Shown: positions 1 through 64,000 of the stretch, piece after piece | Layout of the letters: each line of letters starts with the position of its first letter | Position numbering within the stretch: position 1 is the first letter of the stretch | From: Lingula anatina | Taxonomy: Eukaryota; Animalia; Brachiopoda | Direction of reading: 5' to 3' | Length of the DNA: 64,000 nt | NCBI GenBank assembly: GCA_051362555.1 | Contig: CM120641.1 | Coordinates: 38,694,401-38,758,400 of the forward strand | The notes under the pieces: generated by a model | Told to the model about the DNA's origin: nothing | Database searches by the model: none | The model's input: only the letters and a program-made list of their open reading frames with translations | Position numbers and translations under genes: made by a program

Positions 1-127
1 GGTATAGACACAGAACAAGTTCACAAATCAAAAGAAGATGAGCATGATTTTCATAAAGCATTTGAGCTTAATTTTAAGGCCGTCCTTGATAAACAACATG
101 ATAATATGAACATATATTTGTCCTTAG

Positions 128-1120
128 GTTGGTCCGCAACCATGGTTGTCACCACAGACAGATGCAGCCATCAAGGGACTTGCAAAGAAGGGTAATAAGA
201 ATATCCTGCTGGTACCCATAGCTTTCACCAGTGATCATATAGAAACCCTGTTTGAATTAGATCTGGAATATGGGCAGACATTGGCTGCTGAGGTGAGAGC
301 TGAGGCATTCCTGGGTGTTGTATGTATGTTGCAATTAACAGATAAAGCCTGCTGCCCAAGAGTCAGTTTAATTGTACAAGTTTCTTTTGTAGAAATGGAC
401 CTGCTGAGTCTTTGGGTGATGCACTTAGATAAAGATTAATGAAAGAGATGTTAATGGTATGCTCTAAAAGGGAATTTCCAAAAAATACTAAATGAAAACT
501 TGTTTTTCTCTATATTTTACAGGCTGGTGTAAAGATGATCAGGCGTGCAGCAGCTTTAAATGATCATCCAGTTTTTATACAGGTACAGATTTTTTCAACT
601 TTAACTCTTTGTTTGAAATATTTGGTAGTAAAGAGAAGGGGTTAGAAAATGTGGAAAATTATAATGGGTGCATATCTTTGTATTGGCTTAACAAGATTTT
701 TACCATTATGACAAATTATTTTGGTAAAAAGTCAGTGATACTTTATTTTAGTAATCACACTTTGATGATTTAAATTGATAGGGTAGATTAATTTTTTTCA
801 AACCAATGAAAGAAGTCCATGTAATAAGTTGTGAACCACAGATATATTAAAGTAGGGGATTGTTGCACGTCATGCATATTTCAGTTTTTAGTTTTCCTTT
901 TGATAAATATATAACCTTTTATTTGCAGGCCCTTGCTGATCTCGTTAAAGGCCACCTCCAGTCGAATGTTGCATGCTCTAAACAGTTACCATTGCGGTGC
1001 CCAGGGTGTGTGAATGCTACGTGTGGGCTGGCAAAAGACTTCATGGCTCGCAATCAGAAGTTATTAGATATTTTTCAGCAAGGAGACATTTTGTTGGAAA
1101 AGGAAAAAGCTAAAATGTGA
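128..1120 (+). CDS. FECH: Ferrochelatase, last three coding exons (gene begins upstream of the window)
   Basis: Exons 128-292, 523-582 and 929-1120 join in phase 0 via GT-AG introns: [11 protein letters not shown]...[23 protein letters not shown]...[26 protein letters not shown]...[11 protein letters not shown]. The [16 protein letters not shown] motif and the C-terminal C-x2-C-x4-C [2Fe-2S] ligands match animal ferrochelatase. AATAAA at 1253. Confidence 0.97.
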
Positions 1121-1380
1121 CTTTGTTAAGAGAGTTTATTACAATATAAATTGGTACTGCAGTTGCATGATTATTCATTCACAGTATTCTAAGAATCCTT
1201 AGAGATAGTAGTTGAAATCTAATTAATTTCACATTCGTTATTTCTTAACGTAAATAAATCCTGCATGGCCACATAGGTACTAAAAAAATGATACAAAAAT
1301 AGGAGTCTCTGCCAGCAAAACTTTCCATCATTTTGTTAGTATTATAAAGGAATAGAAATCTCTAAACATGCACTGTGTTC

Positions 1381-4300
1381 TTAATCACTCCAAATGTTAG
1401 TATCGGTCAGTTCCGACTCGTCGCTGCTGAAGTCCTCTTCTGAAGCGCAAGCATAGCAGATGTGCTGCAAAGAAAAAAACATTCTATCAACTTATTGATA
1501 TAACATGGGGGTAGTGGTTCTCATTTCATTTGTACCAAAATTGTAAAAATATAAATAAAAAGACAATTTCTTGTTGATTTCATTTGTTGCTTGTTTTGTA
1601 TTACCTTTACATCTTTCCAGCATTGTTTGCAATATACGAAGTTGCAACCAGGAGTGGCACAAATATGGAACTCTTTATTCTGGGGCTCTTCACAGATAAG
1701 ACAACGTTTTTTGCCCATGCCCATAATTTTAAGGCAGCTACATAGTCTGGGGAACTGGTTAATGAGGGCCACTGAGAGGTCTGTCCTCATCTGAAATAAA
1801 GTTATGGATTATTCAGTTTACAGCAGGGCCATTGCTGCAGGTATGGCTTATATTTTACCACCTGTTAGACAACAAGATTTCCGTGTGACATGCTTTTTCT
1901 CACTCACAGGTTGCGTGTACAAACATTACGTAAGTGACAACAGACCGATTGCTGGATGAATTCCGATTTCTTCACCAAGCACTTTCATGCCCATACGTTT
2001 CTTTTAACCCTTCAACTATGAAAGTGCCTCAAAATTTGGACAGTTTTCTCCAAAAAAAGTACTGTAGTGTAACTCTTTACTCTTACTGTAGAGATGGCAT
2101 GTCAATTTATAACCTAACCAATACATTGGCCATCTGTTCCAAAACTAAAGAATAAAGTAAATTCAATCTCATCGTTTGACGGGCGATTGCAAATAACAAG
2201 GAATTGAACGTACTACTTTCATACGGCCGCAATAACTGGTATGTTCCTTAAAAATGGAACAGGTAACCGTTACATGTTTTGTTTTTTAAAGTTACGAAAA
2301 TGCTACTACTTCCTTTCTAAAGGTTTTCAAAAGAGACGGTACATACACCACATGTAGGGTTCCAATACTCTGCAATTGCAACACGAGGTGCCTACACACG
2401 TGAACCCAACAATTGACGTATATTTCTTACCGAAAGTTTATTTTCTCTTGCCAAGGATTTTATTCTGTGGCGCATGTGACGTAGGAAACCTTTCCTTTTC
2501 TTGAGCATGTCGTTGTAAAGGTATAAGATGCGCTTTTTCTCTCGCTAGAATAGAAAAAGTGAATGGACATTAACGTTTGTTTCTTTCGAAATGTCATTTG
2601 CGAATAAAAGCTGTCGGTACTACAGGCGAGGGAACGACCACAGAGTTTTCTTCAACATTTTGTTAGTGCAATTATGTAATATCGAGGTAAACACTTTACA
2701 GTTGCGTCTTGACATTGCACAGAAAGGGGGAATATTGGGTTTTGTCTGCTCACGCTACCACCCAGCAATGATGCCTGACATTCAAAGCAACTACCTATTT
2801 GTTCCAAAACTAGTTATCACCACTCGATCATTTCCTCGATTTGTTAAATAGTGAGCTACCTTTGGATAAAAGAACGATGCCACTATGCGACGTAGCCTCA
2901 GCCCGTACGCTTCCAAGAACATGAGGAACCAGACGGCCAGGTATACAGCGACTATCTTCCATATGTAATCACTCGGCATCATACTGGGCTGGGGAAGACA
3001 TTCTGCAAAAGAGACTATTTTTAGTTGCTCTGGCCTAATTATCAACCTGCTAGTACTTGCTAGTTTGTGCTATAAAATGACATATTATTTCGGAAAATGG
3101 TTACACTTGGACACACTGATTTTTTTTCTGTGTTGCCTTTTTATCAAGGAATTTCTTGGTGCTTCAAACGAATGTTCTGAAATAATGTTATTGTCAGCAA
3201 GAAAAAAAGTTACTATATTATGTATGAATGTATGAGTATAACTAACCAAAGTTCGTGCTGTAGCTGTCCAGGATATGTTTGCGATTGAACCCCTTCAACA
3301 AGGATTTGACCATCTGGCCAATAACTCCTTTGCCATAAATGATCAGCTGAATGTGGTGCTCTCCTTAAAAATAACGAATTAAGCATTATACACAATCTAT
3401 ATTTTTTCTCCTCCGTCCTGAGTAATATGCAATCATTTCCTAAGATCACAGACAAACTCTATTCATGATGGTTGATATTGATTATTATATATGCAAAACA
3501 TGCAATGAGTTTTCGCGACTTAGTATTAATTGATTATGTAACTTCTTTTATGTAATCAAAGTAGCAATATGTAAGAGGTCATTCAGAACAGCAGACTAAC
3601 AGATCCGCGGATCAAATATGGACGATCCACTTGAATGTTTGTTGCGTAATCCCCGCGGGGAATCTATTCAGTGTCGAATCGCGAATTAAGTGGCTAGCTT
3701 TTTAGCACCATATTTGATCTGCGGATCTGTTACTCCGCTGTTCTGAATGCGCTCTAGGAGAACTATGGCTCTATTCCCATAGATTTTAGATCGATCTATC
3801 CCCGCAGGGAGTCTCACTAGATTACTGTCAGATAATCCGACTTAAATGTCCGTCCCGCCTACTACAAGCTGTAAGGGGGTAATTAACTTTCGTGTCCGCC
3901 CGGCTGACAGCTATTTAGCGTGAACCCCCAGGGAGTTAGGTCGATCTAAATTAGGTCGATCTAATCTATGGAAATGGGGTGTATGTTGCGTGCCCTAAAT
4001 GCTTTCATAAACTCATAAACTCCTCTCTCTCTCTCTCTCTTACCTGATTGGTGATATTCGATTTTGCTGTGACGTGATATAATGGCCAGCACTTCGTATA
4101 CCAACCGGTCTACAAATATGATTATCCCCGCAGTTATCAGACGCACAAAAAGAACAAAGGTGCTTTTTCCCTAAAAGTATATAAAATATGGTATTCTGTC
4201 AACTTAACCAAAAAATACATATTACAATTCTAACTGCTGTTTGATTTCGAAAAAGGACGCTCATTTGCTGAAGTGTTTTGTTCTTGTAAACTTTCAGAAG

Positions 4301-6185
4301 TGACTAAAGCAAGGATGGCTTAATAAACATTCTCATATAAGCAAACTATGCAACAAATACAGCTATCCTCCAGTTATTTTCTCACCAGTTTTGCCTTTTC
4401 CGGGCCCATCAATTTGACGTTTTGGGGTTCCACTCGTTCCTTTTTTTCTACTCTTTTCAATGGAAGCAGTGTCATTTTGTTCTAGAAATAAATACGTTTT
4501 TTGTTATTTTTGGCATCACAGACAACAAACTTGTCCGCTTAAAATGTATTATGAAGCTGTTATGCCGTTATGGACTCGTTATACTGTTATGCACAGTAAA
4601 CACTGCAGTGGAAAAAAAAGGGAAAAAAATAGGAAAAGTTGTCGTAAAAGAGCACCTGTTTATTTCTTCTTGCGTCTATCCTCTTGAAGTATTTTGAAAT
4701 GTAAATGTTGTCGTGGCCAAAGTTACTGACGTATCGTTTGTGGTAGGAATATGCCCTGGAATATAATGTTACATTGCCATTTATTCAACTGTTTGGTTAA
4801 GTTACTACATTGGCGTAATTGGAAGTGAATACATGATTTGAAATTTACAATGAAAAAACGCCAGTCTTGCTGCATGATTAGTTTAGCAACAGCTTGAGAT
4901 GATTTCTTCCCCACTTGAAAACAATCGCTAAACCAGTCAGTCTTAAGTCCTTAATGCTGTAAAAAAAAAAACTATATATACGTCATGAGTATAGACGTCA
5001 TGATATACAGGGGTAGATATTTAAATTATTATATTTTAAGTTTATGTATTAGTCCCCAATGTTACAAGCGAACAGCGTAGGTTGGAATTATACGAACCCC
5101 ATGCTGGTACCACGCTATGATATGTACGTTTTACCAATGTTGTCCCCATTTGTCACAATATGGTGTGTTTATCGGGGTATGACTTTAACCAATGAGGTTT
5201 TTTCATACGAGCTACATGCATGGAGCTTATTGCTTTTACCTACCCTATGAATACCCGGATGAATAGGAAGGCGAGTATTCTTTTGATCATCAAAGTAATG
5301 AAGTCAAACCATGTTTTGCGTTTTTCAAATTCATACTTTATGGCCTGCGTGACGTCTTGTGCACTCATCTGTTCCAGTTTCTCCACGCCAGTCGAAAGCT
5401 GGAACATTGAAAAGTGAATATTCAACTATGAGTCAATGTTTTTTTTCTAAGCTTTTAAAGATTTTTATCTTATAAATTGAAACACATGCAGCGGCTTGCT
5501 TTTGAGTTGGCTGCTCTTCAATAACAAATGTTTGACACCAAATAAGATCCCAAAGCCTGTTTTAAAATGTATAGGCTTGAATGTTAATCACAAAGCACCA
5601 TGCATTGTACCTTGTATTGCATGTTTACGTTGAATTTCTTATCAACTTCTTTGGCTGCTCTTTCAGCTGTTTCATAGCCATCTCCAAAACCTTTATTCAC
5701 TTCTTCCATGGAAGTACAGTCAATGCCAGTAAATGTCTGCATCCCTTTGGGAAGTATAGAAATAACCTTGGTTAATATGTAATGATTTATGTAAGATATT
5801 GAACTGATTACTTTTAGTGAAGTAGGCTATACGTATGAACTATTAATGTTGTTTTCAATAAACAGATATATCGTCACAGTGACGACTAAACGGTTTATCT
5901 CAATTGCATGGCTATACTTTCTATATATTCGACTAACACTCACATCTGATTACTTCGCACAGTGACTTAAGATTGAACAAGTCGCACAGATTTTTGATCA
6001 GGGGTATTGGGTCAAGAGCTTTTTTGCAATTTGTCACAACTTGATCGATTCTGCCTCTGCACCAGTTTATTCCAGCATTGTAGATATCTAGATGTAAAAG
6101 TAAAAAATGTAAATAATTATCATATATATAACAGGTCTAAACATATTCAAATATTACTGAGTGGTGTTGACACCAAATGCAATAA

Positions 6186-6231
<46 letters not shown>

Positions 6232-8355
6232 CAAATAACAGGCCCGTTTATAAGCTCAAAAATCATTTGTTAAAATGTTCTTTCTTGGTGTTTAGCTTTG
6301 ATTAGGTTTTCAAAATAATTAGAATCTCTATTATTGATTGATGGTATAAACACGTACACGCTACTTAATGAACATTAGATACTTTGAAGTATTTGATACA
6401 TTTAAATCTGTAAAATAATAGAGCTATGTAGCTTAATCTATAGGAAATAAAATCGCCACAAAATAGATAAATGGGTAAACAAACGTTCTTAGATTATTAT
6501 CAGCAAGCAGACCGATTATAATATAATTTGGTCATTGTGATATTCAGTAAATCAATGGGATTGTTTGTTTCGGTTTTGGAAACACCTCTGGATACACCGT
6601 GGCGCATTATGAACAATAACAGAGAAAACCAGTGTACCTTCGCATTTATAGTCCAGTTTTCTTTCAAATTTCTCTTCCTTCACCTGTCCCTTGGACATCC
6701 CTGGCTTAATCTTGTGACTTTTTTCGATCCTTTGACTTCTGCTAACTTTGAATCCTACGTCTGCTTCGTCCGTTCTTCTTTTCAGCTCGCCTGATTCCTT
6801 ATCAACCTCGACCTAGGATCAACAGGTAAGTATTTTATATAGATGTGGGCATTTATACCGTATGGAACCACCTTTAAGGACAATGATGTTTTAAAGTGCC
6901 AATGGCGACTCCCTTTTTGCTCGTTATACGCTCATCGTCATCGTTTCTGATATACACATAAACCCAGAGTGCTTTTTAAAGGGAAATAAATAAAAAAATA
7001 AATGAATAAATAAATAAATAAACAAAGGAAAGAAATGAAAAATACAAGATAATCGTGTAATACGATGTCACACGCAGCTTGTTCAAAGACCAAGTTACAT
7101 GTTTTTGTTCAGTTTAAGCGATTAAAGCGAACTTTGCTTACGAATTGTTCATTACTCTTAATGTCTCGATTTTTAAGAGCCCCGGCCCCTTCCCCGGAAG
7201 ATCCCCCCCCCTCCTTTCTCTTATAAAAAGAGATAAAAGCTATTTTGATTAAAGTATTTAGACTTTTTTGATTGAGGTATTTTACAACATGGCCGTTAGT
7301 GATAACAGCACAGAATACTGACCACCGTGAAGGCTTTCGTCTTACCTCAGTCTCAATCGGTTTAAATGCGGTTCTAATTTTGGCAGCGGTTTTCTTGATA
7401 AGGAGCGACTCCCTCTGCATATCCATTAGGGCGTGGTGTATGGGCTGAAACTTGAGATCCATTCTCTTCATTGTCTGGTTCATCATGAGCTCTGTGCTGC
7501 ACGATATCACTCTCGTCACTTCTTCTGCATTGAACATGATGTTGGCTATTGGTCCTGAAAATTATATGTAGAAAAAGGCGGCATAAAAATCTTAGACAGC
7601 CAATTTTTTGTTGTGTAATGAATGAATAGCTGTTTTAGTAATTGTAATCCCATCAACCAATTAGGCCTACTAGTACTTATTGAACAACAGTCCCCAACAA
7701 TCCCCATCCATAAATAGGCCTACATGTATATATGCATTTTTAGAAACTTTTAACTGTTAAATAGATTTGATTTATTCACTAAATAACAGTTTAAACATAT
7801 GATGAATTACATGATGATTGAATAATCATATTTGGTAATTCAAATAAGCGTACCTGTAAGGAGATAGGCGATGGCAAATGTCCCAATGAAAGAGCGCCCT
7901 TCTTTCCCAAAAAACTGTGGAATGACGAGCCCGGAAATGCAACGAACTTGTACAGACATGGCACAGCCCACTGCGAGAGCAAAAGCAAGCATTCCTCCAA
8001 GTGCATATCGCACAGTGTCTGCAAAAAGCATACGGTCTACCACGGCAAAATACAGGCCTGAAAAAGTGTATGACACTATTCAAATGAAATTACTAGTGAA
8101 GGGGTATAGAATACATCGAAAGTAATTCAAGCATCCTGAAACAAAGATTGGTCGAAAAAAATAGGTGCACATGGAGAGACCTCAATATAACGATTAATCA
8201 AAAAAATTAAAAAACTTACCGGCTCCTAGTGCCAAACCAAATGGGAACCCTATTAACGACTTTAACCATATGTATTCGTCAGGGCCACTCCTGTATATTC
8301 GATATAAAACAGAGCGCCTGTACGCACGCATACATTTCTGTATGCGTGCTCCCAT
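1381..8355 (-). CDS. DCST1: DC-STAMP domain-containing protein, DCST1/sneaky-like (sperm-egg fusion factor), about 15 exons
   Basis: Approximate exons: 8220-8355, 7854-8057, 7346-7554, 6638-6812, 5944-6087, 5611-5744, 5244-5398, 4656-4756, 4386-4481, 4044-4170, ~3248-3363, ~2860-3002, ~2431-2545, ~1604-1790, 1381-1464. Motifs: VRCISGLVIPQFFGKEGRSFIGTFAIAYLLTGPIANI, DNIYISKYFKRIDARR...TLLPLK, EAYGLRLRRIVASFFYPK and a C-terminal C4C4 RING-like CLICEE..C..PGC..VYCKQCW..C..C. GKEGR and the RING spacing fit DCST1 better than DCST2. Confidence 0.88.
3575..3754. mobile_element. MITE (non-autonomous DNA transposon) with ~45-bp imperfect terminal inverted repeats
   Basis: GAGGTCATTCAGAACAGCAGACTAACAGATCCGCGGATCAAATATGG at the left end is mirrored by CCATATTTGATCTGCGGATCTGTTACTCCGCTGTTCTGAATGCGCTC at the right end. 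Flanks are TAA/TAG. Lies in a DCST1 intron. Confidence 0.75.
3767..3981. mobile_element. PIF/Harbinger-like MITE, family A copy 1 (215 bp)
   Basis: Near-identical to 57717-57932. Imperfect TIRs GGCTCTATTCCCATAGATT / AATCTATGGAAATGGGGTG. Flanked by a 3-bp direct repeat TAT. Confidence 0.85.
6188..6228. repeat. (CA)n microsatellite
   Basis: Uninterrupted AC run in a DCST1 intron. Confidence 0.95.
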
Positions 8356-8384
8356 GTTTGACAGGCAACAACAGTTGTTAAGCT

Positions 8385-8453
8385 TGACGTCACTGACAAA
8401 AAAATGCGTCATCTTTATTTTAATAACGTGTTTGACATGACGTCACATGACGT
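8385..8453. promoter_or_regulatory. Cluster of CRE (CREB/CREM) motifs immediately upstream of the DCST1 start
   Basis: TGACGTCA at 8385-8392 and 8438-8445, plus half-sites TGCGTCA (8405) and TGACGT (8448). Confidence 0.55.
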
Positions 8454-8907
8454 TTTTTCCTCTAGAAGCGATGTGAATCTAAATGCAATTATATCGTAGG
8501 TCTACATAACACAAAAACCAACACTTTTCATCAACAGCGTTACATATTGGTAAGTCTTCATGATTTAAAAAAAAGTGCTTTTTTCTTTTTTTTTTTTCTT
8601 TTTTGTTCATAACTTATTGATGAAAAGATAAAGAAACCACATTTTTTTGCACGCGAAATCTACATTTTGCAACACTGCTTACGTACATACTGATTATTGT
8701 TCTCCGACAAGAGTAATCTGCGTCGATAGAATCGAAATGCTAATTATCGAACCTATGATGGCATTATCTGCCCTTATTACGCAAGGTACTGTTAAACGCA
8801 AAAAATGTAGATCTGTTACGATACATATATAGGCCCTACCCTATGGGTATGCCCGTGAAACTCAGAGTTGAGGTTCACACATCTCTCGTGTTTATTCATT
8901 TATTTAA

Positions 8908-8943
8908 GTGTGTGTGTGTGTGTCTGTGTGTTTGTGTGTGTGT
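8908..8943. repeat. (TG)n microsatellite, imperfect
   Basis: GT dinucleotide run with two interruptions. Confidence 0.9.
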
Positions 8944-9271
8944 ATAGTCCCATTCCAACTCTACAAACAACGTGACATTTTGGGGTGGCGTTTTTGTTCC
9001 TCCACTCTAACAATTATATAGCCTACTTACAGTAAACACCCAAGCCGTGCTGCGTACACCGTACATATCACTGTAAGTCTACTGTGTGAAAGGAGGCAAA
9101 ATACCAGAGTTAACTCTCTATACTAAACGTGCTTTTGCCTTCGTAGTTCATCCCCTTGAATTTATTAATACATTTTTTTCTTTATCACATATCTTTATGG
9201 CATCCATCGATATATCGAGTGACCGCCACAGAAATCATGTTAGTTCAAAATCCGAGTATAAAAAAATGTCG

Positions 9272-9341
9272 TTTTTTTTATTTTTTAATTTTATTTATTT
9301 ATTCATTGATTTATTTATTTTACTTTTATTTTTATTTTTAC

Positions 9342-9392
<51 letters not shown>

Positions 9393-9403
9393 TTTTTTTT
9401 TTT
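9272..9403. repeat. (TTTA)n / T-rich low-complexity tract
   Basis: Tandem ATTT units. Accounts for the spurious hydrophobic ORFs 9086-9466 and 9156-9413. Confidence 0.9.
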
Positions 9404-12400
9404 TGTCTTTTAATAAGCATAACCTTCCTTCTGTTTAGGGTAGCCACTTTAAACGGAATTTTGTAACTCAGAGACTTTAGAACCTCGCATCTCGACCAGG
9501 TCGCAATGTAGCAAGGGTAGTCATCACAAACAAAAGCTGTATTTTCTCAAACCACTCTTTGACCAATCTACGAAATTTTATTAGCAGCACAATCTACCCA
9601 AATATTGTTGAGTAAGCCATTTTTTTACAAGCTTAATGGTATTCAGTATATTGCGTAGTTTCGCGTTTTGTAACAGCTGGAAAAAACATGGGAAGAAGTC
9701 GTAGGTGCAAACCAACACCCTGTCAGTACCACAACCTCAACAACATGAAGTAATTAAAAAACGACAAAATGGGTTAACCTGATATACTAAAGCTATATGA
9801 CTACTTTGCTTGGTTGGTTGATTCGCTATTAGGCTCCATGGAGTTGCAATTCATTTTCCCTCAATAAGAGGATAGTTTGCTCAGTACCTAAGTTATTCTT
9901 TGAAGTATTGAAACAGAATGAGATTACTTAAGGCAGGTCAGTCCCTTGGGTTTTCAGCTGATGTAGTAGATAAGTAGCAAATGCCGTGATTGTGGGAATG
10001 GTAATAACTTTAAAGATAACCAACGATAACAGATGGCGCAAGTAAGATCAATTACAAAATTAACATTTGCAAAAGTGTATTATTTATTTTTTTCCCCTTG
10101 ATTTCAATTAAACACTCCCTAAATACTGATGCGACATTGTTACAGATTTCTTCTTACGACAAAAGTCATTATTTTCAGATTAAGATTTGGGATATTTTTA
10201 GCTGGACAAGATGTGCAGGCCATATTTGTTGGGTGAATGTCGAAGGATATGGGATATTATAAAATTAGCAATTTTTGTGCTCCTCTCCTTAAAGTAGGCC
10301 TAACCTTTTTTAAATATAAGATACAAGATAATCGCCCAAAATGTCAGTATTCCGTATTATTCCACTGAGGACTGTTGTTGTGGTGGTTTAATTGCTAAAA
10401 TTGAATGTCACTGTCATTTCATATAGCTTCTTTACATCAATTTAACAAGAAGGTGCCTGTCATGCAGCCTTGTGAAGCGTGTTTAAACCTTTCTGCGAAG
10501 TGATTATTGTTGTTAAATCTGGCTTGGTTCTTACGCATTTCGAAACCATGTACAGTACGCATTATCTTTTGACAAATTTTTGTGCAGTGCAATATACTCA
10601 TTTTCCGACTTGGTTTGGATTTTTCTGTAAAAACTGGATTTAGAACAATGTTAAGTAAGTTATACAATGGAGACCTTTCTTGGAATTTCTTTATAAACAG
10701 TTTAATTCCATTAGCTGATCACCTTCCGTGCGAAAAGAGTCGAAACATGTCAATCTAATGATAAATCACTCGATATGCTAATCGTTGTAGAGTGATCTTG
10801 ATAATGTGTATAGAGTAAAACCGCACCTATCATCTCGGGCAGACCAATCGGAAGTTCGAACCACTCAAATTAAAGACATCCTTTTTTCTCTTTCTCCATT
10901 GTTTTTATCATAACCTGCTCTGAGTCGTTTGCTTCTCTACGACCTGAATCGTGACAGCTCATTAAAGAAATGTTACGAAAATGTTCAAACAACAACAGGA
11001 AATAAGTTGGCTTAAGCTGCCAATCCGCTAATAAGACAATCGTGGTGGCAGCCTTGGTAGTGCCTGGTGGAACTGCGTGCGCTCTTCTTAATTGGACACA
11101 GGTTGATGGCAGGGAGCATGCTTTTATCAATATAGGTTATCATTTGGGTCGCGATACATTTGTTGGTCAAAAATGATGTTTAAAGCTGATATCCCCGATT
11201 ATGAGGCAACATATTGCCTATTCAAGTTATGAAATGTTCTTGTTTGTTCTATGATGTAAACGTGGTATCAGCTGAATGCCATTTGTCAATCGATGGTTTA
11301 TGTTTCTTGTTTCCGTTGTATTGATCACGGCGCTACATTTACAAAAAAGTCATAAACGAGCCTCTGTGGTCGAGGTTCTTTGCACGACGCTTTGTCGAGT
11401 TAGGGTTAACCAGCAAGAAGTTGTCGATGGTAGCTTACATGTGTCCTGCCAAAATATATGCGTTGCCAAAATAGGTAGGCCCCAGATGTGCATTCTACTG
11501 ATAACTCTCAAATGAATTTAGACTTTGTTCAAAATAATTTTCAAATGGGATGCTAAAAAATGTTTGAAGTTCAAAGCTCAAATTTCTGAAATATGATGGC
11601 TAAAAAGGTGCAATGTATAATAAACTTTTTTCAGTGTGGAGCCGGCCACTGAACCTGTATTTAGCGGGCGTAACATTAAAAACATTCTCAGGCCATCCCC
11701 TCATTTAACTACCCCATTGCAGTTATTTGTAAATTCATTCATATCTTTTTTAATGTTTTAAAATAAAACATTGCAATTTAAATATTTTATGCTTTCATAC
11801 TTGTTTATCACTAGACATGCCTATTTTGGCAGGCCGCCTGCTGCTGTCTGTTTCAATGACGTGGTGAGAGATATCTGGTTATGAAATACGACTGATTTTT
11901 ACCTAGATATTTTGATGTAAAAACTATGGTGTTATAGCTCAAATGAAAATCCCCCCCCCCTTTCAACTTAGATCTCCATAATATTTGTCTCATATTGGTT
12001 ACAGCCTCTATTTTTATTTTGTTTCCAAGATTAAAAGTACACAGTAGGCCTACGCCTTTAAAATATTCGCAGAGTTACACCTTCTATGTCTACATATCCT
12101 AATCATACACTAATCTTTCCGAATTCCGACCTTAAAACCCTACAAATACGAGCACCTGACGTCAAAAGTTACTTCTGATATATACAGAAAGAAATGGCGT
12201 TCTAAATGACTGCCCAGTTATTTACAACTAAAACACTGGAATAAAACATCAAATCCAAGTGCAAGGACGAGTCAAGCAATGGTTTGTGAATGGGAGAAAT
12301 TTGTCTTTTTCCAGAAAAAAATGGCGGATACATCCCTTATAGATTACCTTTAAATTTTCAATTTCCCCTCCCCCCTCCCCCCCCCCCCCCCCCCCAAAAA

Positions 12401-13980
12401 AAAAAAAAAAATAGTGCACATTTTATTAAATCATCAAATATGAACAGGATGAACTAGATACACTCTACAGAAGTTGCAGCATTCTAATCATTCTGATAAT
12501 AATTATGAGGATTGCGACTTGTTTATATTATTGCAATGCACTGGTTTCCTTAAACAGTAAGTTGGTGCCTCTGACATGATAGCTACACTCTTTATCCTTC
12601 CATTACATCAATCATCAATCATATACGTGTCTAACTAGCTCTCCAATGACCAATAAATGCCAGTGTCTAAATTCCGTGTCGAGGTGCCAGGAAAAAAGAA
12701 ACAACCGTAGGCGTATTCAATTTTTGAAAATAGACAACAGTCTTCAGTGTAGGACGCTCATTTAACGATTAACAAACTGTAGCGTCGCCTTTTTTGTCCC
12801 CTTTCCTGGTCTTGGCGTTGACTGTGCTATGAAAATGAAGACAATCTTCTTCTGGCACGCGGCACCTGCCAAGTACCCTATCTATCTATTTGCTAATGTG
12901 GCATTAACGCAACTAACCGCGCAATGTACATGATATACCGGAATCACTAAGCCTATGGAGGAAAATTGTATTGTTCTTTCACCAGCTTACAGGCTTGCCA
13001 CGCCGTTAAAACCATCCTTTCCAGATAGTTTGGGAATGACAGAACAAATATGATAATAAAACAGAATAGATAATTTTGGTCACTTTGGTTAAAAAAGAAA
13101 AAAGTTGTTTTGTATTTCACACATTATTAGACTTTTCAGATACATACGAGTTCTACCGTCTATAAGCGTTTAAACTAAAACAACCTTTAGTGAACAGACG
13201 ACTAAAAAAGATGAAAATAAGGCATTATAGTAATATACTTCGTAATATAGATTGTAGAATTAGGCATATAACATACTTGGATTTCAAGAAACAAGGATAC
13301 ATTGCCTTGACGATGATACATGACGATGCAAGGGGATGCGTCGTCTTTTGGGTGTGCATGTTTCAACTTTGTGCGTGCGATGTGCCACATATCAACAGTA
13401 CCGTGAATAGTTAATTCAACAAAGGGTTATAATATTATGATCACTGCGCAATGAAGCTAAAGCGATCACGTCTGAGGTGCACTCACATATGTCACCATGA
13501 CAAAATGCGATGTCAACAGAACGCCGGAACCGGTTTTTATTGGTTGCTAAGTGTCCAATGTGTACGCGATTCAGAAACCCATCACATTGTGTCTAACAAT
13601 AATTGGCTGTTAATTTATTAATTTAGAGACGCCCTCGCCCATGCAATAGGCCTACTATTTTAAGATTGCTTTTCTTTACGACCCAATCAATGCCATCAGC
13701 TATTCTAGTCGCGCGCACACGTTGGTCACATTGGGAATTCCACGCCATCTCATTTCCCAGGTATATTAGAGGTAACATGATTGTTTGAGGGGTAGAATTA
13801 GAAGAACACCGACTTGTGGAGTCAAATAAGCCAAGCTGAGCACTTATAGTAGACAACCTAGCCGTTTTGATCAGCATAAAGGATTAACACATTTAGAAAA
13901 GGATTCCCTTTTATCTATAGGATATAATATACGTTTAAATATATATAGACAGAGAGACTGAGTAGTACTTAAAGAGCGGC

Positions 13981-16900
13981 ATGATGCTAGCAAAACTTTT
14001 AACGGGAGTATTACTATCGTGTCTTGCAACGCTGATATTGGGGATCCCAGTAACAGGTAAGTTTTCCAACCTTTCTGTTAAAACTGTTTCCTTATTTTCT
14101 TATTTTCTTTTTTTTTTCATAGGCGACAGAGAGTCAAACGCTAAGCACAATGTATGAGCATTAGTTCGTTTATTCATTGTTACAAAACTGCAGGCAGAGA
14201 GTACAAGAAATGCAAATGAAATCAAAATGTATAGAAGACAGCAAAACAAGTAATGCATACGTTATACTTACATACAGAAAGATTCCTTACATTTGAAGCA
14301 GGCAGAGTACTTACGGGGAGCACTTGAATTAACCAGGCTCAAAGGTTGGGGGGAGGGGAGGGGTTTTGGTAAAACTACCATTTAGTTTTGATCTAGATTC
14401 TATGTCTTTTTTCATGGAAGTAAAGAGTAGGCTAAAACCTGCCTGCTACAGGCCTGACCCTACCTTTCATGGAATTAGGAATGCGCACTTAATTTGACCG
14501 AAATGGTCCACTCTGAATCAAAATTTAGGAAAGATTGTATGCTATTTTTCAGAATACATGTAAGTCAACTAAGATGGCCAAAAGGTCCACATTTTAAGAA
14601 AAAAAACAGCTTCTTTAAAACTGATGGCTGCAGACCAAATTAAAAAAAGAAGGTTTATATCAAGCATGATACATTTTATTCAAATGGTATTGACATACCC
14701 AGTTTTTTATATATTATATTTTATTATATATTATATATAAGTACATTTGTGTATCTCTCAACTTGTTGCAGTCGTATATGTAAGCTGTTAATCTCTTAGA
14801 AAAAGTAACAGCTGCTAGGTGTACTGTCATATATTCCTACATTGTAATAAAATATTACATGTGAAAAAATTACAGTTAAACGTTGGCTGTATTTTATATA
14901 TCTATATTCAAAATGTTTAAACAAGATATTTGTTAGACACCCAACAAAAATATGAAGGGATAATTAATGCAAAAATCATGGACATGTCACGGGTCACTCC
15001 ACTTTCCTCAATTTAACAAGGAAACCCACTCAGCTTTGTCTCTTTGAGATAGTGTGAATACTTTGAAGCCGGGTTTTTATTCTGAATTTACATTGGTTTG
15101 GAATAATGATAGTCTGACTGAAACTGAAGTAAGTGTTGTATATACGCCGTGCGGTTCCCGCTCTCTCGGCGTAACTCCCTTTCTGTTTCTCTCTTGTAAA
15201 AAGAAATTGATTTATGACATGAACATATAACATACAACTATCGGAACGACGGTTTTCGTGCAACTTTGATTAACCTTTATTAGGCCTGCTGCAGTAAAGC
15301 TAGCCAATTAATGAAACACAGACCCTACTTCAAACCATGTCCTTATTTCACATCAGGATCCACATAAACACTAGATTGCAAAGTATAATTGGCATAATTG
15401 TCAATTACAGTTTCAGCACCAAATTGAAGTATGCTTAAGAAAACCTTGTCAACCACACACCATACCCATATGGTATTGTTTCTTTTCATTTGCTTAACCG
15501 CTAAAGAAACAAGAGGGGGTATAATTCTATTAGTCATACGTTTATTCATGATATACTCCTTTTTGGAGATATTTTTTGTCGGTAGCATGATGCAATGCCC
15601 ATGGATCATACTGCCTGCTATAATAGTTAAAATCAGCCTGACGGTTCTACTATTCACGATGGATAAGGGGGGGGGGGGGGGGCAGAAAAAAGAACAGAAC
15701 TTGACATGGATGAAGTAAATCGTTTAATTACAACAATACCAACCGCAATCTGAATGCTAGGTAAAATACTCATCAGCCTTTCCTGACGCGAGTACTCTCT
15801 CAACCTTGAGTGAAAATTAACTAGAGTGATTGAAAGCGGTGACCAAAGAACAAAATCGGATCACAGGAAAAAAAGTCAAATGATTCTTTCCGAGCCCATT
15901 ATTAAGGAGGTTTTGCTGCTACGCCGTGGGAAATAACTTAGAATGCAATATGGAGTGGGGACACTCTTAAGACCAAAAGCATGTTTTAAAGGTCTTTTTT
16001 TGTTTCCGAACTGGGGATGCTGGGTTGTGAGATATGTAAAGGTTGACACAGTGAAGATCTTTATGAAATTAGCGGCAGTGGCATCTACACATTCAGTTCA
16101 AAGTTCCAACATTTAGCAATAAAAAAACAAAACAAAGTGCTACGCTGCCTTTGCCAGAGACCATGGCTTCTAAACAAAACAAAAGATAATTACAATCAAT
16201 CGATCTTTGGGATGATGCCAAGTAGTTAAAAAAAGAACGCTATCAACGTTGGAACATAACGTCACACGCGTTCACAAAAATACACTCATTAAATGGTTGG
16301 TTCTGCCACACAAGCAAATGAAGCGACTAATATTGCTAGAAAAATTCATTTAAAGAATTGTGTAGGTTATTGATGTCGACAAAAAGTTTCCAGACTACAA
16401 AAACAACGTCATTAGGATTATTTCAACGTTTCTGTCGAAAGCTGATAGAATGCTCGTGTAGTATAGCATTTATATATAAAGGAAAAAATATTGGTAATCA
16501 AATCATTTTCTTCGTTGTTTAAAACTGTTTTTATGTAGAAAAATGGTCTGAAAAATAAAATCAGAGAGTGGGCCGTGTATCTAACGTATATTGTCAGATA
16601 AATATATTGAATCCTAACGCGAAGTTCACGTGCTTTTCTCCGAGTTCTTGGTATACACTGTGTTTAAATAAAGAACTCTTTGGGGGCACTTGGTATACTA
16701 CAAAGAACTGTCACGCTCTTACGACCGGTATATTACTGTTTTCTTTACAAGGAAAGCTCAAATTGAAGTGTCATAATATTAAAACCAGTAGTGGGTGGAA
16801 ATTCATTTACGAAAATTCACCAAACGTCCTTCACTTACAAATATTCTTGACTGAAAAGTTGCCTCTTCAATAAAACCTACTCGTCTTTATTGATTAAGAA

Positions 16901-18124
16901 TTATTACACTAAAATAAAACAACGTTTCACCTTCGTGAAAACATAAACTGCGTGGATAGCCATACGTAGTTTGTTTAAAACACGAATACTAGTCTTTATC
17001 GCTGCCCACGTGGTCGATTTTTCACAACAGATACCACGATTAGCGGTCATATATAATTTTGCACGTAAAATCCGTCTCTTAATAGATCGCAGCTTATTGT
17101 TGTAGCTTTCATAATAGCTATAAGTGCCATAATTATGAAATTAATAATTCAACGCGCATATTTCTTGAATGCCAAGCAATGTATCTTGCGGAATGACAGT
17201 GAAAGTGAAGAATGAATAGTTCGTGAATGCTGCAGAGATCCAAAAGGAATTTCACATTGTCTTATTGTAATCACACATCCCACCCCCTTGTTTCGGCCCT
17301 TCTAACACAACATTGACTTACAATTTCCCCAATTATTTTGTCATTGTCTCTCACGAATTAGAAATCTTCGCTATAACGAACAGGATGTCCCCCGAGGTTG
17401 TGGTCTTACTGCAATCTCAATTTAATGTTTTCTCTAATTGCTCTTGAAACATTGTCCGTGGATCAACACCATTCAATTATGTAAATTAGTCCGAATCCCC
17501 AGTGTGAAACGTAATTTGGATTAAATTAATTGAGGCGTATTACTTGATTGCACCAACATTACCGGGACAGAGACGTTTCCATTGTAACAAGTAAGTGGCT
17601 CAATAAATTGGTAGCGTTAGATTGCAGCTACAATATCTTCATGAAGACAGTCCGACTGATGAATACCTTACTACCAGTTATTGTCTTGGGGTATCCATAT
17701 TTTTAACTAGTGTCTTTACTTGATGTTTGTTAGGCGGCCTTGAGGGCAATGGTCGGAACTTGGTCTTTCAGCCGAAGAAATGGTGTTTTCTGTCTTGGGT
17801 GATTAAACGTAAAAATGAAAGACTAACTTTTTTATCAGTTTCCGAATTGAGGATATTACTAAAATGAAGCGAAAGGGTCTTCTGTATGGCGTCTGAATAC
17901 CCATTCAAAGTCTTTGGTGCACAACATCAATAAGTGAATTCACCACGCTACCTACATATTATGATAGAAAGTTATACAACAAATGATGGGTACAATGGGA
18001 CAAATACTATCAGGCCCAGTACTGTATGCAGATAACAATATGATCGACTAGAATGTTGCCACTAATTGGATCTGTGGGACCTGATTTATCGACGCATGAA
18101 TATGCCCCTCCTTACCCGTCAGTA

Positions 18125-18193
<69 letters not shown>

Positions 18194-21114
18194 ACATTTA
18201 ATATGGAATATTTTTTCCAAATCATTTTTCTTTGATTTTTTCCCTACTTTTCCGACTTATAAATGAAAACACGGGTTTAAATCTTGTTTTAATTTAACTT
18301 TAAATAATCTATGCAGTGTAATTGTGACATCAGCTCTTATATTGAATTCACCTAACTAAGCAAACAAAAATACATGGCTGTTTGTAAGTTGTACAACAAC
18401 CATTTCAAGCGTTATTTCAATTTCCATATTTTCAAAATTGTCATCTATTAAAGAGTTATACGCTTCACAAGGGACGCTTATAGATATCAGTGTCTAGTCA
18501 CAGCAATGGTCAATCGTGCGTCTGGCCTCATCTGGCTGCTACTAGGGCCCTAAAGTGGCAGGGTATTGCTTCTGACAGATTTGTTGGAGTTAGGACTGGA
18601 ATAATATTCCAGGAATCAGTCGGTTTGTTGTAAGACCAGTGGACCGATAATTCGGCGAGTGATTGTCTCTAGGCTTCAAATCTGGCGATCTTGATGGCCG
18701 CAGTAGCTGCTCAGTTCCTTGGTTCTGCAAGTAATCTTTAAATACAGGTGCTCTGCGTGGGTAGTTTTTTTATTTTGTTAAGTAGATTTGTTCCTGAGGT
18801 GCACTCTAAAAAATAGTTCAAAGGGGGTTGTTTTCTAGAATATTTGTCTATTTGTTCTGGTTCAGGTTACTATCGATGGCTACCAATGAGGTTGGTTTGG
18901 GCACCAACGTGAATTCCACCCCAAATACAGATGCTCCCACCGCCCCAAGTCGCTCTAGAAGCGACACAAGCTTAGGGACCGTTCACATGGAAAGTCTATT
19001 TTCTAAAATCTATTTTCTATTCGCGGTATCTTGTGATCACGGTCTGTGCCCTGAATATCCCGCGGCGTAATTACTGGCAACGCGAGCCAGTTACTTCCGT
19101 GATCACAAGATACCGCGAATAGAAAATAGATTTTTAGAAAATAGACTTTCCATGTGAACGGTCCCTTAGTCGCAGGCCTCTTCGGAATATTTGTGAACTC
19201 AAATTGGACCAATGTTGCAGCTCAGATAAAATCTGACCTCATAAGTGAAACCATATATTTCCATTATTATGCCCAGAAAAGTTAACGGTTCCCAACTCAT
19301 TGCAGAAATAGACGGCGATGTTGTGCTGCCCACAGAAGGTCCGCCTGGTATAATAACCTGCTTAAACCAGTCTGCAGCTTACGATGGGCCTTAAAAAAAA
19401 CCTTTTGGTGACAATTTGACCCTCATTCTGACCGGAATTGGGTGTCTTTGTTAATTTGTATCAGCGAAACCGAAAGAACAATGGTTCCTGTTTCCCTGTG
19501 GTTAGTTCTGGATGTCTTGGGCATGGCCTCTGTGTAGTCTGGGCATATCTCTGTAAGACTGTGCGGAGCGTTCTTAGCGACACAATAATCTGTCTGGCAA
19601 TGTTTATCTGTTTTGCGCCATTTTGGCGCATATCAACAGTGCTGTGACAATGCAACAATGCTTCTCTCAGTTTACGCACCGTAACATCAGCTATAAGTAT
19701 TCAAAATTTCAAAATCATCTGTGCAGCCTTTGTCGAAATATTGAAACTTTTTCGACTGACCATGCTCTGCCTTAGCCTAGTCCAAAGAGTGCCTCCCAAA
19801 GAAATCACCAGACATTACGTAATGCAGCAGTGCTTCAGACAAGACAGTCAGTTAATTGTTACTGACACACCTGACTACACATTAATCTATTCTCATAATC
19901 CACATGCATGGGTGTACGTTTTAGAAATAACACATTTTAATCTTGAAATACCATTGAAATCATAATATTCTATATAAAATGTCAAGTCTGTGTATGCCTT
20001 GATTTATTCAGAGATTAATCTGAAAAAATGCCTCCAACTCAGTATACCTGAGTAATGCCAATAATGGCTGGTTTCACTGTTAGTAACAGTTTTTAATGAT
20101 TCGTCGGTTGTTCAAATAATCTTCACAAATACCATCTTGAAGATATCGTCTTACATATCGTCATACATACAGTATAGATTTCGAGTGTCAGTTTCTTCAT
20201 TTCCTTTAGTAATGTACTTAAGCGGCGACAGTGAGCAAATTAAACCATTTAACTTGGTAACCACACAACGACTAAGCACAGGCGAAATAATGCGATTTAA
20301 TTGGATAAGTTTGGTACACCTCGTAAGAACGGCATTCCGAGAAATAACATGTTGAGGTACGACCATAGCATTCAAAAGAACTGAAACCAAAGATGATAAA
20401 ATGCACGCAAATATCTGGTTGCTATTTTGTGGCATTTATTGAATAATACCGCCCGCTTATTAAACCGTTGGAACAATATACTTCATTGTTAAGTGCAAAA
20501 GATATGATTTGTATAGCTGAAGTTGGCTCTAAAACAGGTGTTTGCGTTGGGGATGACAAAACTGAGGTACCCCTTGGCCATAATTCAAGAGTAGTACCGG
20601 TGTAACAGGAATGAAAGTCCGCTAGGAACCGTAGTCCGCTTCCCGTTACTTTGTACAGGTGACATTCGTCCCATATACTAATCCCAATGTTCCAACTAAC
20701 CCTAACCTGGACTTATCATATGGGAGCCCGGACTTCCATTCCTAGGACTTTCATTCCTGATACACCGGACAGTAAAAAATGTGTTAGCCATTATTCGGGT
20801 AAAAAAGAATATTCAAATTAGAATTGTTGGTGATATCAAGGTATTGGTTGAAAAAGAAATCAAATCCTGAAAAATCGACAGTTTTGAGACAAACATTACA
20901 AGTAACATCATATATTAATCAAAAGAAAACCGTGTGTCCTTTCACGTCAGTTGGCTACATCCGCTCAAGGTATCGCCAGTACATCCTCCCTTTCTTACTC
21001 TTTTCTCTCGCATTTTACGCCCGTGTGCCCTCCAACAAAAATAACAACCTTGTTTTGTCAAGAAGGGCACCGGGGAGCAATGAGAATGTGGAGGAGGAAT
21101 AATTTGCTGAATAA

Positions 21115-21146
<32 letters not shown>

Positions 21147-22279
21147 AGGCCCGTAGCTAGCAATTTCAAAAGGGGGGTTCTTTTTCTTAAAAAGTGGACC
21201 TTTCTTTTACCATATAACCTTCGTGTACCTAGATAAAATTTTACCCAGAGGGGACCTTTTCCCGGTAAAGGGGGTTCTTTCGACACCCCCCTCCCCCCGG
21301 CTACGGTCCTGACCGATATGTTGCACAGAAATGCAGCATCCACCCTTAAATGTTTGTTGATGGTTAAATGTGTAGGTGCCATGCCGGATCTTATGTAAAT
21401 AGCTTATATGTGATATATAAATATTTCAATAATTGTGGTTTCGGAATTTTTCTTATGTTTTTATTCCAAGTTTTCGCTTTAATATGCACAAGAAAAGTTG
21501 CTCTCAACGGGTTTCTTAAATGATGAAATTCTAAATTCCTCCATGTTCTTATCTAATAGTTATTGCAGTAATACCATATTGTAAACTTAATCCACCACCC
21601 CCACTACGCCATAGAAGGTTTTATCGATAGAAAGCTGGCTAACGTTCCTTTAAGGTCTCATATCTTCGCTAATTATTTGTCTTATACAGACTGGCTAAAA
21701 CGTTTATTTATAAATACATGACGTTCGTGGACGCCTTGATACATTTATATCTATTGAAATTTTATTGGGTTTTAACTTGAAGTACGTTAATCTGTTTTTT
21801 ACCTATTGATAAAAGATATGGCGAAATCAACCGCAAAGCAATGACGGATTTGTTAAAATGCCATGAAAGTCAATTGGTTGAAAATTGCTGTCATAAGTAT
21901 TTAATAAGGAATAAGTATTTTCTGTCTTATAAGCTCTATAAAAATTATCCAAACGGGTTTGAAAGTGTTACATTTGTTGCTGCAGTGCATTAACGCTCTA
22001 ACGTCACTCCTTGTGTAAGAGAGTAGCCTGACTAATATCTTGTTTTAAATTTCAGATGAAGACAGCGAATACCGATACCAACAAAGAATGTCACCCTATA
22101 GGCTTCTCCAAGTGATCGCCGACAGACTCAATTATTTAGAAAAACTGGGCCAACGCCATTGGCCACGGTTAGAAAAACCAGAAGGTTTATACAACAGCTT
22201 TTCGAAAAGAGGCGCTTGCATTTCTAATTGTGTAGGCTCAGCTGGTTTAACCCACGCTCAGTGCCGTGATTTGTGTTAG
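13981..22279 (+). CDS. Secreted prepropeptide (99 aa) yielding a CxxxC-x10-CxxxC hairpin peptide; candidate neuropeptide / framework-XIV conotoxin-like
   Basis: Exon 13981-14056 encodes the signal peptide MMLAKLLTGVLLSCLATLILG-IPVT and ends at a phase-1 donor AG|GTAAGT. Exon 22056-22279 follows the acceptor ttttaaatttcag and continues in the same phase: DEDSEYRYQQRMSPYRLLQVIADRLNYLEKLGQRHWPRLEKPEGLYNSFS-KR-GACISNCVGSAGLTHAQCRDLC*. Signal peptide, spacer, dibasic site and C-terminal 4-Cys peptide form a classic prohormone layout. Extra symmetric exons inside the 8-kb intron cannot be excluded. Confidence 0.8.
18126..18190. repeat. Compound (TA)n(CA)n microsatellite
   Basis: TA run followed directly by a CA run. 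Confidence 0.95.
18975..19165. mobile_element. PIF/Harbinger-like palindromic MITE, family B copy 1 (internally deleted)
   Basis: ~65-bp near-perfect TIRs starting GGGACCGTTCACATGGAAAGTCTATTTTCTA, with a TTA/TTA target duplication. Same family as 41684-41940. Confidence 0.9.
20597..20768. mobile_element. MITE with ~24-bp TIRs and an internal TAACCCTAACC motif
   Basis: CCGGTGTAACAGGAATGAAAGTCC ... GGACTTTCATTCCTGATACACCGG, plus subterminal AGTCC/GGACT repeats. Confidence 0.8.
21146..21311. mobile_element. MITE with CAGG...CCTG termini (family C)
   Basis: TIRs CAGGCCCGTAGC / GCTACGGTCCTG with GGGGGTTC subterminal motifs. Preceded by a ~30-nt poly(A). Confidence 0.7.
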
Positions 22280-25200
22280 AAGGTACGTCACCAGCATGAG
22301 AATTTATGGGAAGGGAATATAAAGGTGTTTTTTTAACGCTGACACTTGCAAAACAAAAGTTCTATTAGAGAAAAGCGCTGACCGCCGATAATGGGATCAA
22401 AAGGTTAAGCGACCATACATGGAAATGCCATTCTTTAAAATTTGTCTTTTTTTCTGTTTTGTGGGTAAAATAAGGTGAATCAGGCGGAATGATAGAATAT
22501 CCGAGAATATCTTATTGTGGGTCTCATGACCACAACCTTTTAAAGGAATGAACAAACATATTTAAAATAATGCAGCAACATATTTAGTTCTCTCTGTAAA
22601 TTCAAATTCAAATTCCAATGTCCAATGTTTTGATTTAATTATTTCTTCACATTCTTTTAGTGCACTGATAATGCCCTATCTCATATTAAAAGACGGGGTG
22701 AAGCAGTGAAGCAGAGAAATCTTTCTGCCGATCATAAAGGAAATTAATAATAGAAAATAATAATTACACGCTGGAACAACTAGTAGGGTTAATCATTTCT
22801 TGCGCCTAACTATCCGTTAATCTCCCTTCCCTTGTCATCGATCCACAGTGAATGGATCGATTTATTTTTGTTGTCACTACACCAACAATCATCTAGTGCT
22901 TTTTACTTCACCACCAAATGTTTCATAGAATCATATTTTTGGGCCCATCTCCTTGGTCTCGCTTATTTTGAAGGTATTACACGTAAACAGTCGCACAGAA
23001 AAAAGGTGAATGGAGAAACCTACACGTTCGTGTGCATTAGATAAATTATCCACATATTGTTGTCAACTTGACCATGGAAATACACATTCTTGATTTACAT
23101 ACCAATAACAAGAAACAGGTTGTGATGAGCAAATACCTAGATTTTGTGGAGAACAAAGTAATAAAGTCGGTCATTGGGGATGTCCAGCGGGGCTCGTCGT
23201 AAATCTGAAGTCCACCGGGAAATATACTTAATCCAGTTATGGCGGCAAATAGCCATAATTTATAGTCCCATTTGATACAGAGGACTATACGAAGCTTGGC
23301 CTTCTACGCGTATATTTCCACTAGGGATTGGTCAGATGTTTATTACAACATGAGATTATGTGATACGGTGTAATAATATATCTTTTTCTAAACATATAGA
23401 GTTGGAGCACGTATAAAGATATGGCACTATTGAACTAAAGAAATACAAGTTGTCCTATAGCAATTTTATTTGCTACTTACTGTTATAATATGCCATGCGT
23501 GCAGTATTCCAAAGTGGGGGGTTTATTGTGACGCAGTCCATCAGGGTGTTACCATTCTCCGCTCGAATGGAATGAAAACACGAACTTAATAAGACACAAA
23601 GGAATTCCCATTGTTTCTGAAAGCAATCCTTTAGTTGTATCCAAGTTAGTAAACAGCGTCGAAACTAGGTATGCGAAAATCCATCTACAAATTAAGAAGA
23701 AGGATGGAAGAGTTATGTGCGGAGATTGGAACAGGATGACAATCGGCATCGAGTTCAATAAAAATTTCAACAATCGAAACGTTTCCTAAGTTTCCTGTTC
23801 CGATGCATTCATTGAACCGCAATGTTCCAGTGGGGACGCAGATACATGTTACATGTTACATGTCAAGGCTATCGCCTTTATATTGATTAATTTACCAACA
23901 GTAGTAAACTACTTGCTTTTTTGATTTCCTCTTAATAAGAAGTTTCTAAGGTAGTGCGCTTTATTTTTCGTCTTGGAAGGAGTGTAGCATATAGATTAAA
24001 ACTAATTCAATGTAACATCATAATTAGTGTTTGAATTATCAAATGTTTTCCGTTAAAATACTTGATGAAATTTATAAAGTTACACGCGTCTACGATACTT
24101 CAGAGGCGTAATATTCAGTTTCTTCATCAAAAAACAACTTCTGATATAAATACGTGTTCCCCTGCTCTAGGGACAAATTATATGTATAGAAAGGAAAAGG
24201 CAACTAAATCTGCTTGAAGGCATTTCATGAATATTGAATAATGTTGTTTTCACACGTGAAACTAAAAACATACATTGACATTGGTTGAATGATGCGAAGC
24301 GACACTGGGACTTGTGTAATGAAGCTTTCCCTAGGCTATAAATTCTCGTTACGGTCTTCTTTGTTAAATGTAAGTTTGAAATGATCAGGCAAATTAAGAG
24401 GACGCAACTGAAAACGCCATTTTTTAATGTGATGACTTGGTGGAACGGGACCATTCTTAAAACCTCGAGCGAATCAGTTTGTGCAGCGAACTTTCATTGC
24501 AATTTTTAATACATATAGCATTAATGTTAGTTCTTCTTTCTTTCACATTTGAATTAAAATTTTTCGTTAATGCTTAATACTCCTATATAGTATTCAATGT
24601 CATAAAATACGTCTTTATCATATTTAGAGAAAGTTCCTACATATTATTTTTCATATCTCTCTTCAGGTATCAACCAAACTCCTACTCCGCCCAAGTATTG
24701 AGAAAAACCTATGCACAGCAAGTTCAGCCACGTCGTAGTGCGGCAACGCTAGCAACCAAAGTTATCACGACCTTGCTTCATTTCCTGACCAACAATTTCA
24801 AACACTGCAAATACATATCAATATCCGGTAAAGACATGGGCACAAAGTTGGATATTTTAACGCTCGGTTAAGACCACTTTTGTTCTGGAAAGACCTATCA
24901 CTGGGTAAAATGACCAGATGGCTTAAATGTTCTTGCGCCTGCACAAACAATTCGAGTTTTAGATTCAACAACTTGAGTAAATTATTTATATACAGCTGAG
25001 ATGTATACTTTCTGTGGAGGTGTTGATTGTATCCAAAGATTAAAGATATTTTGGGCAGATTTCATCTGTATTTATTGATTTTATTATTCCATATGAAGTA
25101 CAAAGCTTGATCCGAGAATCGTGAGACTTGGGAATAAAAGACAAGTGTCGTCGGTAAAGTACATTTTAGGAAACTCACTGCGCACGATGCCATTTGAGCG

Positions 25201-26389
25201 TGACTTCCATGCACTGGTAATGTTAACCACACGCAATTGGCAACATGTACAGTAGGTAGAATTAAAAAGAAAAGATTGTGAAAAATAAATTACATCTTTC
25301 ACCATCGCACTTGTAAGGAAAATGTGTGGAATAACTGTTAAGAAATTGTGTACTAAAACAGTTTAAGACTGCGTTAACGACAATTTTTCCCTTGAATATC
25401 ATTGTCAAGTTCACACTTCTTGTGGATGATGGATATGTCCGACAGGGCGAACCACTGATTAATTTTATCCAAACACGCGCTTTCTACATCAATTTTTAGA
25501 ATTCGACTTTACCGAACAAAATACCTTGCTGACTCTCGCCATTAAGAATCCCGTGTATCATTACGTCCAAAACCAGTATATATTTTTAACAAGTAATGCA
25601 GTTTAAATGTTAAAGACATTGTAAACGTATATGTAGGTCCCTTTATGCTAATTAATCAAAATAATTGCACTAATTAGATCCAAGAGGTCACTGTCTTTAC
25701 CCTAATGTCTAGGTTGAGACCAGACATTGACAATTTACCGAGCAATAACCAAAGTACAATGTCATTAAAAACATAATTTGGTTGATTACATTTCTATTCG
25801 TGTAATTGGTGCTTCTGTGCAACCTGCGAAAATTTAAAAGGACCTTCGACATAGGTGTGTCTAAAACATTGAATTATCTGTTTGGATGATTAAACGTTAA
25901 AAAATTCATAGGGTGATTCTAAGACAAAAACATGTTTTTACATCACGACTTGCTCGTGCGGAACTTAATAATCCCACGTAATTAATGCTGGGCAGATATG
26001 TACCACATGGTTGATGTATTGAAATATAGCGCAGCGTGACGCACGTATTCAACAAAGTGGCCAAGTATAAGCCTATTCCTTTGGCGCTTATTTCAAGTCG
26101 TGTGTTTGACCAGTGAGACCTATCAAAGACCTTCTGTCAAATTAACTTAAATGGAACACGGGCGTAAATGATTAGTATTAAAGGAATATCGCTTCGTGAA
26201 ATAGTCATGAAGACATGGAATGCAATCATAAAATGCCAAAATAAAAGTGCAAAATGCAAAGATTTATCCCAGTTTGAACTGTGATTTTTCGGAAGAGATA
26301 TTTATTGGGTTTCCACACATGTGAATACTCATTTCTGTAGTTTTTATCATAATTATACCCCTTCCAATGCTCTATCTTGGTACAGTAAT

Positions 26390-26555
26390 CAGGCCCATAG
26401 CAAGGAGGGTTCGGAAGTTCGAACGAACCACCATTTTTGCCGGCAAAAGATCCGCTCTGGGTAAAATTTGGTAAAGTTACAAGAAGGTTTCATGGTTATA
26501 GGTCTACTGTTTTTCAGAAAAGGGGCCCCATTTAAAATTGCTCACTACGGGTCTG
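26390..26555. mobile_element. MITE with CAGG termini (family C-like), 5-bp target duplication
   Basis: CAGGCCCATAG ... CTACGGGTCTG, flanked on both sides by GTAAT. Confidence 0.7.
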
Positions 26556-28350
26556 GTAATTTATCCCGTGCAAAACCTAATCGAGAAAGTAGTGAAATGA
26601 CGAGATCAGCACGTGAAACCATGAGATCGCGTGCAAGCCATTTGATCCGGGCCACTTTTGGAAAATCAGACTTTATTCAAATTGCAATGTCAAATATATG
26701 TGTTATAAAACAATGTATTGACCCCTTGTCCTGTGCTGTAATAAAACGAATGCAAATAGATTAAGCGCTTATTCTGATACAATGTTTTTATCATACCATA
26801 AAGGTAAAACTGTCAATACAACATCTCACGCAAAGAAGCCAAATTTTCTGTTAATGTGCAAGATTCCTGTTCTGAGCACACGAATAAAAAAAGATACGTG
26901 CAAATGTCTCACCAACAATACCAATCGCTTTGAAATCTAGTAATTGCCATTTGGAGGACTATATTTCTCGTGCAAGTGAAAACAATGCAAAGAGACAAAA
27001 ATACAATATATCAAATGACAAAAAAAAGTTTTAGGCCCAAGTTCTTTTCTTACTACTTCTTCACATGGAAGCATGGAATTTAGCACACTATCTGGTTATC
27101 TCTTCCTTGGCACACTTTTTGTTATGCCACGTCTGAAAATTCCAATAACACAAAAAGGCCGCCAGAAACAATATGGTAACATAAATCCTTGTTTGCACGT
27201 GAAAGTTATTACTATTTAGGAAAATCCACACAACGCGCTACACGAATGTTGTGACAAAGATTTTTTCTGTCACCTTTTCAAATAGCTAGCAATAAAACAG
27301 AATGCCATTTATTGAAATATTACTTCCCCTCTTCAATAGTGAATGATAATCTGCAGTATCTTCATAATTTCGAGTTTATTTGATGTTCTTTATATATCAG
27401 TTCATATTAGGTAGCCACAAGTTATGAAAAAGGAAGAACATGGAAGCAGATATCCCCGAGGAAAGGCTGTTTGTGTGAATGCAGGAAATCAAAGGTCAAG
27501 CCTTTGGCTGAAATTAATACAAGTAGTGGAATACAGATTTTGTCTTCATTTGCTAATTGCAAATTGAAAGACCACGAATCAGAGGGTGATATTTGAGAGG
27601 TTTGGGCAACGTATAGGGTATTATAACGTCAAAGCGCCATTAGGGCGTATTACGTCATCGTATAACATTTTTTTTAATATTCACTACAAGAATGCGGTAG
27701 ACAATATAATTTCACTGTTCTCCGCTTTTGGCAGCATGCACAACTGAAGTCATAATTATCAAACATAATGTACATTTTGGAGGTCATAATAGTTATAGCA
27801 ATTATTGATTCCTCTATGGCGCATTCAATATTTCACAATTAAATTAATCTTAAATCTTATAAAAGAGGTTTCACATGGTTTCTAGATAGGATGATAAAAC
27901 AGAATTATTCTTTACTTATAAATACGATGTTTTGGGCCACCATCTATGAAACATTGGTCATGTCCCGGGCGTTGGATTCCGGCGAGACACCATTCACGCA
28001 TTTTATTTAGACTAAAGATTTATTCTGTTTTAAATTCAAATTACAATGGAAAAAAGAAGTGAAACGCTTTGTAACAAAAAGGTCTTAGATTCATAAGAAA
28101 AAATAGTCCCATATTTAGTTGGATAAACTTTTCTTGATAAACCGCCATGATATACTTTCATAGTTTCAGTCTTTGCATACCACAACACGGGAAAGATTTC
28201 TGATGGCAGTATGGTGCAGTGACAGATGGAGGAGGCCATACGGAGAATAAATACCAAAAACCATGGTGTTCGGTGGTACACAGGCCCTGGTTCGTCTTCT
28301 AGACTTGCTATAAACAGTTTTTAGGCCATCTCTGTAAACATGACACTCGT

Positions 28351-28485
28351 GGAAGTGATATGGAATAGCTTAAGCTTTACGTGAATTGTTATAGGAAGTG
28401 ATATGGCATAGCTTAGGCCTTACGTGAATTGTTATCGAAAATGATATGGGATAACTTAGGCCTTACGTGAATTTTTACAGGAAGT
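28351..28485. repeat. 43-bp minisatellite, about 3.1 copies
   Basis: Units start at 28351, 28394 and 28437. Consensus GGAAGTGATATGGNATAGCTTAGGCCTTACGTGAATTGTTATA. Confidence 0.9.
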
Positions 28486-31400
28486 AGAGTTAGGGGCACC
28501 AAAAGATACCAATTCTAACTGCCACTTACGACCGACACTGCCAGAACACAAGAACATTATCTGACTGCCAATATTTATAGTTTATGATGTGCATACATGT
28601 ACAAAAGGTTATCAGGCAAAGACTTTTGTGATTTGATTCCTTGTCTTATATCCTTAAATGTGAATGGTGTGATGTGGTGAGATGACATATGTTTCATAGG
28701 TTTGCATGCATTCAACCCTGTGGTTAAGCTCCGGAGGCGGTATCCGTGATGACAACCTCAGTAAGAGACATACCCTCTTACTTGAAGCTTTGCACAGATA
28801 TTGTTCGATGCGATGCCAACGTGTAGTTCATTTCTCAAAATCTTACTTTATTACCCTTAGGATATTTTTGTGATAACGCAAATGTCACGATCTACCTTAG
28901 CCCACGGTTTGTCTTTCACTTACCAAAACACAGATATACACAGAAAACCGCTGGCCGTAGCCTCGTACATGAACAACATATAGGTTACAGTTGAGGTATC
29001 GCACAGCGTGATGCTTGAACAATGCACTGAGTGATGGTGAATTTATGGCATCATTTTCAGGCATCATTATTATTTGCTCTTATCAATACTGAAGAGCAAA
29101 CTGCCAGAGGCCTTTAAAAGAAGAGAAAACGTTGTTGGGAATAGTGATAGGTACCTAGTTATCCCATAAAACTCGTGCATTACTTAAATATTTTGTATAG
29201 CGATTTACTTACCAAAGTAAAATAATTCCATGCGCTTACGCGTGCTGGAAATAGCAAAGAAATTCTTACAATAAAAACAACAATTATAATTGTGCCGCTG
29301 CCAAGCATATTGAATGGTCGAAAAGTGGCCGTCTTCTCTGCAAACACTTACTGTTGCAAATGAAATGCTCATCCCTAGTTTGAAATGTTGTATGTTGTAT
29401 GTTGATCAACTTCTGGCGCTACTCAACTCCTAATCCCGCGAAATCTCACTTGATCTTACGCTAAGTTACGAAACTTGAGGCTATATCGGATGATTTCCCT
29501 TTCATCGCACAAAATCCCCTTGAAGAACAGTTTTTGTCGTTCAGAATGACAACTATTTATGACAAACGTTATGTCACGTTGAAGCAAAAGAGACAAGATA
29601 TCAATCTGATTGTTGTAAAGAACCAAAAGCTTAAAGTAAATTGTATGTGGATTTCATAGAAATAATACATTTTCGTAGTTCAAATACCTGGCTTCATTTG
29701 CTTCTGATTGTATAAATATACAAAATTGCCAATACACTGTTGTTTTTACTCTGAATTTTTCTCGTGGAATCAGAAAAAAATTTATAAAAGTTCATATGTT
29801 AATTAAAATCACAGCGACAAGACCACGCATGCATTTCAAAACACTAACTTCACAAAGATCTGATTTTGATTAATCTGCAAAATGATTTGAAGCAATGGAG
29901 GAAAAACAGCTGGGTTATTCATTATGCAGAGCACTTTGAACACTTTTCACATGCTTGAGATGGCGATATTTTAACTGTTAGCGCGTTGTTTATTACTATC
30001 AATTTTTTTTAACTTAGTTATTCAGCGCACCGATTCCAAATTACATCAGATGTGAAAGAGCGGAAGACGTTTCGCTGCTATATGAAACCACCAATAAATG
30101 ACTTATGACTTTGTAGTTTTTGTTTTTCGTCTGTTATGAAGTCTTTCGTAAAATATTAACTAAGCAACTTAAAAAGAATAAAATGAATCCCTTTACCGTT
30201 ATTACGGTAAAAAGACCATCTTTTTCTTAATACCTTCAGAGTATAAAAAAAAACGTGTTTAAGACATGGCAAAGGTGTTTATTCAATGAATTAAGCCAGG
30301 TCTTCTGCTTGGATTCAATTTTTTTTACTGATGTTCAGAACACAGAATATCACACAAATAATAATAAATATATATGTATATAATAACAAGGACACAATGA
30401 CGTCATTCATACATAACTACTTTCAGGGATTATGTTACAAGACTTACTACAGATGAAATTAAGTTTGGATATCTCAGCCGTGTGTTACCAAGGATAATCT
30501 GGCTTAACTATATAGTAGCTAGATGCATGTAGTTCTATACAGATGTGCTGCCTACTCTTTCTTGTACTCATTTCATACCCAAAATCAATAAATCTCATCA
30601 TATAAACATATAGATTATCAATATGGACAACAAAAAATTCAAGCACATTACCTTACGATTTCCAATAGGTTTGAATATCTAAATCATTCTTCAATGAATT
30701 TCAATTTCGGAGGGGAGAATACCAATAAAAACATTTTCTATGCATATCCAACACTTTAAACTTCAATAATACAAACAGTAGGTGGTCCTAAATACTTGTG
30801 TTTCTTGTTGTTAGAATTATTTTCTCAGATAAGTTAGCCATGCATGTTGCCTTAAATTTTTTTACACCATCAAAACCTCTCTTCTCATTTTTGAAGGAGA
30901 ATCTAATTTAAAATAAAATAAAATAAAATGGATGTTACAGTTTTTCGTGCATTTTGTTTTTTTAAGTGTGTGATTTTACAGAAAAGAGCCATTTATATAC
31001 AAGACAACTTACCCTTTTAAAGAAAAACACAAAAATCTCCTTCAACAGACAATATACCACAAAATAACACGCTTCCCAAACACTGCACTTTAACTAAATC
31101 AATCAATGTTCACCATGCTTCAATGATCTAGCCATTATTTTGGCCATTTTTGTGCTTAAACAATGAATATGAATATCTTATGTTAAACAAAAATCAAAAC
31201 TAAAATGAAGGTTTTGACTTCATGAATACACATGCTGGAACACAATCACTCAGTCTTTTTTTTTTTTTCACTCATGACGTTCATCTCAGCTCAAAATCTC
31301 TTCTAACAAATATCTGTATGCCTTTGGAGTCCCTTTCTTTAAAGAAAAGATAACATTTGTTGCCCGTAAGAAAAAAATCTTTGTGCTGATAATTATGCAC

Positions 31401-31862
31401 AAGAAAAAACTAACAGCAAGTGAGACACTATTAATTAAATCTGACTTCTGGTGGTATCAACCACTGGTGTAGGTATGATCACCTGGTGACTTCTATATGT
31501 GAGAAAGGATCATAAATAAAAATTTCTATTATCTAAAAAAATATAAAATTAATAATAATAATAATAACAATAATAATGATGATGATTATAAATAATTAAA
31601 TAAATTGAAATAAAAATACTTTAAAATAGATCCAACTTCCCCTAGATTAAGGAACAAATAATTGTTTTTAAAAAGAGGTAGTTTATCTTACTCTGATTTA
31701 ATTCATCCCAAGAGTGCAACCTCTATTTCAAGATGTTCAGTTGTGAATACATTAAATGAATAAATGGTATGAAAAATACCCATACTTTCCACTTTTACCA
31801 AAGTTATTCTTTAAACCTATAACATATAATACTGTATCTGATTTTTCTACAGTCTAATCTCC

Positions 31863-34800
31863 TTATTGGATTGTACCAGTGGCTAATCCACTTACAATTC
31901 GTTGCCACAGTTCTTTCTTGCATGACTTTGCACGGCGTAGGCTCTGTAACAGCTCGTTAAACTGTACCATCCCCCCGGGAGACATACAGAAAGCATTCCT
32001 TGCTATGCAGATGATGCTGACAAATTCATCATAGTCATTTGGTGTAATGTGGTGCAAACGTTGATGAGCACACTGAATAAACCTGGAAATTAATAACGTC
32101 AACACATCATTAAATCACTGGAGGGTAATGAGAGATTAAAATGTGCAAGCTTTGTTAGGTATAAAGTGGAGTGTGAAGAACAGTTCAAACAAGCATAAAA
32201 GTCAATGATCCTTTAAAGAAATTTATCTCAACCCAAGACAGTTCTCCTTGTCTATTATATATCTATATAAAGAAGTGTAAAGATACAACTAGAAATTTTC
32301 ATGTATGAGATGTTTATTTTTTGAATTCATCTTGCTTAGCCATGAAAGCTTGGTTTTTTGTGGTCACTTCTCAATGTCCTTTAAGTTACAGAAAACGTGT
32401 GCATTCACTCTACTTATTGTTCACACATTACTTAAGGATAAAAAGCATTTAGATTTTCATTGGGGGGGGGGGGGGGGGGGGAGGCATGTTATTCAACTCA
32501 CATTTGTAGGCACTTCTGAACCAGAGAATTAAGAACTGGAGAGCGCAGCTGAGCTGACACTTGAGTTGGGTTGTTTCTGGCCAGATAGTGGGCTGCTTCC
32601 AGGGCTATGTCCTGCAGGACAAATGGACTGACCACGGCATTAACAGTGGTAGCACAGAACTGCTGGAGGTGGCTGGTACCTGGAATAAGGTCAAGGTGAT
32701 GAGCTTAGACAAGAAGAGAAATAAGTGCATTAGGTTTCAATACACTACTCTTAAATTCATGTTTGCTAAAATAGTCATCATTTTATTGCAAAATACTTAT
32801 TAAACACAGATAAAGGATTAAATGACATAAAAACACACCTCTCCATTCAATTTATTTAAACATCTGTATTCAATTCCTTTTGGGTAAAAACAATTTATCA
32901 CCCTACCTAATTTGATGGCCAGTTGCAGCAACCATTTGACATCTTCCCCATAGGGAGGACTCCTTGCATACTTAGTCTGTGGACGATCATCATGTACACG
33001 CCTCCCTAGTGTCTCCATGGCTAGCATGCCCACTCTGTATGCAGCCACCAAAGAATAGTTCATCTGTGTGGAGTTGTGCTGCATGGCTGCTGACGTGGGT
33101 GGCTGTTGCTGTTGTTGAGATACAGCAGCCAGGCCACTGGTCGTCATTGTGGTCGGCAAATACTGAGACGTGTCCACAGATTGGACCGGATGGATTTGGT
33201 TTGGTCTGGTGTGGACCGCGTGCACCACCTGGTTGGTAGCATACTGTACCTGGTGGTTCCCTGTAGATGACTGCACAGTGTATACTGCAGTTGAGCTGGG
33301 CTGGAGATTTTGTATGTGAGCCAGCCCTGCATATGGAGGTGCTTGCTGATTCTGATAGCCATATGCCGCTAGATAGCCAGGATGCATAGTATGGGCGTGA
33401 ATGGGAACATGGGCTTGAGTATAGTGATGATGGAACCCTGGATGTGGATGGACTTGGTGTACATAAGGTACATATGTGTGATGTTGATGAGCCAGGTGAG
33501 GATGAGGACTAGTGGCTGATGATATAGTGTAGTGTAAATGTAATGGTAAAGTTACTGGTACCTGAGCCATGGCTCCAGCCTGGCTCAATGCAACAACCTG
33601 GACTGGAATAGGTGGACTAGTCCTTTCTATATTCTGTGCTGGGTTGCACTGTACTGCAACCATTGCATTCTCCTCTGCTGCAACCACAGATGCCTCTGTA
33701 ATAGGCAGAGCAGTGCACGCCTCCTGTACTGCTTCTTCATACAATTCATACCACCTACGGGCAACATCAAATAATACCTCTGGGTAAACACCGCCATCTT
33801 TTGCCGCAAGCTCTACAGCATTGCATGCCTTTTCTAGTTTTTCTCTGCTTTGTTCTTTGCATTGTATCAAAGCACGTTGAATCTCAGACGGATTTAATGC
33901 ATGAGCATGTGGGAGACAGGACAGAGCCAGCTCTGCAGCAGCACGGACCATGTTCGGGTCTCGGCCCCTTGATGCTTTATCAGCCAATAAGGCACACTCT
34001 GGCGGTGTCAGGTGACCTTCCCAGGTGTCAATCAAAATCTGAATAGCAACACTGCCCACTTCCATAGCTTGACCTGAAATTTTAACAATATTCATATTCA
34101 AATCTTTTTTTCTTGTCATCTACCCTGTCATCTATCTATTTAAACCAATGTTCATATATAAAATTTTTAAGATAGAGGCACTGAATCTCAATTTCTATGT
34201 TGTATCAATTATTTCCCTTCAAAAAAATTACTCAAGAAAATACATACTTAATGGCATGGAGTTGAAACTGCAAAATTAATGACCCTGACCATAAAAACCC
34301 AACATTAATTGCCACATTGGCCAATGGTCACTTGCCTGTAATCCAGGACACGTGTGAGGAGTATGTTCTGGACAGCCAGTTAGGAGACACACAGTTGTGC
34401 AGCCCCAGAGCATACAGCCCTATCTGGAATGCACAGATGTGGAGTGCCCTATGAGGTCCAGTAGGGTTGTTGTTGTTGGGTTGAGTAAACAATGAAGTGG
34501 AGCTGGTGCCTCCTGCCTTGGCCAGAACTGTCTTTGCCAGCTCATTCATGAAGTGTGCAGATGCCTCACTGGGCTGGTTGGGAAGGGTTGGGACCACCCT
34601 GTTCTTGCCTTTATATCTGAAATGGAAATGGAAAGAAGGGTAAGTTTAATATTGACAATCAATGTCCAAAGAAAAACACAAATATTTGACAGCACATATT
34701 TTTTTCTTTTTTGAGCCATCATTTACAAAATCTGATTTCCATCAAGATATTGATGTAAAGAAAGCAAAGTTAACAAACAGCAACAAAAGCATTGTGGAAA

Positions 34801-37800
34801 AGCTAACCAAAAAAAAAAAAAGAAAGAAAAAAAAAACTCAATGAAGTTCCTACCTTCCTTTAATACTAGGTGACAGTCCTCGGGAATCCACCAGCATGCT
34901 GGGCCCAGCTCTGGTATACATCAGAGGAGGGCTGAAATGAACCATATCATATATATATATGATAACCATGTAACAATTGATTCAACTTTAAGGAAAAGTA
35001 TATGAAAAAATCCCTATCCTTTCTTATTGTTCCAGCAACCAAGACATAAATTGCTGTTATTCCAAACATTAGCATACAGTGAAGTAAAAAATGCAGCTGG
35101 GCATTAAAATTTCCCACTACAAAAAATCAAGGTTACAAGGAACTGTTGTTATTTATTAAAGTAAAAAATCAACTGCTTATAATATTGTGTATTTATTAAC
35201 ATTAAAAACCTTGCAATGAATTCACGATTATGAACCAAGGACATGAAAGAAAATCCAGCAAAGACACTTAATTTATCAAAACCTAGATGCCTACCTCTCG
35301 TTATCTCTAAGTTTTGCCCTTCCCTTGTCCCCTGAACTGCTGGAGCCTATGGAATCTGAACTCTTCCCGCTGCTGCCACTGTCACTCCCAGGTCCCTGGT
35401 GCTTGCCCCAGTTACGACGCACTAGGGTTGGGGAGTTGTCACTGGACGTGGTCTCTGGAGCACTGCTATCAATACTGGCCATACCTAGAACACAAACAAT
35501 TCATACATAAGGCTATGTCCAGTGTGTTATTCTCTGCTCCTTCACAAGAAGTAATTACTTCATAATATATCTTATCATATATTTGTCAGAACTTGACTTA
35601 ATTGTCACAACAAAGGTTTCATTATCTTAATATCACATTGGAGGTTTTAAGGTACATTAAGTGATCAGAAAGACTTACCTGCAGATGGTTTCTTGTTTGT
35701 TTTCAGTATAGAACTCCTGAACTTAGCTTCCCAATCTTTACAGTTGTACTCATCTTCTTCAAGGGCAGAGCTATCATCATCCATTCCACCACTAATGCAA
35801 ATCAAAAACAAAATTTTATGATAAATTTTCAAACATGATAATGACTCACATGAACAAAAGGCAACTCAAAACAGATTTTCAATAGTCTGCCTTCCATTTT
35901 AACAACTCCACTCCATACTACTATGGCAATAATTTCATCATCAAATAAATTAACATTTCATAGATGATTTAACTTACCAGTTTTAAGTATTTGATAAAAC
36001 CTTATCTTAAAGAAAAGAGTCAAAAATGTTCAATATGTACCTTTTATAGTTTCTAACCAGACCCCCCTTAACCTGTGTCCCATTCTGCCCAGTGTGTGGG
36101 GTATGTTCCAGGTTGAGATAGTCCAGTCTCTGGGAGCCTGAGGACATGGGCAGGCTAGACCAGTTGCCACTGGTGCCAGCATGGGAACTGGGATCTGAAG
36201 ACAAGATAAAACCAGTCAATGAGAAAATTCTCTTCAAGTTTCACAAAAATTGAATGCATTGTCAGCTGGGTAACATACGTGATGATCAATGCCATCATAA
36301 ATCAAGATCCAAAAAATAAAACTTTAGATACAAAAATGTTGAGAAAAAAATTGTTTTTCAATGTCTTAAACAATTTAGATAACCCATAACTGTAAAACAG
36401 TTTTAACTCACTCACAATCATTTTTACATCCAACCCCAAACCTGCAAACAATACTGTACCTCCTCCATTAGCCAATGCTGCTGCAGCATCACCATTCGCT
36501 CTTCCCGATGAAGATGATCTTCCCTGGTCATCCACAAAATGACCCATAGGCTCTCCCCCAGGAGGTTGTGGACAGTGGACACTACTAGTGCCCCCACTAC
36601 TACTGGGGTGACCACTGCCTGCCCCCGAGCCACTGCGCTGGTTAGACTTGGTGAGGTAGGTGTGAAGTGGGGGAGCCTTATAGTGCTGATGGATCTCACG
36701 ATCCAATATCTTGTCCATGATCTGAAAGAAATTACCATCATTTTTAATTTTTATTTTCCTATCTTTCTGCTCTATGTTGTTTCATGAGAATAATAATTTA
36801 TAAATCTTTTTATCTGTCATCCTGTTATGAAGAAACTTAAATGCAAATATACTTTATTATTTAAGGGTAACAGCAATAAAGTCAGGTAAAGCATTTCATT
36901 CTGTAAAAGCCTTACTTTGGACAATTTGATTGGGTCATCCTTATAGTGGACCAGCATGGCTATGGCCAGGTCCCCTCTCTGTCTTCTGGTACATTCACAT
37001 AGAAGGGGATGCTCAGCCTCGGAGATGTTTGCTTTTAGTCCTGGATGTGCAAAATATAGCAAACTTAAAGGAACATCCAACTCCAGACTTGTAGTCCTTC
37101 TAAACAGTAAACACTACAACTTCCAGTTTTGCTTAAGATGTTGGACAGTCTTATAAAATTGTGATATGGATAAAAAATCATGATTGAAATCAGCGGATCT
37201 TAGTTTATCATACACTTATTTTACCATCAAAGACAAGATCATCTTCAAGATAGGAGTCCCTGTCTCCAGCTAAGTTTTATCATATATTATAAACATACCA
37301 AGTGCTGCTGTTGCTGCTTCAAAGCCCAATTTTTCATCAGTAGGCAAGCGCATTGGCCCATTCCCTGAAGCAGGTCGACTGCTGGTGTTGGCTCCATTCA
37401 CAGGTATAACTGAAAGTGAAGGAATGGTATACTATGAGACTCTTAGGTTTATCTGACAACATTATCTTAAATTAATTTACCGATAGAAGATTTGGAAACA
37501 CATTGTTCATAGAATTAATGCCCAAGTTTAACTAGCCTTGTGATGTAAGCAAAAAATAAAAGTAGGAAAAATTGATCAAGTTTCCCATATCTCCCCCCCC
37601 CCCTTCTGACAAAAGGTGTTTTTCTTTTGTATATACAATGTGTGTTCATTATCTTACCTGGTAAACAAAGTGAATCAAAGATAAAGCTAGCCAACATGAG
37701 AGGCAACAAGGCCTCTCCCCTTGATCTGAGTTTCCCATCCCTGAGCTGCTCGGCTCTATCCCTGATCACATTCAGCTCTGCTGGACCAAGGGGGATCTTC

Positions 37801-40800
37801 TTCAATAAGGTGACAAGTTCAGACTCTTGGTTGGCCAATTTCACCTGTAAGTATATATATTTGACAATCTAAACATAAGCAATGATAAATATTATGAAAT
37901 ACCTATGCAAACACATGCTTTTTAAAAATAAAATCTTGCCAAAATATTTGAAAAATATCAAGGTCAATCATACATGTAAAAAAATCTACTAGAGACTTTC
38001 ATATACACAAATACATGAATTATGTGACGAAATTTTGGTAACAATTCAAAATGCAGTATCAAACAATTATACACAGACAAAAATTGAGTGCAAACATCAA
38101 ACTGTAAATATTATTCATGTATACTACAAATAACTTAAAAAGATGTGTGATTATCTCAAAACAGCAAAGGGGGCACAATGCTATTATATCAATGCTTTAA
38201 TCCCATGTGAAAGCCGAAGGTTTATGATTGTCAAAAACATATGAGCATGAAAAAGGTGTAATACAAATCTCGCCACTTTAAGCACCACTGTATTAAAGAA
38301 CTCAAATCATAAAAAGCACAAACTCAACTATTACCCATTCAACACCACGTCTGACTTTATTTTAACCACCCAATACCTACAAACAGAAAACAAGTGTGAC
38401 TGACCTCTAGTGCCTTGCTGGCAGCAGGTTGCCTGGGCATTTCCAGTCCAAACATGCCCACCTTGAAGGCCAGGTGGTGGCACTCTGGGTCCTCTAGGAG
38501 AACACTACACAGAAAGGCTGCCTTAGCCAAGGTGGTGCTGGCAAAGGAGCTTGTGTTGTTCTGGTGCTTCTTCTTTTTACCTAGAACAGAACAGACAAGT
38601 GTCAGTTAATCGTAAGGCATGGAGTATACACAACTAAACTGGTGCAATCTGTAGTTGTCTGCATCCTTCTGATATTAAAACTCCTTTCATCAGTTTTAAA
38701 GATTCAAGACCCCCAAGGTTTCTGTACACTAAGAACAAGTTACAAGTAAATGAAAATTAACATAATGACTTACAAAACAGTATAACTATGATTACCCCCT
38801 GTGCTATACTGACCTTTACCATTTTGTTGACTTTGTTCCCCACAAACATCAGGTGGGTTGGCCAACATTTTCTCAGCCAACTGCTTTGCTAATTTACATG
38901 CAAAGCTATGGCCATGAGCATACAGAGCTTCAGCTCTGCAGAATAAAATCTAAAAAGCAATAAAAAAAGGTTGAAAGTGTTTTAATCATTAACTTAATAA
39001 TGAATAGCTTATTAATTTGTATGTCTGTTAAACAATTCAACATAACTCATTTCTGATTTTTATTTCAGACACTAGTATTGCAAAACATTTCTCATAAAAA
39101 ATAAAATATATAGATTAAATAAATAAATAACCAAGAAGGAAATACACAATGTAAATTTAAAAAAATTCAAGTAATGCAAAGTAAAACATTCAGCCAGCAA
39201 AATTTTTGCCAAGTATTATCCATAACACAGTCAGTTCATTGTTATAATGCTTAAAATATACCTCTTGCTGATTGTCCATTTTCCTAATACCAGCAAAGTA
39301 ATTTGGTTCATCAGATTTCTTGTCTTTCTTCCCAAAGTCTTGAAATCTAGATTTAGGATCATAGAAGTACATCTGATACTCGTCACTGGACTGTTGCGAT
39401 TCAGACTGGTACACATCCAGAGCCTGTGCACCCTCAACTAGTGGGTGCTCAGGGTTGGTGTCATTCACTTTAAAAGTTGATGGGCCAGGCCCAGAACCAT
39501 CAGAGTCAATGTCATCTGCTCTGATCCTATCAATGGCATTTCCATTTGCAGAAGAACAGCCATCCTTTGCAGCTCCTGCATCCACGCAGAGACTATGCAT
39601 ACCATTCCGTATGCTGGCTGTGGCAGTCTCGTCTGGAAGACTGGAATCCGAGTCACGGCCATTGAGCAAGAGGTCAGTTTTTAGATTTTCACTGAACCCC
39701 TCTGAGCTTGAACTTCCAGCCCTGTCAGCTTTGACATGACCAGTAAAGAAGTCAGTGGTTGTTACCACTGCTTTACCCTGAGATGAGGATTTCTCCACAG
39801 TTTGATGGTGGAGAGAATGTGAAGTATGTTGTGTATCAACTGCTAACCTTGTTACCTGATCGCTGTGAATACCTGCACTACTTATATTACTACTAGCACC
39901 ACCAGTGGTGATTGAACGCTGCAAACACATCGAGTGCATTATGTCTTTCTCCACATAGGTGACCCCTGCAATGTGGTAATCTGTCCAATCCAACTGACAA
40001 GCTTCAATGGCTGGCTTGAACCCTGAGAAGATTTCAATGTCATTCTTTTTTATAGCACCTGAGTTGATGACCGACGGACCAACTGTTCCAGCAGCTGCAC
40101 TATTCCCTCTTGTTTTCCGCACTTTATCAATTGTTTTTATGTGCCAGTCCTTGAACTTAATGTTGAAGTCATCCCTCTGAATGGAAGACAACTTCGGGTT
40201 CAGTGCAGCCATTCTCCACAGAGCTACGATCTCATCGCACAGACTGGAGCCTGCATGCTGTGAAGAGCTGGAAGCACCAGCGCCACGGTTGTTGTGCCCA
40301 CTGCTGCTGTTGTGAGAGGCTGATATCTTGGTGCTAAACCACCAGGCCAGTATCTAGTGTGGAAAATAAATATATCTATTTTCATTTTTTAGAGTATTTT
40401 ACAGATGTAGATTTTCAGTTTCCTACAGATTCATGCGTGAAAATTGTTGGGGTTAACAATATTCTCAAATTCTCTTGAAAGATACACACTCCAGAATCAA
40501 AAAGCACACTTGCCTCATCAATAATGAAAATCCATTATAACATTTCACAAAAAGTGCAAATTAAACCAACAACACCATATACTGAAACCAACAGATAAAA
40601 CTTTATTATCAAAACTGCCAGTAACTCACATTCTCACAGGCAAGGACCTCCTCTGTCAAGATCTCGAGTAAAGGAACAGCATTACTGTCATGCCTGCGCA
40701 GCATTTCTCTTACAATGGAGAGCAGGTTCCACATGCCCTCTGGCTCACGCCCACGCAGAGGTCTCAGGAGACTCTGGTACTCGGCTGCAGCAGGGGGTGC

Positions 40801-43800
40801 AGTAGATGACAGATAATTAACATCACTGGAAAAGAAATTACAAGATTTGTATTAAGCAATCTGGTGCATAATGAAAGATTTTGATATAAGCATCATCACA
40901 ATTTGATTGATATACAAAGAAGTTTAGTAAAAAAATCTATCAAAGACAAGCGTGGTCCAATTTTGGTCAACACAAGATTTTATTTTCTATCTTGTTATAT
41001 TTCAATTTTTTAAGATCCAAAAAAAAATTTTTTTACAAAAAATAATCAGGTACGCAAAGTGACCTACAGACCTATACACCATGTTGGTAGTCAAACTGAA
41101 CTTGGCCAATGTTTTTCTTATATTTTGTCGCAGAGTTGTCTCATCTAGACACCAAGCAGTATGTTCACTTGCTGAAGGGCCTGCTGTGGGATCTGAATTA
41201 AAAAAAAAAAAAAATAATAACAACAAAAAAAATGAAAATAAAAACAGTCAAATATACAGTTAAACACTTGGGTAAATTAATGAAAAGTAATAGTGTTTAC
41301 TTAATCCTGATAAATATAAAAAAATTGTTAGAAAAATAATACAAAAACTCATAATTTATGACTTTGCAGGCCAACAGAGTGAAGGTTGCTTACACTGGCT
41401 AACCATCACAAATCCATAGTGAATTTGTCTCGTTTTCTTTTTACCATAATAGTCCATTTTTTTTTTTGAATACTGAATAACTATGAATAAGGCAACCTTG
41501 AAAATTAAAAAGAAAATATGAACCAGAAATTGAAAGAGAGACAGGCACATGTCTTACCTGGTGCTCCATACACAGTGTTGATGGCATTCTGCTGTGATGA
41601 CAGGAGTTCATCAAGAAGTCTCTGAGCTGTTGGGAGGATCTGAACATAAAACAAAGTTTGTGCAAGTTAACTCTTTATTCTTAGGCTTCGTTCACATGCA
41701 ATGTCTATTTTCTAAATTCTATTTTCTATTTGCGGTATGTCTTATGATCACGGTCTGTGGCCTGAATATCCCGCGGCGTAATTACTGGCAGCGCGAGCCA
41801 GTTACTATAAGTTACTATAAGTAACTGGCTCGCGCTGCCAGTAATTACGCCGCGGGATATTCAGGGCACAGACAGTGATCATAAGATAGCGCAAATAGAA
41901 AATAGAAATTAGAAAATAGACATTGCATGTGAACGAAGCCTAATAGTTTAAAAGGTATCCTCCCTGGGAGATTTTCCTGCTTGAAAGATATAACCTTGCA
42001 AACAAAGCAGCAAATCTGTCAAATGTACAGACACGAAGCAGAAAATAATGATGAGCATGAACCTTAATGCTTTTTTTGTCAATTTTGTTGCAATATTTTG
42101 TGATGATTTATCACATAATTACCACCACTTTTCAATTATGTACTACAAGTAACATCAACATTCAGAAAACAAATGAAGTGTAGGGGTTCAGTCCAACGGA
42201 ATTACAAAGTCACATGCTAAAAATGCTTATATGTGAAAAAATAAAAATTTCATAAAATTGCATAATTTAAAGAAAAAAATTCAATCAAGCTGGCTTTTCA
42301 ATCATAAACATTACCTCCTTGGTAGATGTAATTAAAATGATTTATTTCTAAATAAGTAGCCAGTTAATGAGAATGCAATGTGTTTCTGAATTTCAGATGG
42401 AAATATCAACATTGCAGATTTTTATTTGTGGGTTTCTATTGTATTTAAGGTTTGAATGGGAAAAGATATGTAGCTTTGCCATATATACAGACACAGATAA
42501 TATGGCTTTGACACTTTTCAAACAGAAGTATACCTTTCAATATCTATACTTCCTGTGCATATACTACTGAATTGTCGCATTCATTCTAAATGAAATCAGT
42601 TAAATGCTCCTAATTGCTCAGCCAGATTATTCTTATGCCATTAAAAAGATATGTAGATTATAAAGTTAAATGATATTAAGCCAGTCCATTAGATGATATA
42701 TTTCAAGGTATTAAAAAATTATGAGAAGTGCTTACCTGTTGAGGTAACTCGCTAATAAGATACTGAGCAAATTTCTGCAACTGATCTCTCTGTAAGCGTG
42801 ATAAAGACTCTGACACTGGAGCCCTCAGACACACTGATGTGGCCTAAAATATTATCAATGTTTATCAAATATGCTCTTACAAAGGTTTCATTTTAACAGT
42901 ATGGCCACTCCTTACTTCATATATCTAAGACTGCATTTGATCTTTAAAAAGAGGCAGCAGAGTTACCAACAATTCAACTACTTCTGTATCAAAGGTATCC
43001 ATTTAATTGAACAGTTACAAGGTATTCATTAAAAATTTGAATTACAATCTTAAATTCTAAAAAAAAGTACCAAAAGTGACAAAGAAAGTCAATCTTTCTT
43101 TCAGAATTAAAGTTAAAATATGTTACACAAACAGAAACAGGGCATTTACCTATAATAAACTTTATCAATACAGAGAGAGAGAGAGAGAGTACCTGTAGGG
43201 TGCCTCACCTGATGTATTCTAAAGAGACACAAGGCTACCACATGGGCACACCATGATGCAGTGCTGTTACAAGTACAGTTACAGGATGTTATCCTCCTAC
43301 GGTCAAACATAACAGCCACATTGAAGGAGCCCTTGGTCTGGCCAACACTTTGAGGGGGAATAACTGTGGCACTCAAATGAAACCCTGAAAAGGAAATAAA
43401 CATGAGTATCCAAAATGCAAAGAAGTCTGAAGAGAGAAGCAATGTTTTATTTACAGACTGTATATATATATTTGTATTTATACAGTTCCTTACCTATTTG
43501 AAGTGCATCTTTTACTGCTTTGGCCTTATAAAGATGATCTCCCTTTTGAAACTCGTCTGCACTGCCATTAGCAAGGCAGGAATACAGCCTACAAAGATAC
43601 AAATTAATATGAGCACTAAAACCAAATTGTACATGCATGCTTTGTCTTAGAAATCTAATCTACGCAGCAGTAAGTGTGGCATGTTGGTAAATTACTTTGG
43701 GGGAAAAAGCAACATTTACTGGAACAAAATCCTCTGACAGTCCATTAAAAGGTAAGAAGAACAAGAAACATTCAGTTATATTTAGCCATTGCATCACAAA

Positions 43801-46800
43801 AAGCATGAGTATTGAAAGTGCTATCATTATGTCTTATCTGAACTTGTATAGAAAAGAACTATGACAATCAAATACAACTATTTAAGATGAGTTGATTGCC
43901 AAGAGAAAATATTCAAGGTGCAATAAGATGCATGCAACCCATGACTTAATCCAACAGAAAAAAAAATCAGTCATAAGAACCACTCATTAGATCCACATTA
44001 AATTCTGCTTGGATGATCCAAGAACTTGTTGAATTACCTTATATCTTCTTCATTTTCTGGGAAGCTCCAAAAGGCAATACGCAATTGCAATTGCTCTGGA
44101 ATGGGTGGGTAAAAGTGCTCCACTACCTCAAAGGGAATGTGACAAGCAACTCCTTTGGAAGCTAACTCCACCAATGAACACACTTTCTCTCCTGCACAAA
44201 TGTGATGAAGAGACTAATGATTATGTCAAAGCAAAACCAAAGTTTAATCAAAATTATTTAATGACAAAGGGAGTTAATTCTTAATTTTTGTTTTTCTCTA
44301 CAAGAACAGCCAGAACTTAACTTTTCCTTAAGCTGGCTATGTCTTCTGTTAGATTATTTAAGGATAATTGGAACTCTTACATGAGCCAGGTTAAAAAAAT
44401 GAATAAAAAAATAAATGACATATATCAGCTGGGTATCAATAGTTCAGTGTTGAAATATGTTTAAAAAGCGCCCCCCCCCCCCCCCCCCCGAAAAAAAGGG
44501 GATAAATTTTCTTCTTACATTTCATTTGCATTATCAGTTCCCTAAATGAACCAGTCTATCCATACACCTATTTTAAGGTGTAAACTGAGCTTCACATGGG
44601 TCTCATTACATCAGGAAAGCTTATGTAAACTGTTAATGTAACAAATCTCAATTATCCCTTCTTTCATGCAGGTGGATGGAAAAAAAACCTCGATGACATT
44701 TAAAGACATACCATATATTGTATCATATCATGTATTGTACAGACATATAAATAGCTGTCAACGTTCATTCATTCAACAAAGAATTATTCTTCTTCAGGCA
44801 GAGGCTTTTTAAGAAAAAAAATCAACGCTCATAAAATAAGTTTGCCATTAATGATATATATTAAAACATTGGGGCCTCACACAAATATAAAAAAGAAGCA
44901 ATTTTGTGGAGGGTGATCCATTAAAATTGAACAGGCCCTTATCTTGTTTGTAAGATGTCCAATTACTATCTTGGCATTCAAAATCTTTATCAATATGGTA
45001 CTTGCTTTGTTTTTGTTCCATACATGGATATGTGTGCATCTAACCCCGTCTGATGTTTTACGAAATGTTCATTATATTTACCAAAATATTTGAACTATTC
45101 TAGATAGTGAATTTACAGGGTAGAAGATAACAAAAACAAAATTACTGAAAAACTTACAATTTTCTGCGTCATTAATAATGTCCCCTGATTCAAATTAATA
45201 CAGATACAAAAAGATATTTAAGTTGTTGTTAAATATCACTTAAACAACGTTACGTGATATGTTCAATATGATCAGGGCTTTTTACTGCAGCTCCAAAGAG
45301 TATTCACAAGCCATGCAGATCACAAGTAAAGGTGTTCTTCAAGCACAGGAAAAGGGTTTTAAAACAACATGTCTGTGTCTTTGTGACAGATATCATTCTA
45401 TTGACAAGCTGGCAACTAATATCAGGGTCAACCAGAGGACAAATGATTGCCATTAATTTTGTCCAATAATCACCAGAAGGTAGATGATAGTCACCTTCAA
45501 CCAGCTGCACCTACGTCTAACTTAACACTCTTAAATACCTAATCTTTATGTTCTTTTTCTTATCTATTAACTCTTTGTAACCCTATTAACCTTTGCTACA
45601 GTATAATTATCTTGACCTCAGTTGACTTTCTTTGTAACAATGCTTCTGCAAACATAAAAAAAAAACCTCTACAAGCAGGCCAAAGTGGCTATGAATATTT
45701 TCTCAAATGCCTTTTCTCCAAAGGACTAAAGTTAGCATATATAGTAATTTTACAGGTGTTAATTAACTGAGACATAACTACCTGAAATTAAATGTTAAAG
45801 TTGTTGAATATAAAAATTAAATTATGCCAGTAGTTTTCACACAAACAATGAGAACCAGATGACAAGGGAATCTGACTTTATCTGACACCTGTCCCTCTTT
45901 CGTAGTCGAACTGATGACTATCTTAACTGTCAATCAGATAACACACATACCCCAATTACATTTATTCAACATAATATACCACAATGCACGTGTATTTAAT
46001 TCATCAGTTCAGAGCCAGTAGTATATATGATTAAAAGATAAATATATGTATTTGTCTATAAAATACTTATTTGATGATTTTCCTTTAATTTTTAAGAAGT
46101 AAAACAGTAGATCTATAACTGTCTCAGTGTCGCTTTTTTGAGTTTGCTGACATTACATGTGGATTTGATTTACTCACTGGTACCCAGACTTGGCTATTCA
46201 AGTAAGGAAATAGTTTTAGAAATACATCACTGTTTTCAAACTATTATTAATTTTTTTCTGAAGAACTGCCTTATACTTACTGCACAATTAAGCCTTTAAG
46301 AGGATGTAACTTTTATGAATAGACTACTACTTTTCTTTTTATAAAATGACAATCATTTTAAGTTAAGTATTGATTCCAAACTAAGTATTCCCGTTTTATC
46401 CCATTTATTCAATTTGAATATCATAATTTTTGCATTTAACAACTCTGGGAAAACAAACAGTAAAAATGTCAACAAAATCTTATGCACAATTGCAAATAAA
46501 AAATTAATAAGTCAATGTCTTGTTCTGTGTTGTGACTCTGAAATCAATTTGAATGTGCGTCATATTCAGTAATGCTGATGTGTGTGTAACCGATGCAGAG
46601 TAGAGTTGAGAGAAACAAAGACTAATGGCTGCCAGCTGTTCGCATCGCCAGGCAAACTTCAAAATGGACAAAATTTTTAGATGTAAACCATACCTAGGTT
46701 TAAGTCTCACGAATAGGTAAATAAATGAAAGGCAGTTTCTCCCCAAAAACAAACAGAAACAGAATGTAATTAAAAGTTTCTTCAAGTTGCCGTCTTTACC

Positions 46801-46968
46801 TTCTGCTCCGCCTTGAATCTGACCACCATTTTGTTTCTTCCAGCCTCTCCAGTTGTTACACAGACTCTCCGGTTCGCTCAGCCATGAGCACGAGTCGTCA
46901 TCGAACCGATCACTATCTTCAAAGGAAAACCGATCAGCTTCTCCATCCCAGTCGAACATGAAGTCCAT
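31863..46968 (-). CDS. ZSWIM8: Zinc finger SWIM domain-containing protein 8 (Cullin-RING adaptor; target-directed miRNA degradation; EBAX-1/Dora ortholog), about 23 coding exons
   Basis: N-terminus DRFSFEDSDRFDDDSCSWLSEPESLCNNWRGW. BC-box SLVELASKGVACHIPFE (~44038-44191). SWIM finger FNVAVMFDRRRITSCNCTC..ASWCAHVVALC (~43209-43385). Also PTLPNQPSEASAHF, GLHNCVSPNWLSRTYSSHVSWITGQAME, AAYRVGMLAMETLGRR and the C-terminal FCMSPGGMVQFNELLQSLRR..KELWQRI. Probable 3' UTR extends to a minus-strand AATAAA near 30280. Confidence 0.97.
41684..41940. mobile_element. PIF/Harbinger-like foldback MITE, family B copy 2 (257-bp near-perfect palindrome)
   Basis: GGCTTCGTTCACATGCAATGTC...GAGCCAGTTAC [tataagttactataa] GTAACTGGCTC...GACATTGCATGTGAACGAAGCC. 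Flanks TTA/TAA. Inside a ZSWIM8 intron. Confidence 0.92.
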
Positions 46969-47211
46969 AATACCCCTCTAGTCGACTCAGCGCCGGACAA
47001 AGAGACTGCACTCGCTGTCCTCAAGTCACAGTGTGGCTTCAGGTCAATCTCGGTCACTCGATTTTCTGTCCAAAATTATCCTTAAACCAAAACATTGATT
47101 ATTATAATTTTTGGCTAAATGTGTACACCAAAGACTTATTAATTTGCTTATAGTGAGAAAAGTGTAACAGAGGGGAATTTAAGTCGTTTCTGAGGAAAAA
47201 ATAGAGCTTAC

Positions 47212-47347
47212 CTTCATCGCCGCTCTCTGCAGAAAACAAAAACAAATGACTCCGAATCGGGAGTGTCCGCCAAGTTCCGGTGGACACCGTACTCGCGCAA
47301 TTTCTCGCGGCACTTCTTTCTCTTTCCGGTCGCCATACTTTATTTAG
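47212..47347. promoter_or_regulatory. Bidirectional promoter shared by ZSWIM8 (-) and RPS14 (+), with a TCT/5'TOP initiator
   Basis: CpG-rich island. Pyrimidine tract CTTCTTTCTCTTTCC at 47313-47327 is typical of ribosomal-protein transcription starts. CTCGCG motifs near 47292 and 47304. Plus-strand donor after 47347; minus-strand donor AAG|GTAAG after 47212. Confidence 0.75.
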
Positions 47348-48056
47348 GTTTGTGAATATTAAAGCCAATATTAAAATCCGTTTCATCTGTATCCACGAAA
47401 GTGTTTCCAAAGAGTTTGTTTATATAAAGCAATGGATATAAGTGTGATATTTAAGATATAATGGTTTTTAGGCCGCCAAGAGAAGCCATTTGAAATATAT
47501 TAGCGTGAAACTGGCCATCTATCTCTAATACGTACTGGTTTTACTAGTGTGCCTTACCAAAACATGTAACAGTGCATGCAGGACAATGTCTTGATTGCAT
47601 GACGCTGCGGCAGTTAATCTTGTACAGTTGTGAAAATGCTTACAGATTTTCATGTGTGAAGGTTGTTTATATACGGTCGAATGTTCATGCCCGTGTAACT
47701 GGTGAAGATTGTTTATATATTGGTCAGTGTTCATCACCGCATCAGTGACTGAATGTCTACATTAGGTATAATCATGAAAGAAGTCAGCAACCTTTCTTAA
47801 ATCTTAATTAAATTGAAAAAATCATAATCATGCGTGGTGTCTCCTATTTTGCCTTAAATGCACATCACCAATGCAGTTCATGTGATTAAAAAACTTTTTA
47901 CAAGCACAGCCCCAATGTACATTTCAGGTGATATTGGCTTTGATTTGACGGTGATGCCAATTCTTATCTAGTATGTGATTCTTTGTTGAGGTTTTTTTTT
48001 TACATAAATCAATTTTTTTCAAATGTATAAATGTTTGTTTTTGCTGTGTTTGCAGA

Positions 48057-49254
<1,198 letters not shown>

Positions 49255-50830
49255 ACCAATACCAGCTGGTTTTTGACTTTAAAATGAAATGACAAACGAA
49301 ATACATCTCCTTTGTCAGATATCATTCTGAGCCATGTATATTTAAAAATGAATAAAAAACTGAAAATATGAAAAGAATTTCCTTATTGTTGAGTACAATT
49401 TTGCAGTAAAGTAGTGCTGCTCTTGCAATAGGTTGCCTGTGGGGTTGTAATATCTTTCAAGTTTATACAATTTCTATCAAGTTGCCAGTAGGTGTTGCTG
49501 CCCTTGTAGGTTTAAAATCCAGTGGGACTGAAACTTGTGAAACTTGGTAGTGTTCCTGCTGGATTATTTTGCAAATGCTATACACTGAGTAGTTCAAGTG
49601 TTAGACCTTTTGCATTGGAAATAAACCCTACGGTTGGAAGAATGTTTTGCAACCACGTGTATCCTCCGTGGGTTGCCTGGATCATAATAATCCAATGTTA
49701 AATGTTACCACAGAACTGATTGCCTTTGAATTTGACTATGCAGCAGCATTGCATCAAACTTTGCTGATTGTTAACACTGCACAGTAGTTTTTAACTTACA
49801 AACTAGAAATCTAGACAAAATGCCCTCAGTTGTTCATGCTTTGTGATATTAGATGGACCAACTTGTCTTATGCCACCCTTTATCTTGGTGCCCCTGTTGT
49901 GTTACTGGAAATGGGCAGCATTGTGGGTAAGTGCTCAATGAAAAATGGATGCAAGTCCACATTTGTATGATGACAAAAGCGGTTGTGTTTATGTAAAAAA
50001 TGGAATGGGATTTGATGAACCATGCAAAACCTTTTCCTAAGTCAAGTTAATGTGTGGGACCAACTCGAGGGGAAATAGAAGTGCTTCCATTTATCAGCAC
50101 ATCCATAAATGTGCAGGATAAAAATGCCCATGCTTCTTTCTGACGGTCAGGATTGCAGTGACCAGGGATATCTTTGGTTGTCTTGTGACAAAATGAATAA
50201 ATACATTTAGTACAGTTAAATTCCTCTGTGAACTGGGTCCACAAATCTTTTTACTTGGCATAGCTTATTAAAAACTTAGCTCAAATGCTGAAAGGCTGTA
50301 TGTCATGGTTTTCTGAAACCAATTGATGGGACTAAGAACCTTTCATTTATCACGACTTGTGTTATTAGATGTACAGGGTCCATCAGCAAAGGAAATAAAG
50401 GAGAAAGAAACTGGCACAATGGGGATAAAAAGTATTTTAGTTTTAGACAAATATTGGGTCCATCTTTTTTTCTGGCAATATTCCAAAACTTTACAGATCA
50501 CATTGACCTACCTGTCCATCAAATTTATCTACCTGATTAATAGCGATTACAAGGTCCAAGTAAATGGGCAATGATAGGGCCATCCCAGACCAGAATTGTG
50601 CATTGTACCCACCTTACAAGTACCCCCAAAGTTTGATTAACTTACAAAGTTACCACACAGACAGGACCCTCTATGGTTCCCAAGCTCTAACCATACCACA
50701 AAATGATAGCATAATCAAATTTACAGATTATCAGACATAATATCATCTGGTATCTTAGGTGTTTGAACTGGTAGTATATAGTGGGCTTGCCTGGGTAAGG
50801 CACATATTTTAGCCCAGTGAGTGCTGAGAG

Positions 50831-51834
50831 ATGAATCCACAACTACTTAAAGTTTTAATAGTTCTGTTTGGACTGTGGGTTGTTGTCAACTGTCAACCTG
50901 GAGGTATACCCCACAAATTTTACCATAAGACTACAGTCCAGCCTGCAACCAGCAAGCCCCAAAGACCAGCAGTTACAAATGTACAGCCAGGTAATTTGTC
51001 CAGTCTAGTTCTGCCTGTGATGTCTGTTGTTACAATGCATTTAAGTTGCTGCCCCCCTCCTTCAAAAAGAAAAGTTTTCTTTGTTACTCTCGACTGAGTT
51101 TTTCGTAAGATTATGAGAGATGATTCAAAAGCTTGATTCGATTTCAGAAAGTATTTTGAGAGAAGAATCTTAACTTCAGTAATATGAAGTATGCTGAAAC
51201 TTTAATAAAATGTTGGAATAAGTGAGGTCTTTCAAATTTCAGTTCACAACATATAACTTCAATAATGTATTTTCCTTTATTACGTATTACGTATAAAGAA
51301 GTAAAGAAAAATAAAATTATTGTAAAGAAGTAAAAAGATAACTGTATACTTTTTGAACAGCCAAGGAACATTTTTCTAGATTCAAAAAAGATGCATCTAA
51401 ACACAAGGTTCTACCTGCTAGTTGTATCTGAAACATTCATCAATCAGACAATGGTGGTTAACCAATATAAGAGAAAAGGTTAAAAAAGAGGGCAATTTGA
51501 ATTATTTCATATCTTTCTTTAAGGGAAAAGTGGCTGTTACTGGATGAAAAAATCCTACACTCCTGGAGAAATCATAGCTGCTGGAAACTGCAGCACACGT
51601 TGGTGTACCCTTGGAAGTCATGTGGCAGTGATTGACAAGGTGGAATGCTTGGTCCCACCCCTGGACCATCCACCTCTGGAGAATGCAGGATGCTGGTGGC
51701 AAGGGCAGCAATTCCCTCTTGGTGCCTTGATCAAGTCTGGGCCCTGTGCTCAACGTTGGTGTGATCCCAGAGGTGTGGTGGTAGTGCAAGACTTCCTTGA
51801 GTGCTTGGTGCCTAGCAGTACAGTTACCAACTGA
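50831..51834 (+). CDS. Uncharacterised small secreted cysteine-rich protein (156 aa) with two tandem 4-Cys modules (Fn1 / partial VWC-like)
   Basis: Exon 50831-50990 (signal peptide MNPQLLKVLIVLFGLWVVVNC, P/T/Q-rich linker, phase-1 donor CAG|GTAAT) joins exon 51524-51834. Repeats: GCYWMKKSYTPGEIIAAGNCSTRWCTLGSHVAVIDKVECLVP and GCWWQGQQFPLGALIKSGPCAQRWCDPRGVVVVQDFLECLVP. TATA-like TATATAG at ~50775; AATAAA at 51962. Confidence 0.85.
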
Positions 51835-52087
51835 TGGAATCTTGGCTAACTTGTTGTTAACATTACTAAAATTGTTACTTAAATATTCTGAATTTAAATG
51901 AAGCAAAACAATGACTGATAAAATGTTGATTATCAAAATTGACAATTTACTTTAAAAAGTAAATAAATAAATAACTCCTAAATGAGATCACTATGAGTTT
52001 ACTGCATATTCTATTATGACAAAATATCTGATGATGCAAGTGAATCGAAGTGATATATATATATATCTTTTTAATTTCTTGTGATTG

Positions 52088-55000
52088 TTAAAGTTCTGTG
52101 ATTGGCAAGTCATCTGGATCATTTAGCTCCTGATTATTGGGATCTGTATGTTTCGTTTTTGTCAACAATCTTGGTCCAGTGAGGGCTATAGCTGCTGCTC
52201 CAACAGGTGCCGTAATCAGAATGGACAATACTGCTATAGTCAAGATCTAAAATAAAATAAATGCTAAACCTACAGCAAATTCATTAACAATGTCTGGCAG
52301 ATAAATCATACGTTTTCCACATTCATGATTAATACAGAAGAGTAATAAATATTTCACAGCTTGTGCTGTCATTAATCTTTATTAAAAATAGGCTGCCTTT
52401 AACTGCCACTTTAATCAACAAATATGCAATATGTACAACTATCATATTTGGTTGAAAAATTCATTCACACTTTTTCATGTTGTTCTACTTTTTGTAATTT
52501 GCTAGAATTACAAAGTTCAGATACCTGTATCCCCAAATGTTCTTTTGTCACATCTGCATTCCTTCTGGCTGTATCCAAAGCTACTGGTCCTATGGCAGCC
52601 TTTTAGCCAACCAGAAAGAATATACTAAAGCACTAATCAGTGTAATTGTTAATTTAGTCAACAAAGTTGACAGACTCTCTTGTTACTAAGTACACAATTA
52701 TTATTGAAATACTTTCACTTACTGTTCTTTGTATTTTTTTCGGAACAATTTTCATTTGCATATAAATGAAATTAGGGATTCTTGGTCAACTATATATCAA
52801 CAAATAACAAATAATGATTGATCATTGTATGAGTGATAAGATCTCTAAATAGTCTACAGTAAATATAATCACATACCTGAACAGTTGCCTTTGGAAGCCA
52901 TGCAAATGGAATGAAGAACCTTTCCTTCCAGTTGAACTCTGTTCCAAATACTACAAGAAATGATGCCACCATTCTTGTAAAAAGTCCAATGCATAATGTG
53001 GCCACTCCTAAGCCTGGAAAAAAAGATCTAAAAACTTATTTTAAGCACTATATAAAGGTTCTGGTGTGTGTTCCTTGGTAAATATTGCTTTTTTATTGCC
53101 CTCATTAATAATTTGAATACAGGGGTGGATTGAGGCTGTCTTCTGGGTCTTCTGGAAGACGGTCATATTTCTAAGTTTACATTGATGAGTACCTACATGT
53201 GTAATTTTTTCTGTCGAAAGACGGTCAAAAAATGGAAGATGGATCAACAAAGATAATGTGGAACTGTCAGAAATATCTCTGGATCTGCCCCTGAAATATA
53301 TGATTATATGACAGCCATGCTTATTAAATCCTTTAAAAATGTCACTTACCTACAGTACTGGCTTGTAGGCTTGAGATATCAATTTCTGCACCTATAAGTC
53401 CAAAGAGTAGTGGCTGAAAAAGGACCCATAATCTCCCCAAATTTTTTGTCACAGGGCACTGAAAAAAAAAAAAAAAAAGAATCATCAACAGCTCCACAAA
53501 AGTCTGCTGAAACCTACAGCAAGTAAGACAAAGTTTAATCTCCTTATTATGAGGAAGTTTTATCTCCTTAATCCTGCATAGATTTTGCTAGTTCATAATA
53601 TTATGGTACACAACAGTTTGGTCAATACTGATATTTTAAATGTGCTGGTATTAATCTCAATGATTTTTTAATATTACATACACTAAATTTCTTACATTAT
53701 CCTCAACCCAGCCTTCCTTCCTCCATCGTAAAGCAGCAACAAATGGCATTGTAAGACAACCTAAAGCTCCTGCACCTGGTAACTGAGCACTGTTACTACC
53801 AAACACAGCAAATAAGCCACCCAGCAGTAATAATAATGTTCTGTAGAACTTTAAATGCTTCTAAAATGTAGAAAATACAAACAAATGAGATAAGTCACAG
53901 CAAAAATGACAAAATATTTGCTAAGCAGAAATGTAGGCCTTTAATTAATACATGTATTTGGCGTTTTTAATTTCTTTTAAATCATAAAACAAATCAACAC
54001 ATTAATCTTATTTTTTTATAACAACTGCAAGCTGTTTTAATTACAGTTCCATCATAAAATATTTTCCCAATCTAACTGCATCTTTTTATCATCAATAAGA
54101 AAATGATATACACAGGCAGGGGGAGGGGTCTTACCCTCCTCCCAACTTGATATCTTAGAGCTGTAATATTTTAAGCTTTAAACCCCCAAACCATGGCAAT
54201 ATACAACTTACATGCTTTTTGTGAGGAAAATACCACACAATTATCCCTGCTATTACCCCATACACCACTCCTAACACAGCTTCCAGTGGCCCTCTGACAA
54301 TAGTGACAGCAATGTCACCTGGAAAACATGGCTGGTAATAAAATATGACATTTATCACCATTTACCCATGGCATAACAATCATGATAAGAATTTGAAAAC
54401 TAATGTACTTCTAAAAATTTTCAAATTGAACTGGGTAAAGAATAACAAAAATAGTACTCATCAAAGGAGGAAGAAATCAAATACCAGTTGAAAAGGCAAT
54501 GCCGAGCAAGACACCAAATGCAGTAATAGCAAGAACATCATCAATGCTTGCAGCAGCCACTACCAATGTGGTTATTCCTTTGTCCCCTCCATATCCTTTC
54601 TCCTGGAGACTCAGCATACTGGGGACAACCACAGCAGGTGTCACAGCTCCCAGTACAAATCTAAAATATTCCATGAAGCAAAAAAAACACACTCACTATT
54701 TAAACTTTGAGTACCTGTTATAATATGATAACACCCTTGTCTTGTGTTTGAATATGAAATGTATTCCAAAATGCTTAAAATTATTTATTTTGAAATGAGA
54801 AAAAAATGTAAACTGTAACTTACCCTAACATGAATCCCCACTCTACTGGAAATCCTAAGAGTAGATGTGTTGCTGCAGCTACAGTGGCTGCCTCCACCAT
54901 ACAGGGCGTGAAAGCCAGCCTGATCACAACACAGGAAAGTTTCCTCAAGGCTTGTGGGTCCAACCCTAAACCAGCACGCAGCAAAATCACAACCAATGCC

Positions 55001-56397
55001 ATAGACCTAATGCATGAAAAACATCTTGATTGATAATGTAGCATAATGTTTTAAAATGTTTGTTTTTTTTTTATACATGTATTACTTAAAATTTGTGATT
55101 CTGTTTACAGTATATAAATTCAGTAGATATTCCCTAAAAGTATCTGTGCCAAACATGTCATATATTTCATCCCAAGAAGTTGTCTAAAATTCCAAAATAA
55201 GTTTGAATTTTAAAGGCAAATCCTGAATTCATCCAATTTACCTTAAAACTGCTGACCATTCTTGGTTAATATTCTTAGCCACATCTATGTAAGGAGTATT
55301 TTTCAGTGCAAAACCAATAACTAGCATGCCTGAAAAAAAAGTACAGATTACACTTGACACAAGAAAATTACAAATATGTAAAATTTGCACTCAAAAAAGA
55401 AAATTTTAAACCAATATCTATGACTGATTTGCAAAAGAATATACAGAAGAGAATTACCAGGAAATTGACAAAAATATTGTTGTAGATACTCTTAATTGAT
55501 ACCAACAACAACAAAACAGCAATCAAATTATTTTTGTTAAAACAAACATTCAACAGCTCAAAAAAACATCAATAAAATTAAGCCTAACAACTATTTTGCC
55601 AAATGCTGAAGCTATACAATCTGTACTTGTATACCATTGGTAGGTCTCGACATGTAATTACACTTAACAAGGTTTTAATTGTATTCACAAGTTCACTTCC
55701 TACAGTTTGGGTAGAAGTTAATTTTTGGCCATGTTAAAGAATTTTCTCTAGAATAGCCAGGCTATTGTTAAAGTTATCAATCTTAGTGTTATGGCAAAGA
55801 TTGTATCCCTAAAGTACTGAGTACTGTATACCAGCTGATGTGAAAAGGGCCTATTCACAACCTACCTAACAATGCTGGGAGATGAATAAGTTCCACAGCA
55901 GCACCAGCAAGCAAACAACACACCACCAACACCACAAGTCCAAATATATTGCCTTTTGTTCCAGGTAAGGCTTGCTCTCCAGTGATCCCCCAGCAAACGG
56001 CCCAAAACAGCAACATGGCAAGAAAAATGGTTACAGCCTTTGCTAATTTACCATGTGGGGGACACATAAAGGCATAAGCACACCTTTGAGTCCTGGACCC
56101 TGATGCCCTATGTGGATGGTATTTTGTCATGCATGGCTGGCAAGTTCTAAAGCAACACTGTTTGATACTCGTATACAGAGATATGCAACAATTTTGACAA
56201 CATCCATGTACATTTTCCACTTTCTGGTGCAGCTCTTCTTCTGTTATATTATCACATTTTACTGTTTTTGAATTTTCTGCATCTAGGTCTGATATGTCAT
56301 CGAGTGTCTTTGGGGCATCTTTTGACAACATATCTGTTGTTTCTGGAATATCTTCTTCCAACTCTTGACAAGCAGGGCCATTCTGTTCCCCATCCAT
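52088..56397 (-). CDS. SLC9B2: Sodium/hydrogen exchanger 9B (NHA1/NHA2-like, CPA2 family), about 10 coding exons
   Basis: Approximate exons: 55866-56397, 55242-55330, 54824-55006, 54484-54660, 54212-54318, 53696-53860, 53349-53458, 52877-53013, 52525-52599, 52088-52246. Motifs: CPPHG, ALVVILLRAGLGLDP, GFVLGAVTPAVVVPSM, AASIDDVLAITAF (di-aspartate), FQPLLFGLIGAEI, WLPKATVQAAIGP, ILITAPVGA. The B1 versus B2 label is nominal in invertebrates. Confidence 0.93.
53120..53293. mobile_element. Degenerate MITE with CAGGGG...CCCCTG termini
   Basis: CAGGGGTGGAT / ATCTGCCCCTG inverted ends. Flanks GAATA/AAATA. In an SLC9B intron. Confidence 0.6.
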
Positions 56398-56580
56398 TTC
56401 TGTTTCTTTTTTCTCTATTATTTCAACACAGTTTAATCACGTGGATAATTTGTTCTTTTACTGGTGTATGCTGCTCTGTACATAACATCTATAATGTCTT
56501 GGTCAGTATAAGATCAAATAACTGAAACAGAAATTATTGAACATAGTCAGGTTAAGGCAGACTGCTTTGTTGGGGGCATC

Positions 56581-56708
56581 TCAATAGTCCGAAGGTTCAC
56601 TGGTCCGAAAAAACATTTTCACTGGTTTTTTAACCAAGGGTTCATTGGCCCGAAGGTTCTATCATGAACATTTGGACCATCGAACCTTTGGACTATTGAA
56701 CCTTCTGA
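56581..56708. repeat. Degenerate inverted-repeat element with CCGAAGGTTC / GAACCTTYGG subrepeats
   Basis: TCAATAGTCCGAAGGTTC is mirrored by GAACCTTTGGACTATTGA, with several internal 10-mer copies. Confidence 0.6.
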
Positions 56709-57217
56709 TGATTGCTATGGCCCCGCTTTGTATACTAGCTGGTAGCCATTTACATGAATTTTTCCAAATTGACAAATCTTGTAGGGCTAGACCCTGATTT
56801 ATGTGTGCCCAAAATGATCCCTGATATGACAAAAAAGCATTTGGGCACACACACTAAAGAAAAACAAAAATTGCTCTTCGTCGCAAATTTTAATGGGTGA
56901 CGAAAACGGGTTGTTGTGTGTTACTATCATTTATGTTTTCAACTTCAGTACAAAGTATTATCTCCCATACACGTAAACTACAGTATACATATCGTTCAAT
57001 TTCGGGATTTAAATTAAAATACCTGAAATACAGTTTGCTTTTCATAAAACAACATGTAAGGAAACCCTGTCATCTGAGTGTGTAATCACAGATGTTATGT
57101 CGACCCAATCCTGTTTCCTTTCCTCCAGACTCGCAAGATGACGAAACCACAGCTAGTTTTGTATGCCCATTCAGGTTCGACCCATGGACTTAGCATAAAT
57201 AGCATAGATTTCCATTG

Positions 57218-57253
57218 ATGACGTAATGATGACGTAATGACCCGGTCACATGA
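57218..57253. promoter_or_regulatory. Putative SLC9B proximal promoter motifs
   Basis: Tandem ATGACGTAAT x2 (ATF/CEBP-type) followed by GTCACATGA (MITF/TFE-type E-box), upstream of candidate minus-strand 5' UTR donors near 57020-57060. Confidence 0.35.
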
Positions 57254-57340
57254 ATATTAAATGAGACTAATTAAATTAGCTATACCCGGCCCCCACTTTT
57301 CAGCGTGTAACTCACAAAATATGACTTCATATTTGTCATT

Positions 57341-57707
57341 GCTGTTTAACTGCCGATTCAGGATCGCAGTGAGCTTTCCCAACTCCGTGAAGTTAAGTGT
57401 AATCTTCCCTGATAATTTTATATGTGTTTAATATTACATTTTTCAAAACTTAATGAATATGAAACAAAATACGATGTTCATTATAAACGGAGGGTGTGCA
57501 CACAAGGGAGGATTTCATGTTGTCACTGTTTAACTGCTGATTTAGGATCGCAGCATGCTTTCCCAACTCTGTGAAGTTAAGTGTACTTTTTCCTAATAAT
57601 TTTTGTATGTGTTTAATGTTACATTTTCCAAAATTTATGAATATAAAGCAAAATATGATAAATATTCTAAGCAGAGAGTGTGCTCACAAGGTTGGCGCCA
57701 TGTTGCC
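57341..57707. repeat. Diverged tandem duplication, two units of about 184 bp
   Basis: Both units read CTGTTTAACTGCYGATTYAGGATCGCAG...GCTTTCCCAACTCYGTGAAGTTAAGTGTA...GTGTGCWCACAAGG...CATGTTG. Units start near 57341 and 57524. Confidence 0.9.
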
Positions 57708-57716
57708 CATGTCCAA

Positions 57717-57932
57717 GGCTGTATTCCCAGAGCTTTTAGATCGATCTATCCCCGCGTGGGAGTCTCACTAGATTACTGTCAGATAATCCGGCTTAAATGT
57801 CCGTCCCGCCTACTACAAGCTGTAAGGGGGTAATTAACTTTTGTGTCCGCCCGGCTGATAGCTATTTAGCGTGAACCCCCAGGGAGTTAGGTCGATCTAA
57901 AGTAGATCGATCTAATCTCTGGAAATGGGGTC
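57717..57932. mobile_element. PIF/Harbinger-like MITE, family A copy 2 (216 bp)
   Basis: Near-identical to 3767-3981. Flanked by a 3-bp direct repeat CAA. Confidence 0.85.
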
Positions 57933-60284
57933 CAAGTGTTGTTACCCAGTATCGTGGATGTTGCAAGTTAAATACCAGCAGACACATAGTAGGCAAATAA
58001 CAAAAAAAAAACTAAATAAAAATTTAGGTTATAATCCATACAAATTCTATGTGAAGATCACATTTAAAAGGATAAAACAACTGATTAAAAATCCAACAGG
58101 TCACTACCGGCGCACTGCACCTGTAACTGTCAACTACTCGTCGATCTCTGGTCGTCTGCTACGGCCGGTCTGCTACCGTGCATCTGTGCCACGCTTCATA
58201 CCTTTGTCATGATTAAACAGTAGTGAGAAAACAGAATTGCAGTTAAAAGTCTTCTTTATGGATTGCTGTTGATATTTTTAAAAGAAGATTTAAATCGTAA
58301 GAAGCAGAAGCCAGCTCAATTTCTCAAGCAGAGGACGACGGCTATGGTAACGGGAACGTTCGACTTTTAGCCACACCACACCGGGCAAAAGAAACGATCT
58401 TGGAAAAGACTGTCAAGACGCACCTGCAACAAACAAAACATATGGAAGCTGTCAATTACCTTATCTTCCCCGTGTGGTAATTCGTTCACGTTAAAAAGTC
58501 GAAGACTGCTATCAATATTTTTTTATCCTTTTTAAAACTAGCTTCTGTATAGGTGGCGCTGGAGATCAGTAGGAACCAATACACACCTTTAGAGCATAAG
58601 AGTTACATTCGTCTTTGATCCATCATACACTTATTTTCCTGATAACAAACGCTAATGGTATTTAACTAACTATTAGTACTTGACCTGCTTTGCAGATTTT
58701 TAAAGGTTCACTGGTTTTCAATAAGACTGCATTTCCATAGAAATTATCAAGTTATCACATCTTTTACGCCGCAGTCCCATTTTGGACAGCGTCCAATGCT
58801 GGACATTTCGTATTATTTTCCCGATGTTTCCCCTATTGCTTAATCTACTTGATGGGATAAAGCGAACACTACCTTTTTCTGTCACACGAGCAAAATATTG
58901 CCTTTTGAACTTCAATGTAAAAACGAAAACTGACAGTGCGAGTGGCATGAAAATTGCGTGGTTGCCCAGTCCCATTTGACACAGCTTGCTCTGACAGAAA
59001 TTCAGTTTTCGGGGAAAAAACCATTAGTTGATTGATTTCATCTACGTCTGTGTATATCTCGTCACAACTCGTGGCATCATCAAACCGGTCAGTCAACAGG
59101 TCAACTTGGAAAATTCTGCAACGCACCCGCACGCGATTTGAAATCAGTGATGTTAGGCCTATATATTTACGTACTTAATAATTAGATGTAAAGATTTAAG
59201 GAATTGAAATGGCGTAGTATTGTAAACTTATGGCTCGTCTTAACCACTTTTTTTTATTTGAAGTGATTTACGTCGCAGGAGCTGTTCGGCGTGAACGCGA
59301 CGGGCATGAGAGTGGCTTGCGCGGCAGTCGTGGTTGTGTTGTTAGTCGCAACACTCAAACACGTCTTTGGAAATTTCAAAAACACGAATGTGTAGTTTTC
59401 GTGGTTATTTATTAGCACCTCTTTACTGAATGTAACTGAACAAAGTTTTCATAGGGAGTGTGCGAGTAGGTCTCAACCGATCCATCGACTAGTAAATTTA
59501 CCTACCAGCACGACAATTCATGCGTTAGCAACTTCTCTGGTATTTTAGACGAGTAAAACGAATTCGCCCAATGGGTTATTTACTGTGCATTAAATCCTAG
59601 TTTGGATTAATTGGGTCTAAAATGCTAGTAAACAGGGGCAGGTACCGGATTTCAGACTGGTGCAACCAACATGAAAGATAGAACTCCTGCAATCTGATAA
59701 TAGTAGACAAAATTTTTGAGTGCCCGCAAATGAAATCATTAAAATAATGCAGGCACAGAAATAACTTCAATATTTTTGTAACGGCTATGACACGGCCAGC
59801 CACAGGTACATGTTGTTAGAATATTATCTGACACTTAAACTGTCTCCATAAATAAAGAGTCAGAGATAACTGAAGTTATAGCCAATAGTTTATTGAGGCA
59901 AATCTCCATGCTTTTCACCAAACTTTTAAACCTGCTGTAGTAAAAAACGCTATTTCTAATTAAACAAATTTTGATTAGAAAAGGACTTGGTAGAACTGTC
60001 AAAGAGTTGCAAAATGTTTACATTCACTTTTGGAAATAGCAAAAGTTAAAGTTTCTTTCATAACTCTCTACTTCTTAAGAGCCCACTGTCACTTATCCAT
60101 CCATTGAACCAATGAACAATAATTTGTCTCCAATCAAATTATAACATCCATTCCTAAAGATTTTTCAGGGGAATTACTGGTAAAGTACTTTCATCATCAA
60201 TACACAAATGTAAAAGACAAAGACAGGTAATGACAGTATTTGATCATAAACCTCAATTTGGCTGAGGTTGGGCCTAGGAATAGT

Positions 60285-63200
60285 TTACAGTAATCTAGAG
60301 TGGTACTGTGCCACTTGCAGGTCATGCTTCACTCTATCAGCATCCAGTTGTCTGTAGTAAACATCATCCTCATCCCTGTACAGCTGCTCCTGGAACTCCC
60401 TGATCTCTGTCTCCATCTTTTTTCTGAGTTCTCCTTTCATTTTTGACAAAACCTATGAAAGAAAAGTTTAATATTTCACTGTACAACTGTATTAGTTACA
60501 CACATGCCTAAAATCGAATGGTTTTACCCATATTGTACCCATAGCAAAGTTTTCAGTTTTTAATTGCGAAGTTGCAAACCTTTCAAAATTTCAGCAAGGC
60601 CATTTATAACAATAATAATAATAATAATAAAGATAGTGCATATCATTATAAATATGACAAACATTCATATCTTAAAAGTATGTTCATCAGTGACATATCA
60701 AAGACATAATATGTCTACCTTTTCTTGGGCTTTTTCTCTGACTTGAAGTTCCTTTCTCTCCTTGGCCATAGACTCTGCTAACATTGCAAACTGGTCACGA
60801 TAACTGTTTAAAATGTTAAGGATACATGATTTTTTTTTCTTTGTAAAGCTATGCTATAAATTTCTAAATAGTACAGTACATCATATCTCATGCATTAAAT
60901 TAGATTCAATTTGTTATGTTTTTTTAATGGTGTATGCCAGCCCAGATTGAATAACAGAACTCACAAAATGGATACAAGTTTTCTAATGACTCAATTTCAT
61001 TTTGCTGGAGCCTTGTTTTTACTTCTCTTTGCTCTTTGGCATAGCTGCGAAGGTCTCTCAATCTCTCTTTCTGAATTTCAAGACCCTCCTTGAAAAGTTT
61101 CTTGAAAATCTGAAAAAATGAAAACAAATAATATCTCTCATTTAAAAAGTTCGAAAAAGGTAGGTCACAGAAAAATGAGTACAAGAGCTTGAAACAAAGG
61201 GGTTACATATGGCATACCAATGCATAAAATGAACTATTTTCCATAAAAATAAAGAAAATAAGATTACCATTTCTTCTTTTGTTCTTTTCTTCAACATTCT
61301 GGATCTCATGCGAACTTGGTAGTCATCATAATACCTTCTTGCTCTTGCAGATTGCATTCGTTTTTCTCTGATCTTAGCCTTCATAGCTTGTTCATGTGCT
61401 CTTCTTTCCTTAACCTCTTGCTGAAAAAAAGATATGTACAACATAGTAACTTTTAATTACAATAAGTGAAGAATGCTTCAGTGTCACCTGCTGGTCAGGA
61501 ATGATGCATGTGATTAATTCACAAGAAATATATACCACCATGTAAAGCTTACATTCAGATTTGGAATAATTCATTTAATAAAATATTTAAATTTCTCACT
61601 CCAAAATAATGAGGACAATATGGATGTACTTAAGTATTCAGAGTTCATCAATCGTACCATCTTTTGGTTATGAGAAAGTTCCTTTTTCATGATGTTCATC
61701 AAAACTTCTTGTCGTCTCTTTGCTTCTTCATACTTGGAAAAAAATATAACATAAATATCTTCACAACTGCTACAAATCATTTTCTTCATAAAGTAATACT
61801 TCACGAATGGAAACAACACTTTTTTATAAGTTGACAAGAAAGTATTACTTGTTTTTCTTAAAATAAATAAATAAATAAAACTGTCCTTTACCTGAGCCTG
61901 CGCAGCAGATTTTTTCCTCTTGACCTCTTGTGCTGCTTTACTCAGCTGCTCTACTTGTCTGTAACTCTTCTTCCACACATCATGGATTGTGTGTTCAGAC
62001 AGATGGATGAAGGGAAACTCTTCCAACATGAAGGGCAGAATATTATCTTCACCAACCCTGACTGGAATGGCAAATGTGCTTGATTTTAAGGTGAATTTTA
62101 GGATACAAGGTACACAAATGTCATCAGCGCACAGTATAACAGAGGATTTCCCTGAATAACAATCTGTTCATTTGATGATGCAATTTAAGTCAATTTCTAT
62201 TTTGAATCAGGCAGTGTTCAAGCACTTCTAAAAAAAGAACCAAAAGTTTAAATAAGACACTTATGTAAACAAACTCATTAACTTGAAACAATTTCCTCAA
62301 AAATAGAAAATAATCTAATCTTTTATGTTATATAATAATATATATAATAATAATAATAATCTTTATTGGGAAATCGCAACCCGAAGGTTGAAGTTATACA
62401 ATTATGTCATTTTTAATTTATTATTAAATGAAATGAATATTTAAGTCAAGGAAGCCTGGTCATTTTTGCACTGGTGCACTCTGTAGACGGTCTCACCTCC
62501 CTGGGGAGGATACAGCTTGGCTGCCATATTAGGCGCTCAGAGCTAATATATCATTTCTACACTGCCTGACCAGGCCCCTGCTTCAACCCCTTAGTGCTGA
62601 GTGCCAAGCGGGGAGACAGCAAGTACCGTTTATAAAGGACTGGTAGGTCCCCGGACGGGTTATGAACCCACGTCCTCCCGCTCCGGAGGCGGACACTCTA
62701 ACCACAAGGCCATCCGGTCGGTAATATATATATCAACTTGACTAACTGCAGAATGTACTCACGTGGGTGTCTTCTGCCAAAATCAGGACTGCATGATGCA
62801 CTTCTTTTTCTGCTTTTCTTTCCCAGCCCCTTACTGGAAGGTCTACCTCTACTTTCTCCTCCAACCACAGATGCTGTGTACTTTTTACTGGGTTTGTACT
62901 TTGAGATTTGGGGACCTATTAGCACCCCTTTTCTGTAGACTCTTTCTTTTTCTGCGGTTTTCTTCTTCATAACTTTCATTTTGTGGCCCATTACATCCTT
63001 GAATTCATCAAGGTCTTGTCGATATTGGCTATCTAAAATCTGAAAATCAAAGCTGAGACTATAAGTGAGGAATGATGATTTGAGTGTTCTAAATGCTCTC
63101 AGATTCAGATAATTCCTTTAATTATTCATCTTGAATAAACTCTGAGTAAGAATTATATTGACATAAAGATTATGGTTTTTGAAAAAAAAAATAGTGGTCT

Positions 63201-64000
63201 CTTATCATGTCTTGTTAAAGCACAATTTACAAATGAGTTTTCTTTAACCATTTGTTGAAGTATAACATTTTAGTGTGAGCTAAGACTATGGAATGAATAT
63301 CACGTTTTATCTTTTCACTCCTTCCTTACCCTTGTTCTAGTCTTTTGCAAATTGTCCTCATCTAAAATCCTACTCCTAATCCTGGCATGTGCATCTGCCC
63401 CTGAACTTAGACGGCTGTCCTGAAAACGAACTTTCTTGGATGTTGGACGCAGGGGACTGAGGTCATCAGTGGCAAATTCCCTGAATAATCATTAATGGAG
63501 AACCTTATTGATATCAACTTTAATTTCAATAGATACATCACTTTAATTCATAATGTGAAGAATGGAATGCTTATCAAAATTACTCAAGGTGGTCACTTTA
63601 TAACCTTTTTTTAAACCCCAGTTTTTTTTAAATCTGAACCAGTCTCTTCTGTACTGTTCATTCTATACTACATGAGGGATTAAAAACTTTAGAAGCTATG
63701 CGTAGGCACAATATAAATTGCTGATTGATTAATTTTTGTCAACACATGTTCAAATGATTTGTGAGGACTTTTAAAAGAAACAAAAATTCAATATTTATTT
63801 TTTTGCATATACAGCCAGTATTCATTAAAAAAATAAAAATAAAAATGTGACTCTTTGCACTGTTTAAATCTTCCATATATACCTTTCTTTAGCTGACTCT
63901 CTGTAGTCCAAAAAACTGTCACTATGCTGAGACAGTTCATCATCACTCAGGTACACCTCATCCCTGTTGGGATTAACTCTTGGGGAGATGTTCTCGATAT
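60285..64000 (-). CDS. CEP95: Centrosomal protein of 95 kDa (CCDC45), 3' portion; gene continues beyond the window
   Basis: Approximate exons: 63882-64000, 63330-63481, 62764-63039, 61892-62061, 61658-61733, 61268-61420, 60976-61109, 60719-60803, 60285-60452. Motifs [88 protein letters not shown] and [28 protein letters not shown] match my recollection of the CEP95 C-terminus. Confidence 0.88.
62450..62722 (-). mobile_element. tRNA-derived SINE in a CEP95 intron
   Basis: Minus strand begins ACCGACCGGATGGCCTTGTGGTTAGAGTGTCCGCCTCCGGAGCGGGAGGACGTGGGTTCATAACCC (Pol III A and B boxes). It continues into GGTACTTGCTGTCTCCCCGCTTGGCACTCAGCACTAAG and AATATGGCAGCC..CTCCCCAGGGAG, which resemble conserved invertebrate SINE core domains. 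The 3' boundary is approximate. Confidence 0.8.

Follow-up and report, generated by a model that had tools for sequence, protein, structure and literature searches.

A spliced Lingula anatina gene for a predicted secreted two-disulfide peptide, likely a brachiopod relative of the R-superfamily conotoxins

A 64,000-nt stretch of the Lingula anatina genome (hereafter the window) was analysed in this study, which revealed a spliced, weakly expressed gene whose predicted product is a secreted precursor, cut at a KR site into a 22-residue peptide with two disulfides that is likely a neuropeptide or peptide hormone. The gene is likely the brachiopod orthologue of a snail gene recruited into conotoxins, and we give this reading as a whole a probability of about 0.65. 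The original prediction, made from the sequence alone, had taken the peptide for the endogenous counterpart or the ancestor of a toxin family. Its likeness to the conotoxin vil14a and a host not known as venomous speak for a counterpart; ancestor is too strong a word, because the host is a brachiopod and its gene could be no more than orthologous to the recruited snail gene. The claim of orphan novelty likewise stood in part. That R-superfamily toxins have an endogenous counterpart has already been proposed in print (Koch and Safavi-Hemami 2026; PMC13311285). The brachiopod host is the real gain, and the sequence points to a likely new, brachiopod member of the proposed family.

Table 1. Coordinates of the Lingula gene and its predicted products within the window
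Feature	Position	Strand	Description	Basis
Putative TATA-like element	13940..13946	+	~40 nt 5' of ATG	sequence
Coding exon 1	13981..14056	+	76 nt (25 codons + 1 base); predicted signal peptide	sequence and RNA reads
Intron	14057..22055	+	phase-1 GT-AG, 7,999 nt	sequence and RNA reads
Coding exon 2	22056..22279	+	begins acidic; then spacer (pro-region), KR site, mature peptide and stop codon	
KR dibasic site	22205..22210	+	predicted prohormone-convertase site; sole dibasic of the exon-2 product	
Predicted mature peptide	22211..22276	+	22 residues, C-x3-C-x10-C-x3-C	

The two-exon structure with a 14056/22056 junction, originally predicted from sequence, was confirmed by four spliced RNA reads of run X7, which begin at three different places, splice 14056 onto the beginning of exon 2 and derive from an allele with one extra codon. 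Read depth over the gene is low. Runs X1, X2 and X4, selected like X7 by species label, list no splice joint at a threshold of three reads; X1 and X4 have a small number of exon reads, oriented as a plus-strand transcript would require, and X2 practically none. The start codon (ATG at 13981) is followed by a second in-frame ATG at 13984, the intron opens with the donor GTAAGT at 14057, and its acceptor AG at 22054-22055 lies downstream of a CTAAT branch-like site (22032-22036); several multi-copy repeats occur inside the intron. Exon 2 is 224 nt long and closes with a TAG whose last base is 22279, and the two coding parts (76 + 224 = 300 nt, joined in phase 1) encode a 99-aa precursor. Between 8.5 and 22 kb of the window, exon 1 is the sole ATG-started open phase-1 exon of 55-111 nt with a GT[AG]AG donor. 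The original description of the surroundings as about 20 kb of non-coding DNA is fair: nine ORFs from the interval 8.5 to 31.8 kb were checked against Pfam, and none reached its cut-off. An Rfam scan returned nothing at the gathering score. Neighbouring genes are those for ferrochelatase, a DC-STAMP-like protein, ZSWIM8 and RPS14. The position of the intron, in phase 1 after 76 coding nucleotides, fits the phase-1 bias in neuropeptide, toxin and secreted-protein genes given in the Fig. 5 legend of PMC12621736 and was counted in favour of a prohormone; phase-1 introns are common to secreted proteins generally and are not diagnostic.

That a prohormone is imitated here by a gene in decay, or by two exons paired by chance, is very improbable. 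This explanation could appeal to the low depth, to a joint seen in only one of the four runs examined and to the absence of the product from the protein libraries searched, and it is largely refuted by reads that splice where the GT-AG sites had been predicted. The pattern of variation also argues against it: among the substitutions listed for exon 2, five of six are synonymous (the count may be incomplete), as are all three listed within the mature peptide, a share which, set against the 35% expected for transitions, corresponds to a P of about 0.02 for the substitutions listed. The single indel is a whole codon inside the spacer and keeps the reading frame. In addition, a search of all six frames of the window for a dibasic site followed by C-x3-C-x9-12-C-x3-C and a stop gave a single hit, against none in 150 simulated windows.

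The precursor has a layout of the secretory type, with a signal peptide (by hydropathy), a spacer, a basic cleavage site and a C-terminal peptide; sequence and splicing together support the prohormone layout that had been proposed. The exon-1 product has a strongly hydrophobic h-region, with Kyte-Doolittle means over 9 residues of as much as 2.6, and cleavage of the signal peptide at G21/I22 is plausible. Prediction thus far places the 99-residue product in the secretory pathway. By analogy with established prohormone biology, a cut after the single KR would release a 22-residue helix-loop-helix peptide with C1-C4 and C2-C3 disulfides, likely a neuropeptide or peptide hormone whose receptor on the cell surface would most likely be a GPCR. 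As the original prediction supposed, no receptor for the peptide was found in the literature searched. The predicted 22-mer ends in a free C-terminal Cys without an amidation Gly, includes a single Arg, a single Asp and neither Lys nor any aromatic residue, and has a calculated monoisotopic mass of 2173.91 with two disulfides. AlphaFold2 predicted a helix-loop-helix with two Cys in each helix for a 35-aa fragment modelled with no alignment (mean pLDDT 79), which supports the proposed helix-loop-helix at the level of a prediction. The model is very short, which makes fold searches uninformative: Foldseek returned no match at E 0.001, and a VIA search gave a best Z of 3.4, listed the scorpion peptide 6OFA at Z 2.8 and rmsd 1.8, and did not list vil14a.

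When the 22-mer was compared by phmmer with 177,635 PDB sequences, its best match was conotoxin vil14a (E 0.016, 11 of 22 residues identical), aligned at the very residues originally named as common to both. This E value is modest and partly due to the four Cys. Outside the Cys, 7 of 18 residues are identical (binomial P 5e-5 to 1e-3, or 5e-4 to 1e-2 when gap placement is allowed for). Apart from vil14a, the 22-mer matched no hairpin peptide of the PDB at E 10 or better, in a library that presumably holds the scorpion and plant hairpins (6OFA is confirmed to be present). The whole exon-2 product matched vil14a at E 0.18 and aligned over the mature region only; toxin/DREP pairs have been described as matching in this way, over the mature region alone (PMC10501145), and the likeness was counted for a shared origin. 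By eye, the toxins and the Lingula peptide have in common an aliphatic residue after Cys2, [ST]-[FYH]-x-[EQ] before Cys3 and [TD]-[ML] before Cys4, a six-position signature with a joint background chance of 1.5e-5, which is not a P value because positions and classes were picked post hoc.

Homologue searches with the exon-2 product found no protein sharing words among those of 40-128 aa, no match in Pfam, and low-score bacterial ScpA rows or nothing in the ESM Atlas. HMMER against 1.84 billion representatives returned two matches only, both tandem-repeat ORFs aligned to the spacer, which we rejected as artefacts. These searches are underpowered for a conserved core of 22 residues, and an absence of homologues does not follow from them; they recovered no precursor homologue in which the KR and the Cys of another genome could be compared. 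The gene is absent from the protein libraries searched and from the Lingula neuropeptide catalogue, and the missing self-match suggests that the precursor is not annotated in those libraries.

It is unlikely that the gene encodes a lineage-restricted secreted alpha-hairpin peptide whose likeness to vil14a arose by convergence on residues demanded by the fold, such as those of helix cap and packing. The motif has evolved convergently in plants, scorpions and cone snails (PMC7191063), the Lingula loop is one residue off that of R-conotoxins, and the sequence searches, of low power for so short a core, recovered no precursor homologue. Against convergence stand the seven non-Cys identities with vil14a, the lack of any other PDB hairpin peptide at E 10, and the related sequences reported in a limpet, other molluscs and a nemertean. 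About equally improbable is a peptide homologous to the R-type peptides but serving defence or exocrine functions (antimicrobial, protease inhibitor or weak potassium-channel modulator) rather than signalling. Functions of this sort are known from plant alpha-hairpinins and scorpion CS-alpha/alpha peptides, some DREPs are expressed also in secretory tissue, and the nemertean match comes from a proboscis transcriptome; the Lingula peptide, however, is near neutral in charge without Lys or aromatic residues, no second gene copy was found within the window, and low expression with a synonymous-biased mature region differs from toxins, which are described as highly expressed and hypervariable. A likely neuropeptide or peptide hormone orthologous to the recruited snail gene remains our preferred reading.

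Several known families were compared and rejected. The original prediction had suggested identity with the 'hairpin' DREP, which instead is the contryphan-Vc1 family (Koch 2023; PMC10501145), with one disulfide and a beta-hairpin against four Cys and two predicted helices in Lingula. The hairpin DREP resembles the Lingula gene as an endogenous lophotrochozoan peptide found via a cone-snail toxin and with a first intron of phase 1, and differs in its several peptide copies in Aplysia and its three-exon ORF with a phase-0 second intron. The Medial, Tail, Triangle and CHH DREPs have another number or arrangement of Cys, and Platynereis MNC another Cys pattern. The molluscan PXRX and LFRYamide-like four-Cys precursors (PMC6425005) carry an N-terminal C-x3-C-x7/8-C-x-C followed by P[FM]R[WY]amide, and differ in both spacing and position. 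Text descriptions of oyster mollusc-specific families include none with the Lingula layout. Plant alpha-hairpinins and scorpion CS-alpha/alpha toxins have the same Cys motif, with C1-C4/C2-C3 pairing, and no sequence match to the 22-mer at E up to 10. The C-x3-C...C-x3-C hairpin arose independently in plants and scorpions (PMC7191063), and where PMC7191063 and PMC13311285 treat this likeness, it is taken as structural convergence or left unresolved.

The closest known system is that of the R-superfamily conotoxins (vil14a, PDB 6EFE; vil14b/c; flf14; as14; teretoxin Tan14.1), of framework XIV, with which the Lingula peptide has the C-terminal C-x3-C...C-x3-C in common. Its loop class is 3/10/3 versus 3/11/3 in all eight R-conotoxin rows listed, and it has no Lys or Tyr, unlike channel blockers with a Lys/Tyr dyad. 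Whereas R-conotoxins are made in the conoidean venom gland, the Lingula peptide belongs to a brachiopod, is expressed at a low level and is not a known venom component. The target of R-conotoxins is stated as undetermined in the literature. Section 2.6.3 of PMC13311285 proposes an unrecognised molluscan neuropeptide behind these toxins; in its passages on this peptide, the paper notes homologues in non-venomous molluscs (citing Moller 2018 for a Lottia protein), reports no homologue outside Mollusca and expects the peptide to occur beyond them. A nemertean BLAST match to vil14a was listed in 2020, from a proboscis transcriptome (E 1e-4) and with low expression (TPM 5.7). As in Lingula, the proposed molluscan DREP is an endogenous precursor with a mature region matching R-conotoxins, in an animal that is not venomous; as described in PMC13311285, it is unnamed, uncharacterised and known only from Mollusca, and it is this description to which the Lingula gene is likened. 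A brachiopod orthologue, if true, dates the family to the lophotrochozoan stem and answers the open remark of PMC13311285. The peptide would give receptor screens a defined, synthesisable ligand (22 residues, with a predicted mass of 2173.9 Da), and the finding offers a testable target for the R-conotoxins.

A further comparison is with the annelid QERAS proneuropeptide (Platynereis, PMC3890597; Urechis, PMC7737342; Eisenia nerve cord, PMC5688751), a family described as annelid-only and missed in the original prediction. The precursors of Platynereis and Urechis resemble that of Lingula in signal peptide, spacer, KR and a C-x3-C-x10-C-x3-C of identical spacing (annelids counted by eye). Of the six signature positions common to the toxins and Lingula, Platynereis QERAS has all six and Urechis four, and the residues ahead of Cys3 are shared with Lingula, likewise by eye. 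Non-Cys identity between QERAS and the Lingula peptide is at chance level (2/18). QERAS has 11 conserved residues between KR and Cys1 versus two in Lingula, where the QERAS motif is absent, and its acidic and aromatic composition and C-terminal extension, long in Urechis, are unlike the Lingula peptide. This by-eye link is new, and QERAS may be the missing annelid member. Tentatively, and with less confidence than in the orthology itself, we suggest that the Lingula peptide, the molluscan counterpart of R-conotoxins, the nemertean match and QERAS could form one ancient lophotrochozoan family of helix-loop-helix neuropeptides with an orphan receptor, and that the R-conotoxins of worm-hunting cone snails might mimic the QERAS signal of their prey rather than mainly block potassium channels. 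If QERAS belongs, three separately catalogued things merge into one family; the Lingula gene itself adds one more orphan peptide within established DREP-type discovery and not a new kind of system.

The exon coordinates of the original prediction, with an ATG at 13981, proved correct, and the prohormone gene is real and apparently unannotated. Its two coding exons total 300 nt (table below). The product of exon 1 is a hydrophobic run of 25 residues (translation and hydropathy), and no other exon between 8.5 and 22 kb is open, begins with ATG, has phase 1, measures 55–111 nt and ends at a GT[AG]AG donor. In the exon-2 product a dibasic site occurs once, as KR at 22205, and the 22 residues from there to the stop are spaced C-x3-C-x10-C-x3-C. 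This combination of dibasic site, Cys pattern and stop occurs once in the window and never arose in 150 windows simulated with a Markov model; the Cys spacing by itself is present twice in the window and was seen in four of the 150 simulations. The second such string (52481–52540, +), without a preceding dibasic site, lies in an exchanger-gene intron in antisense orientation and is most likely a chance occurrence. No paralogue of either exon was identified within the window.

Coordinates of features in the window
Feature	Position	Strand	Description
Coding exon 1	13981–14056	+	76 nt, ATG start, GTAAGT donor at end
Intron	14057–22055	+	7,999 nt, phase 1
Coding exon 2	22056–22279	+	AG and branch-like site before start; TAG stop at end
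Multi-copy elements, intron	18990–19160, 20600–20760, 21100–21265		most RNA reads in 4/4 runs
Inverted dispersed-repeat copies, in and beside gene	21204–21269 / 26436–26501		75–79% complementary
Inverted dispersed-repeat copies, in and beside gene	14581–14636 / 21148–21203		75–79% complementary
Tandem 43-nt repeat, 3 copies	28351–28479		intergenic, ahead of ZSWIM8; 81–91% identity to first copy
ZSWIM8	31866–46968	-	complete, multi-exon; 23 pieces aligned to Lingula protein

The gene is flanked by ferrochelatase and a DC-STAMP-like gene on the left and by ZSWIM8, RPS14 and a cation/proton exchanger on the right. Among the 120 matches listed for one ZSWIM8 exon, Lingula anatina ZSWIM8 is 99% identical and the next best 85–89%; over all aligned exons, identity averages 95.9% to the Lingula protein (98.9–99.7% in the two long exons) and 58–64% to the proteins of two molluscs, an annelid and a nemertean. 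These identities assign the window to the brachiopod Lingula. Another small gene with a secreted-looking product (50831–51834, +), in the interval from RPS14 to the exchanger's 3′ end, has a signal-peptide exon near 50831, an exon with two tandem Cys-rich repeats (51523–51834) and a weak DUF1496 match (E 6e-4), just below the cut-off.

Nine RNA runs are listed under the species label, four of which were compared with the window (6–25% of each sampled). The predicted 14056/22056 junction was confirmed in run X7 by four reads, with three start places, joining both exons. A codon-length polymorphism lies directly after the acceptor (22056–22066), all four junction reads carrying one acidic codon more than the window. 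X1 and X4 contribute few exon reads, almost all of them with a first mate in minus orientation, which fits a plus-strand transcript in stranded libraries; X2 contributes practically none. Exon depth of ~1–3 at best in the sampled runs indicates low expression in these samples. Most RNA reads on the stretch originate in intron repeats; 71–88% of the aligned reads continue into unlike sequence, and the copy at 19098/19099 lacks ~32 nt found in transcribed copies elsewhere. Exon 2 accounts for six of the substitutions listed, each seen in X7. Five are synonymous, including all three within the mature peptide, and the sole replacement is in the spacer. Because 35% of possible transitions are synonymous, the excess among these listed substitutions has P ~0.02.

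Against 177,635 PDB sequences, the 22-mer retrieved the R-superfamily conotoxin vil14a (6EFE) first (E 0.016, 11/22 identical, one gap), the remaining two rows being ribonuclease inhibitor (E 3.7). With the whole exon-2 product as query, vil14a was still first (E 0.18), the alignment being confined to the mature region. AlphaFold2 (single sequence, last 35 residues) predicted a pair of helices, each carrying two Cys, at a mean pLDDT of 79. The 22-mer contains neither Lys nor aromatic residues. According to the accessible parts of the toxin literature (PMC4278219, PMC4494067, PMC9897318), vil14a has I-IV and II-III disulfides, R-conotoxins belong to loop class 3/11/3, and their target is stated as undetermined.

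By analogy with established prohormone biology, the precursor would most likely be made in neurosecretory cells and lose its signal peptide, C1-C4 and C2-C3 disulfides would form, and a PC1/3- or PC2-type convertase would cut after KR. The expected product is an unamidated 22-residue hairpin (calculated 2173.91 Da) that would signal through a receptor, probably a GPCR. We assign this whole mechanism, a secreted R-type signalling peptide, a probability of roughly 0.65.

That the gene is an artefact is highly improbable beside its spliced reads, low as expression is. The likeness to vil14a might have arisen by convergence: C-x3-C...C-x3-C motifs are also reported from plants and scorpions (PMC7191063, accessible part), so the Cys motif alone proves nothing. 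Seven of the 18 non-Cys residues are nevertheless identical to vil14a (binomial P 5e-5 to 1e-3, <=1e-2 with gap freedom), and we consider convergence unlikely. A similarly unlikely alternative is that the peptide is homologous to R-type peptides and serves a defensive or exocrine role.

According to section 2.6 of the review PMC13311285, which cites Moller 2018, toxins of the R superfamily are similar to a Lottia protein that has not been characterised, relatives are easy to find in other non-venomous molluscs, and the toxins likely mimic a still unrecognised doppelganger-related peptide (DREP). The signalling-peptide concept, an endogenous R-type peptide, is thus already published; the same section states that no homologue is reported beyond Mollusca and expects an annelid one. 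A nemertean proboscis study (PMC7460313) had, however, included putative R-superfamily-like transcripts among its possible toxins, one matching vil14a at E 1e-4 with TPM 5.7. The suggestion that the peptide is a hairpin DREP fails because that name denotes the contryphan-Vc1 family, with one disulfide and a beta-hairpin (PMC10501145, accessible part). Filing as a conotoxin or as a hairpin DREP was rejected, and the gene fits best as a new member, from a brachiopod, of a proposed R-superfamily-related peptide family. Vil14, R superfamily and framework XIV are not mentioned in the main text of PMC12621736 or the searched passages of the 2022 preprint. The brachiopod neuropeptide survey PMC8557429 mentions Lingula 430 times in its supplement, yet contains there none of four motifs taken from the precursor, nor the name QERAS, an annelid proneuropeptide; the precursor does not appear in the accessible supplements of PMC6425005, and no matching family appears among the oyster families in the accessible text of PMC8398477. 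In the open-access literature searched, neither a brachiopod report of the peptide nor a QERAS-conotoxin link was found; within that scope, the occurrence in this phylum and the QERAS connection are new.

In the QERAS precursors of Platynereis (PMC3890597 supplement) and Urechis (PMC7737342 supplement), a signal peptide, a spacer and KR precede Cys residues in the 3/10/3 spacing of the Lingula peptide; a QERAS match is also listed from earthworm nerve cord (PMC5688751, accessible part). By eye, R-conotoxins and the Lingula peptide have six positions in common (M/L/V after Cys2; S/T -4, F/Y/H -3 and Q/E -1 before Cys3; T/D and M/L before Cys4), of which Platynereis QERAS matches 6/6 and Urechis QERAS 4/6, several being requirements of any stapled alpha-hairpin. 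In contrast, the 11 conserved residues preceding Cys1 in QERAS have no counterpart in the Lingula peptide, the two peptides are identical at 2/18 non-Cys residues (chance level), and QERAS differs at the three residues following Cys1, on which the Lingula peptide and vil14a are in partial agreement. A relationship of the annelid QERAS peptide to the Lingula peptide and R-conotoxins is a tentative, by-eye lead, possible at odds somewhat short of even.
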